From assembly GCA_021827685.1 (NCBI GenBank), contig JAKAUM010000007.1:9842-73841 (forward strand): a stretch of DNA of 64,000 bases, written 5' to 3'. This document shows, piece after piece, positions 1 to 64,000 of this stretch (positions are counted from its first letter, which is position 1; the number at the start of each line of letters is the position of its first letter). The translations under genes and the position numbers were made by a program. This DNA is from a bacterium (GTDB taxonomy: Bacteria; Patescibacteriota; Minisyncoccia; UBA6257; 2-01-FULL-56-20). Below the pieces are notes generated by a model. That model saw only the letters and a list, made by a program, of their open reading frames with translations, did not search any database and was not told the origin of the DNA.

Positions 1-1
1 T

Positions 2-757
2 ATGGGCTTCGCCCCGCAGTTGAAAAGGATCCTCCCGCTCCTGCCCGCGGAACGGCAGACGCTCCTCTTCTCCGCCACCATGCCGGAAAATATCGTCGCC
101 ATGGCGCGCGCATATTTAAAGCTCCCCCTGCGCGTCGAGATCGCGCGCTCGGGAACGGCGGCGGAGAACGTGACCCAGGAATTGTTTTTCGTTTCCCAGC
201 CGGAAAAAACGCGCCTCCTCGAAAAGGTGCTGCAGGAATACCGCGGTTCGGTTCTTGTGTTCCTGAGGACTAAATTCACCGCCAAAAAGCTCGCGACGCA
301 TCTCCGCGCGCTCGGCCACGCCGCCGCCGAACTTCATTCCAACCGTTCATTGAATCAACGGCGGGAAGCACTCGACGGATTCAAGAAAGGAAGATACCGG
401 ATCATCGTTGCGACGGACATCGCCGCCAGGGGCATCGACGTAAATAATATCGAGCTTGTCGTAAACTACGACCTTCCTTCCGTTTCGGAAGATTATGTCC
501 ACCGGATCGGCCGCACCGGCCGGGCGGGCGGCGCCGGGCACGCGATTTCCTTCGCAAGGCCGGACCAGAGAAGGGACGTGCAGGATATCGAGCGGCTTAT
601 GAGAACCACCCTCTCGGTTTCAAAACTGCCGGCATTGCCGCCCCTGCTTTACGCCGCGCCTTCATCCCCCACCGCATCGCGCAAGCCGGCTCCGCCGCTG
701 CGCGGAAGGAACGACTTCCGCCGGAGGAACCATATTAGGCATTTCGAAAAAAGATAA
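2..757 (+). CDS. DEAD-box ATP-dependent RNA helicase, C-terminal part (5' end truncated by window)
   Basis: Helicase C-domain motifs in the translation (LVFLRTK, VATDIAARGIDV, HRIGRTGRAG motif VI); basic C-terminal tail. Confidence 0.85.
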   Translation: MGFAPQLKRILPLLPAERQTLLFSATMPENIVAMARAYLKLPLRVEIARSGTAAENVTQELFFVSQPEKTRLLEKVLQEYRGSVLVFLRTKFTAKKLATHLRALGHAAAELHSNRSLNQRREALDGFKKGRYRIIVATDIAARGIDVNNIELVVNYDLPSVSEDYVHRIGRTGRAGGAGHAISFARPDQRRDVQDIERLMRTTLSVSKLPALPPLLYAAPSSPTASRKPAPPLRGRNDFRRRNHIRHFEKR

Positions 758-773
758 GATGCGCCCCGGCCGT

Positions 774-1694
774 TCACGCCCGGCGCCCGGGCCATTTCGC
801 CTTCTTGATCTTCTCGAATAGCGGCTGGTAGATATCTTCCCGCGGATCGATGAAAAGTTCCCGCGGGTCGGTTTTATCCTTGAATTCCACGGGTGCGTTT
901 TTAATCACGGCGAGCGGCTGGCGTTCCGCCCCCTCCCCCATCATAAGCACTGCGGCAGTCGCCAGGGAATCGGCGACGTCCGTACGGGACAATCTGAGAA
1001 TCCGCCCGAATATGTCGGGCGTTCCCCGGTAATCCCGGATCCCGCCGAAGCCGCTATAGCCGAGCGCGACCCCCACGATGCCCGCACGGAGAGGGAGAAG
1101 CCGGCTGTCCGTGATGATGACGCCGAGATTCTTTATACGATAATGCCTCTTGAGCTCCTCGCGGATGCGGCGCGCCGCGGCGAAACTGTTTTTCGGCAGT
1201 AAGATGAGTTTGCCGTCGGCGTTGGATTCGTCGACGCCGGCCGAGGCCATCACCATATTATCCTTGATCGTAAGCCAGGTATGTTTCGTCCGCATGCGCC
1301 ACTGGCTTTCGGATTTGATGACGCGTGCGCGGGTGCCGGCATCCTTTATCCTGCGCACCCGCCCTTCCGACAAAGCGACGATTTTCGAGGTAATGACGAT
1401 AATCGAGCCGTTCTTAACCTTCTTCGCATGGCGCACGACAAAAGGAAGGAGCGGCTCCCCTTCTTTAAAAACACGGGTTTTGATCGGCTGAATCAGCATC
1501 GCGATTACGGCGCGCGCGTTCTCGCGCATCATAATTATAGTACGCGCGTGGTCGGCGTTAAAAGCCGGAAGCGCCGCTATCCTCCCGTAACCTCGTGCTT
1601 TGCGCCCGGTTTCCCGCGGGCCATGTTCGCTTGATGCTCCTGCGTGCCGATCAGCCCGCACTTCTTCCATTTTTTCCCCGATCCGCAGGGACAA
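774..1694 (-). CDS. CofE-like protein (F420-0:gamma-glutamyl ligase family); true start probably an internal Met
   Basis: ITSKIVALSEGR-type motif typical of the CofE/FbiB N-terminal family; N-terminal 50 aa of the ORF look like read-through. Confidence 0.5.
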   Translation of the reverse strand: MSLRIGEKMEEVRADRHAGASSEHGPRETGRKARGYGRIAALPAFNADHARTIIMMRENARAVIAMLIQPIKTRVFKEGEPLLPFVVRHAKKVKNGSIIVITSKIVALSEGRVRRIKDAGTRARVIKSESQWRMRTKHTWLTIKDNMVMASAGVDESNADGKLILLPKNSFAAARRIREELKRHYRIKNLGVIITDSRLLPLRAGIVGVALGYSGFGGIRDYRGTPDIFGRILRLSRTDVADSLATAAVLMMGEGAERQPLAVIKNAPVEFKDKTDPRELFIDPREDIYQPLFEKIKKAKWPGRRA

Positions 1695-4312
1695 GGATCA
1701 TTCCGGCCGATTCCCGCCTCATCCGGATTCGCGGGGCGGGAAACCGCGATCACCGGCGGCGCAACGCCGCCGCCGGACACCGCCGCGAGCTTGAATGCGT
1801 TTGCGAACACCATGCCGTTGAAATTATCCCAGAAGCTCCTGAAAAGCCGGTGCGCTTCCTGCCGGTATTCTACGAGCGGGTCGCGCTGGCCGTAGGCGCG
1901 AAGGCCGATGGCCTCTTGGATAGCCTCCAATTCTTCCAGATGGTTCATCCACAGCATGTCGAGGATTCCCAGAAGCTGGTTTTTTGCGGCAGGACTCTCG
2001 GCCGCGAGGGCGGCGCGCGCTTCCATTATCTTTTTCATCGCATCGGGATCGTCCGGCGCGGCGGGCGTCGGCGCATCGGCGCCAATAAGCCCTGCTTCCC
2101 CGAGGGCGCGGATCAGATCTCCGCGCGGTCCGCCTTCCGTTCCCGCCGCGCCGCCTCCTTCGCGAGCCGCGCCCGCGCCGCCCGCGGACGCGAGCAGTCC
2201 TTCATAATGCGCCGCCGCCGCCTCGACAACGGCTCGCGCGAGATCCTCCTTTGAAAGTATCTCGAGCATCTCCGACCGGCGGCGGTAGACGGCCGCGCGC
2301 TGCTTATTGAGGACGTCGTCGTATTCAAGGAGGTGTTTCCGCAAGTCGAAGTTCGCGCCTTCCACTTTCTCCTGCGCCTGCTCGACCGCCTTCGTCACGA
2401 ACTTGAACTCGATCGGCTGGTCGTCGGGGACATCGAGCCGCTCCATCATGTTTTTCAGCCGGTCGCCGCCGAAAATCCGGAGAAGGTCGTCCTCGGCGGA
2501 GAGGAAGAACTGCGTGGAGCCGGGATCGCCCTGGCGCCCGGAGCGGCCGCGGAGCTGGTTATCGATGCGCCGCGCTTCGTGGCGCTCGGTTCCGAGCACG
2601 TGCAGGCCGCCGAGCTCGCGCACTTTCGCCGCTTCCTCCGGCGACGGCGGGTTCCCGCCGAGGATGATGTCGACGCCGCGGCCAGCCACGTTCGTCGCCA
2701 CCGTCACCGCGCCGGCGCGGCCCGCTTGGGCGATGATCGCCCCTTCGCGCTCGTTATTCTTCGCATTCAGCGTCTCGTGCGGAATGCCCGCTTCCGAGAG
2801 CGCCGCGGAAAAAAGCTCGTTTTTCGCGATGGAAGTCGTACCCACCAGCACGGGCTGGCCCTTCTCCCGCCGCGCCGCGATCTCGCGCACGACGGCGTCG
2901 ATCTTCGCGCGGAAATTCTTATAAATGAGGTCGTTCAGATCGCGACGGGCGAGGTCCCGGTTCGTCGGGATGCTCACGACTTCGAGCTGGTATACCTTAT
3001 AGAACTCTTCCGCGGAGGTCTGCGCGGTTCCCGTCATGCCGGCGATCTTCCCGTACATGCGGAAATAATTCTGGATGGAAATCTTCGCGTAAGTCCGCGA
3101 CTCGTCCTTGACCATGACGTTCTCTTTCGCTTCGATTGCCTGGTGCAGGCCGCCTTGATACCGGCGGCCGACGAGGATGCGTCCCGTAAACTCGTCGACG
3201 ATCATGACCTCGCCGTTCTTCACGACATAGTCGCGGTCGCGGAAGAAAAGCGCCTTCGCCTTCAAGCTCTCTTCCATGTACCGTACGAGCCGGATGTTCT
3301 CCGGCGCATAAATGTTCCGGAGGCCGAGCGTTTTTTCCACTTTTTCGACGCCTGCGTCAGTGATGGAAACGGATTTTTTCTTCTCGTCCACCGTATAATC
3401 CTCGTCCTTTTCGAGGAGCGCCGCGATGCGGGAAAAGGTCTTATAGGCGTCGCTCGACTGCGCATCCGGCGCCGCGATGATGAGGGGCGTGCGCGCCTCG
3501 TCGATCAGGATGCTGTCCACCTCGTCAATAATCGCGTAATAATGCCCGCGCTGGACGCGGTCTTCGAGCCGATAGACGAGATTGTCGCGCAGGTAGTCAA
3601 AGCCAAATTCGTGGTTCGTGCCGTAGGTCACGTCGGCGGCATAGGCCTCGCCGCGCGCAATCGGACGGAGGAATTCCTGCTGGACAAGGAAACTCCCGGT
3701 TGTATCGCGCTCCTTGTCGAGCAGTTTCGATGCTTCCGGGTTCTGCGCGCCGGCCGCGGCGGCGGCGCCCGCGGCCGCCCCGCCCGCGGCAATCGCCGGG
3801 CCTTCCTCCGGCGCTTTATAGAGCGGGTCGTACGAGAACGCGGCGTTCGGAACAAGGCAGGCGACGCTCAGCCCGAGCGCGCGGTAGATCTGGCCCATCC
3901 AGACGGCGTCGCGGCGCGCGAGGTATTCGTTCACCGTCACCACGTGTACGCCGCGGCCCGCGAGCGCGTTCAGATAGGCGGGCGCCACGGCCGCAAGCGT
4001 CTTCCCTTCCCCCGTCATCATTTCAGCCACCGCCCCGCGGTGCATGACTATGCCGCCCATGAGCTGGACGTCGAACGGGCGCTGGCCGAGAGTCCGCTTC
4101 GCCGCCTCGCGCGCAAGCGCGAAGGCCCGCGGCATAAGGACGTCGAGCGGTTCGCCTCCCGCGGCGCGTTCCTTCAGCTTCATGCTTTCCTCGCGCAATC
4201 CTTCCGCGGAGAGGCCCGCGATCTCGGTTTCGAGGGCACTGATTTCTTTCACCCTCTCCTCAAGCTCCCCGCGCGAGCGCTTGTCGAAAAAATGTTTTAT
4301 GGGGCCGAACAT
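1577..4312 (-). CDS. secA: Preprotein translocase ATPase SecA
   Basis: 911 aa; DEAD-like motor motifs; C-terminal zinc finger CPCGSGKKWKKC. Confidence 0.95.
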   Translation of the reverse strand: MFGPIKHFFDKRSRGELEERVKEISALETEIAGLSAEGLREESMKLKERAAGGEPLDVLMPRAFALAREAAKRTLGQRPFDVQLMGGIVMHRGAVAEMMTGEGKTLAAVAPAYLNALAGRGVHVVTVNEYLARRDAVWMGQIYRALGLSVACLVPNAAFSYDPLYKAPEEGPAIAAGGAAAGAAAAAGAQNPEASKLLDKERDTTGSFLVQQEFLRPIARGEAYAADVTYGTNHEFGFDYLRDNLVYRLEDRVQRGHYYAIIDEVDSILIDEARTPLIIAAPDAQSSDAYKTFSRIAALLEKDEDYTVDEKKKSVSITDAGVEKVEKTLGLRNIYAPENIRLVRYMEESLKAKALFFRDRDYVVKNGEVMIVDEFTGRILVGRRYQGGLHQAIEAKENVMVKDESRTYAKISIQNYFRMYGKIAGMTGTAQTSAEEFYKVYQLEVVSIPTNRDLARRDLNDLIYKNFRAKIDAVVREIAARREKGQPVLVGTTSIAKNELFSAALSEAGIPHETLNAKNNEREGAIIAQAGRAGAVTVATNVAGRGVDIILGGNPPSPEEAAKVRELGGLHVLGTERHEARRIDNQLRGRSGRQGDPGSTQFFLSAEDDLLRIFGGDRLKNMMERLDVPDDQPIEFKFVTKAVEQAQEKVEGANFDLRKHLLEYDDVLNKQRAAVYRRRSEMLEILSKEDLARAVVEAAAAHYEGLLASAGGAGAAREGGGAAGTEGGPRGDLIRALGEAGLIGADAPTPAAPDDPDAMKKIMEARAALAAESPAAKNQLLGILDMLWMNHLEELEAIQEAIGLRAYGQRDPLVEYRQEAHRLFRSFWDNFNGMVFANAFKLAAVSGGGVAPPVIAVSRPANPDEAGIGRNDPCPCGSGKKWKKCGLIGTQEHQANMARGKPGAKHEVTGG

Positions 4313-4315
4313 AGT

Positions 4316-4636
4316 TCAACGCGCCGCGGCCCGGCGCGTCTTATATTTTTCTATCTCGAGGCGCAGAGTGTCGCGCGCGCGGTTGATGGCGGCGCGGGCA
4401 TCTCCGGCATATTCTTCGGCGCGAAGCACCTTGCGGGGAAGGCGTAAACTGGCTGCCGCGACGAACACGTCCCCCTTCCGGTGATGGCGCGTCGTGCGCG
4501 ATATTTCAATCCATATTTCCGCCTCTCCCGTCTCGTCAAAACGCTTGACAAACTTTGCGAGCGTCCCGAGCTTCTCTTCTATATATTTCCTGAACGAAGG
4601 AGTGAGATCGGTACCGGCCTTGATGTTGATTTTCAT
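4316..4636 (-). CDS. hpf: Ribosome hibernation promoting factor (HPF/RaiA family); start chosen at internal MKINIKAG
   Basis: MKINIKAG...FxKYIEEKL pattern of the S30AE family; the shorter start avoids overlap with the murB stop at 4659. Confidence 0.75.
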   Translation of the reverse strand: MKINIKAGTDLTPSFRKYIEEKLGTLAKFVKRFDETGEAEIWIEISRTTRHHRKGDVFVAAASLRLPRKVLRAEEYAGDARAAINRARDTLRLEIEKYKTRRAAAR

Positions 4637-4658
4637 AAAATTCGTTATGGCACTTATT

Positions 4659-5720
4659 TTATACAATTTGGACCTCCTCTTCCAATTCAACGGAAAACCT
4701 CTTCTTTACCGCCGCTTTCGCAAGCCCCATGAGCGCTTTCACGTCCGATGCCTGCGCGTCGAGGGCATTCACGATAAAATTCGGATGCCGCCCCGAAATC
4801 ATGGCGCCTCCCGCAGAAACTCCGCGCAAACCGGTTTCGGCGACGAGCTTCGCCGCCGAAACGACGGGGAACGGATCGTTCTTCACCGAAAAATGCGACC
4901 CGCGGTAGACGATGCGCGCAGCCCGGAGCGCCTCGCGGTACGCCGCGCCTTGTTTGCCGAGTCCGCCGCGTCCGCGCCCGCGCCGCAAGGCCGCAAGCGG
5001 CACATTCTTGAAAATGCTCCCGATATTCGGATAATCGAGCGGATGATTCCTCTCGCGATAAGCGATTTTTTCGCGGATGGAATCCGCAATCGCTTTTTTG
5101 CCGCCCTTCCTTAAACGGAGCGCCGCTTCGAGAATGATCTCCCGCCCATTTTTCTTTTTGAAAATGCTCGCGCGATAGCCGAAGCCGCACGCGCGCGCAT
5201 TGCGCAGGAGAGGCTTCATGGCGCGCGCGTCGAAACTGCGCACCGATTCGACAACGTCTTTCATTTCTCCGCCGAAACAGCCCGCGTTGCCGCGGATCGC
5301 TCCGCCGACCGTGCCCGGCAGGCCGCCCGCCCATTCGAGGCCGGAAAGCGAATGCTTGACGCAAAAATCCAGTAGATCGCTCATGAGCACGCCTGCGCCG
5401 ACGGCGACCCTGTATTCCGCAGGCCCGGCCGGAGCAAGGTTCCGCCTTCCCGCCCGCACTACCCGTGCCGCCCGCGCGATGCGCCGCGCGCGCAGAACCC
5501 GGATCGCCGACTTGAGCACGAGCCCGGGGAATCCCCGGTCATTAATGAGAAGATTCGTTCCGCCGCCGAGGATGAGTATCGGCAGTTTGCGCTTCTTCGC
5601 TTCGCGGACGGCCCAGCCGACCTCGCGTTCATTTTTTGGCGAAAAGAAAAAGCGGGCGGGGCCGCCTATCTTATAATTGCTCAAGCGCCGCAAGGGCACG
5701 TCTTCTTTAAATTTCGGCAT
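4659..5720 (-). CDS. murB: UDP-N-acetylenolpyruvoylglucosamine reductase MurB
   Basis: FAD-binding N-terminus (GGGTNLL) and MurB C-terminal domain, ~350 aa. Confidence 0.9.
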   Translation of the reverse strand: MPKFKEDVPLRRLSNYKIGGPARFFFSPKNEREVGWAVREAKKRKLPILILGGGTNLLINDRGFPGLVLKSAIRVLRARRIARAARVVRAGRRNLAPAGPAEYRVAVGAGVLMSDLLDFCVKHSLSGLEWAGGLPGTVGGAIRGNAGCFGGEMKDVVESVRSFDARAMKPLLRNARACGFGYRASIFKKKNGREIILEAALRLRKGGKKAIADSIREKIAYRERNHPLDYPNIGSIFKNVPLAALRRGRGRGGLGKQGAAYREALRAARIVYRGSHFSVKNDPFPVVSAAKLVAETGLRGVSAGGAMISGRHPNFIVNALDAQASDVKALMGLAKAAVKKRFSVELEEEVQIV

Positions 5721-5955
5721 ATTAACCCGTCGCGCCTGCGCGGATTCCGCAAGCTGGATACGCGTGCGAAACCGGACGACGGGGAGCCGGGGCGCGCGGG
5801 AAACCGGCGGGCATGCCGCTCCGCCAAAACTTCTCCGGAGAAGAGGGCTTGGCGGAGCGGCTATGGTGACCTCCGATTCTTTTTGATTTGAACGAGTGCT
5901 CTCTAGCCGGCTCCGCTTTCAGTATACAAGCCAATGATTAAATTACAATAAACCG

Positions 5956-5981
5956 ACCAAAAACCCCCTTTCGGGGGCTTT
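5956..5981 (-). terminator. Putative intrinsic terminator (CCCCC-TTTC-GGGGG hairpin with a U-tract on the minus strand)
   Basis: Perfect 5-bp GC stem with a 4-nt loop; revcomp gives hairpin + TTTTTGG, downstream of the GtrA-like gene. Confidence 0.4.
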
Positions 5982-6117
5982 GGCCAAAAAGAATCGTGTG
6001 GGACATGCCTTAGTCGACGTCGTCGTTAAGGTATGCTCGCACCCATTCACTGGCATTCTACCAGATATCTCGAAAATGTGCAAGCCCCGTGCGGCGGCAT
6101 CCCGCGCCGTGGCGCCC

Positions 6118-6756
6118 TTATATGCGCTTCGGTTCTACCCTCGACTGCCGGAAAACCAGATATTTGTATGCGAGGAAGTCCCAAAGGAAAGAAGCCGCGA
6201 TGCCGGCAAGAGCTCCGACGTTCGCCCAGACGTTCGCAGAAACGCCCGCGGGCCGCGCAACGCCGCTGAACACGTAAGAAGCGACGCTTACGTTTAAAAG
6301 GAACCCGACCGCGGCCGCGGCATAGAATTTGACCGCTTGCGCCGCGTTCACCGGCTCGTGCGCTTCGAAAGTCCAGAACTTGTTCCATGCGTAACTGTTC
6401 GTAGTCGAACAGAGGAACGAGATGCTCTTGAAAATCCGGTATCCCCAGACGCCGGGCGCGCCGAAGAGGATGATTTCGAGGTTCAAAACGCCGACATCCA
6501 CGAAACTATTCAGGGTACCCACTGCCGCGAATTTGCCGAACTGATACAGTACGCGCACGAACCTGCTCAGGAGATAGAGGACGGAAAGCGCGAGGGGCGC
6601 GAATGCCGTAAAGCCGAGGAACACGGCCGCGCGGCGCGCGGGAGTGAGCGCCAAGTGGAACTGACCCGCCACGTTCGCGAGAATCGGCTGGGAAAGAAGT
6701 CCGACGGCGGCGCCGATTACGAGCGCCGCCCAAAAATCACTTCGTTTCATAAACAA
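6118..6756 (-). CDS. GtrA-family membrane protein (N-terminally extended)
   Basis: QFGKFAAVGTLNSFVD...NKFWTF, GtrA-like TM signature. Confidence 0.7.
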   Translation of the reverse strand: MFMKRSDFWAALVIGAAVGLLSQPILANVAGQFHLALTPARRAAVFLGFTAFAPLALSVLYLLSRFVRVLYQFGKFAAVGTLNSFVDVGVLNLEIILFGAPGVWGYRIFKSISFLCSTTNSYAWNKFWTFEAHEPVNAAQAVKFYAAAAVGFLLNVSVASYVFSGVARPAGVSANVWANVGALAGIAASFLWDFLAYKYLVFRQSRVEPKRI

Positions 6757-7489
6757 TGGTCACGCTATCCGTGATCTCCCGCGTCCCCGGCTGGAGATTC
6801 GGAACTGCTGCGCTACCCGCGCTAAGCGCCACGGCGGAGTCCATCGCGCCATAGAACGGCTGAGGCAGATATGAGTTCTCCGCCACGCTGACCGGCCGGC
6901 CAAGCGAAACGCCGGCCTCCTGCGCCATCTCCTGCGCCTTTGCCCGCGCCAAGCTGAACGCGTCAGCGCGCGCCGCGGCGAGCGCCTTATTCCCGTCGCT
7001 GAAGGTGAAATCAACCGATCCGACCTGGTTCACGCCGAGCGGCGCGAGGCCGCCGAGCACCGAAGCCACCTTGGAGAGGTCGCGCACTTTGACCGTGACC
7101 GTCTGCGTAAGCATGTAGCCCGAGATGCCGCCGCGCAGAACCGTCTTCCCCGATTGATAAATCGGCGCAAGGCTGTAATCGGCGGTCGCGATATCGCTCG
7201 TCGCGATCCCCTGCGATTCGAGGAATCCGATTGCCGCGTTCATCTTTTGATCGTTGAGATTCGAAAGGTCTGATGGGTTCGCCCCCTGTGTAACGACCGA
7301 GAAGGAAATCTCGGCAAGATCGGGGGCGGCCAAAGTTTTTCCCTGTGCGGTTACCGTAAGCGTATGCGCCGGCGCAAAGCTCTCGCCGAGCCGCCGCACC
7401 GCCGGCATCACGAAGAACACAAGATTCACTATCGCGACCGCGAGAAGCGCGTCCAAAAGAATCCAGAACCATAGTTTCGACCGTTCCAT
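6737..7489 (-). CDS. SIMPL-domain (DUF541) periplasmic/secreted protein
   Basis: N-terminal TM/signal anchor; SIMPL-like core (~26 kDa periplasmic immunogenic protein family). Confidence 0.7.
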   Translation of the reverse strand: MERSKLWFWILLDALLAVAIVNLVFFVMPAVRRLGESFAPAHTLTVTAQGKTLAAPDLAEISFSVVTQGANPSDLSNLNDQKMNAAIGFLESQGIATSDIATADYSLAPIYQSGKTVLRGGISGYMLTQTVTVKVRDLSKVASVLGGLAPLGVNQVGSVDFTFSDGNKALAAARADAFSLARAKAQEMAQEAGVSLGRPVSVAENSYLPQPFYGAMDSAVALSAGSAAVPNLQPGTREITDSVTIVYETK

Positions 7490-7510
7490 TTTATTATTTT
7501 TATTTTTGGT

Positions 7511-8308
7511 TTATTTGTTTTTTCCGCGCGGGGCGGCCGAAGCGGCATCCAATAAATCCGCGAACTCCCCGGCGCGCAGACTCGCGCCCCCGACAAGGGC
7601 GCCGTCTATTTCCTTTAATGATATATAATCCCGGATATTTTTGCCGTCCACGGATCCCCCGTAGAGCACGCGCGGCGCAAAACCCGCCGTTTTCCTCAAA
7701 GAGCGCTTGATAAATGCGGCCATGGCGGCCGCGTCTTCCGGTTTGTCGCGCTTCCCCGTGCCGATCGCCCATACCGGCTCGTAGGCGACGATGACGCGCC
7801 GCGCCGCAGCCGTTCCGCGGATGCCGCGAATATCCTTTTTGAGCTGGACTTCCACGAAATGGCGGGCCGAGGCGATCCCCTTCCGGCGAACCGCTGCCGG
7901 TTCGCCCACGCAGAGGATCGCGCGCAGGCCGTCCGTGAGCGCGCGCTTCAGCTTCCGGTTTATCGCGGCATCGGTTTCATGCATCCATCTGCGGCGTTCC
8001 GAGTGCCCGACGATGACATATTCCGCGCCGAGCGCGCGGAGCATTTTCCCTCCCACCTCGCCCGTATGCGGCCCTTTTTCTTCCCAAAATACGTCCTGCG
8101 CGCCGAGCGCCGGACGGGGCGGCTTCAGGCGGCGGAGTTCGCCCGCGACCTGTTCCAAGAACACGAAAGGCGGGCAGACCGCGACGGAGATGCCGGCCGC
8201 CGCGGCGCGGCTCCGCCGCGCCGCGGCGGCAGTAGCCCGAAAAAGCGCGAGCGCCCGCCGCTCCGTTACCGGATTTTCCTTCCAGTTCGCAATAATGAGT
8301 TTATGCAT
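7511..8308 (-). CDS. tpiA: Triosephosphate isomerase
   Basis: IANWKEN, VGHSERR, YEPVWAIGTG motifs. Confidence 0.9.
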   Translation of the reverse strand: MHKLIIANWKENPVTERRALALFRATAAAARRSRAAAAGISVAVCPPFVFLEQVAGELRRLKPPRPALGAQDVFWEEKGPHTGEVGGKMLRALGAEYVIVGHSERRRWMHETDAAINRKLKRALTDGLRAILCVGEPAAVRRKGIASARHFVEVQLKKDIRGIRGTAAARRVIVAYEPVWAIGTGKRDKPEDAAAMAAFIKRSLRKTAGFAPRVLYGGSVDGKNIRDYISLKEIDGALVGGASLRAGEFADLLDAASAAPRGKNK

Positions 8309-8351
8309 GGCGCTATGCGAATTTCGTGTTTTCTGTCCAAAAACCTTTCTT

Positions 8352-8426
8352 GTACCGCCATCGGGATTTGAACCCGAGTTTTCGCCGTGAGAGGGCGACG
8401 TCCTAGACCGGACTAGACGATGACGG
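8352..8426 (-). tRNA. tRNA-Glu (anticodon CUC)
   Basis: Manual fold: acceptor GCCGTCA/TGGCGGT, D-arm GTCTAGTCCGGTCTAGGAC, anticodon loop CTCTCAC, T-arm CGGG-TTCAAAT-CCCG. Confidence 0.7.
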
Positions 8427-9716
8427 CGTCGTGTCTCTTATCACTCCGACCACTTTATCCAACTCCATCGCATGGGAACCTTTCACTAAGATAAGATCCC
8501 CTTCGCGAACCGCCTGGCGCAGGGGTTTGGCGGCCTCATCCGCAACATCGAACGATTCTATCTTCGCCGCCTTCATGCCGCACTTCCGGGCGGCGTCCGC
8601 AATGAATCTGGCGCGGGGACCAACGGTGAACAGGAGATCGGCCGCGCCGGCCGCAAGGCGGCCGACTTCCTCGTGCGCCTCCGGCGCGTATTTTCCTATC
8701 TCCAGCATATCGCCGAGCACCGCAAGGCGGCGTTTTGCAGGAAGCTCGCCGAGCGCGGTGAGCGCCGCGCGCATGGAGAGCGGACTCGCGTTATATGAGT
8801 CGTCGATGACAAGAGAGTGCTTGATGCCGGGCAGGAGTTCCATCCGCGAGGATGCGGGCCTGTATCCGGCGAGCGCCTCGGAAATCTTAACGAGATTCAT
8901 GCCGAAAATCAATCCGGCGGCCGCGGCAGCGGCCGCGGCGTACGCCTGCGCCCTGCCGAACGCGCCCGGGATCCGCACCGGCACCGAACTCCCGGCAAAC
9001 TCCAGCCGGAAAGCGGTTCCGCGCGGCGTTCCGCCATCCATCCAATTCTCGAACCGCGCGATGCGGACATCGGCGCCTTTTTCGAATCCGTAAGTTACGG
9101 CGCGGGCGCGCGTGCGCGGCTCGAGCCGCATGACCGTATCGTCGTCGTGGTTCAAGACCGCGAACCCGGCCGCGGGCAGGCATTCGATAAGGCGGCCCTT
9201 TTCGCGCGCAACCGCTTCGGGACCGGAGTAGTATTCCAAGTGGGCGGGTGTTTCTCCGATGGCGGTCACGACGCTCGCATTCGGCCGCGCAATTCTCAAT
9301 AATTTTTTAATGTCGCCCGGACGGTCGGCTCCGTACTCTAAAACGAGAATTTCCGGATAGCCCGGGTCCTTTACGATGAGGCGGCGGGCGGACGAAAAAA
9401 TGACGCGGCACCAAAAGAAGGCCTTTCGGAGGCGGGCCGCGCCGGGCGGCGTTTCATGCGAAATAAGCGCAAGGTCGCGCGCGGGCCAATCCCCGAGAAT
9501 CGCGAGGGGAAGACCGAGGTCGTTGTTCAGGTTGCCCGCAGAGGCGCGGACGCGCGGCGTCCGGCCCCCGGAAAGCACCGCCGCGATTGCGAGCTTTGCA
9601 GACGTCTTTCCCACGCTCCCCGTAACGCCGATGACGGCCGGCCGGTAGCGGCGGATAGTGAGCCGCGCCAGGCCGCGCAGCAACCATCTGAGCAAATCGG
9701 TGTAAAAGCGTTTCAT
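8403..9716 (-). CDS. murF: UDP-MurNAc-tripeptide--D-Ala-D-Ala ligase MurF
   Basis: GVTGSVGKTS P-loop, Mur ligase middle and C-terminal domains; 3' end of the ORF overlaps tRNA-Glu by ~24 nt. Confidence 0.9.
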   Translation of the reverse strand: MKRFYTDLLRWLLRGLARLTIRRYRPAVIGVTGSVGKTSAKLAIAAVLSGGRTPRVRASAGNLNNDLGLPLAILGDWPARDLALISHETPPGAARLRKAFFWCRVIFSSARRLIVKDPGYPEILVLEYGADRPGDIKKLLRIARPNASVVTAIGETPAHLEYYSGPEAVAREKGRLIECLPAAGFAVLNHDDDTVMRLEPRTRARAVTYGFEKGADVRIARFENWMDGGTPRGTAFRLEFAGSSVPVRIPGAFGRAQAYAAAAAAAAGLIFGMNLVKISEALAGYRPASSRMELLPGIKHSLVIDDSYNASPLSMRAALTALGELPAKRRLAVLGDMLEIGKYAPEAHEEVGRLAAGAADLLFTVGPRARFIADAARKCGMKAAKIESFDVADEAAKPLRQAVREGDLILVKGSHAMELDKVVGVIRDTTPSSSSPV

Positions 9717-9745
9717 TGACGATAATAAAAAGCGCCGCAGGCGGG

Positions 9746-11341
9746 CTACGGCCGATCCGGCGGGATATTGTAATAATTGATAATATATTGCGAAAGCTCC
9801 CTGAACGCGGGCACCACGCTCTCTGCCGCGAGCGAGTTCACGGACAATCCGTCGAGGCGGATGAATGCGATGAAGCGGGGGTTGGATGCGGGGCCGAACC
9901 CGATATAGGAATCCGAGAGCTCGTTTTCATACCCGCCGGTCTTTAGATTGGGAATATAGGCGCTCCCCGTCTTCCCCGCAAGAGCGTATCCCTTAATACT
10001 CGCGACGCCTGCGAGGTCGACGGCCGACACCATCATCTTCGTGACCGCGGCCGCCGTCGTCGTCGAGATGACGCGCCGGATTTCCTGCGGCTTCATTGAG
10101 GCGTCGAGGTACGGCCTCATGAGGACGCCGCCGGTCGCAATGGCTCCGACCGCCGCTACGAGTTCCACGGGAGTCATCGCGATCCCCTGGCCGTACGCCG
10201 CCGTGTCGAAGTCCACCTGCGGCGAACTCGGGTTGAGCTGGCGAAGATCTCCCGCAATCTCGCCCGGAAGATCTATTCCCGTTTTCATGCCGAGCCCGAA
10301 CGCTTTCATGTATTCGGTGAAAATCGCGTTCCCCATCTGATTTTCCAAGAAAATCGCCCCGGTATTGATGGAGTGCTCGATGATTTCCGTCATCGTGGTA
10401 CCCGGCCCGTAAGGCCCGTGAGTCAGGAGGTTGTAATTCGTGATGTGCGCGCCGTCGACGTTCACGTATCCTTTATCGTCATAGGTTTCATTCGGCATAA
10501 TCTTGCCCGAATTGATCCCCGCGGACATCGTGAGCACCTTTACGATCGATCCCGGCTCGTACACGCCCTGCATGGTCGGATTCACGAAATCCTTGACCGA
10601 AAACTTGCCGTAGTCATTCGGGTCGAAATCAGGATACGCGCCCATCGCGAGGATTTTTCCGGTCATAGGATCTTCGACGAGGACGTCTCCTCCGGTCGCG
10701 TTATTCGCCTTTATAAGGTTGTCCAGAATCTTTTCGGCTTCGATCTGCACATTCGGATCTATCGTCAAATCAACCTCGGTGCCCTGCGCCAGCGTGCTGT
10801 TGTAATATTCCTCGATTCCATAGTGGCCGCTCTCGCCGCCGTTCGCGGCGTTCGGCCCTACGTAGCCGATGACCTGCGAGGCCGTCTTGCCGAGCGGATA
10901 ATAGCGGCTCGGGAGATAATCAGCGTAGAGTCCCTTCATATTCAGGTCCGTGATCGCCTGCGCGACCGAAGGATCCGCCTTGCGGACAAGAAGCTCATAC
11001 TGGTCGTGCGGCCTTGAAAAAATCGCGGCGAGCGAGGCGGGCGACATTCCGAGAATCGGCGCCGCCTTTTCCGCCGCAAGCTGGGGATCCGCGATGGAGG
11101 CGGGGACGGCGTAAACTATGGGATATTCTTTTTCCACCGCTACGGGGAGGAGCGTTCCGTTCTTATCGGTGAACGCAATGGCGCCGCGGGCGCCGTTCAC
11201 GCCCTGCGCGGCGATTGCTTCGCTCTCCGCCCGCGCAAGATAAAAACCTCCCTGTTTTACCTGGAGGTCGTACATATGAAATGCAAGAAGTCCGAATGCG
11301 ACGGCGAACGCGCCGATCAATAATGAGAAGCGACTTGCCAT
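9746..11341 (-). CDS. ftsI: Peptidoglycan D,D-transpeptidase (FtsI/PBP2 class B penicillin-binding protein)
   Basis: N-terminal TM; SxxK (GSIVK), SxN (SIN), KTG(S) motifs; dcw cluster position. Confidence 0.85.
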   Translation of the reverse strand: MASRFSLLIGAFAVAFGLLAFHMYDLQVKQGGFYLARAESEAIAAQGVNGARGAIAFTDKNGTLLPVAVEKEYPIVYAVPASIADPQLAAEKAAPILGMSPASLAAIFSRPHDQYELLVRKADPSVAQAITDLNMKGLYADYLPSRYYPLGKTASQVIGYVGPNAANGGESGHYGIEEYYNSTLAQGTEVDLTIDPNVQIEAEKILDNLIKANNATGGDVLVEDPMTGKILAMGAYPDFDPNDYGKFSVKDFVNPTMQGVYEPGSIVKVLTMSAGINSGKIMPNETYDDKGYVNVDGAHITNYNLLTHGPYGPGTTMTEIIEHSINTGAIFLENQMGNAIFTEYMKAFGLGMKTGIDLPGEIAGDLRQLNPSSPQVDFDTAAYGQGIAMTPVELVAAVGAIATGGVLMRPYLDASMKPQEIRRVISTTTAAAVTKMMVSAVDLAGVASIKGYALAGKTGSAYIPNLKTGGYENELSDSYIGFGPASNPRFIAFIRLDGLSVNSLAAESVVPAFRELSQYIINYYNIPPDRP

Positions 11342-11631
11342 TGAGGTGCGGGGAAATACTCCGGATAATTATCGGCTACCAGGCCGTCGTTCGCAACGGC
11401 TGTGGATAATTCCGCGGCACTCAGCGACTGTACGATCGTGTTATTGAATGCGGTGCTTTGCGCGCCGATGGCATCGGCTTGCGCCCTCACCGACGCGAGA
11501 TTGTGGCCGAGGTTCACCGTGGCGTTATCGAGCCATACCATGGCGAATACCCCAATGACGCACGCGGCAACAAGCCCCGCAAGAATGCGGTTTACGATGC
11601 TGCCCTGTTGATTTGGTTGAAGATAAGTCAT
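11317..11631 (-). CDS. Small membrane cell-division protein, FtsL-like
   Basis: 104 aa, single TM helix; located between rsmH and ftsI as in dcw clusters. Confidence 0.45.
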   Translation of the reverse strand: MTYLQPNQQGSIVNRILAGLVAACVIGVFAMVWLDNATVNLGHNLASVRAQADAIGAQSTAFNNTIVQSLSAAELSTAVANDGLVADNYPEYFPAPQWQVASHY

Positions 11632-11642
11632 TTTAAAGAATT

Positions 11643-12566
11643 TCAGCGCATCACGGCCGTCCTGAGCTTCGCCGAGCGGCTGCGCGGGTTCCGCGCGACT
11701 TCCTCCCGCGACGGGGCGACCGGTTTTTTCGCCGTACGGGAGAGCGTCCCCTCTTTTTCCATCCGCAGGAACGCCTGCTTCACCGCGCGGTCCTCCAAGG
11801 AATGGAAGCTTATGATCGCCGCGCGGCCGCCAGGCCGGAGAATCCCGGCGAGCGCCCCCAGCGCACGATCCAGATTTTCAAGTTCCCCATTCGCATATAT
11901 CCTGAGCGCCTGGAATGTCCTTGTCGCGGGATCTATCCGGCCGCGCTCGTAATTCCGCGGGAGCGCCCGCCGCACGGCCTCCGCAAGCTCGCCGCTCGTC
12001 GTAATCGCCCCCTCGCGCTCCCGCGCCGCGATCGCCCTCGCGATGCGCCGCGAATGGCGTTCGCCGCCGAACCGGTAGATTATGTCCGCAAGTTCGGCTT
12101 CGCCCATGCCGCGAAGGAATTCCGCAAGGGGCCTCCGCGAATCGTCATAGGTCATGAGGAGCGGCTCGCCCGCGGCTTCGGGAAGGAAACTGAATCCCCT
12201 GCCCGATCCGGCGAGCTGATCCGAGGAAACGCCGAGATCGAGGAGCAGGCCGTCCGCCTTCCCCCATCCGGCGTCCGCGAGGATTTCGGGGAGGTCGGCG
12301 TAGTTGCCGCACGCGTATTTTTCAAGAACCGCGGCGGCGCGCGCCGGCTTCACGCCGCCCGAGGCGCGCCGCGCCGCCGCGCGCCGTTCGCGCGCCGCGA
12401 CCATCTCCGCATCCCAGTCAACGCCGAGGAATCTGCCTCCGGGCGCGATTTTTTGGATAATCGCTTCCGCATGGCCTCCCCCATCCACCGTGCCGTCGAT
12501 TATGAACTCGCCCGGCTTCGGATCGAGCGCCCGCACCGCTTCGTGTAAAAGAACCGGCTCGTGCAT
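11643..12566 (-). CDS. rsmH: 16S rRNA (cytosine1402-N4)-methyltransferase RsmH (MraW); start at internal MHEPVLL
   Basis: HEPVLLHE N-terminus; SAM-MTase motifs (IDGTVDGGGHA, DLGVSS). Confidence 0.9.
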   Translation of the reverse strand: MHEPVLLHEAVRALDPKPGEFIIDGTVDGGGHAEAIIQKIAPGGRFLGVDWDAEMVAARERRAAARRASGGVKPARAAAVLEKYACGNYADLPEILADAGWGKADGLLLDLGVSSDQLAGSGRGFSFLPEAAGEPLLMTYDDSRRPLAEFLRGMGEAELADIIYRFGGERHSRRIARAIAAREREGAITTSGELAEAVRRALPRNYERGRIDPATRTFQALRIYANGELENLDRALGALAGILRPGGRAAIISFHSLEDRAVKQAFLRMEKEGTLSRTAKKPVAPSREEVARNPRSRSAKLRTAVMR

Positions 12567-12591
12567 GATTCGGACAGGGCGCGCCGCCGGA

Positions 12592-13020
12592 TCAAATCCC
12601 GAGCTCTCCCAGCTTCTCGGCGATTTCTTCCGACGCGCTCTCGGTCTTCGCCTTGTAGGACTTCCATGCCGCTTCGTCCCATATCTCAATGCGGTTATAA
12701 AGGCCCGCGACGACGGCTTCCTTCTTAAGTCCTGCGTATTTCCGAAGATAGTCCGGAATCAGGATTCGTCCCTGGCTATCCGGCTCCACGTCCGACGCGC
12801 CCGCGAGCATAAGCCGTACGAACGCGCGCGAATTCGCCTGTGCAAGCGGCAGGGCGATAAGCTTCTTCGCGAGCGCATCCCATTCGGCATTCGCAAATAC
12901 AAAAAGACAACTGTCTATTCCGCGCGTGATGATGGCGCCGGCATTAAGTTTTTCGCGAAATTTGGCCGGAATCGCCACCCGACCTTTGATATCTAGATTG
13001 TGTTGGAATTCTCCTAAGAG
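12592..13020 (-). CDS. mraZ: Transcriptional regulator MraZ; start at internal MLLGEF
   Basis: Two MraZ repeats (DIKGRVAIP / DSQGRILIP). Confidence 0.85.
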   Translation of the reverse strand, partial: LLGEFQHNLDIKGRVAIPAKFREKLNAGAIITRGIDSCLFVFANAEWDALAKKLIALPLAQANSRAFVRLMLAGASDVEPDSQGRILIPDYLRKYAGLKKEAVVAGLYNRIEIWDEAAWKSYKAKTESASEEIAEKLGELGI

Positions 13021-13050
13021 CATTGGTTCTGCACAGAAGTGGCGGTTTAT

Positions 13051-13075
13051 CCCCAGATTTATCCACAATTCCCCA
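13051..13075 (-). promoter_or_regulatory. Candidate MraZ operator: three TGGGG/TGTGG repeats with 10-bp periodicity upstream of mraZ
   Basis: Minus-strand reading GTGGGGAATT GTGGATAAAT CTGGGGATAA, 31-55 nt upstream of the mraZ ATG; resembles the TGGGN direct repeats bound by MraZ. Confidence 0.4.
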
Positions 13076-13340
13076 CTTGCATATAACTATACGCCACTAA
13101 GATATAGTGTCAAATATGGACTCCTAGTGAGGAAATGTCGCAAAAAGACAAGGTTTTCCCTAGCTTGTCCGTACCTGTACTATGGGATTATTCACATTTC
13201 CATTGCGCTCGCTTCTCTGCGCATGCTTTCTGACGTGAAACCCGGAGGGCATAATGCCATAAGGCATAATACAAAACGGCGCGCGCGGACGGTGAGGCGA
13301 GTCCTGAAACCGTGGCGGTTACACGGTATAATCGGAGGTA

Positions 13341-13835
13341 ATGGCGGGAAAATCGCGGAAACTGTATTTCGCCCCGGGGGATAGCACGCTCGGCGTTTTT
13401 GCCGGGGAAAGGTTCCGCAGGGGCGATTTCATTGTTCGGTTCACGGGAGCCATCTATGGCGTCAAAGATTTACCCCCTATCGTTAGGCCCCAGGATGACC
13501 GCTTTGTTCAGGTGGGAATACGCAAATACATGGGTCCCTCGGGTGGGGTTGATGATTATTTTAATCACTCTTGTAACCCTAATGCGGGTTTAACGTTCGT
13601 GACGGACAGTAAAATCAATTTGATCGCCATTAAAGACATATCTCCCGGCGAGGAAATCACATGGGATTACTCAACCACCATGGACGAAGATGATTGGGAG
13701 ATGAATTGCAAGTGCGGAGCGGCAAACTGTCGCCGCAGGATTAGAGATTTTAAATATCTTCCCCGCGCGATTCAGAAAAAATATGCCATGCTCGGCATCG
13801 TTCCGGCATACAATCTTGCCCATATGACCGCTTAA
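13341..13835 (+). CDS. SET-domain protein-lysine methyltransferase with post-SET Cys cluster
   Basis: NHSCNPN motif; EEITWDY; CKCGAANCRRR post-SET. Confidence 0.8.
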   Translation: MAGKSRKLYFAPGDSTLGVFAGERFRRGDFIVRFTGAIYGVKDLPPIVRPQDDRFVQVGIRKYMGPSGGVDDYFNHSCNPNAGLTFVTDSKINLIAIKDISPGEEITWDYSTTMDEDDWEMNCKCGAANCRRRIRDFKYLPRAIQKKYAMLGIVPAYNLAHMTA

Positions 13836-13848
13836 GCTGCTTGAGCGG

Positions 13849-13920
13849 TGCGTCTTGCAGGGATCGAACCTGCGGCCTTCCCGATGTGAACGGGACGCTC
13901 TGCCACTGAGCTAAAGACGC
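13849..13920 (-). tRNA. tRNA-Val (anticodon CAC)
   Basis: Manual fold: GCGTCTT acceptor, GCTC/GAGC D-stem, anticodon loop TTCACAT, T-arm GCAGG-TTCGATC-CCTGC. Confidence 0.75.
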
Positions 13921-13922
13921 GG

Positions 13923-13951
13923 AGGCGCCCCGCAAGGTGGGGCGTTTCTTT
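13923..13951. terminator. GC-rich hairpin (CGCCCC-GCAAGGT-GGGGCG) followed by TTTCTTT on the plus strand
   Basis: Lies between the rplL stop and tRNA-Val; strand assignment ambiguous. Confidence 0.35.
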
Positions 13952-14330
13952 ACTGCACTTCTACCGTAGCGCCGGCCTCCTCCAGCTTTTTCTTCATTTC
14001 GTCGGCTTCCTCTTTTTTCGCGCCTTCCTTGATCGGCTTGGGCGCGCTGTCCACGAGATCCTTGGCTTCTTTCAGGCCAAGCGTCGGATTCACCTCCCGA
14101 ACCGCCTTGATGACGGCGAGCTTGTTCGCGCCGCTCGATTTCAAGATCACGTTGAAGCTGGACTTTTCTTCGGCGGGCGCGCCCGCGCCTGCTCCTGCCG
14201 CCGCGACCGGCGCCGCGGCCGAGATGCCGAACTTTTCCTCAAGCTTCTTCACGAGCTCCGCGAGCTCGAGCGCCGAAAGGGATTCTATCTTTGTGATAAC
14301 GTCGTCGTAGTTTGCCATTGGTTTATTCAA
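13950..14330 (-). CDS. rplL: 50S ribosomal protein L7/L12
   Basis: Ala-rich hinge; C-terminal [11 protein letters not shown]...GATVEV. Confidence 0.95.
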
Positions 14331-14363
14331 TAATTTGATTCGCGACCTTTTATGCGCTCTTCC

Positions 14364-14921
14364 CTATTCCGCCGCCGCGGGCGCCGTTCCGGCTCCCGCC
14401 CCTGCGGATTTCGCTCTCTCGTTAAGAACGTACAGCAGGGATCTGATCGGTGCCGCAATCATTCCAAGGAGCTGGCCGAGGAGCGCCTCGCGCGGCGGGA
14501 GCTTGCCGATCATGGCAATCGTCGCCGCATCCACGGGCATATTCGCCGAGAGATCGTAGCCACCGAGAAGATGGCTCACCCACATGTTTTTATCGCCTCC
14601 TTCGGGCACTTCCAGCCCCGCAAAAAATTTGTAGGCCGTGCCCGCCGCCGCCTCGGTGCCTTTCGGCGAGAACAGCGTTCCGACGGAAACCTTAAAACGG
14701 GAAAGGTCGGCGCCCGCGATGCCCTTCTCTTTAAAAAGGATGCCGAGAAGCCGCTTTTTCACCACGAGCAGGGCGGCGCCGTTTTTCTTGAGCTCCATGC
14801 GCAGTTTCCGCGCGTCCTCCGTCCCTATCTTTGAAAAATCGGCGAAAAGAAGCGATCCTCCTTTTTCGAAAAGCCCGCGCGCCTTTGCGAGTTCTTCCTG
14901 TTTTCTTGCTTTGGTCTTCAT
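14364..14921 (-). CDS. rplJ: 50S ribosomal protein L10; start at internal MKTKARK
   Basis: L10 family; directly upstream of rplL. Confidence 0.9.
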   Translation of the reverse strand: MKTKARKQEELAKARGLFEKGGSLLFADFSKIGTEDARKLRMELKKNGAALLVVKKRLLGILFKEKGIAGADLSRFKVSVGTLFSPKGTEAAAGTAYKFFAGLEVPEGGDKNMWVSHLLGGYDLSANMPVDAATIAMIGKLPPREALLGQLLGMIAAPIRSLLYVLNERAKSAGAGAGTAPAAAE

Positions 14922-15136
14922 GATGGCGGGTAAGTGATTTTTGATAAAACAAAAGCGGCACCCCAAAGCCGCAACGCTATTTCCTCGACAGGCCTTATTC
15001 CCTCTTTATGTAATCGATATGGGATGCCTGCGGTCTTTGGAAGCACTCCCATTATACCGGCCGCACGTTCCGTGTCAATAGCGTTCCGCCTACCGCTTCG
15101 GCGGGAACGATCGCCGCGATATTATCGCCTTGTCTG
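14922..15136 (-). promoter_or_regulatory. Long 5' leader of rplJ, possible L10-leader autoregulatory structure
   Basis: ~215-nt non-coding stretch with several hairpins between tRNA-Ser and the rplJ start; no rplK/rplA upstream. Confidence 0.25.
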
Positions 15137-15223
15137 CGGAAGCGGGAGGATTCGAACCTCCGATGCCCTTTCGGGCATACCTGATTTCGAGTCAGGCCCA
15201 TTCAACCGCTCTGGCACGCTTCC
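15137..15223 (-). tRNA. tRNA-Ser (anticodon CGA), type II with long variable arm
   Basis: Manual fold: GGAAGCG acceptor, anticodon loop CTCGAAA, variable arm TATGCCCGAAAGGGCATC, T-arm GGAGG-TTCGAAT-CCTCC. Confidence 0.75.
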
Positions 15224-15321
15224 ATGCGGTTCATTATAGGCAAACCGCGCAAAAATAAAAGCGGGCGGCCGCGCGTCGGAAATAATCCGACACGGCCGCC
15301 CGCAAGGGCTTCATGATAAAT

Positions 15322-15915
15322 CTAGACGACCCGCCCGAATATTTTTTCCGAGCGAATCAGCCGGGAAGCGGGTATGGCAAAATTAATCTGCCGTGCACCG
15401 CTCCTCAGGGCCCCTGATAATGCCCGTAGGTGCGGATGTTTTTGAACCATCGCACATATACGGGCGATCTTGCTTTCGATACCGGCGGCGGCCTCCAGGT
15501 CGCCGCGGCGGCGCGCAGCGTCTAGGTCCCGTCGTAAGCACCCGTTGTGCAGACAGCGGACCTGTCGGACTTCGGCCCCCGTAAATACGGGCGCACCGAT
15601 TTCCATCGACGAGCTGCCTCTCGCGTAGACGTAGTGACAGAGCCGCGGATCAATCTGCGGCAACTCTGCGAATGCGTTATCTGCCAAGGCCATCAGGCAC
15701 CTGCGCTCGGCAGGGAACGCGCCTCCGGCAGGAACCGGAAGCTCGCAGATCCATGCGGCACCGCTCAGAACAATGATGAGCGGCTCCTGGGAATCGGAAC
15801 GGAGATTCTTATAGCAAAACACTCCGTTCAGATATGCGAAAGCCGTATTCGCTACCGCGTTTAAGGACGTCGCAGGGTGCACCCCTGCGGTGATAGTGGA
15901 GTATTGCGATTGCAT
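15322..15915 (-). CDS. Hypothetical protein (no family recognised)
   Basis: 197-aa ORF with host-like GC; Cys-containing; function not recognisable by eye. Confidence 0.35.
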   Translation of the reverse strand: MQSQYSTITAGVHPATSLNAVANTAFAYLNGVFCYKNLRSDSQEPLIIVLSGAAWICELPVPAGGAFPAERRCLMALADNAFAELPQIDPRLCHYVYARGSSSMEIGAPVFTGAEVRQVRCLHNGCLRRDLDAARRRGDLEAAAGIESKIARICAMVQKHPHLRALSGALRSGARQINFAIPASRLIRSEKIFGRVV

Positions 15916-16260
15916 ACATCCATCCTTTTTGTCGAGATCCGATACTTCGATACTGCCGTTGAGTATAAACCCATGGTTTGCAAAAAGGAAGTTTCGGGTG
16001 TCTCTATTTTACCAAGCTCGCACCTATTTTCAAAATCGGTAATGTGCCACGCGCGGAGCGCGTGGTGAAACGAAACTAAATCGCACGCTCTCCGCCCCGC
16101 CGCCCGCCTCCGCTATCGCTCCGGCGGCAACCTCGCAGAACATTTTCCCTTACAATTTTTCTTTTGCGCCCCCCTGGAAAAATTCAAAAAAGGAAAGGGA
16201 AATTTCTGCTCGGTTCCGCCCTCCAAGTTTTCGGGCGAGGCGGCGAGGATACCAACGCTC

Positions 16261-16306
16261 GGACGGCTCGGCATTCCTCCCCCAGCCCCCTCCTGCCGAG
16301 CCGTCC
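16261..16306. repeat. Perfect 12-bp inverted repeat GGACGGCTCGGC / GCCGAGCCGTCC with a 22-nt C-rich loop
   Basis: Seen directly in sequence at the left edge of the AT-rich islet, ~40 nt upstream of the putative peptide-gene promoter. Confidence 0.5.
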
Positions 16307-16343
16307 TCACTTCGGAGAGAGAAGATGATTCAGAATTTTCTGT

Positions 16344-16372
16344 TTGACTTAGAGACATGCATTTATACATGG
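16344..16372 (+). promoter_or_regulatory. Putative sigma70-like promoter (TTGACT -35; TATACAT/TACATG -10 region)
   Basis: TTGACT then an AT-rich -10-like element ~55 nt upstream of the small peptide ORF; spacing not ideal. Confidence 0.25.
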
Positions 16373-16424
16373 ATGCGGAGATGTTCTTCGCATTATGTAC
16401 CTTAACTCCAGAAAGGAGACTGCC

Positions 16425-16553
16425 ATGAAGAACTCCAAGAAGTTTTCTTGGAAAGTCACCTCCAGTGACAAGCCTCTTCCCGGCACGATCGTGTGTCAGG
16501 AACAGTGCAGTTCCGGTGGTGGCGGCAACGGCAAGTGTGGCACTCGCAAGTAA
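16425..16553 (+). CDS. Small 42-aa Cys/Gly-rich basic peptide (MKNSKKFSWKVTSSDKPLPGTIVCQEQCSSGGGGNGKCGTRK); not in the ORF track
   Basis: AAAGGAG Shine-Dalgarno 6 nt before the ATG; strong intrinsic terminator 27 nt after the stop; upstream promoter-like element; three Cys plus a Gly run at the C-terminus. Confidence 0.45.
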   Translation: MKNSKKFSWKVTSSDKPLPGTIVCQEQCSSGGGGNGKCGTRK

Positions 16554-16579
16554 CACAGTGCCTCGCTCGCTCCCTCAGA

Positions 16580-16613
16580 GCGCAACAACTCTCGAGATTG
16601 TTGCGCTTTTTTT
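16580..16613 (+). terminator. Rho-independent terminator (GCGCAACAA-loop-TTGTTGCGC + T7)
   Basis: 9-bp perfect stem followed by TTTTTTT; sits between the convergent peptide gene and the metallopeptidase gene. Confidence 0.7.
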
Positions 16614-17424
16614 AGTTTGTTACCTCCATAAATCTTTTGGGGTCAGTTTTCATTAACTCTTCCCAAGATAGATTTTTGTTTCTATTTATAAACTCCTTGA
16701 CTAACCAGTAGCCCGTAGAATATCCGTTCCATTTTTTATATTTACCATTTCCAAATAAAAATTCTTTTATCACTTTTTGTTCTTTTGATTCTAGCGTGTT
16801 TTTATCTAAATCTTTTAGAATCTGAAAAGCTTCCTCTTTTTCTAATGCCCCCGCCCACTTTGTAGTTTTAGGATCAAAATATTGTTCCCTAAAATTTTCC
16901 GCCAATCCCTCCAGCAATATTTCATCTAAAAGTGTATAGCTATTAAAGTCATCGTAATGGTGATAGTAATAAATTGTATGATTTAGCTCGTGGGCGACAG
17001 TATTTTTGATAGATTCTTCCGAATATTCTTCTAAATTTATAAACAAATGAAAAACGCAACTATAAACAGCAACCGCCATTACGCCATCAAAAACTTTATC
17101 GTCTTTAGTCGTGAGATATGGATGGACAAAGATAAAATTCCTCGTCGGGACAGATAATTTCTCGTCGCACTTCTCGACAGTTTCCGAAATGACTTTTTCT
17201 ATCTCTGATTTTTGATCTTCGGAAATTTCCTTATACTGTTCAATATTCCCATTTCCAATATGATCTAGTAAGCCCTGCCTTAATAGTTCGATATCAGCAT
17301 AACCAGAATAATCAATACTACCTTGGTTTTTCATCAAGAAGATAATTGATTCAACAATCTCAGTTTTGTCTTTGAATTCTCCGTTTGGAAAATAGAATTC
17401 AACTCGTGATAAATCTTTACTCAT
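16612..17424 (-). CDS. Predicted Zn-dependent metallopeptidase, DUF2268-like (HExxH)
   Basis: VAHELNHTIYY contains an HExxH motif; very AT-rich gene (~30-35% GC) with Lys/Glu/Asn-rich codon usage unlike the host. Confidence 0.65.
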   Translation of the reverse strand: MSKDLSRVEFYFPNGEFKDKTEIVESIIFLMKNQGSIDYSGYADIELLRQGLLDHIGNGNIEQYKEISEDQKSEIEKVISETVEKCDEKLSVPTRNFIFVHPYLTTKDDKVFDGVMAVAVYSCVFHLFINLEEYSEESIKNTVAHELNHTIYYYHHYDDFNSYTLLDEILLEGLAENFREQYFDPKTTKWAGALEKEEAFQILKDLDKNTLESKEQKVIKEFLFGNGKYKKWNGYSTGYWLVKEFINRNKNLSWEELMKTDPKRFMEVTN

Positions 17425-17440
17425 AACTTCATTTTAACAA

Positions 17441-17475
17441 AATAAAAAGAGGCGGGAAGTCGTTAGCTTTCCGCC
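17441..17475 (-). terminator. Minus-strand intrinsic terminator just upstream of the metallopeptidase start
   Basis: Minus strand reads GGCGGAAAG-CTAACGA-CTTCCCGCC followed by TCTTTTTATTTT, then a TAAAAT -10-like box 6 nt before the ATG. Confidence 0.5.
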
Positions 17476-17880
17476 CCAAGCATCACTCGAAAGGATGAGG
17501 AAACTTGGTTAGCTAACCGTAAGCCATCTTTCCGCGTCCAAACCTTTCGGCGATTTCGTACAAACGCTTCATCCCGGCGGGTTCTTATCGATAACCAAGG
17601 GTCATCTGGACAGTTCCAGGAATAAGCACCCTAACAATGCTAAGGTCACCGTTTCCGCCGTAGTCATCCGAGAGCCTGAGTGGAACAGCTAAACATTTCC
17701 AACCCTTACTCGATTTTTCACACAAGCAGAATGATTGGCTCGCACATCCTCCTCGTCGAAAGAAAAGTGCGCGTCGCCGCAGGCGACGCTCCAAATTCGT
17801 TTGGAAAAATGGGGGGATCAGTGGGCGGCGCTTTGCGCCGCCCACAATTCGGTCTCCGAAAAACCGTTAAGTTCTGTTCG

Positions 17881-17954
17881 GGTGCCCCCGGAGGGAATTG
17901 AACCCCCATCGTATCCTTAGGACGGATCCGCTCTATCCGTTGAGCTACGAGGGC
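17881..17954 (-). tRNA. tRNA-Arg (anticodon CCU)
   Basis: Manual fold: GCCCTCG acceptor, GCTC/GAGC D-stem, anticodon loop GTCCTAA, T-arm GGGGG-TTCAATT-CCCTC; G32 unusual. Confidence 0.65.
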
Positions 17955-17997
17955 TTTTGGGATACACTATACGCAATCGGATGCAGGACGGCAATAT

Positions 17998-18068
17998 GGG
18001 CCTATAGTATAGTGGTAGAACGCCTCCATGGCATGGAGGAGGTCCGGGTTCGATTCCCGGTAGGTCCA
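17998..18068 (+). tRNA. tRNA-Ala (anticodon GGC) with G3:U70
   Basis: Manual fold: GGGCCTA/TAGGTCC acceptor with G3-U70, anticodon stem CCTCC/GGAGG, loop ATGGCAT, T-arm CCGGG-TTCGATT-CCCGG. Confidence 0.75.
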
Positions 18069-18082
18069 CGCGGAGTGATTCC

Positions 18083-18931
18083 TCACCTGAGCAAGAATAC
18101 GCCGAACGCGGCGACGAGGGCCGCAGCGACCTTTTTCCAAAGGCGGTCACGCTCGTTAAGAAAAACGGCGCCAAGCATCACCGTAAGCACGATCACCGAT
18201 TGATTGATGGGAGCGAGCCGCGATATGGCGCCGCCTCGTTGGTATGCGAGATACAATAGTATCGCCGACGCTGAATACGTAACCGCAAGGAATATCATTT
18301 TCACGACGGTCGCCGGGCGAGCCAGGGGTTTTAATTCGAAGACAACCCGTGGACGAATAAGAAAGATAAAAATAGCGGGGAGGAGAAAAGCGGCGGTGGT
18401 ATATGAAAGCGCATCCGCGTATCGCAGAATGAAGGCATCGTTGGCAAATGCCGTGCCATAGCAGAACGCAGCGCCGAGCGCGTACAATCCCTCCCTGCCG
18501 AAGCGCAATGCATTTCTTCCGTAGACGACGATGACGACGCTTACGAAGATGAGAACGATTCCTACGATATTCAACGCGGTGAGCGATTCCCCGAAAAACA
18601 ACGTGGCAACCGCAATAGTCCAGAGGCCGCTCGATGACTTAAGCACCGTGACTTCCGAAACCTCCGCGCGCTGTAAGGCCTTAAGAAGCAATAGCGTTCC
18701 CGTGCCGTAAAGCACGCCGGTGAGGATAAAATTCGGGATGAGCCGCGGCATCGGCGGGAGAGAAAATCCATGCAAGCCCGCCGCAACCCCGACAAGCGCG
18801 CCGCAGGCCAATTGGAAAACGAGCGAATAGCTTATCGTACTGCTCTCTGCGTCTTCCATCAGGGCGCGCTGGAACAAGTTCGCAATGGCAAGCAGTACCA
18901 CGCTTATAATGGCGAGCGAATACCAGTTCAT
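18083..18931 (-). CDS. EamA/DMT-family transporter
   Basis: ~10 TM helices, two EamA-like halves; GC intermediate (~53%). Confidence 0.8.
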   Translation of the reverse strand: MNWYSLAIISVVLLAIANLFQRALMEDAESSTISYSLVFQLACGALVGVAAGLHGFSLPPMPRLIPNFILTGVLYGTGTLLLLKALQRAEVSEVTVLKSSSGLWTIAVATLFFGESLTALNIVGIVLIFVSVVIVVYGRNALRFGREGLYALGAAFCYGTAFANDAFILRYADALSYTTAAFLLPAIFIFLIRPRVVFELKPLARPATVVKMIFLAVTYSASAILLYLAYQRGGAISRLAPINQSVIVLTVMLGAVFLNERDRLWKKVAAALVAAFGVFLLR

Positions 18932-19141
18932 GGACTTATTTTAGCAAAGCGGCGATCTTTTAGGCCCTTGCGCTTTTATATAGCCCGGCGGGGGTGGCCG
19001 AACCGCGCAAATCCCCCGCCCCGCCCCGCCCCGCCTGTTCCGCCTTGTGCCGACGCCCGGGTTCGCTTACTATTTTGATGAAATCCGCGGCTCGTGGCGC
19101 GTGATCCCCCTGCGAGCGGTGGCGGCATCCATATTTAGAGA

Positions 19142-19228
19142 GGAGGCGTGCGTGAGCGGTTGAAACGGACGGTCTTGAAAACCGTTATGCCAGAAATGGC
19201 ATCGAAGGTTCGAATCCTTCCGCCTCCG
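19142..19228 (+). tRNA. tRNA-Ser (anticodon UGA), type II
   Basis: Manual fold: GGAGGCG/CGCCTCC acceptor, 3-bp D-stem CGT/ACG, anticodon loop CTTGAAA, long variable arm TATGCCAGAAATGGCATC, T-arm GAAGG-TTCGAAT-CCTTC. Confidence 0.75.
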
Positions 19229-19306
19229 CCCGTTAGGGCATCGGTTCGAGAGACCTTCCGGCCTCGAGTTTTGCTATCTTTTTGAAATGCAGTTCAGGCG
19301 ATGAAA

Positions 19307-19335
19307 GTCGGCAGGTGTCCAGGATTCGAACCTGC
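19307..19335 (-). other. tRNA 3'-half-like fragment (T-arm GCAGG-TTCGAAT-CCTG + acceptor-like), inverted relative to tRNA-Ser; possible att-site remnant
   Basis: Shares GGTTCGAATCCT with both tRNA-Ser genes; no matching 5' half could be folded. Confidence 0.3.
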
Positions 19336-19366
19336 TGAAGAATAATCCTGATCTATAATACAAATT

Positions 19367-20407
19367 ATGGACTTTGCACGTTTAGACAAACTACGCCCCG
19401 GCAACAAAATTGCCGTCCTTTCCCCTTCCTTCGCTGCGCCGGGGAAATGGCCCTGGGTATATGAGCTCGGCTTGAAGCGCTTGCGTGAGGTATTTGGACT
19501 TGAACCGGTGGAATTCCCCACCACTAAAAAGATCGGCGCTTCAAAAGAGGAACGATCAAAAGATTTGATTGATGCGTTCGAGAATAAAGAGGTTAAGGCG
19601 GTCATCGCGTCCCTCGGCGGCGACGATCAGATAACGTATATCAAAAATCTTCCCGTCGAGCCGTTCGTCAATAATCCCAAGCCATTTTTTGGGTTCAGCG
19701 ACAATACACACTTTGAGAATTTCCTCTGGCTGCATGGCATCCCCTCCTACTACGGCGGATCGCTCTTTACCGAGTTCGCGATGCAAAAACGCATGGATCC
19801 CTACACGGTGGAATATCTTAAGCACGCCCTGTTCGATAAAGACGAATTCGAACTGAAGCCAAGTGATATGTATAACGACATGGGACTCGACTGGAATGAT
19901 CCGGCAAATCTCGACAAAGAGCGCGTCTATGAAAAGAATGAGGGATGGCTCTGGGACGGCACGCAAAATGCCGAAGGCACTACATGGGGCGGGTGCGTAG
20001 AATCCATCGACGAGCTCCTGCGGCACGGGGTTCAAATCCCGTCGCTTCAGGATTTCGAAAATGTCGTGCTTTTTGCCGAAACCTCCGAAGAAATTCCCTC
20101 AGCCGATTACGTGCGCCGCGTCTATCGCGCCCTCGGCGAGCGAGGAATCTTGCAGCGCGTGAAAGCTGTGCTGACCGGCCGCCCGAAAGCGTGGGAATTT
20201 AGTAACGAACGCAACGCGGAAGAGAAACACGCCCACCGGGAAGCGCAAAGAGCGGCAATCACCAAAACCGTAAGGCAGTACAATTCTTCTATCCCGATCA
20301 TCCACAATCTCGACATCGGACACACCGCACCGCAGATTCCTTTGCCGAATGGAAGACGAATCCGAATCGACGCGAAAGAAAAGAAAATATTCGTCGATTT
20401 CTCATGA
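19367..20407 (+). CDS. S66-family LD-carboxypeptidase (MccF/LdcA-like)
   Basis: GFSDNT (catalytic-Ser block), LFAETSEE (Glu block), IGHTAPQIPLPNG (His block); perfect TATAAT 7 nt upstream of the ATG. Confidence 0.8.
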   Translation: MDFARLDKLRPGNKIAVLSPSFAAPGKWPWVYELGLKRLREVFGLEPVEFPTTKKIGASKEERSKDLIDAFENKEVKAVIASLGGDDQITYIKNLPVEPFVNNPKPFFGFSDNTHFENFLWLHGIPSYYGGSLFTEFAMQKRMDPYTVEYLKHALFDKDEFELKPSDMYNDMGLDWNDPANLDKERVYEKNEGWLWDGTQNAEGTTWGGCVESIDELLRHGVQIPSLQDFENVVLFAETSEEIPSADYVRRVYRALGERGILQRVKAVLTGRPKAWEFSNERNAEEKHAHREAQRAAITKTVRQYNSSIPIIHNLDIGHTAPQIPLPNGRRIRIDAKEKKIFVDFS

Positions 20408-21525
20408 GGCATCGTGCGGCGGTATTTGTGCTCGATAACGGCAAAGTTCTCCTCTTCCATCGCTTCAAGAATGGGGATGAATATTATGCCGTTCCGGGCG
20501 GCGGTGTTGAGGCCAACGAAACTCCGGAAGAGGCCGCAATAAGAGAGCTAAAAGAAGAAACCAATTTGGATGTACTGCTCGGAGAAAAAATCGGAGAGCT
20601 CGAAGAAGATAGCAACCGACAATACTTCTATATTGCGAAGTCTTGGGCCGGCACACCGACACTCGGCGGCCCGGAAGCGGAACGCAATTCACCAAACAAC
20701 CAGTATATCCTCGAATGGATACCGATCAAGAAACTGGAAGGTATAAATTTGAGAACTGATATAGCGGCCATTCTTCTGAAACACGCAAACACGACCCAAT
20801 CCGACATCTTCTCCCGCATCAAAGCGCTCAACCTCCCCTTCGGCGAATATGTCGTCGTTTCAAGCGGCACCCTTGAGGCGCTGGGCATCCGTCCGGCGCG
20901 CGATCTGGATATCGCCGCAACGTCAAAGCTTTTCGAGAAACTCCGCGCGGAAGGCGGATGGACCGAAGAAGAGCGGTACGGGAAGATCTTCCTCAGCAAG
21001 CCCGGCATCGATATCATCCGCCAGCTTTCATGGGATACTTACCCCACCACTACCGAAGAAGCCATTAGATCGGCGCTCGTCATCGAAGGCATCCCATTTA
21101 TGAATCTTGATGAGTTGAAGCGATTCAAACGAGCGCTTGGCCGCGAAAAGGATTTTACAGATATCAAACTTATCGAAAAATATGAAGAAAATGCCGCACT
21201 GCGGTTCCTCCATAAAACCGTAACCGCAACTATCGATCGCCCGCTCGGGAGCGAGCATCCAAAGTGGAATTTTGAATATCCAATCAACTACGGATCTATC
21301 CAAAATACGAAAAGCAGCGATGGCGAGGAGGTTGATGCCTATGTGTTGGGCATAAATGAGCCGCTCAAGGAATTCACGGGAAAATGTATCGCGATCATCC
21401 ATCGCCTGGATGATGATGACGACAAGCTGGTGCTCGCGCCCGAAGGCATGGATTTTAGCGACGACGACATCCGGACAACCACCCATTTCCAAGAGCAATA
21501 CTTTACATCGGTGATTGTGAGATAA
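20404..21525 (+). CDS. Three-domain fusion: Nudix hydrolase + polβ-type nucleotidyltransferase + family-I inorganic pyrophosphatase-like domain
   Basis: Nudix box (GGVEANETPEEAAIRELKEETNL); middle VVVSSGTLEALGIRPARDLDIA (GS...DxD NTase signature); C-terminal YPINYGSIQNT...DGEEVDAYVLG...DDDDDKLVLAPEG resembles soluble PPase; 4-nt overlap with upstream gene. Confidence 0.65.
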   Translation: MRHRAAVFVLDNGKVLLFHRFKNGDEYYAVPGGGVEANETPEEAAIRELKEETNLDVLLGEKIGELEEDSNRQYFYIAKSWAGTPTLGGPEAERNSPNNQYILEWIPIKKLEGINLRTDIAAILLKHANTTQSDIFSRIKALNLPFGEYVVVSSGTLEALGIRPARDLDIAATSKLFEKLRAEGGWTEEERYGKIFLSKPGIDIIRQLSWDTYPTTTEEAIRSALVIEGIPFMNLDELKRFKRALGREKDFTDIKLIEKYEENAALRFLHKTVTATIDRPLGSEHPKWNFEYPINYGSIQNTKSSDGEEVDAYVLGINEPLKEFTGKCIAIIHRLDDDDDKLVLAPEGMDFSDDDIRTTTHFQEQYFTSVIVR

Positions 21526-21532
21526 TAAGAAT

Positions 21533-22165
21533 ATGAAGCTTCTCCTCACTTCCTGCGGATGGGAATACAATCCGAAGATCGCGAAAGAATTCCTGCGCCT
21601 GATCAGTAAGAAACCCGCTCAAATAAAAATCTTTCTGGTCACTACCGCGGACAAGAAAAACAAAGATTGGAAATGGGTGAAGCGGCAAGTGAGGATGATC
21701 GCGAGAATCGGCATCGCCGAGAAGAATATCGAGATTTTCAGTTTGGATAGAAAAATAAGGAAAGATGAACTTGCATACATCGACGCCGTCTATGTATGCG
21801 GAGGTAACACGTTCCTCTATCTGCACGGCATCAGAAAGACAGGATTGGATAAGGTGATAGCCAAATTCACCAAAAAGGGCGGGCTGTATTATGGCATAAG
21901 CGCGGGCAGCATTCTTGCAGGACCAGACATCGCGTTCATCACTCCCCTGGATGACCCGAGCGTAGTCCGAGCGCTTCCAACGGTGAAGGTGATACACACA
22001 AAAGGACTTTGCCTGACCAATGTAGGCGTCGCCCCACACTATAACAACAAGGAGTACGTAGGCGTCATTAACGAATCCCGCGCGAAATCAAAATTTCCCA
22101 TCGTGCCGCTTACCGATACGCAGGCGCTCGCGATCGTCGGGCGGAAAAAGAAAATCATTGAATAA
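21533..22165 (+). CDS. Peptidase E / S51 family (alpha-aspartyl dipeptidase or cyanophycinase-like)
   Basis: VCGGNTFLYL and GISAGSIL (Ser nucleophile) motifs. Confidence 0.75.
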   Translation: MKLLLTSCGWEYNPKIAKEFLRLISKKPAQIKIFLVTTADKKNKDWKWVKRQVRMIARIGIAEKNIEIFSLDRKIRKDELAYIDAVYVCGGNTFLYLHGIRKTGLDKVIAKFTKKGGLYYGISAGSILAGPDIAFITPLDDPSVVRALPTVKVIHTKGLCLTNVGVAPHYNNKEYVGVINESRAKSKFPIVPLTDTQALAIVGRKKKIIE

Positions 22166-22168
22166 CCT

Positions 22169-22666
22169 ATGATCATCTTTCTCAACGGCTCCATTAATTC
22201 CGGCAAGAGTACCGCGGCAAAACTCCTTGCCGAGAAGATCTCAAACTCGGCAATCGTGGAGATCGATGCTCTGCGCGACATGATTGCGTGGATGCAGATC
22301 GATCAGGCGGTTCCCATAAATCTTGAAAATGCCGTAGCGGTCATCCGCATTTTCACAAAGCACGGCATCTCCTGCATCGTCCCTTATCCTCTCTCCGAAA
22401 AGAACCACGCCTATATGACCGATGCGCTTGCGGGCATCGGGACGCCGATCCATTATTTTACTCTCGCGCCATCCATTGAGACGGCACTCTCCGACCGGGG
22501 TGGCAGGAAACTCGACGGTGTGGAACGGGATCGGATCAAGCGTCACTATGCAATCGGCATCCATACACCATCGTTCGGCACGACCATCGACAATTCAAAG
22601 CGCACACCACAAGAGACAGTGGAAATAATTTTGGCTAGTATCGATCTTGAGCGTCATAACATTTAA
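22169..22666 (+). CDS. Small P-loop NTPase, predicted small-molecule/nucleoside kinase (AAA_33/CPT-like)
   Basis: Walker A GSINSGKST at the N-terminus; 165 aa. Confidence 0.6.
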   Translation: MIIFLNGSINSGKSTAAKLLAEKISNSAIVEIDALRDMIAWMQIDQAVPINLENAVAVIRIFTKHGISCIVPYPLSEKNHAYMTDALAGIGTPIHYFTLAPSIETALSDRGGRKLDGVERDRIKRHYAIGIHTPSFGTTIDNSKRTPQETVEIILASIDLERHNI

Positions 22667-22671
22667 AATGT

Positions 22672-23298
22672 ATGAAAACGATGTGTATCCTCTATGTCGT
22701 CAGGCATGGCGAAACCGATGCGAACGCGAAAGGCCTCATTCAGGGCCAATCAGATTTTTCTCTTACAAGCATCGGGGAGAGCCAAGCGACCAATCTCGCA
22801 AAGAAATTTAAACATATCCATTTCGCCGCCGTATTCTCATCGGACCTAATACGTGCACGGAGGACCGCCGAGATAATTACACTTGAAAAGAAGCTCGCCG
22901 TTAATACCAGTCATCTTCTTCGTGAACGCAATTTCGGAAAGTACGAGGGGAAGCCGCAAACGCTATTTCGAGAAGAGAATGAGGAATTTCTGAGACAACT
23001 TACGGCATTGCCCTATGAGGAGGGGAAAAAATTGAAAGCCGCGGAAGATATCGAAAACGATGACGAATTAACGGCTCGGTTCATCACATTCTTGCGCGAG
23101 ATTGCCGTAACGTATCAGGGAAAGACCGTTTTGGTTGTTACGCACGCTGGTGTGATGCGTGCGTTTTTGAGACATATGAATCACGATTCGTCGAGCGGCT
23201 TTATCGAAAACGCGGGATACTTCAGGCTCCGTTCGGACGGAATCAACTTTTTCGTCGATGAGACGTCTGGCATAGGCGAGTCTCCTCGATCGCGCTGA
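22672..23298 (+). CDS. Histidine phosphatase superfamily protein (phosphoglycerate-mutase-like)
   Basis: VVRHGETDANAKG (RHGE motif); SSDLIRARRTAE. Confidence 0.8.
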   Translation: MKTMCILYVVRHGETDANAKGLIQGQSDFSLTSIGESQATNLAKKFKHIHFAAVFSSDLIRARRTAEIITLEKKLAVNTSHLLRERNFGKYEGKPQTLFREENEEFLRQLTALPYEEGKKLKAAEDIENDDELTARFITFLREIAVTYQGKTVLVVTHAGVMRAFLRHMNHDSSSGFIENAGYFRLRSDGINFFVDETSGIGESPRSR

Positions 23299-23503
23299 TC
23301 GTCCCGATACAATTTGTTTTAGGCACACACATATGGCGGACTAGGTTTTGAATTCGGCAAGGGCTTCGTTTGGCGTCTTGCCGCCCAATCCGCATGTGTA
23401 GGAATCAAGATGAAGAGAAATACTGGCGCGAAACGAGCTGCGATCAACAATGGAGAAACCTATCGAGAAACCGAGATACCTCAAATTTCGCCCGTAAGCT
23501 ATA

Positions 23504-23893
23504 ATGACCGCAACAAAAATCGTCATAACTCATGCAAGCGCGCTGCCTTGGAAAGGCGAATTTTATGCGGCGGTTCGAGCATCTCGGCTGTACGAAAATA
23601 ATGATGTTTTCTTGCCGCAAGAGAAAAACAAACCGGAGCAGATTACCAAAGAGCGAATCGAACATTGCGACCTCATGATTGCTGAAGTTTCTTGCCCCTC
23701 AACGGGGCAAGAAATAGAACTTGGATGGGCGGATGCCTATCATCGCCCGATTATTTGCGTTCATCAGGAAAAAAACGCTGTTTCGAACTCGCTACGATTT
23801 ACCACGAGCGAATTCATCAGCTATAAGGATTCCGAAAACCTGATTGCACAGCTTGAGCGGCTGATCCTAGAGAAATATCAACCCGCGGCATAG
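23504..23893 (+). CDS. Nucleoside 2-deoxyribosyltransferase-like (NDT/YtoQ fold) protein
   Basis: CDLMIAEVSCPSTGQEIELGWADAYHRPII, the NDT-like ExG + conserved acidic pattern. Confidence 0.55.
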   Translation: MTATKIVITHASALPWKGEFYAAVRASRLYENNDVFLPQEKNKPEQITKERIEHCDLMIAEVSCPSTGQEIELGWADAYHRPIICVHQEKNAVSNSLRFTTSEFISYKDSENLIAQLERLILEKYQPAA

Positions 23894-23966
23894 TTTCCGC
23901 ATAATGTTCTTCTTATAGAAGCGCTTGCGGCCGAACCCGCGCGCGCAAACATGGTAGAATGAGATT

Positions 23967-25049
23967 ATGGATGACAAGCGCGTGATCCGGATTGTCGAGA
24001 AGGTTATGCCCTCGGTAGTCTCGATCGTCATTTCGAAACATCTGGAAGACCTGGAAAAAGAGCTTCCGAAGGAAATGTTCCCCTTCATCCCGGAGGGGGC
24101 GGGCGGGCGGCGCCCCGGGATCGGCAAGGGAGCCGGCGCCGGAACGCTCAAAATCCCGAGCGATATGGTGGATAAAAACGGCATGGTCCAAGTAGGCGGC
24201 GGATCAGGCACGGTGGTCGCGCCGGACGGCCTCATCCTCACGAACAAGCACGTGGTCGCCGACCGGCGTGCGGCATATACGGTGATTCTCGATGGGGACC
24301 GGCGGTTCCCGGCGGAGATCCTGAGCCGCGATCCCATCAACGATGTCGCTATCCTTAAAATCGGCGCAGGCGGGCTTCCCTTCTTAAAACTCGGCGATGC
24401 GGCGAAGCTGAAGCTCGGCCAGTCGGTCATCGCAATCGGGAACGCCCTCGGCATTTTCCGGAACACGGTCTCTCTCGGCATTGTTTCCGGCCTGTCCCGC
24501 TCCGTGACGGCGCAGGCGGAGCCGGACGCCGCGCCGCAGGAGATGCGCGGACTCATCCAGACCGATGCCGCAATCAATCCCGGCAACTCGGGCGGCCCGC
24601 TCGTGGACAAAAACTGCCTCGTCGTCGGCGTCAACACCGCAGTCGTTTCCGGCGCGCAGAGCATCGGCTTTGCGATCCCCGTGAACGCCGCCCGGCGCGA
24701 CCTCGAGGACATCGCGCGCTACGGACGCATCCGGCGCCCCCTTCTCGGCCTCCGCTATCTTATGATCGACGACGACCTTAGGGCGAAGCTCGACCTCCCG
24801 GTGGACTACGGCGCGCTCGCCATCCGCGAAAGCAACCATGACGGAGCGGTGGTGCCGGAGAGCCCCGCCGCGAAAGCCGGCCTCCGCGAAAAAGACATCG
24901 TGCTCTCGCTGAACGGGGCGCGCCTCGATCGCGACCATCCTATCCAGGATTTTCTGGAAAATTTGAACGTCGGCGACGAAATCGCGCTCACCGTCCTCCG
25001 CGGCGCGAAACGGTTCGAGGCGAAACTGACGCTTGCAGAAAGGAAATAA
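23967..25049 (+). CDS. htrA: HtrA/DegP-family serine protease with PDZ domain
   Basis: TNKHVV (His), D, GNSGGPL (Ser) triad; C-terminal PDZ; TAGAAT -10 just upstream of the ATG. Confidence 0.85.
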   Translation: MDDKRVIRIVEKVMPSVVSIVISKHLEDLEKELPKEMFPFIPEGAGGRRPGIGKGAGAGTLKIPSDMVDKNGMVQVGGGSGTVVAPDGLILTNKHVVADRRAAYTVILDGDRRFPAEILSRDPINDVAILKIGAGGLPFLKLGDAAKLKLGQSVIAIGNALGIFRNTVSLGIVSGLSRSVTAQAEPDAAPQEMRGLIQTDAAINPGNSGGPLVDKNCLVVGVNTAVVSGAQSIGFAIPVNAARRDLEDIARYGRIRRPLLGLRYLMIDDDLRAKLDLPVDYGALAIRESNHDGAVVPESPAAKAGLREKDIVLSLNGARLDRDHPIQDFLENLNVGDEIALTVLRGAKRFEAKLTLAERK

Positions 25050-25071
25050 GCCCTCGCGGCGCAACGCGCCT

Positions 25072-26022
25072 TCAGTATGAATAGTAATCTACGAGAAGCC
25101 CCTGCCGGTCGAGGAGTTCCACGCGGTCGTGATACTGGTCAAGCGGGCTCGATCCCATCCAAACGTCAACCTCGTTCGAGAGGAAATTCGGGTCGCGGTA
25201 ATAGGTGTTAAAACACCAGCGATAATCGAACTTCCCGGTGAGGTACTGGCGGCACGCGTAATCGTACGGGGGAATTTCCGGACTCGAGAGATCCGGCGCG
25301 CGGCAGCCGTTCAGCGAGAGGATATAATCCTGGCATGCGCCGGTAAACGCCTGGAGACCCGCAAGGCCGATGCTGGGACAGTTCTGCGGCAAGGGCGGAT
25401 CGAACTGGTTCCGGTTCGGGAGATAGCCGAGGCATTCGTTAAGACGGAGGTTCAGCGGCGCGGAGGTGGAATAGATATGGAGCGTATCCCCGTTCTTGAG
25501 GAATATGTCCGACTGGGGATTGATGCCGAGCGGGTCGTAGATCTCGACGGCCTGCGGGAGATACTCGCCGCCGCGGTTCGTTTTTATTTCCCATCCTGTC
25601 ACGTCGATCGTCGTGGACGGCTTCGAATAATGGGTGTCGAGCGTAATCTCGCCGTATCCGGTGGAGCCGAAAACTTGGGCGGGGGCGGGACTCACCGAGC
25701 CGAAGCGTATTTCGCGGAAGTACGGCGAGAGATCGGCCGCCGTGAAGCCGGGCGGGATATCGGAAAGGGACGGGGAAGAAGATGAGGGCGGTGCGGAAAG
25801 AGAATATCCGCCGCCCGCGCCGCTGCTTCCGGCGCCGCCGGATCCGGCCCCGCCGCTCCCGTTCCCTCCGCCGGAAGGACTCCCGTTCGCCGCCTGATAG
25901 CTCGGCACGGTTGATTTAAGGAAGGTGATCCCTTTCGTAAGGTATCCGGAATTATAGATGAAAAGGAAAACGCCGCCGAAGACGACGATGAGGAAGACGA
26001 AGCCGATCATTTTGGATGCCAT
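25072..26022 (-). CDS. Membrane-anchored secreted protein, Gly/Ser-rich linker, Cys-rich C-terminal domain (hypothetical)
   Basis: N-terminal TM helix; GS-rich low-complexity stretch; 8 Cys in the C-terminal half. Confidence 0.5.
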   Translation of the reverse strand: MASKMIGFVFLIVVFGGVFLFIYNSGYLTKGITFLKSTVPSYQAANGSPSGGGNGSGGAGSGGAGSSGAGGGYSLSAPPSSSSPSLSDIPPGFTAADLSPYFREIRFGSVSPAPAQVFGSTGYGEITLDTHYSKPSTTIDVTGWEIKTNRGGEYLPQAVEIYDPLGINPQSDIFLKNGDTLHIYSTSAPLNLRLNECLGYLPNRNQFDPPLPQNCPSIGLAGLQAFTGACQDYILSLNGCRAPDLSSPEIPPYDYACRQYLTGKFDYRWCFNTYYRDPNFLSNEVDVWMGSSPLDQYHDRVELLDRQGLLVDYYSY

Positions 26023-26035
26023 TGCCGGTGCGCCG

Positions 26036-28432
26036 CTACGCGACGATATTCACGAGTTTCTTCTCGACATAAATGACCTTTTGGGGCTCCTTGCCGGCGA
26101 GCGCGGCGCGCACTTTCGGATCGCCGAGCGCCAGCGCCTTCGCCTCGTCTCCGCCGATTGCCGCATCCGCCTCCGCCGTCCCGCGCACCTTTCCGTTCAC
26201 CTGGAACACAAGCGTGATCTTTTCAGCATTCGCGAGCGCCGAATCGGAGGAAGGCCACGGTTCGCGGTCGAGGCAGTTTTCATGGCCCCCGAGCGACCAC
26301 AATTCCTGCGCGAGGTGCGGCGCGAAGGGATACAGCATTTTGATAAAGCTCTCGGCGTCTTCGCGGACGGGCCGGTCCCCCGCTTCGAGATCGTTCAGCA
26401 GGATCATAAGCGTTGAGATTGCCGTGTTGAACTTAAATCGTTCGATGTCTCCGCCCACTTTTTTTATCGCCTTATGAACCGCCGGCGCGTTCTCTCCGCT
26501 CGGCGCCGCTACGGCACGCTCGCCCCACTTCCATACGCGGGAAAGGAAACGTTCCATCCCGAGGATGCCTTTCGGCTCCCACGGATGGGCATCCTCGAAA
26601 GGACCCATGAACATAAGATAGAGGCGTACGACATCGGCGCCGAATTCCTTTACCAAACCGTCCGGATTCACGACGTTCCCCTTGCTCTTCGACATTTTCT
26701 GGCCGTCGGCGCCGAGAATAAGCCCGACGTGCCTGAGGTTCGTAAACGGCTCGTCGAACGCGAGATAGCCCTCGTCATGCAGGAATTTCGTGATAAAGCG
26801 CGAATAAAGCAAATGCAGTACCGTATGCTCCGCGCCGATGACATAGAGGTCGACCGGGAGCCAGCGCCGCGCTTTCTCCTTGTCGAAAATCGCTTCTTCG
26901 TTGCGCGGGTCGGCGTAGCGGAGATAATACCACGACGAGTCCACGAAGGTGTCGAGCGTCTCCGGATCGCGCCGGGCCGCGCCGGCGCATTCCGGACATT
27001 TTACATCGATAAACTCCGGCGACCCGGCAAGCGGCGGCATGCCGCGCGGGCGGTAATTCTCCAGCTCGGGAAGGAGGACGGGGAGGTCCTTTTCGGGCAC
27101 CGGAACGATGCCGCATTTCGGACAATGGATCATCGGGATCGGCGCGCCCCAATAGCGCTGGCGCGAAACCGACCAGTCGCGGAGCTTGTATTGCGTTTTC
27201 ATCGTGCCGCGGACGAATTCGGCAATCGCTTTCTTCGCCTCCTCCGAATCCATGCCGTCGAACTTGCCGGAGCCGACGAGGCGGCCCGTGCCGACATAGG
27301 CGGCATCCAATACCGGACACACTGGTTCCGGATAGCGGCCGCAGACGACCTGCTTCACCGGCAGGCCGAACTTTTTTGCAAACTCGAAATCCCGCTCGTC
27401 GTGCGCCGGCACCGCCATAATGGCGCCCGTTCCGTAAGAACCGAGCACGTAGTCGGCGATCCAAACCGGAATTTCCTCCTTCGTGGCGGGATTCACGGCC
27501 CTCACTTCCTTCAATTCGACGCCGGTTTTTTCTTTGGCTGCTTCCTGCCGCATAAGCTCGGTCTTATGCGACGCTTCCTCGATATACCCCGCAACCTCTT
27601 TCCAATTCGCAATCTTCGGCTTCAGTTGCCCGACGAGCGGGTGTTCCGGCGCAAGCACTACGTAGGTCGCTCCGAAAAGCGTGTCGAGCCGCGTAGTGAA
27701 AACCTCGATCGATTCGGGGAAATCCGCGATCGGGAACCCGAGCAATGCGCCTTCGCTCTTTCCTATCCAGTCCTCCTGCCGCTTTACGGTCGCCGCGGGC
27801 CAGCCAAGCCCCTTCGCGCCGGCGAGCAGGCGCTCGGCATACGCCGTGATCCTTAGGAACCATTGTTCCATTTCCCGCTCTTCGATGAGCGCGCCGCACC
27901 GTTCGCATTTTCCCTCTATCACCTGTTCGTTCGCAAGCACGGTCTGGTCCTGCGGGCACCAGTTGACGCGCGCCTTCGCGCGGTACGCAAGCCCCTTTTT
28001 ATAGAGCTTTATGAAGAGCCACTGCGTCCATCGGTAATATTCCGGCGACGACGTATTTATCTCGCGATCCCAATCATAAGAAAGACCGAGGAGCCGCACC
28101 TGGCGCCGGAAGTTGTCGATGTTTTCCGCGGCGACTTCCTTCGGCGATTTCCCTATTTTTATCGCGTAGTTTTCGGTAGGGAGGCCGAACGCGTCCCACC
28201 CCATCGTATAGAGCACCTCCCGGCCGCGCATGCGCATATAGCGGGCATGGATATCCTCCGCGGTATAGCCCTTTGGATGTCCCATATGGATGCCTGCCGC
28301 CGAGGGATATGGGAACGTTTCCAGCTGATAATATTTTGGCTTCCGCGAACCGTCGTCGGCGCGGAAAATCCCCCCTTCAAGCCATTTTTTCTGCCATTTC
28401 GCTTCGATGCGCGCGGGGTCGTACTTTGACAT
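26036..28432 (-). CDS. leuS: Leucyl-tRNA synthetase
   Basis: HMGH (HIGH) and KMSKSKGN motifs; 798 aa. Confidence 0.95.
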   Translation of the reverse strand: MSKYDPARIEAKWQKKWLEGGIFRADDGSRKPKYYQLETFPYPSAAGIHMGHPKGYTAEDIHARYMRMRGREVLYTMGWDAFGLPTENYAIKIGKSPKEVAAENIDNFRRQVRLLGLSYDWDREINTSSPEYYRWTQWLFIKLYKKGLAYRAKARVNWCPQDQTVLANEQVIEGKCERCGALIEEREMEQWFLRITAYAERLLAGAKGLGWPAATVKRQEDWIGKSEGALLGFPIADFPESIEVFTTRLDTLFGATYVVLAPEHPLVGQLKPKIANWKEVAGYIEEASHKTELMRQEAAKEKTGVELKEVRAVNPATKEEIPVWIADYVLGSYGTGAIMAVPAHDERDFEFAKKFGLPVKQVVCGRYPEPVCPVLDAAYVGTGRLVGSGKFDGMDSEEAKKAIAEFVRGTMKTQYKLRDWSVSRQRYWGAPIPMIHCPKCGIVPVPEKDLPVLLPELENYRPRGMPPLAGSPEFIDVKCPECAGAARRDPETLDTFVDSSWYYLRYADPRNEEAIFDKEKARRWLPVDLYVIGAEHTVLHLLYSRFITKFLHDEGYLAFDEPFTNLRHVGLILGADGQKMSKSKGNVVNPDGLVKEFGADVVRLYLMFMGPFEDAHPWEPKGILGMERFLSRVWKWGERAVAAPSGENAPAVHKAIKKVGGDIERFKFNTAISTLMILLNDLEAGDRPVREDAESFIKMLYPFAPHLAQELWSLGGHENCLDREPWPSSDSALANAEKITLVFQVNGKVRGTAEADAAIGGDEAKALALGDPKVRAALAGKEPQKVIYVEKKLVNIVA

Positions 28433-28469
28433 GATTACTTCCCCATTGTATGCCGGAACGCCTGTTTTC

Positions 28470-29351
28470 TCAACTTATTTTGAATATCCGCCGGGCGTTT
28501 TCCATGATCTGCGACGCCATCTCTTCCCGCGGAATGCCCTTAAGCTCCGCGAGTCGCTTCACCACTTCCGCGACGTAAGCCGGCTCGTTGCGCCTGCCGC
28601 GCCACGGCGCGGGCGCCACGTAGGGAGCATCCGTCTCGGAGAGAATCCGGTCCGCGGGAATCATCCTCACGAGCGCGTCGTAATCGCCCTCCGCGCGGCC
28701 CTTCCTCGGAGGGAAGGTGACGGCGCCGCCGAACGTAAACGAGAAACCGAGCGCGAGGAGCTCGCGCGCGTCATCCGCGCCGCCGGCGAAAAAATGGATG
28801 ACGCCCGGCCCTCCCGCGCCGGCCGCGCGGAGCTCCCCGCGGCGCTCCTTCAATATCGCAATGAGGTCCGGGAACGCATTCCGGCAATGGATCATAAGAG
28901 GTTTCCCGGCCTCGCGCGCAAGCGCGATCTGCGCCGTAAAGGCCGCCTCCTGTTTTTTCCTCTGCGCTTCCTGCGGCTCGCCTTCGTGAAAGCGAAAATA
29001 GTCCAGGCCGCATTCGCCGATCGCGACCGTTTTCGGATGCGCGGCAAGGGCGCGGTATGCCTCCGCAACGAATACCTCGCCGCGGGAGGTGAACGCCTTC
29101 GCCGCCTCTCCCCCGCCAAGCTCGTTCTCGTCGTGGCGGGAACGGCTCGTATGGACGGGATGGAGTCCGACTGCGGCGTAGACGCCTTCATGCGCCTCCG
29201 CAAGCGCGACCGCGGCGCGGGAGGTATCGATTTGCGTACCCACGCTCACGAACCGCACGCCCGCCGCGCGCGCCCGCGCCACCGCTTCTGTGCGGTCGGC
29301 ATCGAAGGCGGAAAACTGCACGTGCGCATGGGCGTCGAATAGTTCCATCAA
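28470..29351 (-). CDS. TatD-family metal-dependent hydrolase/DNase
   Basis: DAHAHV, GECGLDY, IHCR, ETDAPY motifs. Confidence 0.85.
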   Translation of the reverse strand: MMELFDAHAHVQFSAFDADRTEAVARARAAGVRFVSVGTQIDTSRAAVALAEAHEGVYAAVGLHPVHTSRSRHDENELGGGEAAKAFTSRGEVFVAEAYRALAAHPKTVAIGECGLDYFRFHEGEPQEAQRKKQEAAFTAQIALAREAGKPLMIHCRNAFPDLIAILKERRGELRAAGAGGPGVIHFFAGGADDARELLALGFSFTFGGAVTFPPRKGRAEGDYDALVRMIPADRILSETDAPYVAPAPWRGRRNEPAYVAEVVKRLAELKGIPREEMASQIMENARRIFKIS

Positions 29352-29360
29352 TATGGCGCG

Positions 29361-30794
29361 CTACGCAATCCTCGGGAACAGCGCCGGTATTTTCCGCGCC
29401 CTGAGGACCGCGCCGTCGCGGATGAACGCCTCTTTTATCTTCGCCGAAGTGGAAGGAAGGAACGGATCAAGCGTCTCGGCCGCGCCCTCAAGAAGCGCCG
29501 CGAGGTTGGAAAGCGCCCTTCGGCGCTCCGCCGGATCTTTTATCTCCCAGACCTTCTTTTCATTTATATACCGATCGCCGAATGCGATGGCCTTCCAGAC
29601 CGCCGCAAGCGCGTCGCCGAACCTGAACTCTCCCGTCTTTTCGGCGGCCGCCCGGCGCATCTCCGCGATCGCCTGGCCGAAGCCGTCATCGGTTTCCGCC
29701 GGCGCGAGCTCTTCTTTTTCCGCGAGCGCGAGCACGCGCGCCGCGAAATTGCCGAGTCCGTTCGCAAGATCGCCGTTATAGCGCTCGCGGAGCTTTTCTT
29801 CGGAAAAATCGCCGTCCTCGCCGTAGGGCGTCTCGCGCAGGAGGAAATAGCGCAGGGCGTCCGCGCCGTAGCGCTCCGCAAGCGCGAGCGGGTCGACGGC
29901 GTTGCCGAGCGACTTGCCCATCTTCACGCCGCCCGCCGTGAGGAATCCGTTCGCGATAATCTGGCCGGGCAGAGGCAGGCCGGCCGACATGAGCATGGCG
30001 GGCCAGATCACCGCATGGAACCGAAGGATGTCCTTCCCTACCGCATGAATATCGGCCGGATGCTCCTCCCATCCCTCGATGCCCCCCGCCCCGGTCGCGT
30101 AGCTCACGAGCGCGTCCGCCCAGACGTAAATCGACTGATGAGGGTCGTCCGGCACCGGGATCCCCCACTCGCGGCCTTCGCGGGAAAAGCTCACGTCTTC
30201 CAGCCCGTTTTCGACGAAGCTTTTTACCTCGCTGAACCGGCGCGCGGGCGCCACGAAATCGCCGTGCGCGGCGTAAAGATCCATAAGCGGCTTCTGATAT
30301 CTTGAAAGGCGGAAATAGTAATTTTCCTCGGATACGAATTCCGGCTTCGTGGCGTGATCGGGACAGAGCCCTTCGGGCGTGAGTTCGTCTTCCTTGAGGA
30401 AAGATTCGTGCCCTTTGCAATAAAGACCTTCGTACTTGCCGCGGTAGAGATCGCCCGCCGCGTCCATCCTCTTCCAAAACTCCCTTACGGTTTCGAGGTG
30501 CCGATCCTCCGTCGTACGCATAAAATCGGTGTTCGATATGCCGAGCTTCCGCCACGCGGCTTCCCATATTTCCGCCATGCGATCCAGGTACGGCTGGATT
30601 TCTTCGCCTTCTTTCTTTGCCGCGTCCACCGTTTTCTGGGAATTCTCGTCCACGCCCGTGGAAAAGACGACCTCCATCCCCTGCGCGGCGCGCCAACGCG
30701 CGAGGACGTCCGCCACGACGGTCGTATAGGCATGGCCTATATGCGGCTTGCCGTTTACGTAATAAATCGGTGTGGTGATATAGAACTTGTCCAT
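29361..30794 (-). CDS. metG: Methionyl-tRNA synthetase (short form)
   Basis: PHIGHAYT (HIGH), KMGKSLGN (KMSKS). Confidence 0.9.
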   Translation of the reverse strand: MDKFYITTPIYYVNGKPHIGHAYTTVVADVLARWRAAQGMEVVFSTGVDENSQKTVDAAKKEGEEIQPYLDRMAEIWEAAWRKLGISNTDFMRTTEDRHLETVREFWKRMDAAGDLYRGKYEGLYCKGHESFLKEDELTPEGLCPDHATKPEFVSEENYYFRLSRYQKPLMDLYAAHGDFVAPARRFSEVKSFVENGLEDVSFSREGREWGIPVPDDPHQSIYVWADALVSYATGAGGIEGWEEHPADIHAVGKDILRFHAVIWPAMLMSAGLPLPGQIIANGFLTAGGVKMGKSLGNAVDPLALAERYGADALRYFLLRETPYGEDGDFSEEKLRERYNGDLANGLGNFAARVLALAEKEELAPAETDDGFGQAIAEMRRAAAEKTGEFRFGDALAAVWKAIAFGDRYINEKKVWEIKDPAERRRALSNLAALLEGAAETLDPFLPSTSAKIKEAFIRDGAVLRARKIPALFPRIA

Positions 30795-30834
30795 GCGTTA
30801 ATGGAATTTTAACACGAGGCGGCGGCGCGGAGGC

Positions 30835-31851
30835 CTATGCGGGCGCCCCGCGGCGCTTCGTAGACCACTCCTGGATGACTTCCTGGAAGATGCCGGCGGC
30901 CGGGACGGAAATGATGATGCCGAGCACGCCCGCCACTTCCGCCCCGATAAGGAGGGCGACGATCACGATCACGGGATGGATTCCCACGATCTGCTGGTTC
31001 AAGAGCGGCACGAGCACGTTCGCCTCGAACTGCTCCGCGATGACAAAAAAGATGAGCGTGTAGAACGCGAGCGTAGCGGAGGTCGAGAGGGCGGCGATGA
31101 CGGCGAGCGCGCCCGAGAGGAACGGCCCCACGAACGGGACGATCTCGAAGATGCCCGCGAGGAACGCGATGAGAAGCGCGTATTTCACGTGCAGGAGCGT
31201 AAGTCCCGCCCATACGGTAAAGCCGAAGATGAGCGAGAGGAGGATCTGCGTCCGGAACCAATTGCTGATAAGCTTGCGCGAACGCTCATAGATGCGGAGC
31301 GCCGTCGATTCGTACGCGGGCGGAATGACCACCTTAAGGAAGCGTTCGACGCCGTCCCTGCTCAAGCTCAGGTAGAACGAAGAGAGAATGACCGCGACCG
31401 CAAGGCCGACGCTTCCGACCGCGTTCGAGAAAAATGTAAACGGCGAGCTGCCGGAGAAGAGGGCCGAGGAAATGCTCTGAAGTTTGGCCTGCGGCGATTG
31501 CGGCCCGCTTAAATGGAAGAACGCGCCGAGCCCCCCGCCGAGGGAGGACGCGATGCCGGTACCGGAAAAAATCGAGTTGAGCTCCACGAGCACGATCGGC
31601 GCGACGGAATAAACGATGAAGATGAAAGCGGAGGCGATGCCGAGGAAAACGAGGATGACGCTCACGCTGCGCGGAATCCCGATTTTCCCGACGAAGTTGA
31701 TGAGCCCTTCAAGGCCCGACGAGATGATGATGGCGAGAAAGAGCCCGAGCAGGATCTGGCGCCCGGCATAAAAGACGGCGACGAGCATGACGAAAAGCAG
31801 GATCCGCCAGAGGCTCCCCCATGAAATTTCAAACATCGGCCTGGACTCCAT
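30835..31851 (-). CDS. AI-2E family transporter (UPF0118/PerM-like)
   Basis: 8-TM topology and family-typical N-terminus. Confidence 0.8.
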   Translation of the reverse strand: MESRPMFEISWGSLWRILLFVMLVAVFYAGRQILLGLFLAIIISSGLEGLINFVGKIGIPRSVSVILVFLGIASAFIFIVYSVAPIVLVELNSIFSGTGIASSLGGGLGAFFHLSGPQSPQAKLQSISSALFSGSSPFTFFSNAVGSVGLAVAVILSSFYLSLSRDGVERFLKVVIPPAYESTALRIYERSRKLISNWFRTQILLSLIFGFTVWAGLTLLHVKYALLIAFLAGIFEIVPFVGPFLSGALAVIAALSTSATLAFYTLIFFVIAEQFEANVLVPLLNQQIVGIHPVIVIVALLIGAEVAGVLGIIISVPAAGIFQEVIQEWSTKRRGAPA

Positions 31852-31856
31852 TTTGC

Positions 31857-33137
31857 TTAATTTTTGGGGAATTGAAGTAGTTTTTCGAAAGCGGATTCAT
31901 TCCGGTGCGGGCCGATGATGGCGAGATTCGCGCCCCGCTCCTTCAGCACGGCGCGGGCGGCGGCGCGGACCTCGGCCGCCGTAACACCGTTTATTCTATC
32001 TATAATCGTTTCCGGCGGCAACGGGTTACGCGTCATGATCTCCTGCTCGCCGTAGAAGCCCCCGAGCTCGTCGGCGGTTTCAAGTCCGAGGATGAGCCCT
32101 CCGGTCAGATGGTCCTTTGAACGGGCGAGTTCCGCGGGCGGCACGGGCTCGTTCCGGAGCCGCAGGCATTCTTCCATAATGGCGCCTATGACCGCATGCG
32201 TCCGCGCGTGATCCGCGCCCGCCGCCACCGTAAAAAGGCCGTGATCCAGCGAGAAATCGGCGTCCGCGGAGATATAGTAGGCCGCGCCGAGCTCTTCCCT
32301 CACCCGCTTCCAGAGGCGCGAGCTCATGCCGCCTCCGAGAACATCCGCGAGCACCTGGAGCGCGTAACGCCGCCTGTCGAAGATATCCCACCCGCGGAAG
32401 CCGAGGACCAGGTGACTTTGGCCCGACTCCTTGAAGGACAACCTGATCCGCGGCCGCGCCTCGTGCGCGCGGACGGGCGGCTTCTTTTTCGGCGCCCGGC
32501 GGGGAAGGACGCCCATTGTCGCGCGGATTGCCTTAACCGCCGATTTTTCATCGAATTTCCCTGACATCACGACGACCGTGGCGGGCGCCGCGTACCGCGC
32601 CTCGCGGTATCTTATGAAGTCCTCCCTTCCCAGCCGCCGGATCACGTCTTTTTCCCCGTCCACGCGCCATCCCGCCGGCTGATCGCCGTGGACGAGCTCG
32701 AGAAAAAGATCGTGCACGCGCCGCATCGGCATGTCTTCATACATATTCATCTCTTCTATAACGACGCCGCGCTCTTTTTCTATCTCTTCCGGCGCAAAAA
32801 GCGGGTTCAGATAGAGATCGGCGACGATATCCAGTATTTTCGGGAATTTCGCCGCGGCCGCCTTCGCCCAATAGCCGGTGAGCTCCTGCGACGTGAAAGC
32901 GTTGAACTGGGCGCCGAGCGCGGTGAGCTCTTCCGCAATCATCCCCGGCCGCGGCCGCCGCGCGGTGCCCTTGAACACCATATGCTCGAGGAAATGAGAA
33001 AGGCCGTTGATTTTTTTCGTCTCATATTCGGAGCCCGCCTCCACGAGGATATAGATGCTCGCTGCGACGCTCGATGCGCGCGGCGCGAGCACCAGGCGGA
33101 GGCCGTTTGGAAGCGTTATTTTCTTAAACGGCCTCAT
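31857..33137 (-). CDS. M16-family zinc peptidase (insulinase-like)
   Basis: HFLEHMVFKGT inverted zincin HxxEH motif. Confidence 0.85.
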   Translation of the reverse strand: MRPFKKITLPNGLRLVLAPRASSVAASIYILVEAGSEYETKKINGLSHFLEHMVFKGTARRPRPGMIAEELTALGAQFNAFTSQELTGYWAKAAAAKFPKILDIVADLYLNPLFAPEEIEKERGVVIEEMNMYEDMPMRRVHDLFLELVHGDQPAGWRVDGEKDVIRRLGREDFIRYREARYAAPATVVVMSGKFDEKSAVKAIRATMGVLPRRAPKKKPPVRAHEARPRIRLSFKESGQSHLVLGFRGWDIFDRRRYALQVLADVLGGGMSSRLWKRVREELGAAYYISADADFSLDHGLFTVAAGADHARTHAVIGAIMEECLRLRNEPVPPAELARSKDHLTGGLILGLETADELGGFYGEQEIMTRNPLPPETIIDRINGVTAAEVRAAARAVLKERGANLAIIGPHRNESAFEKLLQFPKN

Positions 33138-34615
33138 GACGTGATGGTCTTAATGTCTCCCGCGAAGCTCTGCGCCCGTTCGACCACCGCTTCCCCGTAG
33201 GTCCAAAGATAGTTCCGCCACCGCGACCCGGCGTAGTATTTCGCCGCGGTACAGCGCTCCTGGCTGATCGCGTTCCCGTAAATCGCCTTGCATCCCGCCA
33301 TCGCGTCATTCAGATAAAGCGCGGTTGCGACGAATGCATCCGCATTGTTCCACGGCGACGCGGGGCTGTCGCCCGTAACGGTAGAAACCTCGTTCGCATA
33401 GAGATTCCATGTGGAAGGAATGAACTGGGCCGGCCCCATCGCGCCGCCGTACGCTCCGTCGGCGTTGGGGCAGGATACCATCATCGTATTCGGATCAAGT
33501 TTCAGCGATGCCGTGAGATTGAGAAAAAGCGGAATGTCCAGCGGATTCATCGCGGTCCGGTAGCTGCACTGGCCGACGTTCTGGCCGAGCGCCGACTCGC
33601 GGTCCAGGACCGCGAGGATGAACGCCGGGTCGATGCCCGTGGCGCCCGAGGCAAGTTTCGCATACTGATAGGCATCGCCGAAAGAAAGCTGGCCGCCGCC
33701 CAGAAGCTGGAAGATGTGGCTCCGCACCTGAGCCGCCGTTTCCTTGGTCTTTTGAAGCAGTACCAGGTAGCGCGACTCCTGTCCCCGCGTCGCGGCGAGA
33801 AGCTGGGCTTTTTCATTCTTTGTGCCTGCCACCTCGGCTGCCTGCGCGGCTTGATACTGCGCGGCGCTCGATGCGTCGGCCTTGGATGCTTCGAATTGGT
33901 GCTCTTGATCCGTAAGCTGGCCCTGGAGATCCGTCACCTGCTGTACCGCGATGCGCAAATTGTCCTGCAGGAGGAGCACGTCCTGGCTGTCGCTCCAAAA
34001 ATCGGAAAGGCGGGGGTCGCGCAGGAATATTTCCATGAGGTTCAGATGGTCGTTTTGATATATGGCCTGCATAAGCCCCCCGATCGCCGATTCCTTATTC
34101 GCGATATCCGACTGCGTGCTCGTGATTTCCGACTGGGTGCTCGTGATTTCCTGATCAAGCTCCTGCATCGTGAGCCGGGTCGCCTTAATCTGGAGATTGA
34201 GCCGCGCGATTTTCGCGTTCAGCATATCGATTTCCCCCTGGAGCGTGTTGCCCTGGCTTTCGTAACTTGAAACCTGGCCTTCGTACTGGTTGATCTGGCC
34301 CTCTAGCTGTTGGAGTTCGCCCTGAAGCGCCGCCTGTTCCGCAGCGGTGCTCGTCGAGGTCGCCGTGTCTCCGGCCGCGTTCGGCAGGAGTATAGGGGCG
34401 GCCACCGAGCCGAGCGCGAGGTACAGGCCGCCGATCGCCGCAATAAAGATTTTCGAGGCGCGCGCGAAGGGAAAATGGATCGTGCGGCGCCTTCCCGCGC
34501 CGATGAAATTCAGGCGTTGAGGAAGCGCCTCGAACGCGTTCCAGCGCCGTGCGCGGGCGCGCCCGCTGGGCGCGACATCTCCAAGCACCCTTGGCTTCAA
34601 AGGCCTCTGCATCAC
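33134..34615 (-). CDS. Membrane-anchored coiled-coil protein with C-terminal SLT-type lytic transglycosylase domain
   Basis: N-terminal TM, long Q/E-rich coiled coil, C-terminal ILAVLDRES...GAMGPAQF...AYNAG-like SLT motifs; 4-nt overlap with the M16 gene. Confidence 0.6.
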   Translation of the reverse strand: MMQRPLKPRVLGDVAPSGRARARRWNAFEALPQRLNFIGAGRRRTIHFPFARASKIFIAAIGGLYLALGSVAAPILLPNAAGDTATSTSTAAEQAALQGELQQLEGQINQYEGQVSSYESQGNTLQGEIDMLNAKIARLNLQIKATRLTMQELDQEITSTQSEITSTQSDIANKESAIGGLMQAIYQNDHLNLMEIFLRDPRLSDFWSDSQDVLLLQDNLRIAVQQVTDLQGQLTDQEHQFEASKADASSAAQYQAAQAAEVAGTKNEKAQLLAATRGQESRYLVLLQKTKETAAQVRSHIFQLLGGGQLSFGDAYQYAKLASGATGIDPAFILAVLDRESALGQNVGQCSYRTAMNPLDIPLFLNLTASLKLDPNTMMVSCPNADGAYGGAMGPAQFIPSTWNLYANEVSTVTGDSPASPWNNADAFVATALYLNDAMAGCKAIYGNAISQERCTAAKYYAGSRWRNYLWTYGEAVVERAQSFAGDIKTITS

Positions 34616-34634
34616 CTATTATTATAGCAGGTCG

Positions 34635-35324
34635 CTATTTCGCTTCGGAATCCGAGGCTTTCTCGGCCTGGCGCTCCGCTTTCTTCTCTTCCGATTCAAC
34701 TTTCACGGCCGAAACATCCCCGACCGCCTCTGCCGCGGGCGCCGCTTCCTCTTCGGGCGCGGGCGGCGTAGCCGTCGCAATCGCGGTATCGCCTCCCACA
34801 AGCAACGTCACGCTTTTCGGCACCGCGAGGTCGCGGACATAAACGCTCTTGTCGATCTCGTCGAGCGCCGAAAGGTCTACCTGCAGGCTGTGAGGCAGGT
34901 CCTGCGGCAGGGCCTCCACCTCGATTTCGGTCATGGATTTATTGAGCACGCCTCCTTTTACCTTGACGGCGGGCGCCTCCCCGACGAATTCCAGGGGAAC
35001 TTTCGCCCTGATCTTTTCGTCAAGCCGGACCTGATAAAAATCCACATGCGCGGGCTCCCCGGTCAGCAGGTCGCACGCGACGTCATGGATCAGGATCGGG
35101 CGCTTCTCGCCGCCCATTGCGAGCGTGACTATCGTGTTGGTGCCCGCTTCCTTGAAAACCTTTCCGAATTCCTTCGCCGAGACGGAAAGGTGCCGGTTCT
35201 CCACTCCGCGGCCATAGAGTTCCGCGGGAACAAGGCCCTCCTTCCGGAGCGCTTTCACTTGTTTGCCGAATTTATCCCGCGCGGTCGCCGTTAATTCCAT
35301 GGCCAATAGTGTAGCAGATTGCAA
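34635..35324 (-). CDS. rplY: 50S ribosomal protein L25 / general stress protein Ctc
   Basis: L25 N-terminal domain plus acidic C-terminal extension. Confidence 0.85.
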   Translation of the reverse strand: MQSATLLAMELTATARDKFGKQVKALRKEGLVPAELYGRGVENRHLSVSAKEFGKVFKEAGTNTIVTLAMGGEKRPILIHDVACDLLTGEPAHVDFYQVRLDEKIRAKVPLEFVGEAPAVKVKGGVLNKSMTEIEVEALPQDLPHSLQVDLSALDEIDKSVYVRDLAVPKSVTLLVGGDTAIATATPPAPEEEAAPAAEAVGDVSAVKVESEEKKAERQAEKASDSEAK

Positions 35325-35348
35325 AAATTCCGCAACCGCGGCGCGGCC

Positions 35349-36233
35349 TCACGCGGCGTTAAAGAGCCGCAGGCGATCAAGCACGATTTTTCTTATTCCC
35401 TCCGCCGCGGGCGGGAGGATCTTATAAGGCGCAATTTCTTCCGGCTTCTCTTTCAGCCCCTCTTCCACGCCGCGCCGCCAGGCAAGGCGCAGTTCGCTTG
35501 AAACATGGATGATGGTCATCCCCGCCTTCGCCGCCGCGGTGAAATCCGCGTCCTCGGTGCCCGAACCGCCGTGCGAAGTCATGAAGCGGCATCCGGCCGC
35601 GCCGATCGCCGCCTTGATCTCGGCGATGCGGGGGATGTCGAGGCGCTTGCGCGCCGTGCCCGAGACCATGGATTTCAGAAGCCCATGCATATTCCCCACG
35701 GCGGGCGCCAGTACGTCGACGCCTGTCGCTTTCACGAACTCAACCGCTTCCTCCGGCGTCGAAAGAACGAGGTCCGGTTTTTCCGCAATGACTTCAGAAT
35801 CCGCGCCGATGTACCCGATCTCGCCCTCAACTACGATATCCTTCCCGATGCCCCGTCCGGCTTCCCTCGCGATGCGCGCCGCCTCCGCGGTCTGCTTTAT
35901 ATTCTCTTCGCGCGGGAGCGCCGATCCGTCGAACAGAATTTCATCGAAGCCCGCCTCGGCCGCCTCGCGGACCTTGTCCAGCGAATGCGTGTGATCGGCA
36001 TTTAGAAAAATCGGATAGTCGAATTCTTCGCGCAAAGATCTCACGAGCGCCGCCGCGCGGCGCACGCCGATGAACGCCCGCTCCCCTTCCGAAACGCCGA
36101 TGATGACGGGAAAGTTGAGCTCGCGGGCGGCGGCGAAAATACCGTTCAGCGCCGCGAGTTCGGCAATATTGAAATGGCCCACCGCGACGCGGCGGGCGTC
36201 GGCATCTTCGAGGATTTCACGGAGGCCTTTCAT
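35349..36233 (-). CDS. fba: Class II fructose-bisphosphate aldolase
   Basis: VAVGHFNI, NADHTHS, HGGSG class II aldolase motifs. Confidence 0.8.
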   Translation of the reverse strand: MKGLREILEDADARRVAVGHFNIAELAALNGIFAAARELNFPVIIGVSEGERAFIGVRRAAALVRSLREEFDYPIFLNADHTHSLDKVREAAEAGFDEILFDGSALPREENIKQTAEAARIAREAGRGIGKDIVVEGEIGYIGADSEVIAEKPDLVLSTPEEAVEFVKATGVDVLAPAVGNMHGLLKSMVSGTARKRLDIPRIAEIKAAIGAAGCRFMTSHGGSGTEDADFTAAAKAGMTIIHVSSELRLAWRRGVEEGLKEKPEEIAPYKILPPAAEGIRKIVLDRLRLFNAA

Positions 36234-36254
36234 AAGTGCGGATACGGCGGCGGG

Positions 36255-37256
36255 TCAGATTGCCTTTGCGACATAATTTTTTGGCGCTTTTTTGAGCAGC
36301 TGCTTGAGCGCGGCCCGGGTGAGCAGCCCTGTTTGCGCGCCGTAAAACTGAACGACGTGCATGGATTCTATGGGCGCCCAGCGGAGCGCTTCGTGGACCG
36401 GCAGGCCGTAAATCAGCGCCGCCATAAAGCCCGTGGAAAACGCGTCGCCGGCTCCCGTCCGGGAAATCGGCGGCTTCGGGTCCGGATACGGCGGCATGAA
36501 GTAGCGGTCCGCGCCGTCCGACGCGTATGCGCCGGCGGGACCGTCGGTCACGGCCACGATTTTCGGGCCGAGCCTATGGAGCGCCCGGAAGAGTTCCGGC
36601 AACGGCGTGCCTTCCGGTTTTTTCGCGACGAGTTCCGCCTCCTCGCGGTTCAAAAAGAGGGCGTACGTATGCCGGTAGACATCCCTCAGCTTCTCCGTGC
36701 CGAAACGCAACTGGAACGTACCGGGATTGAACCCCATCCTGACGTCGGGGTGGCGCTTTAGGTAAGCAGCCATCTCGCGGTGGAACGGAAGGGTATGCTC
36801 CGCGATGGAGGAAAAATAAATCCAGTCCGCGCGCGCGTCGAGCGCGCGCGGATTCGCGTACTCGAAGGGCTGATGCTTGATAAGAATCGTCCGCTCCGTA
36901 TCGTAGGTAAGGACAAAGTGGTAATTGGTCGGCAGGTTCCGGTTCACCCTCACGAATTCGTCCGCGACTTTCTCTTTCTTATAGGCGGCGAGCACTTCCT
37001 TGCCGTGGCCGTCCCCGCCTATCGCGGTAAGCATGGCCGTTCTAAGGCCGAGCCTGCTCGCACCCACTGCGACATTGGACGCGTTCCCCACCGCAGGCGC
37101 GACGAAAAGCGACTGGTACGGGATTTTGTCCGCAAAAGCCATGCAGAGTTCCGCGTGTTCGTGCTTCTTGTCCCACTCGACCCGCGCCTCTTCGAGCTGG
37201 ATGAACGCATCGATAACCACGTCCCCCACGCACACGAGATCGTATTTGCGCCTCAT
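36255..37256 (-). CDS. PfkB-family carbohydrate kinase
   Basis: GAGDAFSTGF motif and ribokinase-like fold. Confidence 0.8.
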   Translation of the reverse strand: MRRKYDLVCVGDVVIDAFIQLEEARVEWDKKHEHAELCMAFADKIPYQSLFVAPAVGNASNVAVGASRLGLRTAMLTAIGGDGHGKEVLAAYKKEKVADEFVRVNRNLPTNYHFVLTYDTERTILIKHQPFEYANPRALDARADWIYFSSIAEHTLPFHREMAAYLKRHPDVRMGFNPGTFQLRFGTEKLRDVYRHTYALFLNREEAELVAKKPEGTPLPELFRALHRLGPKIVAVTDGPAGAYASDGADRYFMPPYPDPKPPISRTGAGDAFSTGFMAALIYGLPVHEALRWAPIESMHVVQFYGAQTGLLTRAALKQLLKKAPKNYVAKAI

Positions 37257-37317
37257 AGCAGTATTATACCCCGCCCGCAGGGTTGTGGAAAAGCGGCCGG
37301 GCGGTTAGGATGGAATC

Positions 37318-37983
37318 ATGAAATCCTTGGAGGATCCGACGCCGGCGGCGGAGCGTGCCGAAGATCCCGTGTTGCGGGAAAAGATAGAAGAACTTCGCGC
37401 CGAACTCGACAGGGCGCGCAAAGAAGCCGTCACGGACGAAATGACCGGTGCGTATAACCGCCGCGGGTTCAAGGAGAAAATCCTCGAAGGAAGAGGGCGC
37501 GAAAGGCGGCGCGCTACCGCCATCCTCATCGTTGACGTAGACAATTTTAAAATGATCAATGACGCCTACGGGCATGACGCGGGCGATGCGGCGGTCGCGG
37601 CGGCGGCCGATTTCCTCCGCGCCAATACGCGGTCGCGCGATACTGTTTCGCGATGGGGCGGCGACGAATTCGTCGTGGCATTCAGCGGCGCGGAGGCGCA
37701 GGACATCATCAATAAATTTTACGAACCGGAGAATTCCGCGCGGCCGATGGAGGATCGCCGTTCAAAAATCAGCATTCCCGTAGAACTCGGCGGCCAGAAA
37801 ACGTTCGTCACCTTGAGCGGCGGCATTACGACCATGAGGGAAGGAGAATCCTTGGAAGAAGCGGTCGCGCGCGCAGACCGCGCGCTCTACCGCGCGAAAG
37901 AGGCCGGGAAAAACCGGCTAGAATCGGCGGACGAAGAAGGCCCTCGGTCGGCGGCGGCGGCGCCTGCGGAAACCTCCGGGTAG
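37318..37983 (+). CDS. GGDEF-domain diguanylate cyclase with N-terminal coiled coil
   Basis: RWGGDEFVVAF; DxxTGxxNRR. Confidence 0.8.
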   Translation: MKSLEDPTPAAERAEDPVLREKIEELRAELDRARKEAVTDEMTGAYNRRGFKEKILEGRGRERRRATAILIVDVDNFKMINDAYGHDAGDAAVAAAADFLRANTRSRDTVSRWGGDEFVVAFSGAEAQDIINKFYEPENSARPMEDRRSKISIPVELGGQKTFVTLSGGITTMREGESLEEAVARADRALYRAKEAGKNRLESADEEGPRSAAAAPAETSG

Positions 37984-38047
37984 GCCGCGGCGGACGTACG
38001 GGAGCGACCGGCCCGGCCCGGCTACCGCTCGACCGCCGTCTCCACCG

Positions 38048-39136
38048 CTACTTCCTGCGCAAGGCCCTTTTTACGGCGGCCTTAATGTCTTTTACCCCCA
38101 TGCCGTACTTTTCGATGAGCTCTTCCGGCGGCCCTGATTCGCCGAACGTGTCATGCAGTCCGATGAATTCAATCGGCACCGGCGCCCGCCTCGCAAGCGC
38201 TTCCGCGACCGCGCCGCCGAGGCCGCCGCGGATCTGGTGCTCCTCCACCGTAACGACCGCGCCGGCTTTCTTTGCAAGCTCGGCGAGCGTCCTTTCGTCA
38301 AGAGGGCTGATCGTATGCACGTTCAGCACCGTCGCGCAGATTTTCTCCTTCTCGAGCTCGCGTGCCGCGACAAGGGCATGGTGCAGAAGGCCGCCGCAAG
38401 CCGCGATGAGCACCTGCGGCTTCTTCGACTGCCAGAAGATTTCCGCCTTGCCCGGGACGAAAGGAGTTTCGTCCGTCGTCATCACGGGCGTTTTTTCCCT
38501 CTGGAAGCGGAGGTATACCGGCCCCCAGACCTGCGCCGCCGCAAGCGTCGCCTTCCGCGCTTCTATCGCATCGCAAGGAACGATGACTTTCATGTTCGGC
38601 ATGGCCCGCATCATTGCGATATCCTCCGTCGCCTGATGCGTCGCGCCGTCCGGACCGACCGAAATGCCCGCGTGGTGCCCCGCGATCTTCACGTTCGCGT
38701 TGTTGTAGGCGATCGTCGTCCTGATTTGCTCCCAATTGCGGCCCGGCGAAAAAGTCGCGTACGAGGCGATGAACGGAATCTTGCCGGAGATGCCGAGCCC
38801 CGCGGCGATCGTCGCCATATTCTGTTCCGCGACGCCGAGCTCGATATAGCGCTCCGGAAACCGCTTCGCGAACGCGTCCGTGCGCGTGGATTCCGCAAGA
38901 TCGGCGCACAGCGCGACGACATTCGCATCCTTCTCGCCCGCGGCGACAAGCCCTTCGCCGTAGCCGTTCCGCGTCGGCGCCTGGGCGGCGTCCGCGTCGA
39001 ACAGCTTCGAATTCAGTTTTGCCGCCGGATCCAGCATATTATCGCGTACCAAGGCGTTCCTTTTGGCCCCGGCTGACAAGCCAGGCGCTTCCGCCGACCA
39101 TGAGCGCCCCGACGATGATCGCCGTACCAAGCCCAA
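38048..39136 (-). CDS. Transketolase, C-terminal subunit
   Basis: Pyrimidine-binding and C-terminal domains of split transketolase. Confidence 0.85.
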   Translation of the reverse strand: MGLVRRSSSGRSWSAEAPGLSAGAKRNALVRDNMLDPAAKLNSKLFDADAAQAPTRNGYGEGLVAAGEKDANVVALCADLAESTRTDAFAKRFPERYIELGVAEQNMATIAAGLGISGKIPFIASYATFSPGRNWEQIRTTIAYNNANVKIAGHHAGISVGPDGATHQATEDIAMMRAMPNMKVIVPCDAIEARKATLAAAQVWGPVYLRFQREKTPVMTTDETPFVPGKAEIFWQSKKPQVLIAACGGLLHHALVAARELEKEKICATVLNVHTISPLDERTLAELAKKAGAVVTVEEHQIRGGLGGAVAEALARRAPVPIEFIGLHDTFGESGPPEELIEKYGMGVKDIKAAVKRALRRK

Positions 39137-39159
39137 AGACGATATTGACGATTTTCATA

Positions 39160-40740
39160 TTATTCGTGTTCGTTCTTTATTCTCCCTCCGAGCGTCCGCA
39201 GTTCATGCAAAGCCCGCTCCGCCTCGCCGGGCCGGAACGGCTTCGAGTGCCAAAGGAAATCGTTTTCCATAAAATCCACCCCCTTGCCGGGAATCGTATG
39301 CGCGATGATGCAGGTCGGCTTTTCGTAGACCGCCCGCGCCTCGTTCACGGCCGCGATGATCTCTTCGAAGCTGTGGCCGTCGATTTCGAGCACGTGCCAG
39401 CCGAAAGATTCGTATTTCGAGCGGAGCGGTTCGAGCGGCATGACGTTTTCCGTGAATCCGTCTATTTGAATATTGTTGCGGTCGACGATGACGGTAAGAT
39501 CGTGCAGGCGGTTTTTCCCCGCGAACATCGCGGCTTCCCACGTATTCCCTTCTTCATGCTCTCCGTCGGAAGTAAGGCAGTACGTCCGCCACCTCCGGCC
39601 GTTGAGCCGGGCGGCGAGCGCCATCCCGCACGCCTGGGAAAGTCCGCTGCCGAGAGGCCCCGAAGTCGTCTCGATTCCGGGAAGCGCGCCGCGGTGCGGG
39701 TGCCCCTGGAGGCGCGTGCCGAGACGGCGGAGCGTCTTCAGCTCTTCCACGGGAAAATATCCGGCGCGCGCGAGGGCGGCGTATTGCACGGGGCATGCGT
39801 GCCCGTTCGAAAGCACGAGCCGGTCGCGGTCCGGCCAGTCCGGCCGCGCGGGATCGTGGTTTAAAATATGGAAATAGAATGCGGCGACGATATCGGCCAT
39901 GCCGAGAGGGCCGGCAATATGGCCGGAACCCGCCCGGGAAACCATGGCGATCACGTCCTCGCGCAGGCGGTTCGCCATGAATTCCAGCTCTTTCAGTTTT
40001 TTGTCGGTAAGGGATTCCATATCTTGTGCGCGCCGCCGCGGCGCGGGCGCGGTTGCGCGATACCATTCCGACCGCGGCGGCGCGGGATGCGCAAGCTCGC
40101 GGTACGCCGCGGCGGGATCGCCGCTTTCAAAAATATACGTGCCGGAGACGACGATGTCCGCGCCGGCAACTTCCGCGCGCCGCGCGGCCGCGGGCGCGAT
40201 GCCTCCGTCGACTTCTATTATAGCATCGGGGATTTTCTTCCGAAGCAGGCGCGCTTTCATAAGCGTAAGCGGCAGGAACTTCTGGCCTGCGGGACCGGGA
40301 TGCACTGCAAGCACCTGGAAAAGTTTCGTGAGCGGCGGGCGCCCGGCGCCTCCGAGGAACGGCGCAAGTTGCGAAATTTTCGTTTCCGGATTCGAGGAGA
40401 GCATGGCTTCCGCGCCCCGCGCGCGGCATTTTTCCGCGATCGCGGCGAACGCGCGCGCATCCGCCGCCTCCGCGTGCACGATAAGGCGCTTGGCGCCCGC
40501 CGCAAGCCAGGCATCCGCATGCGCCTCCGGATGCTCCACCATTAGATGCACCTCCGCCGAAAACGGCGCACGGAGATTCGCCCATTCCGCGGGGCTCACG
40601 CCGGATTTATGGAACGTAAAAACGCCGTCCGCGACGTCGAGATGGATAAGCTCGCCGGGCGCGAGAAATGTTTTTGCCTTTTCAAGGCGCTCCCGGACGC
40701 ACCGCAAGTCGGAACAGTTGATGACGGGAATAACCTTCAT
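39160..40740 (-). CDS. Fusion protein: ribulose-phosphate 3-epimerase (N-terminal) + transketolase N-terminal (TPP-binding) subunit
   Basis: N-terminus: IHLDVADGVF, HLMVEHPE, VHPGPAGQKF, EVDGGI (Rpe); C-terminus: GSGHIAGPLG, SNGH, TPP-binding region. Confidence 0.8.
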   Translation of the reverse strand: MKVIPVINCSDLRCVRERLEKAKTFLAPGELIHLDVADGVFTFHKSGVSPAEWANLRAPFSAEVHLMVEHPEAHADAWLAAGAKRLIVHAEAADARAFAAIAEKCRARGAEAMLSSNPETKISQLAPFLGGAGRPPLTKLFQVLAVHPGPAGQKFLPLTLMKARLLRKKIPDAIIEVDGGIAPAAARRAEVAGADIVVSGTYIFESGDPAAAYRELAHPAPPRSEWYRATAPAPRRRAQDMESLTDKKLKELEFMANRLREDVIAMVSRAGSGHIAGPLGMADIVAAFYFHILNHDPARPDWPDRDRLVLSNGHACPVQYAALARAGYFPVEELKTLRRLGTRLQGHPHRGALPGIETTSGPLGSGLSQACGMALAARLNGRRWRTYCLTSDGEHEEGNTWEAAMFAGKNRLHDLTVIVDRNNIQIDGFTENVMPLEPLRSKYESFGWHVLEIDGHSFEEIIAAVNEARAVYEKPTCIIAHTIPGKGVDFMENDFLWHSKPFRPGEAERALHELRTLGGRIKNEHE

Positions 40741-41183
40741 GCTTCGAGTCCCGCGATTTTCCGGAGCCGGCGGGCGTAGCGCTCGCCGCCGTCGAACGGC
40801 GTCGTAAGGAACACTTTCGCGATCTTCAACGCCGCCGCTTCATCCGTAAAATCCGCAGCGAGCGCAAGCACGTTGATGTCGTCATCATGGCGTCCTTGAT
40901 AGGCCTGATCGGGCGACGCGGCAAGCCCCGCGCGCACGCCGCTCACCTTGTTCGCCGCGATGTCCGCGCCGATACCGGAACCGCACACCACGATGCCGCG
41001 CGAGAGGTCCGGCGCGGAAGCGACGCCCCGCGCGACCGCCCCCGCATAATCCGGATAATCGTCGTCCGGCGCGAGCGCCGCGGCGCCTTCGTCCGCGATT
41101 TCATATCCTTCCTCTTTTAATGCGGCCTTCAGGCGCTCCTTCAGCGCGAAACCGCGGTGATCGGCGCCGAGATAGATGACCAT
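40737..41183 (-). CDS. rpiB: Ribose-5-phosphate isomerase B
   Basis: LGADHRGF, GSGIG motifs; 148 aa. Confidence 0.85.
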   Translation of the reverse strand: MVIYLGADHRGFALKERLKAALKEEGYEIADEGAAALAPDDDYPDYAGAVARGVASAPDLSRGIVVCGSGIGADIAANKVSGVRAGLAASPDQAYQGRHDDDINVLALAADFTDEAAALKIAKVFLTTPFDGGERYARRLRKIAGLEA

Positions 41184-41198
41184 GGGACGATTATGCGT

Positions 41199-42239
41199 TT
41201 ATTTCCCCGCGAGCGCGGCTACATGCTTTACGAGCGTCGCCACGTAGCCGGCTTCGTTGTCGTACCATGAAAGAACCTTGACGAGGTCGCCGTCCACCAC
41301 TTTCGTGAATCCGAGGTCCACGATGGCGCCGTACCGTTCGCCGACGATGTCGCGCGAGACGATCTGGTCATTCGTCACTTTCAATATCCCCTGCCACCGC
41401 GGCGAGGCGGCGGCGTCCGACAAGATCTTGTTTATCTCCTCGACGGAAGTCGGCCGCTTTGCGACGAACGTGATGTCGGAGATCGAACCGACGATGGACG
41501 GCACGCGGAACGCCATGCCGTCGAACTTGCCCTTGAGCTCCGGAATCGCGCGCGTGACGGCGACGGCGGCGCCCGTCGTGGACGGAGAAATGTTCTGGGC
41601 CGCCGCGCGGCCGCGGCGGTAGTCGCGGCCGCGCACGGGGCCGTCGACGATGCTCTGGGTCGCCGTATAAGAGTGGACCGTGGAAAGTATCGCCTTCACG
41701 ATGCCTGGGTTTTCCGAGAGCGCCTGGATGACGGGCGACGCCGAGTTCGTAGTGCAGGAACCGTTCGAGGTGACGGGGCATGCCGCAATCTGATCATCAT
41801 TTACGCCCATGAGGATCGTGCGTCCGGCGGGCCCATCTTCGTCCTTTGCCGGCGCCGTAATCACGACGCGCTTCGCGCCGGCCGCGAGATGCGCCTTTGC
41901 CTGCTCAAAAGATTCGAAAAAACCGGTGGACTCCACGGCAACATCGATATCCATATCCTTCCACGGAAGCGCGGACGGATCCTTGACTTGGAGGAATTTC
42001 ACCGGCGTCCCGTCCACTATGAGCGCGCCCGCCGCGGGGTCGTGCCTCACTTCTTTATCATAACGTCCATAGACCGTATCGTACCGGAGGAGATATGCAA
42101 GATTTTCCGCGTCGCCCAGATCGTTCAGGGCCACTATCTCCATGTCCTCCCTCCCGAACGCCTGCCGGAAAAACAGCCTGCCGATCCTTCCGAAACCGTT
42201 CACCGCAACGCGAAGCTTTGCCATATCCTTATTATACAT
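41199..42239 (-). CDS. gap: Glyceraldehyde-3-phosphate dehydrogenase
   Basis: VNGFGRIGR N-terminus; SCTTN-like catalytic region. Confidence 0.9.
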   Translation of the reverse strand: MYNKDMAKLRVAVNGFGRIGRLFFRQAFGREDMEIVALNDLGDAENLAYLLRYDTVYGRYDKEVRHDPAAGALIVDGTPVKFLQVKDPSALPWKDMDIDVAVESTGFFESFEQAKAHLAAGAKRVVITAPAKDEDGPAGRTILMGVNDDQIAACPVTSNGSCTTNSASPVIQALSENPGIVKAILSTVHSYTATQSIVDGPVRGRDYRRGRAAAQNISPSTTGAAVAVTRAIPELKGKFDGMAFRVPSIVGSISDITFVAKRPTSVEEINKILSDAAASPRWQGILKVTNDQIVSRDIVGERYGAIVDLGFTKVVDGDLVKVLSWYDNEAGYVATLVKHVAALAGK

Positions 42240-42272
42240 GAAAGTTCTTCCGTGCGCTTGCCTCTCGTCCGC

Positions 42273-42782
42273 TTACTGCCCTATCTGCACCGCATCGCCG
42301 ACGCGGATGCCGTATTTCGCGACCGCGCCAGCATTCGTTTCGAGCACCTTGTCCGTGCCGTCGGGGGAAGAATAAATCCTGAGCTTCCATAGCGGGGCTC
42401 CCGGCTGAGGCGCGGCATCCTGTACGAATCCGAGTACCTCTTCGCCGCCGCCCGCGGCGGACGGCCCCATCCAGATCATGTCAATGGGGAAGTTCATATC
42501 CTTCATCCAGAAATTCTGAACGCCCGGCCGCCTGAAGATGAAAAGCATCCCGTCGTCCGCGCCCAAGGCGGTGCGGTATGAAAGACCCCTGGCCTTCGCA
42601 ATCGTCGTCGTCGCAACTTCGGCATTGAACGCGGCGCCGCCGATGCGCACGGTCGCCGCGGCGAGCGGCGGATTCGGGCGGCGGAATAAGTAAAGATAGG
42701 AGACCGCCGCGCCGGCGGCCACTACGATAACGGTGATAAGCATAAAGAGTGCCATGTCCTTTTTCATCGGCGGTGCTTCCAT
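42273..42782 (-). CDS. DUF192-family protein (membrane-anchored)
   Basis: FWMKDMNFPIDMIW DUF192 signature. Confidence 0.7.
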   Translation of the reverse strand: MEAPPMKKDMALFMLITVIVVAAGAAVSYLYLFRRPNPPLAAATVRIGGAAFNAEVATTTIAKARGLSYRTALGADDGMLFIFRRPGVQNFWMKDMNFPIDMIWMGPSAAGGGEEVLGFVQDAAPQPGAPLWKLRIYSSPDGTDKVLETNAGAVAKYGIRVGDAVQIGQ

Positions 42783-43363
42783 CCTACCATGCCGGATCTC
42801 CCGCCGCGGCGGGAGGGATGCTCGCCAAGGCGGCGGGTGGTCGCGTCCGAGTGCGGCAGCGGGGCGGCCGCGCGGGGCCGCGGCGAAGGGCGGCGAAGCC
42901 CGAACGCGACCACGCCGAACGCAACCGCGACATTCAGGGATTCTTTTTTTCCGGACATCGGTATCTCAAGAACCCTGTCCGCGAGGGCGAGGACGGACGG
43001 CGGGAGGCCGCGCACTTCCGCGCCCATAACGAGGCAGAACTTTCCGGCGCGCGTTTCGCGCGCCGGAATCTTGAAATACGGGGTGGCGCGGGACGATTGT
43101 TCCACGGCAAAAATCCGCCACCCGTCCCGCCGCAGGCGCTTCAGGACCGCGGTCGAACTTTTTGCGGATTCCCATGCGACATAGTCCTGCGCCCCGAGCG
43201 CCACCTTCGCGAAATCGGGCCGGAGCGCCCCAAAGCGGTCGAGCGGCGCGGGAGTGATCCCGCAAAGATAAATGCGTTCCGCTCCCGCCGCATCCGCCGT
43301 ACGGAAAATCGAGCCGACGTTATGGATGCTCCTGATATTATGGAGCGCAACCGCGAATCGCAT
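42764..43363 (-). CDS. SpoU/TrmH-family RNA 2'-O-methyltransferase; start at internal MRFAVAL
   Basis: SPOUT motifs (LVMGAE, NVAVA); the long upstream ORF extension is Arg-rich junk. Confidence 0.75.
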   Translation of the reverse strand: MRFAVALHNIRSIHNVGSIFRTADAAGAERIYLCGITPAPLDRFGALRPDFAKVALGAQDYVAWESAKSSTAVLKRLRRDGWRIFAVEQSSRATPYFKIPARETRAGKFCLVMGAEVRGLPPSVLALADRVLEIPMSGKKESLNVAVAFGVVAFGLRRPSPRPRAAAPLPHSDATTRRLGEHPSRRGGRSGMVGWKHRR

Positions 43364-43371
43364 AAAACATA

Positions 43372-45042
43372 TTATAGGGTAAAATCCGCCGCATTGTCTC
43401 CGGTGTCGCGGATTGCGCCGTCCGAGAATTTCCGCGCGAGCGCCTGGCCGGCGCCCGGATCCGCGGGATAAGGCGCGCCTTCGCCATATTGCCCCTCTCC
43501 CATCCCCCATGCGACCGCATCCATTACGGTTCCGCTTGCATCGAAGAGCGCGACGCTGTTGTCCGCGGCGAGCGTCTCCGAACTCGTCGCATCGGCATGA
43601 ATCGCGGCGCCGAACCCGTTCCCGCCGTTCGCCCAGACGAAATACCCATCCGCCGGAACCATACTGCCGACAGGAAACGTCCGCAGGGAATATTCCGCGC
43701 CGGTCGCCGACTTCTTTTTTAATTTCCATCCGCCGACGTCCACGGCGACAGCCGACGGGTTAAAAAGCTTCACGAAGTCATTGTCGGGCGCATCCCCGGC
43801 GATCTGCACCTCGGCGATCTCTATTACCGTGGAGGACACCTCGGCAATCGCGCACGGCGGCTCTTCCGAGGTCGAAGTTGCGCCGCTATTACTGTCGTTC
43901 CCGCCGCCCGCACCGCTTGCGCCGCCGCTTCCGCCTGCGAGAACCGGCGCAGGAACCGAATTCTTCGCCTTCGGCGTACCGCCAGGATCAACGCTCGTAT
44001 GCCATCCGTAGCCGTCGGCATCGCGCTCAAGCGTGCGCTTATCCGTATTATCTCCTCCCGGCCAGCCGGATACCGCCGAAATCCGGTCCGCAACCGCGCA
44101 TCCTGGGCCGAAAAGGGTAAGCGTCGCTCCTTCGTTGGAAAGCGCTCCCGCATATCCCTGGTCGGCTTCAATTCCCGGAATGGTTCCCGACTCCGCCGGT
44201 CCGCCGCCGCGCTCCAAAAGGTAGAAACCGCCCGCGGGAATGACTGCCGCATCCCCTCTTCCGATTACGATATCCAATTTGCCCGCCGCATCCTCCAATT
44301 GCCACCCCGAAACATCCAACGGCGCTGCCGAAAAATTCGCGAGCTCGATCCATTCTCGATTTCCCGCCGCCTCCGCCGTTTCTCCCGCCCGCGGCGGCGA
44401 ACCCATCCATGCAATTTCATTAATGAATGCCGCGCGCGAGGGCATTTCCAAAGCGGCGGAGGCGATATCGCACGGCGGGGGGATCTTGGCGGCCGGTGCC
44501 GAAGACGCGGCGGCCGGCGGAGAAAATGGAAGCGACAGCGGCTCTTCTCCGGGCGGCGCCGTCGCAGACAAGCCGGACGAAGCATTCGCGCCGTCCGCGG
44601 CGGGAATTTCGTCCGCATGGGAGCCGGCGGCATCGGAGGCCTCAACGGGCGCGTCGGCAGTCGCGCCGTTACCGCCGCCCGCCGCGGAAGCGGCGCCGGG
44701 CAAAACAGCCGCGCCCTGCGGAACATCCGCCATTGCTCCGCGCGCGCTATCCGATGCGACGGAAGGAATTTCTTCAGGGGTGGATCCTAATAAAGTATCC
44801 TCCCCGGAGCCGCCGGCTCCGAGTCCGCGGCCCGCGCCTTCAAATGCCCCGCTCCACGATTGCGCAATAATGGCCGTTGTCGCGTGAAACGCGCTTTTCG
44901 CCGCCGTCGGGAAAAAATATGCCGCCGCGCCGGCCGCCGCGCCAATGCCCGCGAACAATCCCGCCGCAATGCCGAATGCCGCACGCCGCGCCGCCCGCCG
45001 CCGCCGCGCCGCAAACCGCTCTATAGTCTGCATGCCGCCCAC
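43372..45042 (-). CDS. Membrane-anchored surface protein with two lamin-tail-domain (LTD) repeats
   Basis: Two INEIA...GWxL...FVWA-type LTD modules; Ala/Gly-rich linkers. Confidence 0.65.
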   Translation of the reverse strand: MGGMQTIERFAARRRRAARRAAFGIAAGLFAGIGAAAGAAAYFFPTAAKSAFHATTAIIAQSWSGAFEGAGRGLGAGGSGEDTLLGSTPEEIPSVASDSARGAMADVPQGAAVLPGAASAAGGGNGATADAPVEASDAAGSHADEIPAADGANASSGLSATAPPGEEPLSLPFSPPAAASSAPAAKIPPPCDIASAALEMPSRAAFINEIAWMGSPPRAGETAEAAGNREWIELANFSAAPLDVSGWQLEDAAGKLDIVIGRGDAAVIPAGGFYLLERGGGPAESGTIPGIEADQGYAGALSNEGATLTLFGPGCAVADRISAVSGWPGGDNTDKRTLERDADGYGWHTSVDPGGTPKAKNSVPAPVLAGGSGGASGAGGGNDSNSGATSTSEEPPCAIAEVSSTVIEIAEVQIAGDAPDNDFVKLFNPSAVAVDVGGWKLKKKSATGAEYSLRTFPVGSMVPADGYFVWANGGNGFGAAIHADATSSETLAADNSVALFDASGTVMDAVAWGMGEGQYGEGAPYPADPGAGQALARKFSDGAIRDTGDNAADFTL

Positions 45043-45073
45043 CGTAGCACACGAGCCATTAAACGGCCGTTAA

Positions 45074-45817
45074 ATGGTCTATAATAGAAAGATGTCTCCC
45101 AGTCCCCGCTCAGATTTCCACCCACATCCCCGCCTCCGCCGGCGCCCCCCGAGACGGGACAGCGTAAAAACCGCGCTTGTCGTACTCTGGTCCGCGGCGC
45201 TTGCCCTTCTCGTACTCACTTTCATCGCCGTCTTCTATCCGCCCGGAGAGGCCGGGCCCACGACCTTGCCGTTCAGCTTGTCGTCAAGCACTCCCGGCAT
45301 GGCGACGACCACCGCGACCACCACTGCAATCGCCGCCCAAAACCCGGCGCCGACCAGTTCGGCGACGAGCAGTGCGGGCGCCACGAGCACCGTAACCGCC
45401 ACCGCGCCGGGAGAATTCGCGAGCGAGTATTCGACGCCGCCCGTCGCCTGGCAGGACAGCGGCGCGCAATTCTCGCTTACCGGCGCTTCGCTCAGCGGAA
45501 ACGAGCTCACGCTCACGCTTGCGATCCAGATCGGCGACTCCCCCGCGTGCATTCCCGCAAACCTCCGCCTCGTCGCAAACGAGACCGGCGCCCTCCGCGC
45601 GCCGGATTCCCCCGCCGGCGGCGAATTTACCTTCCCCGACACGCAAAGCTGTAACGGGACGCCCGGCGCCGTTTACAGCGCCTCCGTTACATTCAGCGTG
45701 GACGGAGTCGCCCCGCCCTATCTCCTCACGACCGGAGGAGCCGCAAACCAATATTTCTTCGCCGCAACCTCCACCCACGGCGGCGTCAACATTTCGCTCC
45801 CCGCGACGCAGGGTTAA
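45074..45817 (+). CDS. Hypothetical membrane-anchored Thr/Ala-rich extracellular protein
   Basis: Basic N-terminus, one TM helix, T/A/S-rich low complexity. Confidence 0.4.
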   Translation: MVYNRKMSPSPRSDFHPHPRLRRRPPRRDSVKTALVVLWSAALALLVLTFIAVFYPPGEAGPTTLPFSLSSSTPGMATTTATTTAIAAQNPAPTSSATSSAGATSTVTATAPGEFASEYSTPPVAWQDSGAQFSLTGASLSGNELTLTLAIQIGDSPACIPANLRLVANETGALRAPDSPAGGEFTFPDTQSCNGTPGAVYSASVTFSVDGVAPPYLLTTGGAANQYFFAATSTHGGVNISLPATQG

Positions 45818-45827
45818 CGGCTCGAGA

Positions 45828-46328
45828 CTAGCCCGCCCGCACCGGCGCTCCCGAAGGGGGCGCCGTTTTTGCCACGCCGTGTTTCCCGAGATCTTCCAGC
45901 CGGCCTTCCAGGCAGACCGGATCCATGGATTCGATTTCATCCATATACGGCAGCCCTTCCGGCATGCCGTGAAGGAAGAAAATCTTCTTGCCGTGGACGT
46001 ATGCCTGCCCCATTTCGATAAGCACGTTTCCGCCGATATAATTCTTGACGCCGTTCTTCTCGGCATTCACGAAAAGTATGACGTCGCTTTCCAAAATCCC
46101 CTGATAATGCTGTTCCAGATATTTGTTCTCGCGCTTGATGGCAGCCCGCTCGCCCCTGCCTCCCCCGTGCCAGCGCGTCATAATATCCTGCTTCTCGCCG
46201 CGCACGAATGCTTCGTAGTCAGGATGGATCCATGCGTCATAACCGAGCTCCTTCAAGCGGTTCGTCGTGGCCACCATCTCTTCCTTGAACCAGCTGCTGC
46301 CGAGTATATAGATCCTTGCGCCGTCCAT
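45828..46328 (-). CDS. Nucleoside 2-deoxyribosyltransferase-like protein
   Basis: IYILGS...NVLIEMGQAYVHGKKIF pattern. Confidence 0.5.
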   Translation of the reverse strand: MDGARIYILGSSWFKEEMVATTNRLKELGYDAWIHPDYEAFVRGEKQDIMTRWHGGGRGERAAIKRENKYLEQHYQGILESDVILFVNAEKNGVKNYIGGNVLIEMGQAYVHGKKIFFLHGMPEGLPYMDEIESMDPVCLEGRLEDLGKHGVAKTAPPSGAPVRAG

Positions 46329-46356
46329 GATGGCCTCATGATATCATGTAGGCGAT

Positions 46357-46932
46357 ATGGCAAGCAATCACGATACGGAGTACATCGACGTTTTGGATGA
46401 AAAAGGGGCTCCCGCCGGAATAAAAAAGACGCGTGCGGAAATTCACCGCGACAGGCTCCGGCACAGGGTGGTGCACGTATGGCTTCTGAATCCGGACGGA
46501 GAACTGCTGATCCAGCGCCGGTCGCCCATAAAGTCCACCTATCCGGACATGTGGGACATCTCGGCGGCCGGCCATATTGATGCCGGTGAAACTCCGGAGG
46601 AGGCCGTCATGCGCGAGGTAAAGGAAGAGCTCGGCATAGTTCTCGGCGAAGGCGATGCGCAATACCTCTTCACGGTGGATGAAGGTAAAACATCCCTCCA
46701 TGGCGGCGGCATCAACCGGGAATTCCAAAATGTGTACCTGGCGAGAGTCCTTGGAAAGGAAAAAGTCGTCCTGCAGGAAGATGAGGTCGCGGAAATAAGA
46801 TGGGTGCCGTGGCGGGAACTCCGGGAAATTGTCGAGAGCCGGAACCCCGCGCGCGCCGCGCAATTCGTTTCCCATCCGGAGGAATATAGAAAATTGTTCG
46901 CCATTTTAGAGAAGGCGGAAACCCGCGCCTAA
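46357..46932 (+). CDS. Nudix hydrolase
   Basis: GHIDAGETPEEAVMREVKEELGI Nudix box. Confidence 0.85.
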   Translation: MASNHDTEYIDVLDEKGAPAGIKKTRAEIHRDRLRHRVVHVWLLNPDGELLIQRRSPIKSTYPDMWDISAAGHIDAGETPEEAVMREVKEELGIVLGEGDAQYLFTVDEGKTSLHGGGINREFQNVYLARVLGKEKVVLQEDEVAEIRWVPWRELREIVESRNPARAAQFVSHPEEYRKLFAILEKAETRA

Positions 46933-46978
46933 AACAAATCCCCCGTTCCAAAAGTCAGGCGATCTGCGCATCGCGGCG

Positions 46979-47689
46979 CTATCCCTCCGCCGAGAGCGCC
47001 GCGCCGATGGCGGGGCCGTTCTCGCGAAAGCGGGAGCGGCGCACCGGAACGGCGATGCCCTGCCGTCGCATTGCCCGGCGGATGAGCGTGAACATGCGCG
47101 GCTTCCGTAAAAGCCCTCCTCCGATGACGATCGCATCGGGCGATAGTCCGGCAATGAGCGGCAAAAGCGCTTTCGCAAGGAATCCGGCAAGCGCGGGCGG
47201 CGGAGACGAGAGGCGCTTCTGGTAGGCGCCTTCCCACCGTTCCGCGCGGCTGAGACGAGCCGATGCCGCGACCTTGCCGTTGCGCACGAAGGCGCGGCCG
47301 ACGCCCGTGCCGAAAATGAGCGCGAGGAGCCGCCGGGCGCCCTTGCCCGCGCCGCGTTTCGCCTCGACGAGCGCGAAGCACCTGGCATCATTCTCGACGC
47401 GCACGATGGCGACGTTGCGCGGCGCAAACGCGCGGAAATCCATCCCCCGGAGGAGGGGCAGGTTATGCGCAAAGGCGCCGCGCGCGCGCCGGACCTCTCC
47501 GGGAAAACCGACGCCGACCCGGCGGACGCCCATGCGCTCGAGCCCCGAAAAGGCCGCGCTCAGCGCGGCGGCGAAGCGCGCCTTGCGGCGCGGCGTTTTA
47601 AATTCATGCGATGCGACGATCCGCAAGCGTTCCAATACTATCCAGCGCACTTTCGTGCCGCCGATGTCCACACCTCCGATCCGTTCCAT
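46979..47689 (-). CDS. ROK-family sugar kinase (short)
   Basis: DIGGTK N-terminus; ENDA motif. Confidence 0.7.
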   Translation of the reverse strand: MERIGGVDIGGTKVRWIVLERLRIVASHEFKTPRRKARFAAALSAAFSGLERMGVRRVGVGFPGEVRRARGAFAHNLPLLRGMDFRAFAPRNVAIVRVENDARCFALVEAKRGAGKGARRLLALIFGTGVGRAFVRNGKVAASARLSRAERWEGAYQKRLSSPPPALAGFLAKALLPLIAGLSPDAIVIGGGLLRKPRMFTLIRRAMRRQGIAVPVRRSRFRENGPAIGAALSAEG

Positions 47690-47716
47690 GCTTTAACTAT
47701 CTGCCATAATGGGATC

Positions 47717-48988
47717 ATGGGCAACATCCGCGAGGTGCGCATCTCGCGCAAAACGCGCATCGGCGACTATGACCAGTTCGCAAAAGGAACCGAAGCCGGC
47801 CTGCGCAAAATAGCGAAGCCGCTCAGAGGGCGGCGCATTTTGCACGTAAACGCCACGGCGGATGGCGGCGGCGTGGCGGAACTTCTGCAGGGCCAGGTGT
47901 CTTTCGAAAATGCGCTCGGCCTTGCAAGCCGCTGGTTCGTGATCAACGCGCCATCCCGGTTTTTTGCGGCCACGAAACAGATGCACAACCTGCTGCAGGG
48001 CAAGAGCGGCAGATTGGACGAGGGAAGCAAGCGTTTTTATCTTGAAATGAACCGCGCGTTCGGCAGGTCGCTTATGCGCATCGTCTCGTCATTCAGGCCT
48101 CACGCCGTGGTCATCCACGACCCCCAGCCGCTGGCCGCCATCGGCGCGCTCGCCGGAAAGGTGCCCGTCATCTCGCGGCTTCACGGAGACCTCCTCACGC
48201 CGAATACGGAAACGCTGGAGTTCATCAGGCCATTCCTCATGAAAGCGAAACGGGTCGTGATGAGTAATCGCGACTATTTGAAAAACTTCCCGTGGCTTTC
48301 GCCGCGGCAGGCGGATATTATCTATCCGGCAATCGATCCGTTTTCCGCGAAAAACAAGCCGATGGAAAAGGATGCGGCGGCGCGGATATTGGAAGGATTC
48401 GGGGTCAACCCGACCAAGCCGCTCATCGCGCAGATCTCGCGGTTCGATCCATGGAAGGATCCGATGGGGGTGGTGCAAGCCTATTATCGCGCAAAGAACG
48501 TCTTTCCGACGCTCCAGCTTGCCTTAGTCGGCCTCACGCTCGCGAAAGACGATCCGGGGGCGGCTGACATATTTCGGCAGATTAAAAAGCATGAGAAGGG
48601 CGATCCGGACATCTTCCTTTTCGCCGACCCCCGCATCACGAAACGCGTTCCGAACGACGCCCTGGTAAGCGCGGCGTACGTCGCAAGCGAGGTCATAGTC
48701 CAGAAAAGCATCCGCGAGGGATTCGGCCTCACTATGACCGAAGCGATGTGGAAGGGAAAAGCGCTTGTTGCGGGAAGAACGAGCGGCGCGCGGGCGCAGA
48801 TCAGCGACGGAAGGAACGGGATTCTCGTCTCATCGCCGGAGGAAGCCGGCCGCGCCATCGTGCGCCTCCTCCGCCATCCGGCATTCCGCGCCAAACTCGG
48901 CCGGGCGGCGCGCGAATCGGTACGGCGGCACTTCCTCATGCCGAGGTTCGTCGCCGACAACCTAAAATTGTACAAAGAAGTGGCATAG
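47717..48988 (+). CDS. GT4-family glycosyltransferase; start at internal MGNIREV
   Basis: EGFGLTMTEAM...G motif near the C-terminus; divergent from the ROK kinase. Confidence 0.8.
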   Translation: MGNIREVRISRKTRIGDYDQFAKGTEAGLRKIAKPLRGRRILHVNATADGGGVAELLQGQVSFENALGLASRWFVINAPSRFFAATKQMHNLLQGKSGRLDEGSKRFYLEMNRAFGRSLMRIVSSFRPHAVVIHDPQPLAAIGALAGKVPVISRLHGDLLTPNTETLEFIRPFLMKAKRVVMSNRDYLKNFPWLSPRQADIIYPAIDPFSAKNKPMEKDAAARILEGFGVNPTKPLIAQISRFDPWKDPMGVVQAYYRAKNVFPTLQLALVGLTLAKDDPGAADIFRQIKKHEKGDPDIFLFADPRITKRVPNDALVSAAYVASEVIVQKSIREGFGLTMTEAMWKGKALVAGRTSGARAQISDGRNGILVSSPEEAGRAIVRLLRHPAFRAKLGRAARESVRRHFLMPRFVADNLKLYKEVA

Positions 48989-49045
48989 GAGCCTCACGGC
49001 CTGCCGCTCCCTCTTGCATTCCGTTCTATTTACCCGATCACCCCC

Positions 49046-49654
49046 TTAATTCGCGTACACCCAAATGCGGGCCGACATGCCATCCGTAAGTTTGGGATAG
49101 CGCGCCGGGTTGAAACGAACGTAGACGTCGAACCGGTTCGTCGGCCGCTGGTCGAAGACATTGGAGGTCACGCTTGCCTCCGCCACCCGCCCGATCTGGC
49201 TCACGACGCCCTCATATACCTTCGATCCGAACGCATCCACCGTGAACTTCGCCACGTCGCCCACCTTGATCGAGGAAAGCCCCTTGTCCTCGTCAATCTG
49301 GCCCACGACGCGGAGCTGGGTCGGGTCGATCATTGTCGCGACGACGTCCTGCCCGGTCGCGGCATTCTCGAACTCGCCGATATTCCTGTCGACGCTCACG
49401 ATCTCGCCCGCCGTCTGCGATTCCACGATCTCGTTCCCCACGAGCGCGACGGGCTGGTTCGCCGCCACCGTATCGCCGACGTTTACATAGATGGCACGGA
49501 GCTGGCCGGATACCGAGGGCGAGAGGTTGATTATGGGCGCCCGGATCTCCGAAAGATCGATGTAGACGGTCTGCGCCGAAACATACCAGTAGGCGCCTAT
49601 GCCGATCGCGGCGGCGGCGGCGATGGCTAACGTGACGGAACGGCGGGTAGTCAT
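49046..49654 (-). CDS. HlyD-like periplasmic adaptor, short form without coiled coil
   Basis: TM anchor plus biotinyl/lipoyl-like and beta-barrel segments. Confidence 0.55.
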   Translation of the reverse strand: MTTRRSVTLAIAAAAAIGIGAYWYVSAQTVYIDLSEIRAPIINLSPSVSGQLRAIYVNVGDTVAANQPVALVGNEIVESQTAGEIVSVDRNIGEFENAATGQDVVATMIDPTQLRVVGQIDEDKGLSSIKVGDVAKFTVDAFGSKVYEGVVSQIGRVAEASVTSNVFDQRPTNRFDVYVRFNPARYPKLTDGMSARIWVYAN

Positions 49655-49672
49655 GGTTTTATGAGAAATTCG

Positions 49673-51217
49673 TTAAAAGTTTACAAGCTCGTCGCCGGCC
49701 TTGATGCCCGAAATGATCTCCGTCATGCCGCCCATGCCTACGAGGCCGACCGTAACCGGCTGTCGCACGATGCCGGCGGCGGTCCGAAGGAGCACTAAAT
49801 TCTCGTTGCCGTTGTTCAAAACGAGCCGGCTCGGCACCGCGATAACATTGCTGTCTTCGGCAAGCTTAATGCGGACGTCGCCCGTCATGCCGACCCTTAC
49901 CTGCGGCTCAAGTTCCGTAAAATGGAGCGTGACGAGGTATGACGGAACGCCGGCTACGAGCGTTTCCGCGCTATCCACCGCCGTCACGGTCGAGGGGAAT
50001 GTCGAGCTCACGCCGAATGCATCGAGCGTCACCGACGCCGTGTCGCCTACTTTTACTTTCGCGACGTCGAGTTCCGATACGTACGTCTCTAATTTTAGTC
50101 CGTTCGAATTCACGAGGGTCATTACGGGCGCTCCGCCCGCAACCACCTCGCCCACCTGCGCCGTGACGTTCTGCACGGTGCCGGGGAACGGCGCGACGAG
50201 CGACGCTTCGCTAAGCGCCACCTGCGCCGCCGACGCCGACGCCTCCGCTTGCGCGACGGCGGCCTCCTGCTCGGCGATCGCCTGCGGCGTGGAACTCGCC
50301 GTCGTAAGATTCAGCCCTGCCTGCGCCTCTGCGACCGCCACTTTTTCCGACGCGATCGCCTGCGCGGCGCTCGTTACCTCCGTGGTCGCCTCATTCACCT
50401 CGGTAAGGCCCGTCGTCGCCGAAGTCTTATAGGCCGCCGCCGTCGATGCGACAAGCCCCGTTTCGTCCGTAAGCGCCGTGAGCGACAGGTTCATAAGATC
50501 TTGCACCGTTGCGAGATGCGTCGCGGCATCGGCAAGTGCGGCGCTGAGCGCGGCGGGGCTCGAACTGCCGCTTATGCCCGCAAGCTCGGCCTGCCACGCA
50601 TTCAACTCCGCGCTCGCGGAAACTCGCGTGTTCTCGATATTGTTAAGCACCTGCGAACCGGTAATCGTAAAGGTCAGCTGGGGGTTCGTGGTTTCCGGCG
50701 ACGAGAAGAATGACGCAAGCTGGGTCCTCACGGCGTCATTCGCCTTGGCATAGGCATCATCCAATGTGTTCGGCACTGCGGCATAGCTCACTGCGAGCGA
50801 CTGCTCCGCCGCCGCGAGCGAGGCCTGCGACACTGCGATCGTCTGGGTGGTTGCGCCGGCCTCGAGCGCGTCGAGTTTCGCCTGCGCCTCGGCGAGCGCC
50901 GCATTCGCCTGCCGGACGCCGGCCTCAAGCGTCGCGGCGTCAAGCGTCGCGAGCGGCGTTCCGGCATCTACCGCCTGCCCGTCATTCACGTATACGCTCG
51001 TGATCCGCCCGGATTCCTGGAATGAAATAGTCGCGTTGTTCTCGGCGGCCACGGTCGCCGGTTCATCGATGGCGAGGGTGACGTTCGCGCGTCCGACGGC
51101 GTACGCGCCGAGCGCGGGCTCTCCGTTTGAGGCGATATACCATGCCGAAATGACCGCGACCATGCCGACCGCAATCCATGCAATAGCTTTCGCGCGCGCT
51201 GTAAGAAATTTTTTCAT
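49673..51217 (-). CDS. HlyD/MFP-family secretion adaptor with long coiled coil
   Basis: TM anchor, Ala-rich coiled coil, C-terminal barrel. Confidence 0.7.
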   Translation of the reverse strand: MKKFLTARAKAIAWIAVGMVAVISAWYIASNGEPALGAYAVGRANVTLAIDEPATVAAENNATISFQESGRITSVYVNDGQAVDAGTPLATLDAATLEAGVRQANAALAEAQAKLDALEAGATTQTIAVSQASLAAAEQSLAVSYAAVPNTLDDAYAKANDAVRTQLASFFSSPETTNPQLTFTITGSQVLNNIENTRVSASAELNAWQAELAGISGSSSPAALSAALADAATHLATVQDLMNLSLTALTDETGLVASTAAAYKTSATTGLTEVNEATTEVTSAAQAIASEKVAVAEAQAGLNLTTASSTPQAIAEQEAAVAQAEASASAAQVALSEASLVAPFPGTVQNVTAQVGEVVAGGAPVMTLVNSNGLKLETYVSELDVAKVKVGDTASVTLDAFGVSSTFPSTVTAVDSAETLVAGVPSYLVTLHFTELEPQVRVGMTGDVRIKLAEDSNVIAVPSRLVLNNGNENLVLLRTAAGIVRQPVTVGLVGMGGMTEIISGIKAGDELVNF

Positions 51218-51252
51218 TAAATTATCTTGATCCTTCCGTTATCCATAATATA

Positions 51253-52002
51253 TCATGCCTGGACCTTTTCGAAAAAATAACCGCCCAGCCATATGCAGAT
51301 GAACGCGAGGACGACGAGGAAGATCGTGTCGCCCGGCACCGTAAGGTCGTGATGGCCGATGTCGGCGAAAAGGACGCGCAGGGCGTCCACCCCGTAGGTC
51401 AAAGGATCGACGCGCGCGATAAGTTCGAGCCAGCTCGGCATGTTCTCAAGGGGGAAGAACGCTCCCGAGATGAAGAGGAGGGGGAGGACGAGGAAATTGA
51501 CGACGAGCTGGAACGCCTGCATGTCCTCGATGAGCGAGCCGAGGATAGTGCCGAAGGCGGCGAAGACAAGGGCGATGAGGAACACGATAAAGAATGCCGG
51601 AAGCACCGCGCCCCACGAAACCGGCCGAAAGCCGAAGAGGTATGCGACGATGAACGTGATGGCTCCTTGTACGGTGGAAGCGGTTGCGGCGCCGATCGTC
51701 CGCCCGAACATGACGTCGGTGCGCGACATCGGCGCAACGAGCGTTTCCTTGAGAAATCCGAACTGGCGGTCCCAGATGACCTCGAGGCCCGAGAAGGTAG
51801 CCGTGAAAATGATGCTCATGCCGATAAGGCCGGGCGCAAGGTAATCGATGTAATTTATGCCGCCCGCCGCAAAGGAGCTCCCGAGGCCGTAGCCGAACAT
51901 GACAAGAAAAACGGTGGGCTGTACAACGAACGCAACCATCCGTATCGGCGAGCGGATATATTTTTTAACCTGCCTCAGCCAAAGGTAATATATTTTTTTC
52001 AT
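51253..52002 (-). CDS. ABC-2 type transporter permease
   Basis: 6 TM helices; ABC-2 family pattern. Confidence 0.8.
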   Translation of the reverse strand: MKKIYYLWLRQVKKYIRSPIRMVAFVVQPTVFLVMFGYGLGSSFAAGGINYIDYLAPGLIGMSIIFTATFSGLEVIWDRQFGFLKETLVAPMSRTDVMFGRTIGAATASTVQGAITFIVAYLFGFRPVSWGAVLPAFFIVFLIALVFAAFGTILGSLIEDMQAFQLVVNFLVLPLLFISGAFFPLENMPSWLELIARVDPLTYGVDALRVLFADIGHHDLTVPGDTIFLVVLAFICIWLGGYFFEKVQA

Positions 52003-52003
52003 A

Positions 52004-52792
52004 TTAGCGGCGTCCGAACATGCGGCCCATCCCCCTCATTTGGGCAGACTGGGCCGCTTCCTCTTCGCGGATCGACTTCCCGGTGAGCGCGAGGAATGCG
52101 TCTTCCAGGCGTTCCTCGTGCGCCTGTTTTTTAAGCTCGGCGGGCGACCCGATTGCGATGATCCTGCCGTGATCCATGATGGCAACGCGCTGCGCCATGA
52201 GGTCGGCTTCCTCGATGTAATGCGTCGTGAGGAAGACGGTCATCCCCTCCGATTTATTGAGCTGTCTTATGCGGTCCCAAAGGAGGTTTCTCGTCTGGGG
52301 GTCGAGGCCCGAGGTCGGCTCGTCGAGAAAAAGGATCTTCGGGTCGTGCAGGAGCCCGCGCGCGATCTCAAGGCGGCGCTTCATGCCGCCCGAGAACTCC
52401 TTTACCTGGCTGTCCTTCCTGTCCCAGAGGTCCACTACCTTGAGCAGTTCTTCGCCGCGCACGCGGCGCTCGTCGTCAGGCACGTCGTAAAGCACGCCGT
52501 GCAAATCCATGTTCTCCCAAGCCGTGAGATCGTCGTCGACGGACGAATCCTGGAAAACGATGCCGAACGTCCGCCGCGCGCGCTCGGGCTCCGCGACCGG
52601 ATCGATGCCGTTCAATCGGATCTTCCCCGACGTCGGGCGGAGGAGCGTTGTGAGCATTTTCACGGTCGTCGTCTTCCCCGCCCCGTTCGGTCCGAGAAAC
52701 GCAAAAATTTCACCTTGGCCGATATTAAACGTTACGCCGTTCACCGCCGTGAGGTCGCCGAACTTTTTGGTTAAATTTTCCACGTCGATCAT
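52004..52792 (-). CDS. ABC transporter ATP-binding protein
   Basis: GPNGAGKTT Walker A, LSGGMKRR signature, LFLDEPTSGLD Walker B. Confidence 0.9.
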   Translation of the reverse strand: MIDVENLTKKFGDLTAVNGVTFNIGQGEIFAFLGPNGAGKTTTVKMLTTLLRPTSGKIRLNGIDPVAEPERARRTFGIVFQDSSVDDDLTAWENMDLHGVLYDVPDDERRVRGEELLKVVDLWDRKDSQVKEFSGGMKRRLEIARGLLHDPKILFLDEPTSGLDPQTRNLLWDRIRQLNKSEGMTVFLTTHYIEEADLMAQRVAIMDHGRIIAIGSPAELKKQAHEERLEDAFLALTGKSIREEEAAQSAQMRGMGRMFGRR

Positions 52793-52892
52793 GGCGATGA
52801 TGGTTCAGTGTTTAAACAATATCGCGCGCCCATAGGAAGGGTCAAGGGCTTTGATTCCTTCCGGGCCTGCCCGCACGGCGGAAATATCGGCG

Positions 52893-54773
52893 TCAGCGGA
52901 GCGCGGAATCCGGTTCGCGGCGGACGGAAAACAGCCGGGCGGTATTCGCAAGCACGAGCACCGAGCTCGCTTCGTGGAATAAGGCGGTTTGGAGTAGTGT
53001 GATCATGCCGAGCGCGGCAAAAAGCCCCGCGGCCGCATGGATCGCCGTCGCCCCGACAAGGTCTTCCTTGATGACGGCGATGACCCGCTTCGAATGTCCG
53101 ATAATCCTCGGTATTTTCATAAGATTCTCCTCCACGAGCACGACGCTCGCCGCGTTCGTCGCGAGGTCGGTCCCCCGCACCCCCATCGCGATCCCCGCGG
53201 TCGCCGCGGAGAGCGCGGGCGCGTCATTGATGCCGTCGCCGACCATGATCGACCGCTCGCCTTTTTTCTCAAATTCCCGGATGCACGCGATCTTGTCCTC
53301 GGGAGAAAGGTTCGCCGCGATCGACGGCTCGGGGAGGCCGAGAAGGCCCGCGATGTGCCGTGCGACGGCGATATCGTCCCCTGTCAAAATGCGGAGGTCG
53401 TATCCCTCCTCCTTCAAGGCCCGGATCGCCTGCGCCGCTTCGGGCCGGAGAAAGTCGGCAACGAAGATCGCGCCGATAAGCGCTCCGTTCTGGGCGACAA
53501 AGACCGGCGTCTCTCCGCGGCCTTCGCGCTCCGCCGCGGCCGCGCGAAACTCGGGCGGGAGCGCCACGCCCTGTTCTTTGAGAAACTTTTCACTCCCCAT
53601 GGTAAAGCGGTCGCTTCCCCGCTCAGCCGTGAGCCCTCCTCCCTTCACGACGTGCACGCCCGCGAATTCTTCCGTGGCAATATTCCTCTTTGCCGCCTCC
53701 CGGACGATCGCCTTTGCGATCTCATGCTCCGATTTTTTCTCCATGCCGCCCGCGCGGGAGAGAAGCGCGTCTTCGCCGCCGCGGCCGCCCTTCCCGTCCG
53801 CAAGCATGATTTCGCGAACCGACGGCGTTCCCGCAGTGAGGGTTCCCGTCTTGTCGAAAACGGCGTGCCTGATCTTCGTGAGGTCCTCGATCGTTTCGGC
53901 GCCTTTTATGAGAATGCCCATTCTCGCGGCGGTGCTTACGCCGATGCTCACCGATACCGGCCCTATGATCGCGAACACGATCGGCACCATCGCGATCCAA
54001 AGGCCGAGCGCCCGGAAAAGATCGCCGGTAAAGAGATAAAGCGCAATGACGAGAACCGCAACCACGAGCGAAGTGTATTTCGCGTACTCGTCGATAAAAC
54101 GCGCAATCGGCGTCTTTTCGCGTCCCGCCTCTTCGGCAATCTTCCGGATTTGAGCGACCGTCGAGTTCTCGCCGACCCGCGCCGCGCGCATCTCGAAATA
54201 GTCTCCGGCGTTGATGGATCCCGCGGGGACTTCGCCGCCTTGCGCGACGGCGATCGGACGCGATTCGCCGGAAATCACCGATTCGTCGAGGAGGGCGGTT
54301 TCCGCAAGGAGGGTTCCGTCCGCCGGCGCGCGGCCGCCGGGCTCCACGACCACGGTGTCGCCGACCGCGATCTCGGCGATCTCGATCTCCTTCACCTCGC
54401 CCGAGGGCGACTTCACAAAACCCGTGTGCGGAAGGAAGACGGTAATCCTTTCAAGCGACTGGCGTACTTTATATAAGATGATCGCCTTGAATAAATCGCC
54501 GGCGATCATGATGAGGACGAAGACGGCGGCAACCGTAATCGCGTTCACGTACACGAGAACGTAAATCGTAAACGCCATCGACACGCCCACGTCGAACTGC
54601 GCATGCGCGGCGCGCTTCGCGGCATTCGAAAGCGTGGGCCACATGGCGCCGGTAAGAAGCAAAAATCCGATCCATTGGAGCGGGAGCGGGTGTCCGCGGC
54701 TGAAGAATACGCAGCCCAAAAGAACGGCGGGGAAAGCCGCTCTTGCGATGAAAACCATAAGGATGCGCTTCAT
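52893..54773 (-). CDS. P-type cation-transporting ATPase (P1B-like architecture, no CPx motif seen)
   Basis: DKTGTLT phosphorylation site, GDGINDAPAL hinge; 626 aa, no N-terminal metal-binding domain. Confidence 0.85.
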   Translation of the reverse strand: MKRILMVFIARAAFPAVLLGCVFFSRGHPLPLQWIGFLLLTGAMWPTLSNAAKRAAHAQFDVGVSMAFTIYVLVYVNAITVAAVFVLIMIAGDLFKAIILYKVRQSLERITVFLPHTGFVKSPSGEVKEIEIAEIAVGDTVVVEPGGRAPADGTLLAETALLDESVISGESRPIAVAQGGEVPAGSINAGDYFEMRAARVGENSTVAQIRKIAEEAGREKTPIARFIDEYAKYTSLVVAVLVIALYLFTGDLFRALGLWIAMVPIVFAIIGPVSVSIGVSTAARMGILIKGAETIEDLTKIRHAVFDKTGTLTAGTPSVREIMLADGKGGRGGEDALLSRAGGMEKKSEHEIAKAIVREAAKRNIATEEFAGVHVVKGGGLTAERGSDRFTMGSEKFLKEQGVALPPEFRAAAAEREGRGETPVFVAQNGALIGAIFVADFLRPEAAQAIRALKEEGYDLRILTGDDIAVARHIAGLLGLPEPSIAANLSPEDKIACIREFEKKGERSIMVGDGINDAPALSAATAGIAMGVRGTDLATNAASVVLVEENLMKIPRIIGHSKRVIAVIKEDLVGATAIHAAAGLFAALGMITLLQTALFHEASSVLVLANTARLFSVRREPDSALR

Positions 54774-54896
54774 GACGTTAGAATGACCGTTCTTGCACTT
54801 ATTCTACCCCACCGGCGGCATTTTCCTTATGCACATCGGACAAGACAGCCGCCGGAGAAAATCCGGAGCCTGCCGCCCGCGGGGTCATTGACAAAG

Positions 54897-56351
54897 CTAA
54901 AGCGCTTCGAGGTCGAGAACGTGATCGATCTTTATCTGTTTTACGAATTCCGGCACGTGACTCACGAGGATCATGGCTCCTTCGTAGCGGTCGAGTGCTT
55001 TTGCAATCACGGGAATATGGCGGAAATTGATGTGATTCGTCGGCTCGTCGAGGATGAGGATCCCGGGGTGGAGAAGGGTGAGCCGCGCAAATGCCACGAG
55101 TCCTTTCTGGCCTTCGGAGAGTAAGCCGATCTTTGTTCTTAATATTTCCGCATTGAGAAGAAATCCGGCGGCGGCGGAGCGGAGCTCTTGTTCCGTACCA
55201 TTGTCTTTAATCGCAGCGGCGAGCGTGCTATACACCGTCGCCGTAAAATCGAGCGTCGAAAAATCTTGGCGGTAGTAGCCGATGCGCACGCCCGGCGCGA
55301 TACACTCCCCCTTTGCATGGCCGCTCGCCAGCTTTTCGAGAAGCGTGGTCTTGCCTATTCCATTCGGGCCGGCGAGAAGAAGCCGTTCTTTTTTCTTGAG
55401 CGTTACGTCAACTTTTTTCACCGCGGGCCTATGATTTTTTATTATCGAAACCGAGGCGAGATCGAGGATCTTCCCGCTTAAATTTTCTTGGCAGGGAATC
55501 ACAAAACTCCGGATGGTCTTGTCTTCGTGCCGCATTTCCACGATATCCTCCTCAAGCTTCTCGATTTTTTCTCTCATCTTCCGCGCAACGTCCCGCATGT
55601 GGCCGCCCTTTTGGGCGAAGAAACCAGCTTGATCCTTCCGATGCGCGATGTCCTTTTCCAGCCGGACGTTCTTCATCCGCTCGCGTTCGAGGCGTATCGA
55701 GATTTCTTTCGTCACGTCCGAATAGTCGCCGGCGTATTGCTCCACCTTATGCGTAAACACGTCGAGGTACAGGACGCCGTGGGTAAAGGAGTTCAAAAAA
55801 TCCGCGTCGTGCGAAATAACGATGCAGGTCTTCGGGTACGCGGCGAGGAATTCCGTAAGGTGGGCGATGCCTTGCTTATCGAGATTGTTCGTCGGCTCGT
55901 CGAGCAATAAAATATCCGGATCTTGGATGAGCGCTTGAGCCAAAAGAATGCGCGCCTGCTGGCCGCCGGAAAGGGACTTCAAGGTTCTTTCGATGGGAAT
56001 TTTGAGATGAACCACTTCCAGGATCTTTTCAATTTTAGGTTCGATGTCATACTGCTTTTTCCTGAAGGCGCTTTCAAAAAATTCTTTCACCGTAAGCCCC
56101 ATAAGGTCTGCGGGGATGACCTGGCGCGCAGTCGCAATCGTCGCATCTTCCGTCACGGTGATACTGCCCGACTCCGGCACGAGCGTTCCCGTAATCATCT
56201 GGAAGATGGTGGTTTTCCCGGCGCCGTTCTGGCCCATGAGGGCGATTTTGGATCCTTCGCGCACGGAAAAGTCCGCTTCCCGGAGAATCGGCCTGCGGTC
56301 GTACTCGAAAGAAACTTTATCGAATCTCAAAATGACGTCGTTGCCGGGCAT
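54897..56351 (-). CDS. ABC-F family ATPase (two tandem ABC domains, no TMD)
   Basis: Two Walker A/B + signature sets with an interdomain linker. Confidence 0.85.
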   Translation of the reverse strand: MPGNDVILRFDKVSFEYDRRPILREADFSVREGSKIALMGQNGAGKTTIFQMITGTLVPESGSITVTEDATIATARQVIPADLMGLTVKEFFESAFRKKQYDIEPKIEKILEVVHLKIPIERTLKSLSGGQQARILLAQALIQDPDILLLDEPTNNLDKQGIAHLTEFLAAYPKTCIVISHDADFLNSFTHGVLYLDVFTHKVEQYAGDYSDVTKEISIRLERERMKNVRLEKDIAHRKDQAGFFAQKGGHMRDVARKMREKIEKLEEDIVEMRHEDKTIRSFVIPCQENLSGKILDLASVSIIKNHRPAVKKVDVTLKKKERLLLAGPNGIGKTTLLEKLASGHAKGECIAPGVRIGYYRQDFSTLDFTATVYSTLAAAIKDNGTEQELRSAAAGFLLNAEILRTKIGLLSEGQKGLVAFARLTLLHPGILILDEPTNHINFRHIPVIAKALDRYEGAMILVSHVPEFVKQIKIDHVLDLEAL

Positions 56352-56352
56352 A

Positions 56353-57315
56353 TTATTTCGAGGACTTTATTTTATTAAGAAGTGCTTCCATATTTTTCAT
56401 GCTCAGGGCGTCTTTCACCGATACTGTCGCCGCATTCGGGTTCAGTTTTTTTAATACCGCCAATTTTGCCTTGCGCGTCGCTTCATCCGCGAGATCGCTT
56501 TTGGAGAGAAATAGGTACTCCGGCTTCTTCAGCAGTTCTTTGCCGTGCGCGCCCAATTCTTTGCGGACCAATTTATAGTCCCCTTTCGGGTCGCCGGATT
56601 CGGCGGAAACAAAATGGAAGAGGATCCTGGTGCGCTCGATGTGCCGCAGAAATTTTGTCCCCAATCCTTTTCCGGACGATGAGCCCTCGATAAGACCGGG
56701 AATATCGGCGATGGTCAGTTCGTAGTATGCGCCGAGGTTCGGCTCGAGCGTGGTGAAAGGATAATCCGCAACCTTGCTCCGGGCGTTCGTGAGCGCGTTC
56801 AACATGCTGGATTTCCCGGCGTTCGGCAGGCCTACGAATCCAATGTCGGCAATAAGCCTAAGCTCCAAATGCAGTTCGAACGTTTCGCCCGGCCGTCCGC
56901 CCTGGGATTGAAGCGGAGAGGTGTTGCGCGAAGAACGGAAGTGAAAGTTGCCCCGGCCGCCGATGCCGCCGCGCGCAAGGAGTATGCGCTCGCCGATCTT
57001 TTCCACGCTTGTTTCGGTCCCGTTCGTGAGATTGTGCACTTCGGTTCCTACCGGGAGCTTGAGCACAAGGTCGTCGCCCCTGCGTCCGTCGCGCAGCTGG
57101 CCCTGACCGACGCCGCCGTCCTTTGCTCCAAATTCTTTTTTATACCGGAATTGTTTCAGCGCGCTGACATCCGAGACGCCCACGGCAAATACGTCGCCAC
57201 CCTTTCCGCCGGACGCGCCCGTGGGCCCGAGGGCTTTGAGGTTGCTGTTAAATGCCACCGCGCCCTTGCCGCCGTTTCCGGCAGAAATTTTGATATGTAC
57301 ATCATCTATGAGCAT
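56353..57315 (-). CDS. obg: GTPase Obg (no C-terminal OCT domain)
   Basis: Gly-rich Obg fold, then G1 GLPNAGKSS, G3 DIPG, G4 SKSD. Confidence 0.9.
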   Translation of the reverse strand: MLIDDVHIKISAGNGGKGAVAFNSNLKALGPTGASGGKGGDVFAVGVSDVSALKQFRYKKEFGAKDGGVGQGQLRDGRRGDDLVLKLPVGTEVHNLTNGTETSVEKIGERILLARGGIGGRGNFHFRSSRNTSPLQSQGGRPGETFELHLELRLIADIGFVGLPNAGKSSMLNALTNARSKVADYPFTTLEPNLGAYYELTIADIPGLIEGSSSGKGLGTKFLRHIERTRILFHFVSAESGDPKGDYKLVRKELGAHGKELLKKPEYLFLSKSDLADEATRKAKLAVLKKLNPNAATVSVKDALSMKNMEALLNKIKSSK

Positions 57316-57379
57316 CCGGTTAGAATGGCATTCTAAACTATTATCACTATTATTGCCATCGGTCCTGCGCTATGATCGA

Positions 57380-57859
57380 ATGATGGAAGAAATGGAAAAA
57401 ATCGAACCGTTCCATGTCACGCAGGAAGGCTTGGAACGCTTGCGCGAGCGGCTTGCATACCTCAAGCGTGTTTTGCCCGAACGCGCCGAGGAAACGAGGA
57501 GGGCGGCCGCGTACGGCGACCGTTCGGAAAACGACGAATACAAAACGGCGAAAGGAGCTTTACAGCATACCAAGTGGCGGATTCTGGAAATCGAAGACCA
57601 AATTAAACGCGCGGTCATAATTACCTCCGGCGCTTCCGCCTCGGGCATGGTGCAGATCGGTTCACGGGTGACGCTCGGCGAGGGCGCTGCGAAAAAGACG
57701 TTTCAGATCGTCGGCCCGCACGAAACCGATCCCGCGCGGGGCCGCATTTCTTACCGATCGCCGCTCGGCGCGGCGCTCCTCGATCGACGGAGGGGGCATG
57801 TCATCGAGGTGGAGTCGATAAACGGAACCAAAAAATACCGGATCATAGAAATACAATAG
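57380..57859 (+). CDS. greA: Transcription elongation factor GreA
   Basis: N-terminal coiled coil with acidic tip (DRSENDEY); C-terminal FKBP-like domain. Confidence 0.85.
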   Translation: MMEEMEKIEPFHVTQEGLERLRERLAYLKRVLPERAEETRRAAAYGDRSENDEYKTAKGALQHTKWRILEIEDQIKRAVIITSGASASGMVQIGSRVTLGEGAAKKTFQIVGPHETDPARGRISYRSPLGAALLDRRRGHVIEVESINGTKKYRIIEIQ

Positions 57860-58023
57860 CTGCCTGATTGCTCCCCGATTTGGACGAGTTTCGAACCAGA
57901 GATTGGGAACAGATTGTACGTGGTTTAGCTTATCTCGATGTGCCGCGGCTGCGGCTTGCAGTGGCGGCATAAGGGGGGGTATATTGGCGACAAAGGTCGA
58001 TTACAAGGCCTATTACATACATC

Positions 58024-58629
58024 ATGAAAAAAATACTACTGGGTGGAGCGGTGGCTGCTGGAAGCCTCCTTGCGTTTTCGTTGGTCGCTCTTGCTGCGCC
58101 ATCGGTCCACACGAATTTCGGCAAGACGCTCAATGCCAGCACCTGCAACACGAGTGGTGCCCCGATCGTAAATGTCTCGCTCAAGGTGATCAACGATTCC
58201 GATTCCGGTTTCGGTGGCAACGCATGGGCAAACGACGATTATGTAAAGACGATCCAGGTGTGGCCGCAAGCAGATGGAACGAACTGCGCTATCGTGAAAT
58301 ACGAAGGGCAGTTCGTTACCTATGATGGATTGAGTCCGAGCGGCAACTCGACGGTAGCGGCTGGAGTTAGGGGAGCGTTTGAGGGCGGCTATCAGGCCAC
58401 CTTCGATGGAACACTTACTCCCACGCTGCCGACCCACGGAAACCTTGGCACGTATGATTATGCGTGCGATGGAACGTTCACATGCAACACGTTCGATTGG
58501 GTGAGCGCCTACTTTACTGGCAATACATTCTTCAACCAGCCGTATTGGGCGTGGGACTACCATGCCGGTCACAATGGGAGCTGGGTGAACGCAAGCACTG
58601 GTAGTTCTGGCGACATCACCGGGAGCTAA
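58024..58629 (+). CDS. Secreted hypothetical protein with signal peptide
   Basis: MKKILLGGAVAAGSLLAFSLVALAA signal; Gly/Asn/Thr-rich, 6 Cys. Confidence 0.5.
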   Translation: MKKILLGGAVAAGSLLAFSLVALAAPSVHTNFGKTLNASTCNTSGAPIVNVSLKVINDSDSGFGGNAWANDDYVKTIQVWPQADGTNCAIVKYEGQFVTYDGLSPSGNSTVAAGVRGAFEGGYQATFDGTLTPTLPTHGNLGTYDYACDGTFTCNTFDWVSAYFTGNTFFNQPYWAWDYHAGHNGSWVNASTGSSGDITGS

Positions 58630-58655
58630 ACGAGTGAGTGCGGAACGATAAGCGT

Positions 58656-58682
58656 AAAAACAGCCCAAGTGGGCTGTTTTTA
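58656..58682 (+). terminator. Bidirectional rho-independent terminator (A5-CAGCCCA-AGT-GGGCTG-T5)
   Basis: Perfect stem flanked by an A-run and a T-run, 27 nt after the secreted-protein stop. Confidence 0.7.
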
Positions 58683-58787
58683 CTGGACAACCCTGCGTGA
58701 GGACTCGGTCTGGGGCGTACGATTCAGCCCGTAAAAGCTGGGCAAAACCAGTTCGTTGATTTTTCATGGGGAATCCGTATTATATAA

Positions 58788-59027
58788 GTGATGGACAAGA
58801 CCTCCTCAAAAAGCGGCGCGATGAGCAAAATCGCGCCAAAAGAAGTTGTAGACAAGAACGCTCCGGCCCTGAAGGCCTACGATGCGTATAAGAGAGCGGC
58901 CGACATCATAGAACAAGCCGACATTGCCTCCGGCAAGCGCGTCGTTTTCAAATCGAGCACTGGCTCTGCGATCAACTTCCAGATAGACCTGCATGGCACT
59001 TACTCAACCACAGCGCAAGAGATTTAG
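58788..59027 (+). CDS. Hypothetical 79-aa protein
   Basis: ORF with moderate GC; first gene of the element; overlaps the next gene start. Confidence 0.3.
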   Translation: MMDKTSSKSGAMSKIAPKEVVDKNAPALKAYDAYKRAADIIEQADIASGKRVVFKSSTGSAINFQIDLHGTYSTTAQEI

Positions 59028-60015
59028 CGCGACACAGGATTGGCAGAACTTCCTCCAAGCAAAACAGGGAGTGGTTAACGGCTCGGAGCTATTTGAGTTA
59101 CGCAAAGCATGTTACGCCGAGATAGAGGCGCTGCGAAAGCGGCCTCTTTTGGTTTACGCAACGAAGTTCTTGGAGGGCGTGCCCCCATTTGCACCTAATC
59201 AAATCGATCTTACCGATGTCGAAGGATTCACCGATCTGGTGAACTCGACAGCTGACGGTTCAGTAGACGTGCTTCTCCATAGCCCCGGTGGGCGTCCCGA
59301 TGCGACCGAGCGGATTGTTGACATACTCCGCGGAAAGTTCAAAGAGGTTCATTTTCTCGTTCCCCATTCGGCATATTCGGCCGCAACGATGCTCGCATTA
59401 TCCGGCAATAGCATTGTTCTCCATCCGAGCGCGACGCTTGGGCCGATTGATCCTCAGGTTGGTGTTCCGACGAAAGAAGGGCTGGTCAGGTTCGTCCCCG
59501 CGAAGTCCATCAGAAATGGATTCGAAAAGGCGAAAGCTGAAATAAAGAAAGAAGGGCCGGAGGCGCTGCCAGCTTACATCCCATTGATTGAACAATACTC
59601 GCTCGACCTCTTTGAGATGTGTGAGGATTCTGAAAAGCTCTCGAAGGAGCTGGTATCAACTTGGCTTCAGCGGTATATGTTTGAAGGCGATGGGAGCGCT
59701 GGGGAGAAAATCAAAAACGCCGTCGCGTATTTCTCGGAATACGATACGCACAAGCTGCACTCCCGGCCGCTCTCAGCGAACAAAATCTCCGGCCTCAATC
59801 TCAAAATCGAAGTCGCAAGCGGCATACTCAAAGACCTCCTGTGGGAGTCGTTTATTCTCCTCAATGGGTTCTTCAACGTAAGTTCGTTTGTGAAGCTATA
59901 CGAAAATACTCGTGGTGTGACATGGGGAAAACAGTTGCAGATTATGATGGGGCCTCAACCTCAAGTCCAGCCGCAGCCACAACCACGGCCGCGGCCACAG
60001 CCTCCGCAAAAATAG
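58993..60015 (+). CDS. ClpP/crotonase-fold serine protease, S49/SDH family, with Pro/Gln-rich C-terminal tail
   Basis: VDVLLHSPGG motif typical of ClpP/SppA-like (SDH) proteases; PQPQ repeat tail. Confidence 0.55.
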   Translation: MALTQPQRKRFSATQDWQNFLQAKQGVVNGSELFELRKACYAEIEALRKRPLLVYATKFLEGVPPFAPNQIDLTDVEGFTDLVNSTADGSVDVLLHSPGGRPDATERIVDILRGKFKEVHFLVPHSAYSAATMLALSGNSIVLHPSATLGPIDPQVGVPTKEGLVRFVPAKSIRNGFEKAKAEIKKEGPEALPAYIPLIEQYSLDLFEMCEDSEKLSKELVSTWLQRYMFEGDGSAGEKIKNAVAYFSEYDTHKLHSRPLSANKISGLNLKIEVASGILKDLLWESFILLNGFFNVSSFVKLYENTRGVTWGKQLQIMMGPQPQVQPQPQPRPRPQPPQK

Positions 60016-60096
60016 CAAGAGATAGCATGTCTTCGGCAGCGCTCAATCGGCGCTGCTTTTTGACGTGCGGGCAAATGTAAACTAAAGTAAAGCGTA

Positions 60097-61170
60097 ATGG
60101 AAGACATTGCGGCCACTTTGCGGGACGATTATGAGGCCTTCGTCAACCAGCCGGAACCGTTCGGCTTCTTTTCCGGCCTCTCGGATTATATGGGCTACGC
60201 GCTGGAGAACCCGACGCTGAAAGCGATTGTGGACGAAGCCATGAAGCCGAAGCAGGCATTGTTTGATGAGTATGACCGGCTTGAACAGCAAACGATGAGG
60301 GAGATGAAAGTGGCCGAAAAGAAAATCCGCAAGATCATTGCGGATAATAAAATCGACCCGGCTTCAATAACGATGGTTTTCTCGACGGGGCCGAATATGC
60401 GGCAGGAGCAAAACCTGCTTGAACGGCTCGAGGTGTTCGACAAAAGTCAGCCTGGCCACGGCAATTCAAAGTGGCATACGTTCGGGCAATACCTTTTCGA
60501 TATTGCCGTAAACCTCGCGCGACAGGGCTACGGGGAGCAGCTCAAGGAGTTTACCGTTCCAGCAAGTGAATGGGGACACCATCACGAAGATCCTTATCCC
60601 GAAGACAATACAAGCGGACTGGTTTTGGCTGGCAACAGCCTCGGCAACTTCGTGTTTTCAAAAACCGAGCCGCTTGTTCTCAAGCAGGATGCCCACATTG
60701 CCAAAGAGCGTGAGTATGGCGCAATGTGGAGCGTTTTCGATCAACTCGTGAAACTCCGCGAAACGGTTGTGGCTCGGAGCGGTGGAATAAGCAAATACGA
60801 TTTTCTCAACGATTACAACCGGCGGCACCCGGCAAGGAATAAAGCCGAAGCTAACGACCTCTGGGAGGTCGGCCTGGCATTTAACGACTTATCCGACATG
60901 ACGATGACCGGGGGGATCATAGAATGTGGATCGGTTCCACTCCCGGACGACAGTTACCGTTACCACCGTTCTTACGGGTCAACGACTTCAAGAGTCGTGC
61001 GGCACGCGCACATAGGCATCTTCTCAAAGAACTCGGGAAGCGGCAGACAAAAATGGCCCCGGCTGGTGGTTTTTCAGCAACCAGCGACGAGCTTTGTTTC
61101 AACGGCAAAAAGATCATTGTATCGCGGTCGAAAAACACAAGGCCTTATTTCCTGCTTAAAATTCTGTTGA
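60097..61170 (+). CDS. Hypothetical protein; C-terminal ~80 aa look like out-of-frame read-through (possible frameshift)
   Basis: First ~280 aa protein-like; the last segment is Arg-rich junk, while the overlapping +1 frame encodes a winged-helix domain. Confidence 0.4.
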   Translation: MEDIAATLRDDYEAFVNQPEPFGFFSGLSDYMGYALENPTLKAIVDEAMKPKQALFDEYDRLEQQTMREMKVAEKKIRKIIADNKIDPASITMVFSTGPNMRQEQNLLERLEVFDKSQPGHGNSKWHTFGQYLFDIAVNLARQGYGEQLKEFTVPASEWGHHHEDPYPEDNTSGLVLAGNSLGNFVFSKTEPLVLKQDAHIAKEREYGAMWSVFDQLVKLRETVVARSGGISKYDFLNDYNRRHPARNKAEANDLWEVGLAFNDLSDMTMTGGIIECGSVPLPDDSYRYHRSYGSTTSRVVRHAHIGIFSKNSGSGRQKWPRLVVFQQPATSFVSTAKRSLYRGRKTQGLISCLKFC

Positions 61171-61385
61171 GCAATCCACAGAAGACTTGGCATTACGACG
61201 AGGTCTGGTGGGAGTTATTCGAGACGCACTATCCCAAAAATCCGACCGAGGCAGACGCGAAGAAAATCTACAATGCCGCCTATGATCTGAACCAGCTCAT
61301 CGCGCAACAAACGACGATAAACGATTTCGTGGATGTGACGATGACTACGTTGAGGGTGAACGAGAAGTATCTTCCGCTCGGGTAG
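61053..61385 (+). CDS. OmpR/CadC-type winged-helix DNA-binding domain protein (either standalone or the frameshifted C-terminus of the upstream ORF)
   Basis: KIIVSRSKNTRPYFLLKILLSNPQKTWHYDEVWWELF resembles the trans_reg_C wHTH. Confidence 0.4.
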   Translation: MAPAGGFSATSDELCFNGKKIIVSRSKNTRPYFLLKILLSNPQKTWHYDEVWWELFETHYPKNPTEADAKKIYNAAYDLNQLIAQQTTINDFVDVTMTTLRVNEKYLPLG

Positions 61386-61449
61386 CAGAGATTCAGCAGA
61401 GTTCTGCTGACTGCGGTAGGCATATCCTGATGAAAAATCAGGATCTTTT

Positions 61450-61689
61450 ATGCCTGCCAAAAGAGTTAAAAAGAAAAAGGATATTCCGGTCAGAGGCCTA
61501 TTCGAGGAAACTCGCTCGGATGATGCTACCAAGACGTTACCCGCAAAGCCGACCGTAGACGAGATTTTTAGCGACCCTGCGGCCCGCCGTAATATCGTCG
61601 GTCTCTACGAACTGCTGTACGAAATCGACCGGCGCATTAATCCGCAGTTCTACGGCTTGCCTGAGAGAAAAGATGACGCGGTAAAATAA
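61450..61689 (+). CDS. Hypothetical 79-aa basic protein
   Basis: ORF immediately upstream of the Rep gene. Confidence 0.3.
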   Translation: MPAKRVKKKKDIPVRGLFEETRSDDATKTLPAKPTVDEIFSDPAARRNIVGLYELLYEIDRRINPQFYGLPERKDDAVK

Positions 61690-61694
61690 AACCA

Positions 61695-62846
61695 ATGATT
61701 GATACTGCGACGCTATCGGTACCCACAAGGAAAATCGTAACCGATCCGATCATCGATAGGATCGGTTCGAAGTGGCACCTCCAACGCCGGACGCCGGGCT
61801 ACGACATGTATATCAGAAATCCGTCCGCGGCGTTTACGAAGCAAAACTACTTCCCGTACGTGACGGCATTCAACCGCAAAGGATCGCATTCCTCGTGGAA
61901 AGAAGCCGAGTCAACTATCCACTTTCGTTTCTCCGCGCCGAAGCTCATTTTTCAAAATAACGTAGACGAGCTAACCGAAGACCAGTTCGAAGCGGTCGTA
62001 CGGGCGCTCACTGACCGGCTCCGCGAGATGAACATCCTCGTCCGGTCGCAAACATTGGCCGACGCGGAGGTGCGCACAGTGCATTACTCAAAGAACATTG
62101 AGCTGCACGACGGCTACACTGCTCGTTACGTCATCAATGAACTCGGGAAAATCGATATGAGCAAGCGCTTCGATTTCGGTAAGGCGCGATATGAGAATGA
62201 CGGTAGTGGGATCGTAGCACATACGAAGGCACACGAGTTTGTGGTGTACGACAAGATCGCGGACATGGGAAAAAGTCAAAAACGGGCTATCGACAAAGAC
62301 CAGACGTCTCGGCAGCCGAGCCTGTTCGCTGATTTTGAAAAAGCCGAGAAGCCGCACGAGATCATCCGCTTCGAGATACGACTGAACGAGAAGCGCAAGA
62401 TCGATGCGCTGTTTCAGGAACTCGGTTTCGCGCCGAACCCAACCTTCAAAGACGCATTCTCTGCCGCAAAGAGCAAGAAAGTGGTTCGGCATTACTGGGA
62501 CACGATGGTCACGGGACATGCAGCAGCGCTATTCGGCCACACGCTGACTATGAAGGAACTACTCCACCAGATCATGCTGGCCGAGAAGAACATGCGGCCC
62601 AAGGAAGCGATCTACCGCGCTGCCGCGATTTTCATGGCTCGCGAGGGCAACGGCCTGCGGGAGCTACGAAGTATTCTTCAGCGGCGCGGTCGTGACGACT
62701 TTTGGTATGACCTCACGGCCGACGTAAAGAAAACAACCACAAAGCTCGACAAGCTCCGGCCGCGCGACTGGTTTGACCAGATTATCAAGGGTTTCGAGGT
62801 CTTTGAGTCGCTCCGAGTTGTTCACTTGCTTGGTAAACAAAAGTAA
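61695..62846 (+). CDS. Rolling-circle replication initiation protein, Inoviridae gene-II-like (Phage_CRI family)
   Basis: N-terminus MIDTATLSVP resembles the gpII MIDxLxL start; SHSSWKEAESTIHFRFSAPKLIFQNNVDEL block. Confidence 0.55.
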   Translation: MIDTATLSVPTRKIVTDPIIDRIGSKWHLQRRTPGYDMYIRNPSAAFTKQNYFPYVTAFNRKGSHSSWKEAESTIHFRFSAPKLIFQNNVDELTEDQFEAVVRALTDRLREMNILVRSQTLADAEVRTVHYSKNIELHDGYTARYVINELGKIDMSKRFDFGKARYENDGSGIVAHTKAHEFVVYDKIADMGKSQKRAIDKDQTSRQPSLFADFEKAEKPHEIIRFEIRLNEKRKIDALFQELGFAPNPTFKDAFSAAKSKKVVRHYWDTMVTGHAAALFGHTLTMKELLHQIMLAEKNMRPKEAIYRAAAIFMAREGNGLRELRSILQRRGRDDFWYDLTADVKKTTTKLDKLRPRDWFDQIIKGFEVFESLRVVHLLGKQK

Positions 62847-62866
62847 AGTATCATAAAGCTAATACC

Positions 62867-63049
62867 ATGAAGCCAAAACACAAACCCTACTATACCGCTC
62901 GCGAGCTTGCCGACGCGCTCTCGGTGAACATCATGACCATCTATCGCTACATCAACAAGAAGCGGTTGAAGGCATACAAAATTGGCAAGGAGTTCAGGAT
63001 CGAAAAGGCCGAATTCGACCGGTTCATGCAAAAGGCAAAACTCAAATAA
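62867..63049 (+). CDS. Excisionase/MerR-type HTH DNA-binding protein
   Basis: YTARELADALSVNIMTIYRYINKKRLKAYKIG, HTH_17-like. Confidence 0.65.
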   Translation: MKPKHKPYYTARELADALSVNIMTIYRYINKKRLKAYKIGKEFRIEKAEFDRFMQKAKLK

Positions 63050-63051
63050 CC

Positions 63052-63570
63052 ATGGAAAAAACAATCAGTGGATTGAATAGCAGAAGCTGGTATAGGTTAC
63101 TGAAGGTGCTCTATGTCGGAGTATTCCTTGTCGTCGTCCTTTTCGGATTACTGTTGATCTTCGACTCTAATCAATTAGAAACCACAGTCGATAATGCAAG
63201 GACGACCATAGAATGCGATTATCCTGTGCAACATAACATTACGGCAGCCGATGGAGGCGTGTATTTTATGCCATCAGATTTCACGGACGGGGAATACAAC
63301 AATTTCAATAAAAACGCAGAAATACAAGATGCCTGCGGGATGACCGACTACGTTAATAACCTTATTTCCAGGGCTGGCAATCTCCAATTAGGAACAAACG
63401 GTTTCCCCTCCCATCTCTTCACTGTGGACCCAGTTTTTGATAGCGAAGGTGGCTGGTCTTATATACTCGGATACTCGCTACTCTTCATCGTCATAGTCGT
63501 CGCTATCTCTGAAGGGTTGAGGAGGGTTTTCTATTACGTGGTGCTTGGCAGCTTCAAGCCGCACAAATAA
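63052..63570 (+). CDS. Hypothetical membrane protein (2 TM)
   Basis: N-terminal and C-terminal TM helices flanking a Cys-containing extracytoplasmic domain. Confidence 0.4.
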   Translation: MEKTISGLNSRSWYRLLKVLYVGVFLVVVLFGLLLIFDSNQLETTVDNARTTIECDYPVQHNITAADGGVYFMPSDFTDGEYNNFNKNAEIQDACGMTDYVNNLISRAGNLQLGTNGFPSHLFTVDPVFDSEGGWSYILGYSLLFIVIVVAISEGLRRVFYYVVLGSFKPHK

Positions 63571-63572
63571 CT

Positions 63573-64000
63573 ATGAAGGCCATCGTCCTTGCAAGGGTGT
63601 CAGATAAAAAACAGGATTCCAACGAAGCGCAGGTAATGCGGATAGCCGACTTCATTAAATCGAAAGATCTTGAGGTTTGGAAAACGTACGAAATCGAGGA
63701 GTCATCATCAAGGGGCGATAGAAAGAAGTTCCATGAGGTCATAAAAGATATTGAGAAAGCCAAGGAGCCGATTGCTCTCGTCGTTGATACGATTGATCGT
63801 CTCCAGCGCAGCTTCAAGGAATCCGTGCTCTTGGATGATTTACGCAAGTCCGGGAAGCTCGTTATCTACTTTTACCGCGAGAACCTCACGATCCATAAGG
63901 ACTCCAATAGCGCCGACATTCTTCGGTGGGAAATGGGTGTCCTGCTCGCGCACAGCTACATACTCCAGTTGAGCGATAACGTGAAGCGTACGTTTGAACA
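63573..64000 (+). CDS. Serine recombinase (resolvase/integrase catalytic domain), 3' end truncated by window; not in the ORF track
   Basis: MKAIVLARVSDKKQD... nucleophile-Ser motif and resolvase N-domain pattern; ORF open to the window end. Confidence 0.8.
   Translation, partial: MKAIVLARVSDKKQDSNEAQVMRIADFIKSKDLEVWKTYEIEESSSRGDRKKFHEVIKDIEKAKEPIALVVDTIDRLQRSFKESVLLDDLRKSGKLVIYFYRENLTIHKDSNSADILRWEMGVLLAHSYILQLSDNVKRTFE

Follow-up and report, generated by a model that had tools for sequence, protein, structure and literature searches.

The AT-rich islet next to tRNA-Arg in our 64-kb window is very probably a degenerate copy of a horizontally mobile cassette of CPR bacteria (Patescibacteria) that specifies a linear azole-containing peptide (LAP), that is, a RiPP of the LAP/TOMM type. 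By "window" we mean the whole stretch analyzed, 64,000 nt of contig JAKAUM010000007.1. An earlier note on this DNA described the islet as an autonomous module of two genes, a 42-aa peptide gene convergent with a metallopeptidase gene, and held a classical RiPP to be unsupported because no modification enzymes lay nearby. We found a truncated YcaO pseudogene within the very interval that the note had delimited, and the two-gene module does not hold: the system at this locus has decayed, its enzyme gene reduced to a stump. Among the functions that the note had listed, a precursor peptide with its processing peptidase belongs to the right family of ideas. As it stands, the locus is unable to yield an azole peptide. 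Feature coordinates are collected in Table 1.

Table 1. Features of the decayed cassette and its borders; positions are those of the window, and locus L006 carries a related cassette
Feature	Position	Strand	Remarks
Direct repeat CACCCGAA, right-border copy	15993-16000	-	L006 homology begins at 15992
Noncoding outer arm 5' of peptide gene	16001-16343	+	GC-rich hairpins
Damaged peptide promoter	16344-16369	+	-35 TTGACT at 16344-16349; -10 homologue TGCATT 8 nt downstream
mRNA-leader hairpin ATGCGGAGA-TGT-TCTTCGCAT	16373-16393	+	5' end of peptide mRNA
Precursor peptide gene, 42 aa	16425-16553	+	Leader MKNSKKFSWKVTSSDKPLPGTIV, core CQEQCSSGGGGNGKCGTRK; annotated by NCBI
Terminator between convergent genes, AGCGCAACAA-loop-TTGTTGCGCT then T-run	16579-16613 (stem 16579-16607)	+	Read from sequence
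DUF2268 zinc metallopeptidase gene, 270 aa	16612-17424	-	HELNH: H145-E146-x-x-H149; E172/E176
Extended -10 box TGTTAAAAT	17431-17439	-	~6-7 nt 5' of protease ATG, without Shine-Dalgarno
Intrinsic terminator of former YcaO gene	17439-17477 (stem 17449-17477, T-run 17439-17448)	-	Covariation
Pseudogene stump of RRE-SagB-YcaO fusion	17486-17752	-	Residues ~636/650-726; two in-frame stops
Remnant of left outer arm	17753-17876	-	Hairpins 17821-17845 and 17771-17789, terminator-like
Direct repeat CACCCGAA, left-border copy	17877-17884	-	Overlaps last nucleotides of tRNA-Arg
tRNA-Arg(CCT)	17881-17954	-	ARAGORN; Rfam 56.4 bits; 3' end adjoins island
tRNA-Ala(GGC)	17998-18069	+	

The identity of the islet emerges from comparison with its relatives. 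Searches with the protease recovered 26 genome loci, all of which, where named, lie in CPR (Patescibacteria) metagenome genomes. These relatives and the gene content are also what place the genome of the window in the CPR. The gene order YcaO fusion, DUF2268 protease, convergent peptide was found at 23 distinct loci in genomes and metagenome contigs, most of which were found with the protease as query; YcaO served as query in only three look-ups, which gave the same triad in three of three. The peptide and protease, whose joint conservation the earlier note had proposed as a check, are conserved together at 23 loci, with the YcaO fusion upstream. In this fusion, of 726 aa, an N-terminal leader-recognition (RRE) domain is joined to a SagB-type dehydrogenase and a YcaO cyclodehydratase, and the protease and peptide genes lie directly downstream of it. 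It matched YcaO (E = 1.2e-36) and Nitroreductase (PF00881; E = 1.5e-13) in Pfam, and SagD (TIGR03604; E = 2.2e-39) and SagB (TIGR03605; E = 8.8e-18, below the NCBIfam cut-off) in NCBIfam; by sequence, its relatives in the PDB are TruD, MusD, and McbC. An intact cassette spans ~3.9 kb and comprises three transcription units, with a precursor of 41 to 50 aa. Of the three genes of a classical YcaO-type RiPP cassette, the peptide-protease pair supplies two.

Among the hallmarks of LAP/TOMM clusters, a short precursor with a leader and a Cys/Ser/Thr-rich core, encoded next to the enzymes, is present in the window, and there is an RRE domain on the enzyme; the YcaO gene is a stump in the window and is present at the 23 related loci, while the SagB-type FMN dehydrogenase has been deleted from the window and in the relatives is fused N-terminally to YcaO. 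By analogy with established YcaO/TOMM chemistry, the RRE domain of an intact cassette would bind the leader of the precursor, YcaO would turn Cys and Ser into azolines by cyclodehydration, and the SagB-type dehydrogenase would oxidize these to azoles; the DUF2268 peptidase would then cut off the leader. Azole or azoline rings on the peptide of any cassette are a predicted product, as judged from sequence.

The earlier proposal that the islet is foreign DNA at the 3' end of tRNA-Arg is supported: the cassettes are 76 to 90% identical in nucleotide sequence across hosts of 31 to 60% GC, their flanking genes are unlike at every locus, and a repeat in the window overlaps the tRNA. Among ~19 loci scanned for tRNAs, seven, the window included, have a tRNA whose 3' end faces the cassette within 130 to 480 nt, and these tRNAs vary (Arg-CCU, Leu-UAG, Leu-CAA, Ile-UAU, Val-UAC, Glu-CUC, and Arg-UCU). 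The islet in the window lies where the earlier note put it (16081-17880) but is slightly larger, extending from 15993 to 17884 between two copies of the 8-nt direct repeat CACCCGAA. The 64-kb window has no further copy of this sequence; the two lie on the minus strand, each at a border of cassette homology. The region 15900-18000 is 100% identical among four independent assemblies, which therefore rules out an assembly chimera, the artifact that had been named as a possible refutation.

The base composition is less simple than a drop from 65-70% to 30-50% GC over ~1.3 kb, as it was previously described. The 813-nt protease ORF is indeed AT-rich: its 33.0% GC (GC3 of 32%) is the lowest value for any stretch of that length in the window (z = -4.5 relative to the window mean of 58.4%; the next lowest stretch elsewhere has 43.9%). 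However, the local background is ~52-64% GC, and the AT-richness is limited to this ORF, since GC is 53.5% in the peptide gene, 53% upstream of it, and 49-56% in the spacer 17430-17880. Protease GC is likewise 28-35% in the closest cassettes and 28-44% across all of them; that of YcaO is 37-53%. We considered a noncoding RNA for the 450-nt gap at 17430-17880 and rejected it: Rfam reported only tRNAs and noise (at the gathering threshold and at E <= 10), and the gap is accounted for by the YcaO stump and the arm remnant.

Long, imperfect, inverted arms flank the cassettes and double as promoter regions of both outer genes. In the window, the right outer arm contains a palindrome (16047-16066) and the hairpin GGACGGCTCGG...CCGAGCCGTCC (16258-16306), and its sequence recurs inverted upstream of the YcaO gene in intact relatives: the left L006 arm shares 93% identity with positions 16049-16090, and both L006 arms match 16262-16306. 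On the other side, the minus-strand sequence CGAACAGAACTTAACGGTTTTTCGG...GTGGGCGGCGCAAAGCGCC of the left-arm remnant aligns to the left end of the L006 cassette. In nine loci, the segments common to the upstream regions of both units stop at -69 (YcaO) and -87 (peptide). A classical transposon with identical terminal inverted repeats was rejected as a description of these arms. Because they are imperfect and their tips differ, and because the junction motif AGAACTTAACGG is common to the window and L006 only, we withhold assignment to a transposon.

Like tRNA-linked islands, the cassette in the window has inserted at a tRNA 3' end, deviates in composition, and has short direct repeats at its borders, one of which runs into the tRNA 3' end. 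Unlike such islands and integrative elements, the cassette carries no integrase or transposase, uses a tRNA that varies by locus, and measures only ~3.9 kb. We found no integrase, recombinase, or transposase ORF in the island, and intact cassettes consist of three genes only. A search of viral_contigs with the protease gave no relative, and so no sign of carriage by phages or viruses. When the flanking EamA protein was used to search metagenome contigs for an empty site, its nearest relative was 55% identical and lay on a 1.5-kb contig without synteny; other EamA relatives were ~40% identical and lacked the tRNA-Ala/tRNA-Arg synteny, so that no empty site was obtained.

The 42-aa peptide ORF is a real gene, as had been claimed, since it is conserved wherever the cassette occurs. 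A convergent ORF with a KKFSWK leader motif and a (Q)CSSGGGGNGKCG core was found in the 23 distinct intact cassettes and also at two further loci, L028 and L029. The peptides of the relatives are near-identical, with the core CQEQCSSGGGGNGKCG, and the ORF in the window has the same core; the Cys and Ser positions of the core, typical of azole formation, are kept exactly across cassettes. Among intact copies, the peptide dN/dS is 0.08 to 0.25. The Shine-Dalgarno sequence and strong terminator noted earlier were both confirmed: GGAG (16415-16418) ends 6 nt 5' of the ATG, and the terminator hairpin is conserved. All relatives have a hairpin at the same convergent site with an A-run on the protease side, although its stem sequences have changed; in the window, the protease stop codon (16612-16614) falls inside the T-run of the peptide terminator. 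The hairpin in the mRNA leader is also conserved, with 96% of cells paired and three pairs showing compensatory changes among 11 sequences, compared to 46 to 65% in slid controls.

The peptide promoter is another matter. In intact relatives it reads TTGACA-N17-TATATT/TATAAT. The promoter-like element previously noted in the window retains the conserved -35 box, but its spacer is 9 nt shorter than in all of the intact relatives (at least 12), and a promoter scan found no plus-strand site at 16344-16369. We infer that the peptide ORF of the window, though intact, is probably poorly expressed.

The convergent gene encodes a DUF2268-like metallopeptidase with an HELNH motif, as the earlier note had proposed: the 270-aa protein matched Pfam DUF2268 (PF10026) with E = 1.4e-32 and 113.3 bits (cut-off, 23.6) over profile positions 3 to 194 of 195. 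It has the features of clan MA gluzincins, namely, the zinc motif HExxH with a Glu ligand further downstream, and a catalytic fold like that of thermolysin; no solved structure was matched by its sequence. Judged only by gene linkage and fold, this protein would be the leader peptidase of the cassette. The protease gene does form its own unit, in which an extended -10 box comes after a conserved terminator, but what had been read as its "AT-rich promoter plus terminator" is the 3' end of the lost YcaO gene. The YcaO terminator is 97.2% paired across 20 relatives, with compensatory changes in 8 of 11 pairs, and 0 of 500 shuffles scored as high. TGnTAnnAT-like boxes lie 5 to 9 nt upstream of the protease ATG in ~20 relatives, and the protease mRNA is predicted to be leaderless.

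What remains of the enzyme gene is its last ~75 to 90 codons, closed by its own stop (TGA, 17483-17485). In a tblastn comparison with the L006 enzyme, the stump was 76% identical (E = 4e-36) and contained two stops. Its nucleotide homology is secure to ~17711: blastn homology with L062, L059, L038, L039, and L006 stops at 17709-17711. A deletion of ~2.1 kb has removed the left promoter and ~635 to 650 enzyme codons; it was internal to the cassette, because the left outer arm is still present beside the tRNA. In the last 71 YcaO codons, the window has 8 unique amino acid changes, including 2 nonsense mutations, versus 0 to 3 in relatives, a contrast that covers these 71 codons only and uses simple Nei-Gojobori estimates. 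An omega of about 0.3 to 0.43 for the stump was discarded because ~20 codons next to the deletion junction align poorly and inflated it; the value was recomputed on the last 71 codons. The history of the locus began with insertion of the cassette at the 3' end of tRNA-Arg(CCU) between the CACCCGAA repeats; decay followed through the internal deletion, the two nonsense mutations in the stump, and the loss of 9 nt from the peptide promoter spacer.

The protease gene has fared differently from the enzyme gene. On the window branch, its omega is 0.10 to 0.12 (Nei-Gojobori), the same as in intact cassettes, with about 18 changes versus about 38 expected had it shared the excess of nonsynonymous change seen in the YcaO tail. 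Because its unit is untouched and under purifying selection, the protease is probably the sole part of the cassette still in use. It may be retained as an orphan immunity factor that cleaves the azole peptide, not (or not only) the leader, and so protects against the peptide of neighbors; we consider this unlikely. Its promoter is its own and is insulated from YcaO by the conserved terminator, and it is the lesion-free part of the cassette in the window. In addition, L028 and L029 have each lost YcaO independently but kept the protease, solo protease homologues occur in L015, L017, and L021, and the cassette has no other candidate gene for immunity or export. Intact cassettes ~90% identical to that of the window are present in samples from the sequencing series to which the population of the window also belongs (SRR13206469 versus SRR13205815 and SRR13221994). 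However, searches with a protease query are blind to cassettes without a protease, so that these counts are subject to ascertainment bias; L028 and L029 keep the peptide gene too, which immunity alone does not need; and, for a protease in a cassette of three genes, cutting off the leader is the simpler role. In a broader form, for which we see a similarly small chance, DUF2268 would be a stand-alone "anti-azole-peptide" resistance peptidase, and CPR populations would repeatedly drop the costly YcaO and keep the protease and sometimes the peptide. Resistance would account for the insulated leaderless unit, its continued selection, the losses in L028 and L029, and the solo genes.

The good state of the peptide gene bears on a second alternative, in which the RiPP module still works: a YcaO or an intact cassette elsewhere in the genome (GCA_027318325.1) would modify the peptide in trans, and the local protease would mature it. 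The ORF, KKFSWK motif, core, Shine-Dalgarno sequence, 5' hairpin, and terminator are all intact, and the peptide has a low dN on the window branch, with about 3 changes, but an ORF of 42 codons is too short for intactness to count. While an alternative -10 box (TATACA, 16364-16369), spaced 14 nt from the -35 box, might permit some transcription, the promoter is damaged. We found no other YcaO within the 64-kb window, which is the part of the 343-kb contig that the search covered, and none of the loci examined has two cassettes. On balance, a module completed in trans is distinctly improbable.

Having suffered no fewer than four lesions (the internal deletion, the shortened promoter spacer, and two nonsense mutations), the locus might also be an entirely dead relic, all three of its genes nonfunctional and the protease ORF open merely for lack of time. 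This is very improbable, given that the protease shows no excess of nonsynonymous change, that its 270 AT-rich codons are free of stops and frameshifts, and that its promoter and catalytic residues are intact. Finally, an autonomous pair, in which the Cys/Gly-rich peptide would need no modification enzyme, serve as a toxin or signal, and be cut by a protease of its own, has very little chance of being correct: although both genes are found with no intact YcaO in three cases (the window, L028, and L029), the YcaO stump or its terminator persists upstream in all three, marking them as decay products, and the full triad at 23 distinct loci, the exactness of the core at azole-typical Cys and Ser, and the damaged promoter in the window argue against it as well.

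A decayed azole-peptide cassette, the reading that we prefer, has a close known counterpart in microcin B17, in which the McbA precursor is modified by the McbBCD synthetase and its leader is removed by host TldD/TldE; YcaO (McbD) and the FMN dehydrogenase (McbC) make thiazoles and oxazoles. The CPR cassette resembles microcin B17 in its Gly/Ser/Cys-rich core and in its YcaO and dehydrogenase, the fusion matching McbC (E = 5e-4). It differs in that RRE, dehydrogenase, and YcaO are joined in one polypeptide without a separate E1-like McbB scaffold, in having its own gluzincin peptidase but no counterpart of the mcbEFG genes for an export pump and immunity, and in its much shorter core (about 19 aa, with 3 Cys and 2 Ser). 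Cyanobactin pathways (LynD/TruD, ThcOx) use subtilisin-like PatA/PatG proteases and yield a macrocyclized product, whereas the cassette protease is a DUF2268 zincin; their YcaO and oxidase are separate and each carries an RRE, whereas in the cassette a single RRE serves both domains.

LAP clusters in CPR bacteria had been described in the antiSMASH survey of Sharrar et al. (2020, mBio, PMC7298704), and the window is a degenerate case of a known kind. That survey reported 110 LAP clusters in 93 CPR genomes, 89 of them with a nitroreductase beside YcaO; YcaO, nitroreductase, peptidase, and a small precursor were found together in Parcubacteria, Microgenomates, and other CPR, and the authors proposed that the peptidase cleaves off the leader. 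The cassette family described here almost certainly overlaps that set. In the one cluster that it illustrates, the precursor has 84 aa and the genes are annotated separately, and the survey does not describe the fused enzyme, the assignment of the peptidase to DUF2268, the conservation of a 42-aa precursor, mobility, or decayed copies; compared to its clusters, the window holds a remnant only. Our literature searches found no paper with both DUF2268 and YcaO, none with the core motif GGGGNGKCG, and none combining YcaO, dehydrogenase, fusion, and Parcubacteria; for DUF2268 itself, they found no functional paper and no characterized family member.

An apparent orphan pair of peptide and protease is thus explained as the wreck of a YcaO-type RiPP cassette rather than as a new two-gene system, and gene-cluster finders keyed to YcaO would overlook such a decayed copy. 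DUF2268, a family so far uncharacterized, gains a concrete candidate substrate, and the RRE-dehydrogenase-YcaO fusion is a candidate for biochemistry as a minimal azole synthetase in a single polypeptide. That the enzyme gene has decayed while the protease is conserved raises the question of whether the protease may be an immunity factor too. More broadly, CPR bacteria, with their reduced genomes and dependence on hosts, exchange a very compact azole-peptide cassette between lineages of unlike base composition, and its near-invariant core peptide implies a strongly conserved target.

The AT-rich islet beside tRNA-Arg(CCT) does not represent a novel two-gene system but a relic of a LAP-type RiPP cassette that has lost its modifying enzyme. 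The islet is real and foreign, and its 42-aa peptide is a real gene. Four independent assemblies agree 100% over the 2.1 kb that span the islet, so it is not a chimera; the NCBI assembly containing the window is GCA_027318325.1 (contig DAHVPJ010000001.1, 343 kb). The protease ORF (813 nt; 33.0% GC, 32% GC3) has the lowest GC among same-length stretches in the 64 kb (z = −4.5; next lowest elsewhere, 43.9%); mean GC of the window is 58.4%, and GC3 of nearby host genes is 60 to 74%. The earlier note described an AT-rich islet in a 65 to 70% GC background, but AT-richness is confined to the protease ORF (peptide gene, 53.5%; region upstream of it, 53%; spacer towards the tRNA, 49 to 56%), and the measured local background is ∼52 to 64%. 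Its assignment of a DUF2268-like metallopeptidase was confirmed by profile search.

Features of the window copy and domains of the intact cassette enzyme
Feature	Position	Strand	Evidence
Peptide ORF, 42 aa	16425-16553	+	Shine-Dalgarno GGAG
DUF2268 protease gene, 270 aa	16612-17424	−	Pfam DUF2268 E = 1.4e-32, HELNH
Stop codon of YcaO stump	17483-17485	−	
tRNA-Arg(CCT)	17881-17954	−	
tRNA-Ala(GGC)	17998-18069	+	
SagB-type dehydrogenase domain	residues ∼128-330 of 726-aa fusion		PF00881 E = 1.5e-13; TIGR03605 E = 8.8e-18
YcaO/SagD cyclodehydratase domain	residues ∼367-725 of 726-aa fusion		PF02624 E = 1.2e-36; TIGR03604 E = 2.2e-39

Homologues of the protease form 146 clusters, and the only names these carry are "Paceibacterota," "Moranbacteria," and "YjaZ." We examined their encoding contigs and scanned one genome per species (loci are designated by L numbers below); the scan gave 26 loci, of which all named ones are CPR/Patescibacteria metagenome genomes. 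The recurrent layout is a 722- to 755-aa nitroreductase-plus-YcaO gene, ∼60 nt, the DUF2268 gene, and then a convergent ORF of 41 to 50 aa; we counted the full triad in 23 distinct loci. Peptide and protease are conserved together: the closest cassettes have a convergent small ORF near-identical to the window peptide (e.g., MKNPKKFSWKVTSKDKPLPGTIVCQEQCSSGGGGNGKCGADK in L006 and MKSPKKFSWKVTSKDKPLPGTIVCQEQCSSGGGGNGKCGTGK in L062), and the KKFSWK leader motif and QC-S-S-G-rich ...GNGKCG core are still kept at 34% protease identity. Look-ups in reverse, from YcaO homologues (47 to 53% identity), found protease and peptide each time; thus, the linkage holds both ways, albeit in a small reverse sample (n = 3).

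Three domains make up the 726-aa fusion protein (RRE-SagB-YcaO), whose solved-structure relatives by sequence are TruD, MusD, and McbC. From established YcaO/TOMM chemistry, we infer that it is a predicted single-polypeptide azole synthetase: the RRE would bind the leader of the precursor peptide, and core Cys and Ser would be cyclodehydrated, then oxidized, by the fusion enzyme. The predicted protease structure is confident (pLDDT 93.6), and H145, E146, H149, E172, and E176 are invariant across 31 homologues. Sequence search found no solved structure among its relatives, and the literature searched holds no functional description of DUF2268; linkage and fold point to a putative leader peptidase. 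In function, the nearest model is the microcin B17 system, with its Gly/Ser/Cys core and the enzymes McbC and McbD; unlike that system, the cassette is without McbB, encodes its peptidase, and contains no export or immunity genes.

According to the earlier note, no modification enzymes lie nearby and a classical RiPP is unsupported. This does not hold: a tblastn search of the window with the L006 enzyme matched its last 91 residues only, interrupted by two in-frame stops (17752-17486; E = 4e-36). Nucleotide homology of this YcaO stump to five cassettes stops at 17709-17711. Between this point and the tRNA, minus-strand CGAACAGAACTTAACGGTTTTTCGG...GTGGGCGGCGCAAAGCGCC can be aligned to the outermost left part of the L006 cassette. 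The cassette was therefore once complete, and an internal deletion of ∼2.1 kb took the left promoter and ∼635 to 650 codons of the enzyme gene. As for the peptide gene, the good Shine-Dalgarno sequence and the terminator (hairpin/T-run) claimed for it stand, but its promoter is altered by a 9-nt deletion: relatives have TTGACA-N17-TATATT, whereas the window has TTGACT, 8 nt, and TGCATT and has lost the A that relatives conserve at position 2 of the −10 box. The sole alternative −10, TATACA, has 14-nt spacing, and a promoter scan found no site there. The protease unit is undamaged, from its terminator and extended −10 box to its ORF and catalytic residues.

We compared selection with the nearest intact relatives, L062 (89.5% nucleotide identity), L059, L038, and L039. 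Protease omega is 0.10 to 0.12 on the window branch and 0.10 to 0.19 on other branches. For the YcaO stump it is 0.19 to 0.26, stops not counted, an estimate restricted to the last 71 codons because the first 20 align badly and inflate it; these 71 codons hold eight window-unique changes, including two nonsense (relatives, zero to three). The protease window branch shows ∼18 nonsynonymous changes versus ∼38 expected at the stump's excess. From these comparisons we conclude that the protease is still under constraint and the enzyme stump no longer is. The window peptide has ∼3 changes, with its core unchanged, and is too short for a selection verdict.

Other copies are also reduced: L028 retains an open 138-codon YcaO tail, protease, and peptide; L029 retains only the YcaO terminator, protease, and peptide; and in L015, L017, and L021 only the protease is present. 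Because the protease served as the query for most loci, the apparent rule of protease survival is biased and should not be taken at face value. At L015 (6876-8348), two further convergent genes come after the solo DUF2268 gene, which is 76% identical to the window's; they encode small HExxH proteins (AHEMLH in one of 247 aa; GHEIMH in one of 229 aa), and YcaO and peptide genes are absent. One locus encodes a 62-aa DUF2268 fragment in long-read L041 (6885-7073) versus a 241-aa ORF in short-read L042 (6346-7071), a break that is probably long-read indel error, not real decay. L059 (1-3500; JGI Ga0210057_1000089) has an intact cassette, ∼88% identical to that of the window, immediately next to genes for an ATP-grasp MvdD-like ligase, M16 peptidase, and ABC transporter. 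These genes resemble a graspetide-type RiPP cluster, making two RiPP systems adjacent in one CPR genome.

In the cassettes, the YcaO stop codon is followed by an 11-bp hairpin and T-run upstream of the protease gene (97% of cells paired, compensatory changes in 8 of 11 pairs among 20 sequences; none of 500 shuffles as high). Directly after it stands an extended −10 box (TGnTAnnAT), 5 to 9 nt upstream of the protease ATG and without a Shine-Dalgarno sequence, so that a separate, leaderless mRNA is predicted for the protease. Both parts of the "terminator plus AT-rich promoter" noticed earlier are thus real; the terminator is that of the YcaO gene. Boxes resembling TTGACA-N17-TATAAT precede the peptide gene; its mRNA leader carries a hairpin at the 5′ end (96% paired; three pairs compensatory), and AGAAAGGAGAC stands before its ATG. 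One conserved hairpin, with its T-run on the peptide side and changed stem sequences, separates the convergent genes. Many cassettes have 40 to 135 nt common to the YcaO and peptide upstream regions in inverted orientation, stopping just before the −35 boxes (−69 and −87). Many metagenome contigs of ∼3.4 to 3.6 kb terminate in these arms; dozens of cassette-bearing ones are 3.3 to 3.7 kb long and end inside them (e.g., L007, L038, and L039). Because assemblers break at the arms, binned CPR genomes will usually lack the cassette, and gene-cluster surveys will under-count it.

Cassettes with 76 to 90% DNA identity occupy genomes of 31 to 60% GC, with unrelated neighbors at every locus; composition within the cassette is comparatively stable (protease, 28 to 35% GC in the closest cassettes and 28 to 44% across all; YcaO, 37 to 53%). 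The 8-mer CACCCGAA has only two copies in the window, both on the minus strand, at the two ends of cassette homology (15993-16000 and 17877-17884), the latter overlapping the 3′ end of tRNA-Arg. Two matches per window are expected by chance overall, but not at both junctions; a second copy ≤10 nt from the other junction has p ∼4e-4, a rough estimate. Equivalent junctions in L006 share CACCAA, the left one adjoining a duplicated fragment of a tRNA-Leu 3′ end (3505-3523). Among loci scanned for tRNAs, a tRNA 3′ end, of a different tRNA each time, faces the cassette within 130 to 480 nt in the window, L006, L012, L013, L014 (both sides), L022, and L027. Insertion of foreign DNA at the tRNA-Arg 3′ end, as proposed earlier, is supported; the border repeat and L006 junctions suggest that an enzyme provided in trans inserts the cassette site-specifically at the 3′ ends of tRNAs. 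No integrase or transposase occurs in any cassette examined, no viral contig carries the cassette, and a search of metagenome contigs with the flanking EamA protein found no empty site. In marine L008 (TARA), ∼160-nt direct repeats (3419-3579 and 7114-7275; 89 to 94% identical) flank the cassette instead of inverted arms, and it adjoins genes for a Bsp6I restriction enzyme and a LexA-peptidase-S24/DNA-methylase fusion.

The island's right arm contains an outward promoter-like site (TTGAAA-16-TAAAAT with TG; 16006-16033, minus strand), in sequence conserved in L006 (7395-7430), towards a 197-aa host gene without a family match (15322-15915); the island may now drive this gene or have replaced its promoter. 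A second low-GC patch (12900-13850; 41 to 56%), with a SET-domain gene (13341-13835; PF00856, E = 2.3e-16) wedged between mraZ and tRNA-Val(CAC) (13847-13920), may be another acquisition beside a tRNA. Another tRNA-linked island may be the ∼5 kb at 48 to 53% GC (19140-24000) that begins right after tRNA-Ser(TGA) (19142-19230) and encodes an LD-carboxypeptidase (S66), a NUDIX-inorganic pyrophosphatase fusion (373 aa), and an S51 peptidase. GC is likewise low at 55000-64000 (46 to 56%).

LAP clusters with YcaO, nitroreductase, and peptidase genes have been reported in CPR (110 clusters in 93 genomes, 51 of them Parcubacteria), with the peptidase proposed as leader remover (Sharrar et al. 2020; PMC7298704); the kind is therefore already known at survey level, and the window copy is a degenerate representative of it. 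In the searchable literature we found no description of the RRE-SagB-YcaO fusion, DUF2268 partner, conserved 42-aa precursor, or leaderless protease unit, nor of cassette transfer across GC backgrounds, tRNA-end junctions, or decayed copies. Interest centers mainly on the cassette family itself and on the reason for the protease's retention.

What the first reader, a model, noticed from the sequence alone, without database searches (positions are those of the whole stretch)
16425..16553. Unannotated 42-aa peptide with three Cys and a GGGGNG run
It is too short for the ORF track, but the expression signals are strong (AAAGGAG-N6-ATG, terminator stem of 9 bp + T7). The sequence MKNSKKFSWKVTSSDKPLPGTIVCQEQCSSGGGGNGKCGTRK has a hydrophilic N-terminal half and a C-terminal half rich in Cys/Ser/Thr/Gly. 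There is no signal peptide or TM segment. I do not recognise it as any ribosomal or known small protein.
Basis: seen in the sequence. Interest (0 to 1): 0.6.

Follow-up and report, generated by a model that had tools for sequence, protein, structure and literature searches.

The report
Orphaned azole-peptide precursor gene relic
The 42-residue ORF is a real, conserved gene for the precursor of a microcin-B17-like "azole" antibiotic-type peptide found in ultra-small (CPR) bacteria, but in this genome the enzyme that modifies it is a broken pseudogene and its promoter carries a deletion, so here it is most likely a leftover.

Summary
In detail: ORF 16425-16553 (+), AAAGGAG-N6-ATG, 9-bp stem + T7 terminator. 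It is not a chance ORF. I found 44 distinct relatives. pN/pS is 0.17 in this frame and 1.84 in the antisense frame, and the core QEQCSSGGGGNGKCG stays invariant despite third-position changes. In 19 of 24 distinct loci the peptide gene converges on a DUF2268 Zn-protease gene and a ~726-aa single-chain enzyme: leader-binding RRE domain + SagB/McbC-type FMN dehydrogenase + YcaO cyclodehydratase. It is therefore the precursor (leader with an F-x-x-x-V motif, Cys/Ser/Gly core) of a linear azole-containing peptide (TOMM/LAP), resembling microcin B17 in composition and chemistry. The Zn-knuckle idea fails because C24 is not conserved. In this window the cassette is degraded. Only the last ~80-90 codons of the enzyme gene remain (17486-17752, -), with two in-frame stops. 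No other YcaO lies in the 64 kb. The otherwise invariant TTGACA-N17-TATATT promoter has a 9-nt spacer deletion. The same state is 100% identical in four assemblies. Best reading: a relic precursor of a horizontally acquired, decaying RiPP cassette. DUF2268 has its own promoter and remains intact. The class is known. The precursor family and fused-enzyme architecture appear undescribed.

The parts
16425..16553 (+). 42-aa precursor peptide gene. Leader is about residues 1-23/27 (PKKFSWKVT, F7-x-x-x-V11). Core is about residues 24/28-42 (C-QEQ-CSSGGGGNGKCGTRK). C28, S29, S30 and C38 are the predicted heterocyclisation sites.
16412..16418 (+). Shine-Dalgarno AAAGGAG, 6 nt before the ATG. Conserved in relatives.
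16373..16393 (+). Conserved 5'-UTR stem-loop of the precursor mRNA (AUGCGGAG-AUGUU-CUUCGCAU). Intact here.
   Evidence: 7 pairs, 4 of them with changes on both sides among 17 loci.
16344..16372 (+). Damaged promoter. The -35 TTGACT (16344-16349) is kept, but 9 nt of the spacer are missing relative to 16 relatives, and the -10 equivalent reads TGCATT or TATACA at the wrong spacing.
   Evidence: relatives read TTGACA-N17-TATATT/TATAAT. The scan finds no + strand promoter.
15991..16343 (+). Peptide-side arm of the cassette's flanking inverted repeat, including the GC-rich hairpin 16261-16272/16296-16307. This is the left boundary of homology with relatives. The partner arm, upstream of the enzyme gene in intact loci, is deleted here.
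16580..16613 (+). Intrinsic terminator of the peptide gene (9-bp stem + T7). Conserved, with compensatory changes in relatives.
16612..17424 (-). Intact DUF2268 zincin-type metallopeptidase (HELNH at residue 145, invariant EGLAE). Candidate leader peptidase or immunity protease.
17431..17439 (-). Extended -10 element (TGTTAAAAT) 6 nt upstream of the DUF2268 ATG. Predicts a separate, leaderless transcript. Conserved in all 25 loci examined.
17439..17477 (-). Hairpin + T-run terminator between the enzyme gene stop and DUF2268. Slightly weakened here (one A.C mismatch).
17486..17752 (-). Pseudogene remnant of the RRE-dehydrogenase-YcaO enzyme. Only about residues 636/650-726 of 726 remain. In-frame stops lie at 17585-17587 and 17513-17515. 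DNA homology to relatives ends at 17711.
17881..17954 (-). tRNA-Arg(CCT) bordering the deletion. In intact relatives a tRNA gene often sits just beyond the enzyme-side arm.

Best explanation
The ORF encodes the precursor of a linear azole-containing peptide (TOMM/LAP RiPP). It belongs to a three-gene cassette that is widespread in CPR/Patescibacteria.

In intact cassettes the pathway is inferred as follows:
- The N-terminal leader (invariant K-F-x-W, F-x-x-x-V/I) docks on the RRE domain of a single ~726-aa enzyme.
- The enzyme's YcaO domain uses ATP to cyclodehydrate Cys/Ser of the Gly-rich core (Q-x-Q-C-S-S-G...C-G) to azolines.
- Its SagB/McbC-type FMN domain oxidises the azolines to thiazoles and oxazoles.
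- The adjacent DUF2268 zinc peptidase removes the leader, or else protects the producer.
- The product is a small microcin-B17-like poly-azole peptide.

In this window the cassette is a decayed, horizontally acquired remnant. The enzyme gene has lost about 640 of 726 codons, and the remainder carries two nonsense codons. The peptide's promoter has a 9-nt spacer deletion. The peptide gene is therefore most likely an unexpressed, or at best unmodified, relic whose ORF is still intact because it is a small mutational target.

Shown: gene reality, family, synteny, enzyme domain composition, the pseudogene and the promoter lesion. Inferred: the chemistry of the product, the role of DUF2268, and the lack of expression here.
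For: Gene reality:
- Relatives are listed.
- pN/pS is 0.12-0.3.
- The sense frame gives 0.17 against 1.84 for the antisense frame, and core variation falls almost entirely at third codon positions.

Synteny:
- The arrangement peptide -> <- DUF2268 <- Nitroreductase+YcaO fusion is seen.
- 19 of 24 distinct loci are intact.

Enzyme:
- Pfam finds YcaO (1e-36) and Nitroreductase (1e-13).
- NCBIfam finds TOMM_cyclo_SagD (2e-39) and SagB (9e-18), both below curated cut-offs, which suggests a divergent branch.

Leader motif:
- F7-x-x-x-V11 corresponds to the FXXXB motif that binds the SagC/McbB scaffold (PMC2676033).
- F is >=90% conserved in 44 peptides. Position +4 is V or I in most of them by inspection of the alignment.

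Gly-rich Cys/Ser core:
- It is comparable to McbA, which has a 26-aa leader and a Gly-rich core with 4 Ser and 4 Cys converted to azoles (PMC6722960).

Decay in this window:
- tblastn finds only residues 636-726 of the enzyme and no other YcaO in the 64 kb.
- The remnant has two in-frame stops.
- It also carries unique changes at otherwise invariant sites.
- The 9-nt promoter deletion stands against 16 relatives.
- The state is identical in four assemblies.

Foreign origin:
- The cassette is 31-37% GC in a 55-60% GC background.
- Flanks are unrelated between loci.
Against: - The peptide ORF, RBS, 5'-UTR hairpin and terminator are all intact. The three amino-acid differences from the clade consensus (P4S, K14S, G41R) lie at positions that also vary in relatives with intact enzymes (S4 in L017; N14/T14 in L017/L032). 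There is no positive sign of relaxed constraint on the peptide itself.
- DUF2268 is intact, with pN/pS 0.16 against its closest relative and no excess of unique substitutions. Part of the cassette may still be in use.
- Only 64 kb of a 343-kb contig, and of an unknown total genome, was searched. A second synthetase elsewhere cannot be excluded.
- Promoter rules for CPR bacteria are untested. A weak alternative promoter (TTGACT-N14-TATACA) is conceivable.
- No heterocycle chemistry has been demonstrated for any member of this family.
Confidence: 0.7

Rival explanations
1. The peptide is still functional in this genome. Either a second synthetase encoded outside the window matures it in trans, or the retained peptide + DUF2268 pair has a role that does not need YcaO. 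For example, DUF2268 could be an immunity protease in a resistant non-producer, with the unmodified peptide acting as substrate, decoy or signal.
For: - The ORF, RBS, 5' hairpin and terminator are intact.
- DUF2268 is intact, with pN/pS 0.16.
- DUF2268 has its own conserved terminator, extended -10 and leaderless start, so it does not depend on the deleted enzyme promoter.
- Five distinct loci (window, L031, L036, L040, L042) have no intact YcaO gene. The three with remnants (window, L031, L042) have different deletion junctions. All five kept full-length peptide and DUF2268 ORFs.
- L015 keeps DUF2268 alone.
Against: - Ascertainment bias: loci were found with the peptide or with DUF2268 as query, so retention of the query gene is expected.
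- The peptide promoter is damaged in this window.
- No YcaO lies elsewhere in the 64 kb.
- The probability that both nonsense mutations fall in the remnant by chance is only about 0.05 (my calculation), which is weak evidence of continued selection on the other genes.
- The remnant is only mildly decayed, so the loss may be too recent for DUF2268 to show relaxation.
- L031's DUF2268 has lost an otherwise invariant Glu.
Confidence: 0.2
2. One reading: an independent small structural or regulatory protein, such as a Zn knuckle using C24/C28/C38, unrelated to its neighbours.
For: Three Cys within 15 residues. No signal peptide or transmembrane segment. No hit to known families.
Against: - C24 is replaced by F, S, A, R, L or T in many relatives.
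- There is no fourth ligand.
- The number of Cys and the spacing after C28 vary in relatives (GQCCGQCGG, GKCGGKCGGKCGK).
- Linkage to a YcaO/dehydrogenase enzyme is strict in 19 of 24 loci.
- Leader/core bipartite conservation is typical of RiPP precursors.
Confidence: 0.03
3. Not a peptide gene at all: a chance ORF, a non-coding RNA, or the antisense 147-aa ORF (16113..16556, -) is the real gene. One assembly's gene caller chose the antisense ORF.
For: The antisense ORF is longer and was called in L051. The region is GC-rich with hairpins.
Against: - Antisense pN/pS is 1.84 against 0.17 for the sense frame.
- Substitutions concentrate at sense third positions.
- No Pfam hit for the antisense product.
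- No Rfam hit.
- The antisense ORF length is not conserved (80 aa in L016).
Confidence: 0.01

Closest known systems
Microcin B17 system (McbA precursor; McbBCD synthetase; TldD/E leader protease)
   Same: - Short precursor with an N-terminal leader that carries an F-x-x-x-hydrophobic recognition motif.
- Gly-rich core with Cys and Ser, including adjacent C-S-S, which could give fused azoles.
- A zinc metalloprotease is implicated in leader removal.
   Different: - No detectable sequence homology of the peptide to McbA or to any curated precursor family.
- The core is much shorter: about 15-19 aa and 3-5 candidate sites, against 43 aa and 8 azoles.
- There is no E1-like/McbB scaffold. An RRE domain is fused to the dehydrogenase and YcaO in one chain instead.
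- The protease is DUF2268, not TldD/E.
- The cassette has no dedicated exporter or McbG-type immunity gene.
- The host is CPR bacteria, and the target is unknown.
Cyanobactin heterocyclase/oxidase enzymes (LynD/TruD/PatD; ThcOx)
   Same: - Leader recognition is through an RRE.
   Different: - Cyanobactin D enzymes are E1-like + RRE + YcaO fusions without the oxidase.
- Here the order is RRE - oxidase - YcaO, and the E1-like domain is absent.
- There are no PatA/PatG proteases, no macrocyclisation signals and no recognition-sequence cassettes in the peptide.
Streptolysin S-type and other LAP clusters (SagABCD, plantazolicin, klebsazolicin)
   Same: - Linear precursor with an FXXXB leader motif (PMC2676033).
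- SagB-type dehydrogenase and SagD-type YcaO signatures.
- A cluster-encoded protease.
   Different: - B, C and D are separate proteins (or a C-D fusion) in known LAPs (PMC4603692).
- Their proteases are CaaX-type or TldD/E.
- The cores are not Gly-rich Q-x-Q-C-S-S-G.
- NCBIfam scores here fall below the SagB/SagD curated cut-offs, which indicates a divergent branch.

Membership tests
TOMM/LAP (azole-containing RiPP) precursor peptide | Short ribosomal peptide with an N-terminal leader and a C-terminal core rich in heterocyclisable Cys/Ser/Thr | tested here: met
   42 aa. The leader is conserved at K/F/W. The core Q-x-Q-C-S-S-G...C-G is conserved in 44 relatives.
TOMM/LAP (azole-containing RiPP) precursor peptide | Leader recognition motif (FXXXB-type) for the scaffold/RRE | tested here: met
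   F7-S-W-K-V11 in the window. F is >=90% conserved, and position +4 is V or I in most relatives by inspection of the alignment. The motif is defined in PMC2676033. Binding itself was not tested.
TOMM/LAP (azole-containing RiPP) precursor peptide | Genomic linkage to a YcaO cyclodehydratase | tested here: met
   For the family, 19 of 24 distinct loci have an intact YcaO-containing enzyme two genes away. The window retains the 3' remnant of that same gene.
Functional TOMM/LAP cluster in this window | Intact YcaO cyclodehydratase gene | tested here: not met
   Only about 77-91 C-terminal codons remain, with two in-frame stops. No other YcaO in the 64 kb.
Functional TOMM/LAP cluster in this window | Leader-binding partner (E1-like C protein, Ocin-ThiF or RRE) | tested here: not met
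   [not shown]
Functional TOMM/LAP cluster in this window | FMN-dependent azoline dehydrogenase (SagB/McbC) | tested here: not met
   [not shown]
TOMM/LAP (azole-containing RiPP) precursor peptide | Thiazole/oxazole heterocycles in the mature product | not testable with these tools
   Needs mass spectrometry or NMR of a product from an intact relative.
Microcin B17 family (McbA homologue, gyrase poison) | Sequence homology to McbA or a curated precursor model; DNA-gyrase target | tested here: not met
   No NCBIfam or Pfam hit for the peptide. The resemblance is compositional only. The target is not testable here.
Zincin metallopeptidase (DUF2268, Pfam clan MA), the neighbouring gene | HExxH plus a downstream Glu ligand on a zincin fold | tested here: met
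   PF10026 at 1e-32. H145, E146, H149 and E172/E176 are invariant in 32 sequences. AF2 pLDDT is 94. Only weak Foldseek hits were found, all to zincins. Catalysis was not tested.

The most novel reading that the evidence does not exclude
Loss of the synthetase is not simple decay. It produces a recurrent 'resistant non-producer' genotype in CPR populations. On this reading DUF2268, which has its own promoter and a leaderless transcript, is an immunity or detoxifying protease against the azole peptide made by neighbours, and it is kept under selection after the enzyme is deleted. The intact precursor gene then either rides along or serves as substrate or signal. At least three, and possibly five, independent losses of the enzyme gene with both small genes retained, plus one DUF2268-only locus, are compatible with this. 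More broadly, the three-gene, inverted-repeat-flanked, tRNA-adjacent cassette would be a minimal mobile azole-RiPP weapon specific to CPR bacteria.
Probability: 0.15. Interest if true: 0.6.

Novelty: new variant of a known kind. Interest (0 to 1): 0.45.

Why it matters
CPR/Patescibacteria are uncultivated, reduced-genome episymbionts, and little is known about their chemical interactions. This small ORF leads to a compact three-gene azole-peptide cassette. Its fused enzyme occurs in more than 300 sequence clusters at 90% identity. Surveys have registered these only as 'YcaO BGCs', and in one case attributed them to thioamidation (PMC12153355). The precursor, its leader and core logic, the all-in-one RRE-oxidase-YcaO enzyme and the DUF2268 partner give a directly testable minimal system for heterologous expression. 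For genome annotation, it shows that an intact small ORF with a good RBS and terminator can still be a fossil once its neighbourhood is read. For this particular window the biological importance is modest, because the system is broken.

Tried and rejected
- **Known RNA families.** Rfam at gathering and permissive thresholds found no RNA family in 15850-16700.
- **Peptide family membership.** Pfam and NCBIfam gave no hit for the peptide.
- **Zn knuckle.** Rejected because C24 is not conserved.
- **Antisense 147-aa ORF.** Rejected by pN/pS of 1.84.
- **Assembly artefact for the truncated enzyme.** Rejected: the locus is 100% identical in four assemblies.
- **Phage carriage.** No copy on viral contigs.
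- **RRE from sequence alone.** Inconclusive (PqqD E 0.0015; Penicillinase_R-type winged helix in 11 of 15 members; PDB profile search empty). Settled by the structure comparison.
- **Relaxed selection on the window's DUF2268.** None detectable. The remnant is too mildly decayed to date the loss, so the test has little power.
- **Naming the window's organism.** Failed. The source assembly carries no names in the collections, and it is not among the GTDB species representatives.
- **Literature.** Searches on DUF2268, YcaO + Patescibacteria, CPR + RiPP, and azole + antiSMASH found no description of this precursor family.
- **Upstream GC-rich hairpin (16261-16307).** It is not clearly conserved across loci, so I did not pursue it as a structured RNA.

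Full report
**1. The observation**

The ORF is exactly as described. ATG is at 16425 and TAA at 16551-16553, giving 42 codons. AAAGGAG (16412-16418) lies 6 nt upstream of the ATG. Downstream is a hairpin, GCGCAACAA (16580-16588) / TTGTTGCGC (16598-16606), followed by seven T (16607-16613). It folds at -17.8 kcal/mol. The consensus scanner missed it only because its loop limit is 8 nt. No Rfam family matches the region at gathering or permissive thresholds. Pfam and NCBIfam give nothing for the peptide.

**2. It is a real, selected coding gene**

A word-indexed search found five relatives. A full HMMER scan of 1.84 billion representatives found 24. A scan of genome contigs with the neighbouring DUF2268 protein and a scan of metagenome contigs with the peptide alignment brought in 35 further loci.

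Forty-four distinct peptides align. At least 90% conserve the leader residues K, F and W (..PKKFSWK[VI]T..) and the core Q-x-Q-C-S-x-G ... C. Within the close clade the core CQEQCSSGGGGNGKCG is invariant at the protein level, while its codons vary at third positions.

Pairwise pN/pS is 0.12-0.3. Summed over 12 members it is 0.17 in the sense frame and 1.84 in the antisense frame. Variable columns fall 12/11/34 by codon position, and 1/1/13 in the core. This also disposes of the overlapping antisense 147-aa ORF (16113..16556), which one assembly's gene caller preferred.

**3. What it is**

In every relative with enough flanking sequence the peptide gene converges on a DUF2268 gene. In 19 of 24 distinct loci that gene is preceded on the same strand by a ~726-aa protein carrying Nitroreductase and YcaO domains.

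The evidence for that protein's three domains is as follows:
- Pfam finds YcaO (1e-36) and Nitroreductase (1e-13).
- NCBIfam finds TOMM_cyclo_SagD (2e-39), SagB dehydrogenase (9e-18) and a weak PqqD stretch at residues 22-76. All score below the curated cut-offs, so this is a divergent branch.
- PDB sequence relatives are TruD, MusD, LynD and McbC.

One polypeptide therefore combines leader recognition, cyclodehydration and azoline oxidation. These are the three activities of a thiazole/oxazole synthetase. In known systems they are separate B, C and D proteins or C-D fusions (PMC4603692).

The peptide fits the substrate role. It has a bipartite leader/core organisation. It has an F7-x-x-x-V11 motif like the FXXXB motif needed for scaffold binding in SagA and McbA (PMC2676033). 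Its Gly-rich core with Cys/Ser is reminiscent of McbA, which has a 26-aa leader and a Gly-rich 43-aa core with four Ser and four Cys converted to azoles (PMC6722960).

The Zn-knuckle idea fails. C24 is F/S/A/R/L/T in many relatives, and the number and spacing of downstream Cys vary.

DUF2268 is a zincin. HELNH and EGLAE are invariant. The model is confident (pLDDT 94). The only structural neighbours are metallopeptidases, and all the matches are weak. I infer that it is the leader peptidase, by analogy with the Zn-protease TldD/E in microcin B17 maturation, or alternatively an immunity protease.

**4. Anatomy of the cassette (from relatives)**

The cassette has three transcription units.

(a) The peptide gene. 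Sixteen relatives share TTGACA-N17-TATATT/TATAAT. This is followed by a 5'-UTR stem-loop that shows compensatory changes (4 of 7 pairs), then the SD, the ORF and a terminator.

(b) The enzyme gene. It has a similar promoter. Within a locus, the ~100-360 nt upstream of the peptide and of the enzyme are near-identical inverted copies (97 nt at 96% in L011; about 150 nt in L012). Between loci they differ.

(c) DUF2268. A hairpin + T-run follows the enzyme's stop codon. Then TGnTAAAAT lies 6-7 nt before the ATG, which suggests an extended -10 promoter and a leaderless mRNA. This is conserved in all 25 loci inspected.

The cassette sits in unrelated genomic contexts, often just downstream of a tRNA gene. 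In this window it is 31-37% GC against 55-60% in the flanks. It is not found on viral contigs. Named hosts are CPR bacteria: Paceibacterota, Parcubacteria, Saccharibacteria, Moranbacteria and Ca. Oleincola. The enzyme family has at least 334 clusters at 90% identity.

**5. The state of the cassette in this window**

- tblastn with an intact enzyme finds only residues 636-726 (17752-17486, -) and nothing else in the 64 kb. DNA homology to all relatives stops at 17711.
- The remnant carries two in-frame stops replacing invariant Gln (17585-17587 and 17513-17515). It also has H->C and F->L changes at otherwise invariant positions.
- The deleted segment included the RRE, the dehydrogenase, most of YcaO, the enzyme promoter and the second repeat arm. 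tRNA-Arg (17881-17954) and its terminator-like hairpins now abut the remnant.
- The peptide promoter has lost 9 nt of the spacer relative to all 16 relatives. The -10 equivalent (TGCATT) lacks the conserved A at position 2. The best alternative is TTGACT-N14-TATACA, and no + strand promoter is found by scan.
- The locus is 100% identical in an NCBI MAG contig (GCA_027318325.1, 342,864 bp), two Logan assemblies and an ENA assembly. It is therefore not an assembly artefact.

The peptide ORF, SD, 5' hairpin and terminator are intact. Its three differences from the clade consensus fall at positions that also vary in intact cassettes. DUF2268 is intact, with pN/pS 0.16 against its nearest relative and no excess of unique substitutions.

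**6. Interpretation**

The best explanation is a relic precursor gene of a horizontally acquired azole-RiPP cassette whose synthetase has been deleted and whose own promoter is crippled. Confidence that it is a LAP-type precursor is about 0.9. Confidence that it is non-functional here is about 0.7.

Decay of this cassette is common:
- Four other lineages lack the enzyme. L031 and L042 have remnants with different junctions from the window's. L036 and L040 have no detectable remnant.
- One locus keeps DUF2268 alone (L015).
- One has ATG->ACG at the peptide start (L034).
- One has a 1-nt frameshift (L047).

The main rival (about 0.2) is that the peptide and/or DUF2268 still work here, either through a synthetase elsewhere in the genome or as a YcaO-independent module. 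Three things are compatible with an 'immune non-producer' state: the independent DUF2268 promoter, the intact DUF2268 ORF, and the repeated retention of peptide + DUF2268 after enzyme loss. However, the loci were ascertained through those very genes, and the statistical support is weak (both nonsense mutations landing in the remnant by chance: p of about 0.05). I could not search the rest of the genome.

**7. Novelty**

The class (TOMM/LAP) is well known. I found no description of this precursor family, of the RRE-oxidase-YcaO single-chain architecture, or of a DUF2268 partner in the searchable literature. One CPR survey lists YcaO BGCs from antiSMASH and attributes them to thioamidation (PMC12153355). 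I therefore rate it a new variant of a known kind. It is of moderate interest as a family and of low functional importance in this particular genome.

Noticed in passing
L011 6942-7038 / 10437-10533; L012 2678-2802 / 6197-6346; window 15991-16343 (single surviving arm): The regions upstream of the peptide gene and of the enzyme gene are near-identical inverted copies within each locus (up to 96% over 97 nt) but diverge between loci. This suggests gene conversion or a shared regulatory module that co-controls the two convergent units. The window arm contains a perfect 12-bp hairpin (16261-16272/16296-16307) with a CCUCC-rich loop.
   Followed up: partly
window 17431-17477 (-) and the equivalent position in 24 other loci: Between the enzyme stop codon and DUF2268 every locus has a hairpin + T-run terminator. 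It is followed immediately by TGnTAAAAT, 6-7 nt before the ATG, which predicts a separately transcribed, leaderless DUF2268 mRNA.
   Followed up: partly
L011 10757-10839; L013 113-197; L014 7327-7400; L019 4450-4532; L024 9709-9786; L031 7264-7336; window 17881-17954: A tRNA gene (Leu, Ile, Asp or Arg; different in different loci) lies just beyond the enzyme-side end of the cassette, in the same orientation as the enzyme gene. Together with unrelated flanks and low GC, this suggests an island-like mobile cassette. No integrase was seen.
   Followed up: partly
L031 7062-7181; L042 7066-7404; L036 2708-3347; L040 7015-7545; L015 1-160; L034 4476-4478; L047 ~6030: Other decay states of the same cassette: enzyme deletions with different junctions, a DUF2268-only locus, a peptide start codon changed from ATG to ACG, and a 1-nt deletion frameshift in the leader. 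L031's DUF2268 has also lost an otherwise invariant Glu (E168G).
   Followed up: partly
window 16113-16556 (-): A 147-aa antisense ORF covers the peptide gene and its promoter region. It was called as a gene in one public assembly (L051), but it is spurious (antisense pN/pS 1.84; no Pfam hit).
   Followed up: yes
L010 641-1300 and 1659-2468: This locus has two DUF2268 paralogues flanking the peptide gene. Its peptide has an extended core (…GKCGGGGKCGSAQRTALSN).
   Followed up: no
L012 7662-11533: Next to the azole cassette lies a second putative RiPP locus (ATP-grasp MvdD-like ligase, TPR protein, ABC transporter), resembling a graspetide cluster.
   Followed up: no
L001 4233-5951 with repeats 5970-6052 / 9521-9618: In this more distant cassette the repeat is direct rather than inverted. 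It places the same upstream sequence in front of an AMP-binding (adenylating) enzyme gene and the YcaO-fusion gene, hinting at an extra tailoring enzyme.
   Followed up: no
window 13341-13835 (+): A 164-aa SET-domain protein (PF00856, 2e-16) sits between mraZ and tRNA-Val. SET-domain methyltransferases are uncommon in bacteria.
   Followed up: no
window 20404-21525 (+): A 373-aa protein fuses an N-terminal NUDIX hydrolase domain to a C-terminal inorganic-pyrophosphatase-like domain. It lies directly downstream of an LD-carboxypeptidase gene.
   Followed up: no

What the first reader, a model, noticed from the sequence alone, without database searches (positions are those of the whole stretch)
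19367..23893. Lower-GC six-gene operon 3' of tRNA-Ser(UGA): MccF-like S66 peptidase, Nudix-NTase-PPase fusion, peptidase E, P-loop kinase, His-phosphatase, NDT-like protein
All six genes are on one strand with 0-6 nt spacers (one 4-nt overlap). The GC is ~47-50% against a ~65-70% host, and the block starts 140 nt after a tRNA-Ser with an inverted tRNA T-arm fragment in between. This is the classic signature of an island at a tRNA. The gene set is coherent: S66 (MccF-type enzymes cleave the aminoacyl-nucleotide amide bond of processed microcin C-like compounds) and S51 (Asp-X dipeptidase) sit with four nucleotide-handling enzymes (Nudix, nucleotidyltransferase, pyrophosphatase, kinase, phosphatase, N-ribosyl transferase/hydrolase-like). 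Plausible roles are immunity or detoxification against peptidyl-nucleotide (Trojan-horse) antibiotics, processing of such a compound, or a scavenging/salvage module in a small-genome bacterium. I do not know of a described system with this composition.
Basis: partly seen in the sequence, partly recalled or inferred. Interest (0 to 1): 0.75.

Follow-up and report, generated by a model that had tools for sequence, protein, structure and literature searches.

The report
Acquired nucleotide-conjugate hydrolase cassette at tRNA-Ser
A small-genome (CPR/Patescibacteria-type) bacterium has picked up, next to a serine tRNA gene, a lower-GC gene cassette that recurs in related bacteria and always starts with one of two unrelated enzymes whose families include members that destroy "Trojan-horse" aminoacyl-nucleotide antibiotics, followed by nucleotide-handling enzymes; what it really acts on has not been tested.

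Summary
The genes, the tRNA and the low GC are real, with corrections. Block GC is 0.497 and the host is about 0.60, not 65-70%. Only g1-g5 are tightly packed (-4, 7, 3, 5 nt). g6 follows a 205-nt gap and is probably a separate unit.

Horizontal acquisition is well supported:
- In about 40 syntenic relatives the tRNA-Ser-to-HtrA interval ranges from 63 nt (empty) to 5.7 kb.
- None of those intervals carries g1-g6.
- An 80%-identical copy of tRNA 3' end + spacer + g1-g4 lies in other CPR genomes beside a different tRNA-Ser isoacceptor.
- I found no integrase and no flanking repeats in the window.

The core is a recurrent CPR module: [S66 or HIT] - NTase/NUDIX/short PPase-like domains in varied fusions - S51 - CPT-like kinase. 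Fusions tie g4 to the PPase-like domain and g5 to the NTase domain. The HIT that replaces S66 carries the MccH signature ExxxxxHxHxK. Two unrelated families that each include aminoacyl-adenylate-cleaving enzymes therefore alternate at one position.

g1's best structural relative is an uncharacterised Bacillus S66 paralog, and no substrate is known. g5 and g6 are later add-ons.

The parts
19142..19230 (+). tRNA-Ser(UGA), native to this genome. Its last 28 nt (TCGAAGGTTCGAATCCTTCCGCCTCCGC) are identical to the 3' end of the tRNA-Ser(GCU) that precedes the cassette in L177, and this patch is the likely crossover site.
   Evidence: ARAGORN and Rfam tRNA, 57.5 bits. It is nearly identical to the tRNA-Ser(UGA) of the closest block-free relative L092. 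Homology to L087 begins inside the tRNA at window 19183.
19231..19366 (+). Conserved leader/spacer of the cassette. It holds a terminator-like hairpin plus T-run for the tRNA, a minus-strand tRNA T-arm/acceptor-like fragment (about 19307-19337), and a TATAAT 9 nt before the g1 ATG.
   Evidence: It is 89.5% identical to L087, 91% to L177, 87% to L091 and 85% to L113 over the first ~100 nt, against 80% for the coding DNA. There is no Rfam match. In L113 it is preceded by a degenerate second copy of a tRNA-Ser 3' end.
19367..20407 (+). g1: S66 serine peptidase of MccF-like length (346 aa), with Ser-Glu-His motifs GFSD109, ETSEE238 and GHT318. It is the head gene of the cassette and overlaps g2 by 4 nt (ATGA).
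   Evidence: Pfam S66 N+C. PDB sequence search: BA_3275 paralogs 186 bits, MccF 55-69 bits, LdcA 24 bits. It scores 45 bits on the NCBIfam LdcA model (cut-off 378). It is 89% identical in L087, and a C-terminal remnant survives in L176.
20404..21525 (+). g2: three-domain fusion. It combines NUDIX (residues 1-128, intact Nudix box at 33), a minimal pol-beta-type nucleotidyltransferase (129-262; SSG...DLD at 153, DII at 203), and a short family-I pyrophosphatase-like core (263-373; IDRP, YPINYG, DGEEVD, DDDDDK).
21533..22165 (+). g3: S51 peptidase of the Lmo0363/DR_1070 type (SAG123, PH168).
   Evidence: Pfam 93.5 bits. PDB: 3l4e, 6iru and 6a4t at ~63 bits, Salmonella PepE at 27 bits. It occupies the same position in L087 (77%), L177 (76%) and L006/L007 (60-62%), and a 34-aa remnant survives in L091.
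22169..22666 (+). g4: ~160-aa P-loop small-molecule kinase-like protein (Walker A GSINSGKS at 7). It belongs to a CPR-wide family related to chloramphenicol-phosphotransferase (CPT).
22672..23298 (+). g5: histidine phosphatase, branch 1 (RHG11, THAG157). It is an add-on that is absent from the related cassettes.
   Evidence: Pfam 150 bits; the best NCBIfam match, alpha-ribazole phosphatase, is below its cut-off. It is 79% identical to the C-terminal half of P0052, whose N-terminal half is a g2-type NTase domain.
23299..23503 (.). 205-nt gap between g5 and g6, with an antisense 61-aa ORF (23341-23526). It breaks the operon-like packing.
   Evidence: No similar sequence was found in any fetched locus.
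23504..23893 (+). g6: small Nuc_deoxyrib_tr-superfamily protein resembling NMP N-glycosidases (MilB, BlsM, DNPH1), with the conserved Glu in ELGWA72. It is probably a separate transcription unit (TATAAT overlaps its ATG).
   Evidence: Pfam 27.2 bits, just under the 28.8 cut-off. PDB: 4jen, 5vto and DNPH1 at E~1e-3. Only 10 homologs were found. The closest ones lie after uvrB (L174) and between dnaB and recR (L173), not in this cassette.
23894..23940 (.). Right junction of the acquired DNA. The native HtrA promoter (ATGGTAGAAT, ~23945-23957) and HtrA (23967-25049) follow.
   Evidence: The extended -10 motif upstream of HtrA is conserved in the relatives examined. GC rises to 0.63 in HtrA.

Best explanation
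The block is horizontally acquired DNA in a hotspot between a tRNA-Ser gene and htrA of a Patescibacteria/CPR-type genome. It is a mosaic.

What was acquired:
- The left 3.4 kb is tRNA-Ser 3' end, a conserved ~135-nt leader, and g1-g4. It is a copy of a module that lower-GC relatives keep beside tRNA-Ser(GCU)/infB.
- Entry was most likely by recombination in the 28-nt 3' end that the two tRNA-Ser isoacceptors share (inferred).
- g5 and g6 were added from other sources.

What the module looks like: [MccF-like S66 peptidase or MccH-type HIT phosphoramidase] - NTase/NUDIX/short PPase-like domains - S51 peptidase - CPT-like P-loop kinase.

Most likely function (inferred, not shown): it hydrolyses and disposes of aminoacyl- or peptidyl-nucleotide conjugates, such as processed microcin-C-like aminoacyl-tRNA-synthetase inhibitors or similar imported metabolites.
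- The head enzyme cuts the amino acid off the nucleotide: S66 at the C-N bond, HIT at the P-N bond.
- S51 deals with the peptide or aspartyl part.
- NUDIX, NTase, the PPase-like domain and the kinase process the nucleotide part. Here the added His-phosphatase and the N-glycosidase-like protein may also take part. The PPase-like domain would remove the pyrophosphate released by NUDIX and NTase.

Shown: acquisition, mosaic structure, module conservation, domain fusions, head-gene alternation, intact catalytic motifs.
Inferred: substrate class, order of steps, and mechanism of integration.
For: Acquisition:
- GC is 0.497 against 0.60, lower than all 465 control windows. GC3 is 0.49-0.61 against 0.73-0.79.
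- Synteny tRNA cluster - tRNA-Ser - HtrA - hyp316 - LeuRS is conserved in relatives. The gap ranges from 63 nt to 5.7 kb and never contains g1-g6.
- In relatives the filler GC equals the local GC.
- Window 19183-22619 is 80.1% identical to L087 over 3439 nt, starting inside the tRNA. There the module follows tRNA-Ser(GCU).
- L113 shows a duplicated tRNA-Ser 3' end in front of the same leader.
- The 28-nt tRNA 3' ends are identical.

Module:
- Same order and spacing in L087/L088.
- HIT - mid+PPase - S51 - kinase in L177.
- HIT - mid - NUDIX+PPase - kinase in L175.
- An S66 remnant precedes the fusion gene and kinase in L176. S66 or S51 lies next to NUDIX/PPase genes in L006, L007, L023 and L056.
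- Fusions: kinase+PPase in P0078, NTase+HisPhos in P0052, and permuted g2 domains.

Substrate class:
- HIT proteins in the S66 position carry FEGFGVDH(V/I)HAK = ExxxxxHxHxK and lack the N-terminal His. This is the MccH-clade signature.
- Members of that clade hydrolyse processed McC. Standalone homologs from two Parcubacteria were tested in E. coli: DG_74_2 is named inactive, and the text implies GWA2_40_37 was among the active ones (PMC7157772).
- MccF is an S66 peptidase that cleaves the Asp-AMP amide, whereas LdcA does not protect against McC (PMC8323819).
- g1 scores far higher with MccF-type structures than with LdcA.
- A more LdcA-like S66 paralog sits next to murD in L178.
Against: - No integrase, no att direct repeats and no mobility genes are in the window. 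The module is not found on viral contigs.
- I could not see the rest of this genome. A native copy, or a replacement of one, cannot be excluded.
- g1's best match is the uncharacterised BA_3275 paralog (186 bits), not MccF (55-69 bits). The adenine-stacking Trp of MccF could not be aligned.
- One of the two Parcubacteria MccH homologs tested in the literature was inactive on E. coli McC.
- HIT, NUDIX, PPase and small kinases are also typical house-cleaning enzymes.
- The g4 family is very widespread and well conserved in CPR. That fits a housekeeping role better than a resistance role.
- The PPase-like domain lacks the N- and C-terminal parts of family-I PPases (profile positions 31-110 of 153), so its activity is uncertain.
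- g6 is not co-conserved with the module.
- No mcc-like biosynthetic genes are nearby.
Confidence: 0.45

Rival explanations
1. General nucleotide-pool house-cleaning and salvage set of a scavenging small-genome bacterium. NUDIX plus PPase hydrolyse non-canonical (d)NTPs, HIT acts as a generic phosphoramidase, and the kinase, phosphatase and N-glycosidase recycle the products. The two peptidases are merely neighbours serving peptide nutrition, with no peptidyl-nucleotide substrate.
For: - Neighbouring genes in related loci are classic sanitising or salvage enzymes: Ham1/ITPase, a second NUDIX, dCMP deaminase, NDK and PNP.
- The g4 family and the PPase-like domain are very widespread and well conserved.
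- g6 homologs lie next to uvrB, dnaB/recR and an HhH-GPD glycosylase.
- The NUDIX-PPase fusion fits NTP -> NMP + PPi -> 2 Pi.
Against: - It does not explain why S66 and S51 keep the same positions, with 3-7 nt spacing or a 4-nt overlap, across lineages.
- It does not explain why the head position alternates specifically between an MccF-like S66 and a HIT with the MccH-type HxHxK motif rather than the housekeeping HxHxH.
Confidence: 0.25
2. A toolbox of independent antibiotic- or xenobiotic-modifying enzymes (a resistance cassette). Members would be an Lnu/ANT-like nucleotidyltransferase, a CPT/TmrD-like kinase, APH in relatives, and MccF/MccH-like hydrolases. Each would act on a different compound rather than forming one pathway.
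For: - g4 lies near TmrD (15.2, the highest identity at 23%) and CPT (15.0). Many g4 homologs hit PF07931 CPT.
- APH genes lie next to the module in L087, L175 and L178.
Against: - The NTase domain matches uncharacterised TM1012 and the MenT toxins better.
- g4 matches gluconate and APS kinases equally well.
- Covalent fusions NTase-NUDIX-PPase, kinase-PPase and NTase-HisPhos argue for coupled rather than independent activities.
- All resistance-family matches are below curated cut-offs.
Confidence: 0.12
3. Peptidoglycan or UDP-MurNAc-peptide recycling. The S66 would be an L,D-carboxypeptidase (LdcA-like), S51 would trim the peptide, and NUDIX, PPase and the kinase would handle the UDP-sugar part.
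For: - S66 is the LdcA family, and Pfam names its domains LD-carboxypeptidase.
- From general knowledge, LdcA also accepts UDP-MurNAc-tetrapeptide, a natural peptide-nucleotide conjugate.
Against: - g1 scores 45 bits on the LdcA equivalog model (cut-off 378) and 24 bits with the LdcA structure, against 55-186 bits with MccF-type structures.
- A more LdcA-like paralog (114 bits) sits next to murD in L178, apart from the module.
- Replacement of S66 by a HIT phosphoramidase makes no sense for muropeptide trimming.
Confidence: 0.08
4. A conflict system (toxin-antitoxin or anti-phage defence) built around a MenT/AbiEii-like nucleotidyltransferase toxin, or simply a chance collection of unrelated genes in a junk-accumulating hotspot.
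For: - The hotspot holds unrelated cargo in other genomes.
- g5 and g6 are clearly separate additions.
Against: - PADLOC gives only a generic NUDIX hit.
- There is no antitoxin-like partner, and the NTase is fused to hydrolases.
- The order of g1-g4 is conserved at 77-89% amino-acid identity in another genome, with variants in at least five more. That excludes chance for the core.
Confidence: 0.05

Closest known systems
MccF (S66) self-immunity/resistance peptidases against microcin C, including stand-alone homologs such as B. anthracis MccF
   Same: g1 has the S66 two-domain architecture, an MccF-like length (346 aa) and intact Ser/Glu/His motifs. It scores far better with MccF-type structures than with LdcA. 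It is a stand-alone gene outside any mcc cluster (PMC8323819).
   Different: The best match is the uncharacterised BA_3275 paralog group, not MccF itself (186 against 55-69 bits). The nucleotide-stacking Trp was not verified. g1 is embedded in a multi-enzyme cassette that known mccF genes lack.
MccH-clade HIT phosphoramidases (Yagmurov et al. 2020, PMC7157772)
   Same: In homologous cassettes (L085, L091, L175, L177, and a remnant in L089) the head gene is a HIT protein. It has the clade's ExxxxxHxHxK motif and has lost the N-terminal His. Parcubacteria stand-alone homologs belong to the clade described in the paper.
   Different: This gene is not present in the window itself, where S66 takes its place. 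Clade membership was judged from motifs only, with no tree. One Parcubacteria homolog was inactive on E. coli McC.
tRNA-gene-associated genomic islands and integration hotspots
   Same: The block lies immediately 3' of a tRNA gene, has deviant GC and GC3, shows empty and differently filled sites in relatives, and shares a tRNA 3' end with the donor-type locus. L113 has a duplicated tRNA 3' end.
   Different: The window has no integrase, no flanking direct repeats and no mobility genes. The block is only 4.7 kb and mosaic. Entry may have been by homologous recombination rather than site-specific integration.
Nucleotide house-cleaning enzymes (MutT-type NUDIX, family-I inorganic pyrophosphatase, DNPH1/MilB-type NMP N-glycosidases)
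   Different: The PPase-like domain is only ~110 aa (profile positions 31-110 of 153) and is fused to NUDIX, NTase or kinase domains. All equivalog scores are far below cut-off. g6 lacks the usual N-terminal phosphate-binding motif of DNPH1 (by inspection).
Minimal pol-beta nucleotidyltransferases (TM1012, MenT toxins, LnuA, ANT(2''))
   Different: There is no sequence-family match in Pfam or NCBIfam. The domain is smaller (134 aa), always fused or adjacent to NUDIX/PPase/His-phosphatase, and has no antitoxin partner.

Membership tests
MccF-type S66 peptidase | S66 N- and C-terminal domains | tested here: met
   PF02016 at 76.3 bits and PF17676 at 73.8 bits.
MccF-type S66 peptidase | Ser-His-Glu catalytic triad | tested here: met
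   GFSD109, ETSEE238 and GHT318 are present and align with the same motifs in 5f9m. Assigning them to the triad rests on general knowledge of the family.
MccF-type S66 peptidase | Closer to MccF than to LdcA | tested here: inconclusive
   MccF structures score 55-69 bits and LdcA 24 bits, but the uncharacterised BA_3275 paralogs score 186 bits. On the LdcA equivalog model g1 scores 45 bits against a cut-off of 378.
MccF-type S66 peptidase | Adenine-stacking Trp (W186 in E. coli MccF) in the inter-domain loop, and activity on aminoacyl-adenylates | not testable with these tools
   g1 has Trp176, Trp194 and Trp196 in the inter-domain insert, but no residue-level alignment to 3TLC could be obtained. 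Activity needs an assay.
MccH-clade HIT phosphoramidase (for the head gene of sister cassettes) | ExxxxxHxHxK motif with loss of the N-terminal His | tested here: met
   FEGFGVDHVHAK is present in L085, L091 and L175, and FEGFGVDHIHAK in L177. The position of the N-terminal His is occupied by Thr. Criteria are from PMC7157772.
MccH-clade HIT phosphoramidase (for the head gene of sister cassettes) | Phylogenetic placement in the MccH clade and hydrolysis of processed McC | not tested
   Reference sequences (KKR61370.1, KPJ57467.1) were not available as text, so no tree was built.
tRNA-linked genomic island | Deviant composition relative to the host | tested here: met
   GC is 0.497 against 0.601 +/- 0.031, with 0 of 465 control windows as low. 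GC3 is 0.49-0.61 against 0.73-0.79.
tRNA-linked genomic island | Empty site in related genomes | tested here: met
   In L116/L117 tRNA-Ser ends 63 nt before HtrA. The gap is 171 nt in L160 and 236 nt in L094. None of ~40 informative loci holds g1-g6.
tRNA-linked genomic island | Integrase/recombinase and flanking direct repeats (att sites) | tested here: not met
   There is no second copy of the tRNA 3' end at the right edge and no recombinase among the six genes. A duplicated tRNA-Ser 3' end was seen only in L113.
Family-I inorganic pyrophosphatase | Full-length PPase domain with all substrate-binding residues | tested here: not met
Chloramphenicol phosphotransferase-like (CPT) kinases | Score above the family cut-off; substrate-binding features | tested here: inconclusive
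   g4 scores 17.3 bits against a cut-off of 22. Many homologs are annotated PF07931. The fold is equally close to gluconate kinase, APS kinase, TmrD and CPT.
Nucleoside 2-deoxyribosyltransferase / DNPH1-MilB superfamily (g6) | Family score and catalytic Glu | tested here: inconclusive
   g6 scores 27.2 bits against a cut-off of 28.8. PDB hits to MilB, BlsM and DNPH1 have E~1e-3 over ~45 residues that include ELGWA72.
Known anti-phage defence systems (PADLOC) | Match of the components to defence-system models | tested here: not met
   Only the NUDIX domain hits candidate model PDC-S07. The other five proteins have no hit.

The most novel reading that the evidence does not exclude
CPR/Patescibacteria carry a previously undescribed, recombination-mobile multi-enzyme module. 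It is headed interchangeably by an MccF-like peptidase or an MccH-like phosphoramidase and dismantles aminoacyl- or peptidyl-nucleotide compounds completely, down to amino acid, phosphate, sugar and base. The compounds could be Trojan-horse aaRS inhibitors made by neighbours or hosts. The module would thus give resistance and nutrient salvage at once. Its conserved ~100-nt tRNA-Ser-linked leader would be the recombination or regulatory handle that lets it move between tRNA-Ser isoacceptor genes.
Probability: 0.2. Interest if true: 0.75.

Novelty: new variant of a known kind. Interest (0 to 1): 0.55.

Why it matters
If the inference holds, the streamlined episymbiotic CPR bacteria would have a dedicated and widely shared answer to peptide-nucleotide antibiotics, or a route to feed on aminoacyl-nucleotides. 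These bacteria must import peptides and nucleotides and are therefore natural victims of Trojan-horse compounds.

It would assign a physiological setting to three orphan protein families: a Pfam-less NTase domain, a truncated PPase-like domain found across many phyla, and a ~160-aa CPT-like kinase with hundreds of CPR members. It would also add members to the short list of known McC-type resistance mechanisms.

The alternation of MccF-like and MccH-like genes at one position is a testable lead. Independently of function, the locus documents how a small cassette moves between tRNA-Ser isoacceptor genes in CPR genomes without a visible integrase.

Tried and rejected
- Rfam on 18900-24000 found nothing in the spacer or the g5-g6 gap except the tRNA.
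- A search for att-like direct repeats of the tRNA 3' end and other repeats found none at the right edge.
- The promoter/terminator scan was no better than shuffles.
- PADLOC found no defence system.
- Viral-contig scans with g4 and with mid+PPase found no module on viral contigs.
- I tested whether the window's tRNA-Ser(UGA) is a hybrid with a donor-type 3' half. It is not detectably so: the tRNA matches that of block-free relative L092, and the 3' end is simply identical in donor-type and recipient tRNAs.
- I first read P0052 as NUDIX+HisPhos. tblastn showed it is NTase+HisPhos.
- The L113 kinase is only analogous to g4, not homologous.
- The listing of cluster members gave no organism names, so the taxonomic assignment rests on the names of homologs' sources.
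- The supplement of PMC7157772 gave accessions but no sequences for the Parcubacteria MccH homologs.
- I could not obtain a residue-level alignment of g1 to E. coli MccF to check W186.
- Fold search of g4 did not discriminate between substrates.
- Covariation analysis of the spacer was not attempted. Only five sequences of 85-91% identity were available, which gives too little power.

Full report
**1. What is there**

The six + strand ORFs exist at the stated coordinates. tRNA-Ser(UGA) lies at 19142-19230, 136 nt before g1.

Spacing is -4, 7, 3 and 5 nt for g1-g5, but 205 nt before g6. A TATAAT overlaps g6's start codon, and the public gene call for this contig omits g6. The tightly packed unit is therefore five genes, with g6 probably separate.

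g6 is nevertheless real. It has about ten homologs of 38-74% identity.

Domain calls hold for S66, NUDIX, S51 and His_Phos_1. The P-loop and Nuc_deoxyrib_tr matches are below Pfam cut-offs.

Catalytic motifs are intact in all six proteins.

**2. Composition**

Block GC is 0.497. The rest of the window averages 0.60, not 65-70%. None of 465 same-size windows outside the region is as low (mean 0.601, sd 0.031, minimum 0.503).

GC3 is 0.49-0.61 in the block and 0.73-0.79 in HtrA, hyp316 and LeuRS.

**3. Where the window comes from**

The window matches NCBI MAG contig DAHVPJ010000001.1 (GCA_027318325.1, 343 kb). Homologs come from Parcubacteria, Paceibacterota, Minisyncoccia and other Patescibacteria MAGs. 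The host is inferred to be a CPR bacterium.

**4. Island test**

Eighty loci encoding HtrA relatives (62-76% identity) were fetched. About 40 had usable upstream flanks.

They show the conserved order: tRNA cluster (Thr, Ser-CGA, Arg, Ala, Ser-UGA) - gap - HtrA - hyp316 - LeuRS. The distance from the nearest tRNA-Ser to HtrA is 63 nt in L116/L117, 171 nt in L160, 236 nt in L094, and up to 5.7 kb in others.

No filler has a homolog of g1-g6 (tblastn at 1e-6). Their GC equals the local GC. They encode mostly unrelated things: SpoU and SAM methyltransferases, DoxX, transporters, NUDIX in 3 of the 63 ORFs scanned, and S51 in 1.

The site is therefore a variable-content hotspot, and this cargo is unique among the relatives sampled. 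The native HtrA promoter motif is retained. That places the right junction between 23894 and about 23940.

**5. Where the cargo came from**

Window 19183-22619 aligns at 80.1% over 3439 nt with L087/L088. The aligned stretch runs from inside the tRNA to near the end of g4. L087/L088 is a lower-GC CPR genome (0.475-0.485).

In L087/L088, S66 - fusion - S51 - kinase have identical spacing. Amino-acid identities are 89, 79, 77 and 80%. There, as in L089, L091 and L177, the module follows tRNA-Ser(GCU) next to infB/rbfA.

The ~135-nt leader is 85-91% identical in L087, L091, L113 and L177. That is higher than for the coding DNA. Rfam has no family for it.

The window's tRNA-Ser(UGA) is native, matching block-free relative L092. 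Its last 28 nt are identical to those of the tRNA-Ser(GCU) of L177. This gives a ready crossover point.

In L113 an intact tRNA-Ser(CGA) is followed by a degenerate second tRNA-Ser 3' end fused to the same leader. NUDIX, a P-loop protein and a HAD phosphatase then follow.

The window has no integrase and no flanking repeat. The module is not on viral contigs. The mechanism of entry is therefore inferred.

g5 and g6 lie beyond the homology with L087:
- g5 is 79% identical to the C-terminal half of P0052, whose N-terminal half is a g2-type NTase domain.
- g6's nearest relatives lie after uvrB and between dnaB and recR.

**6. The module in other CPR genomes**

Variants found:
- L177: tRNA-Ser(GCU) - leader - HIT - NTase+PPase - S51 - kinase.
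- L175: HIT - NTase - NUDIX+PPase - kinase.
- L176: S66 remnant - NTase+NUDIX+PPase - kinase.
- L085: HIT - NUDIX+NTase+PPase - methyltransferase.
- L091: HIT - NTase+PPase - S51 remnant - another NTase.
- L089: HIT remnant - NUDIX+NTase - kinase.
- L006/L007: NUDIX+PPase - S51.
- L023 and L056: S66 beside PPase genes.

A 150-aa NUDIX and an APH on the opposite strand usually follow. P0078 fuses a g4-type kinase to the PPase-like domain. At least nine g4 homologs share contig lengths with g2 homologs.

The core g1-g4 is thus co-conserved. The g2, g4 and g5 families are tied together by fusions.

**7. Function**

The most telling observation concerns the first gene. It is either the S66 peptidase or a HIT protein whose motif is FEGFGVDH(V/I)HAK.

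That motif is the ExxxxxHxHxK signature of the MccH clade, combined with loss of the N-terminal histidine. MccH phosphoramidases hydrolyse the P-N bond of processed microcin C. Stand-alone Parcubacteria members of the clade were cloned and tested in E. coli; one of the two is named as inactive, and the other appears to be among the active ones (PMC7157772).

MccF is an S66 peptidase that removes the aspartate from the same compound, and LdcA cannot do so (PMC8323819).

g1 resembles MccF-type structures (55-69 bits) much more than LdcA (24 bits). Its best match, however, is the uncharacterised B. anthracis BA_3275 group (186 bits). A more LdcA-like S66 paralog lies next to murD in L178.

Two unrelated enzyme families that each include members cleaving aminoacyl-adenylate analogues alternate at one position of a conserved cassette. 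I take this as in-situ functional replacement.

The rest is inference:
- S51 would handle the Asp-X-like or peptide part.
- NUDIX, NTase, PPase and the kinase would process the nucleotide part, with PPi removal explaining the PPase fusions.
- The His-phosphatase and the N-glycosidase-like protein added here could finish the breakdown.

**8. Caveats and rivals**

All the nucleotide enzymes are also typical house-cleaning or salvage enzymes. Related loci carry Ham1, NDK, PNP and dCMP deaminase.

The g4 family is so widespread and well conserved in CPR (783 hits) that a housekeeping role is plausible. Its fold does not reveal a substrate.

The NTase and kinase also resemble antibiotic-modifying enzymes, so a resistance toolbox is possible. 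The covalent fusions argue for coupled activities.

The peptidoglycan-recycling and conflict-system readings fit poorly.

I could not inspect the rest of this genome. I do not know whether it also has a native copy.

**9. Novelty**

Full-text searches found no description of this module. Genomic islands in Patescibacteria are documented in general (PMC12455944).

The individual families and tRNA-linked islands are known. The composition, the S66/HIT alternation, the fusion network and the tRNA-Ser-linked leader appear undescribed. I rate it a new variant of a known kind, of moderate interest and directly testable.

Noticed in passing
window 16612-17424 (-): The DUF2268 (predicted Zn-protease) gene has GC 0.33 and GC3 0.32 in a ~0.60 GC genome. 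It is a much stronger compositional outlier than the block under study. It lies between tRNA-Ser(CGA) and tRNA-Arg and is probably a separate acquisition.
   Followed up: partly
window 15136-15223 (-) and 19142-19229 (+); loci L092-L171: The two tRNA-Ser genes form an 88-nt, 81%-complementary inverted repeat. In relatives the tRNA segment between them occurs in both orientations, so either Ser(UGA) or Ser(CGA) faces HtrA. This suggests recurrent inversion by recombination between the tRNA-Ser genes.
   Followed up: partly
window 19231-19333; L087 8831-8963; L177 6432-6531; L091 9427-9529; L113 881-982: The ~100-nt non-coding element directly after tRNA-Ser is 85-91% identical across five lineages. 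That is better conserved than the adjacent coding DNA (80%), and the element is followed by different first genes (S66, HIT, NUDIX). It contains a minus-strand tRNA T-arm/acceptor-like fragment and has no Rfam family. Its role (att site, promoter/leader or small RNA) is unknown.
   Followed up: partly
L113 586-1041: An intact tRNA-Ser(CGA) is followed by ~190 nt holding a long near-perfect hairpin. A degenerate second copy of a tRNA-Ser 3' end then joins the conserved element. This is an att-like duplication suggesting serial insertions.
   Followed up: no
L091 10734-10835; L176 6855-6983; L089 9873-9992: Short in-situ remnants of S51 (34 aa, 91% identical), S66 (45 aa, 64%) and HIT (40 aa, 80%) lie at the positions these genes occupy in sister cassettes. 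This shows ongoing gene loss and replacement in the module.
   Followed up: yes
window 23299-23503: The 205-nt gap between g5 and g6 holds an antisense 61-aa ORF (23341-23526) and a GGCAAG...CTTGCC hairpin. It is similar to nothing in any fetched locus.
   Followed up: no
window 23945-23966 and 19352-19366; upstream of HtrA in L092-L138: HtrA in the window and relatives, and g1, have a -10-like TAnAAT (often TGnTAnAAT) only 8-10 nt before the ATG. This suggests very short or absent 5' leaders.
   Followed up: no
L087 12000-21100: Downstream of the sister cassette is a low-GC stretch (0.36-0.43). It carries APH, a KsgA/Erm-type methyltransferase, a hexapeptide-repeat protein and glycosyltransferases, and it ends in a large serine recombinase (19709-21061, -).
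   Followed up: no
loci L008-L084: The ~110-aa truncated PPase-like domain is a widespread stand-alone or fused protein in gut Clostridia and Bacilli, Proteobacteria MAGs, Chloroflexota and DPANN/other archaea at 53-64% identity. It is an apparently uncharacterised short PPase-like family.
   Followed up: no
window 55000-64000: A second region of lowered GC (0.46-0.53) contains housekeeping genes (ABC-F, Obg, GreA) and several ORFs of 172-383 aa with no Pfam match.
   Followed up: partly
L172 3268-9026: The NTase+His-phosphatase fusion gene (P0052) lies just after mobile-element-like genes (ParB_N+N6_N4 methyltransferase, a Zn_ribbon_recom fragment). Guanylate kinase and another NUDIX follow it.
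   Followed up: no
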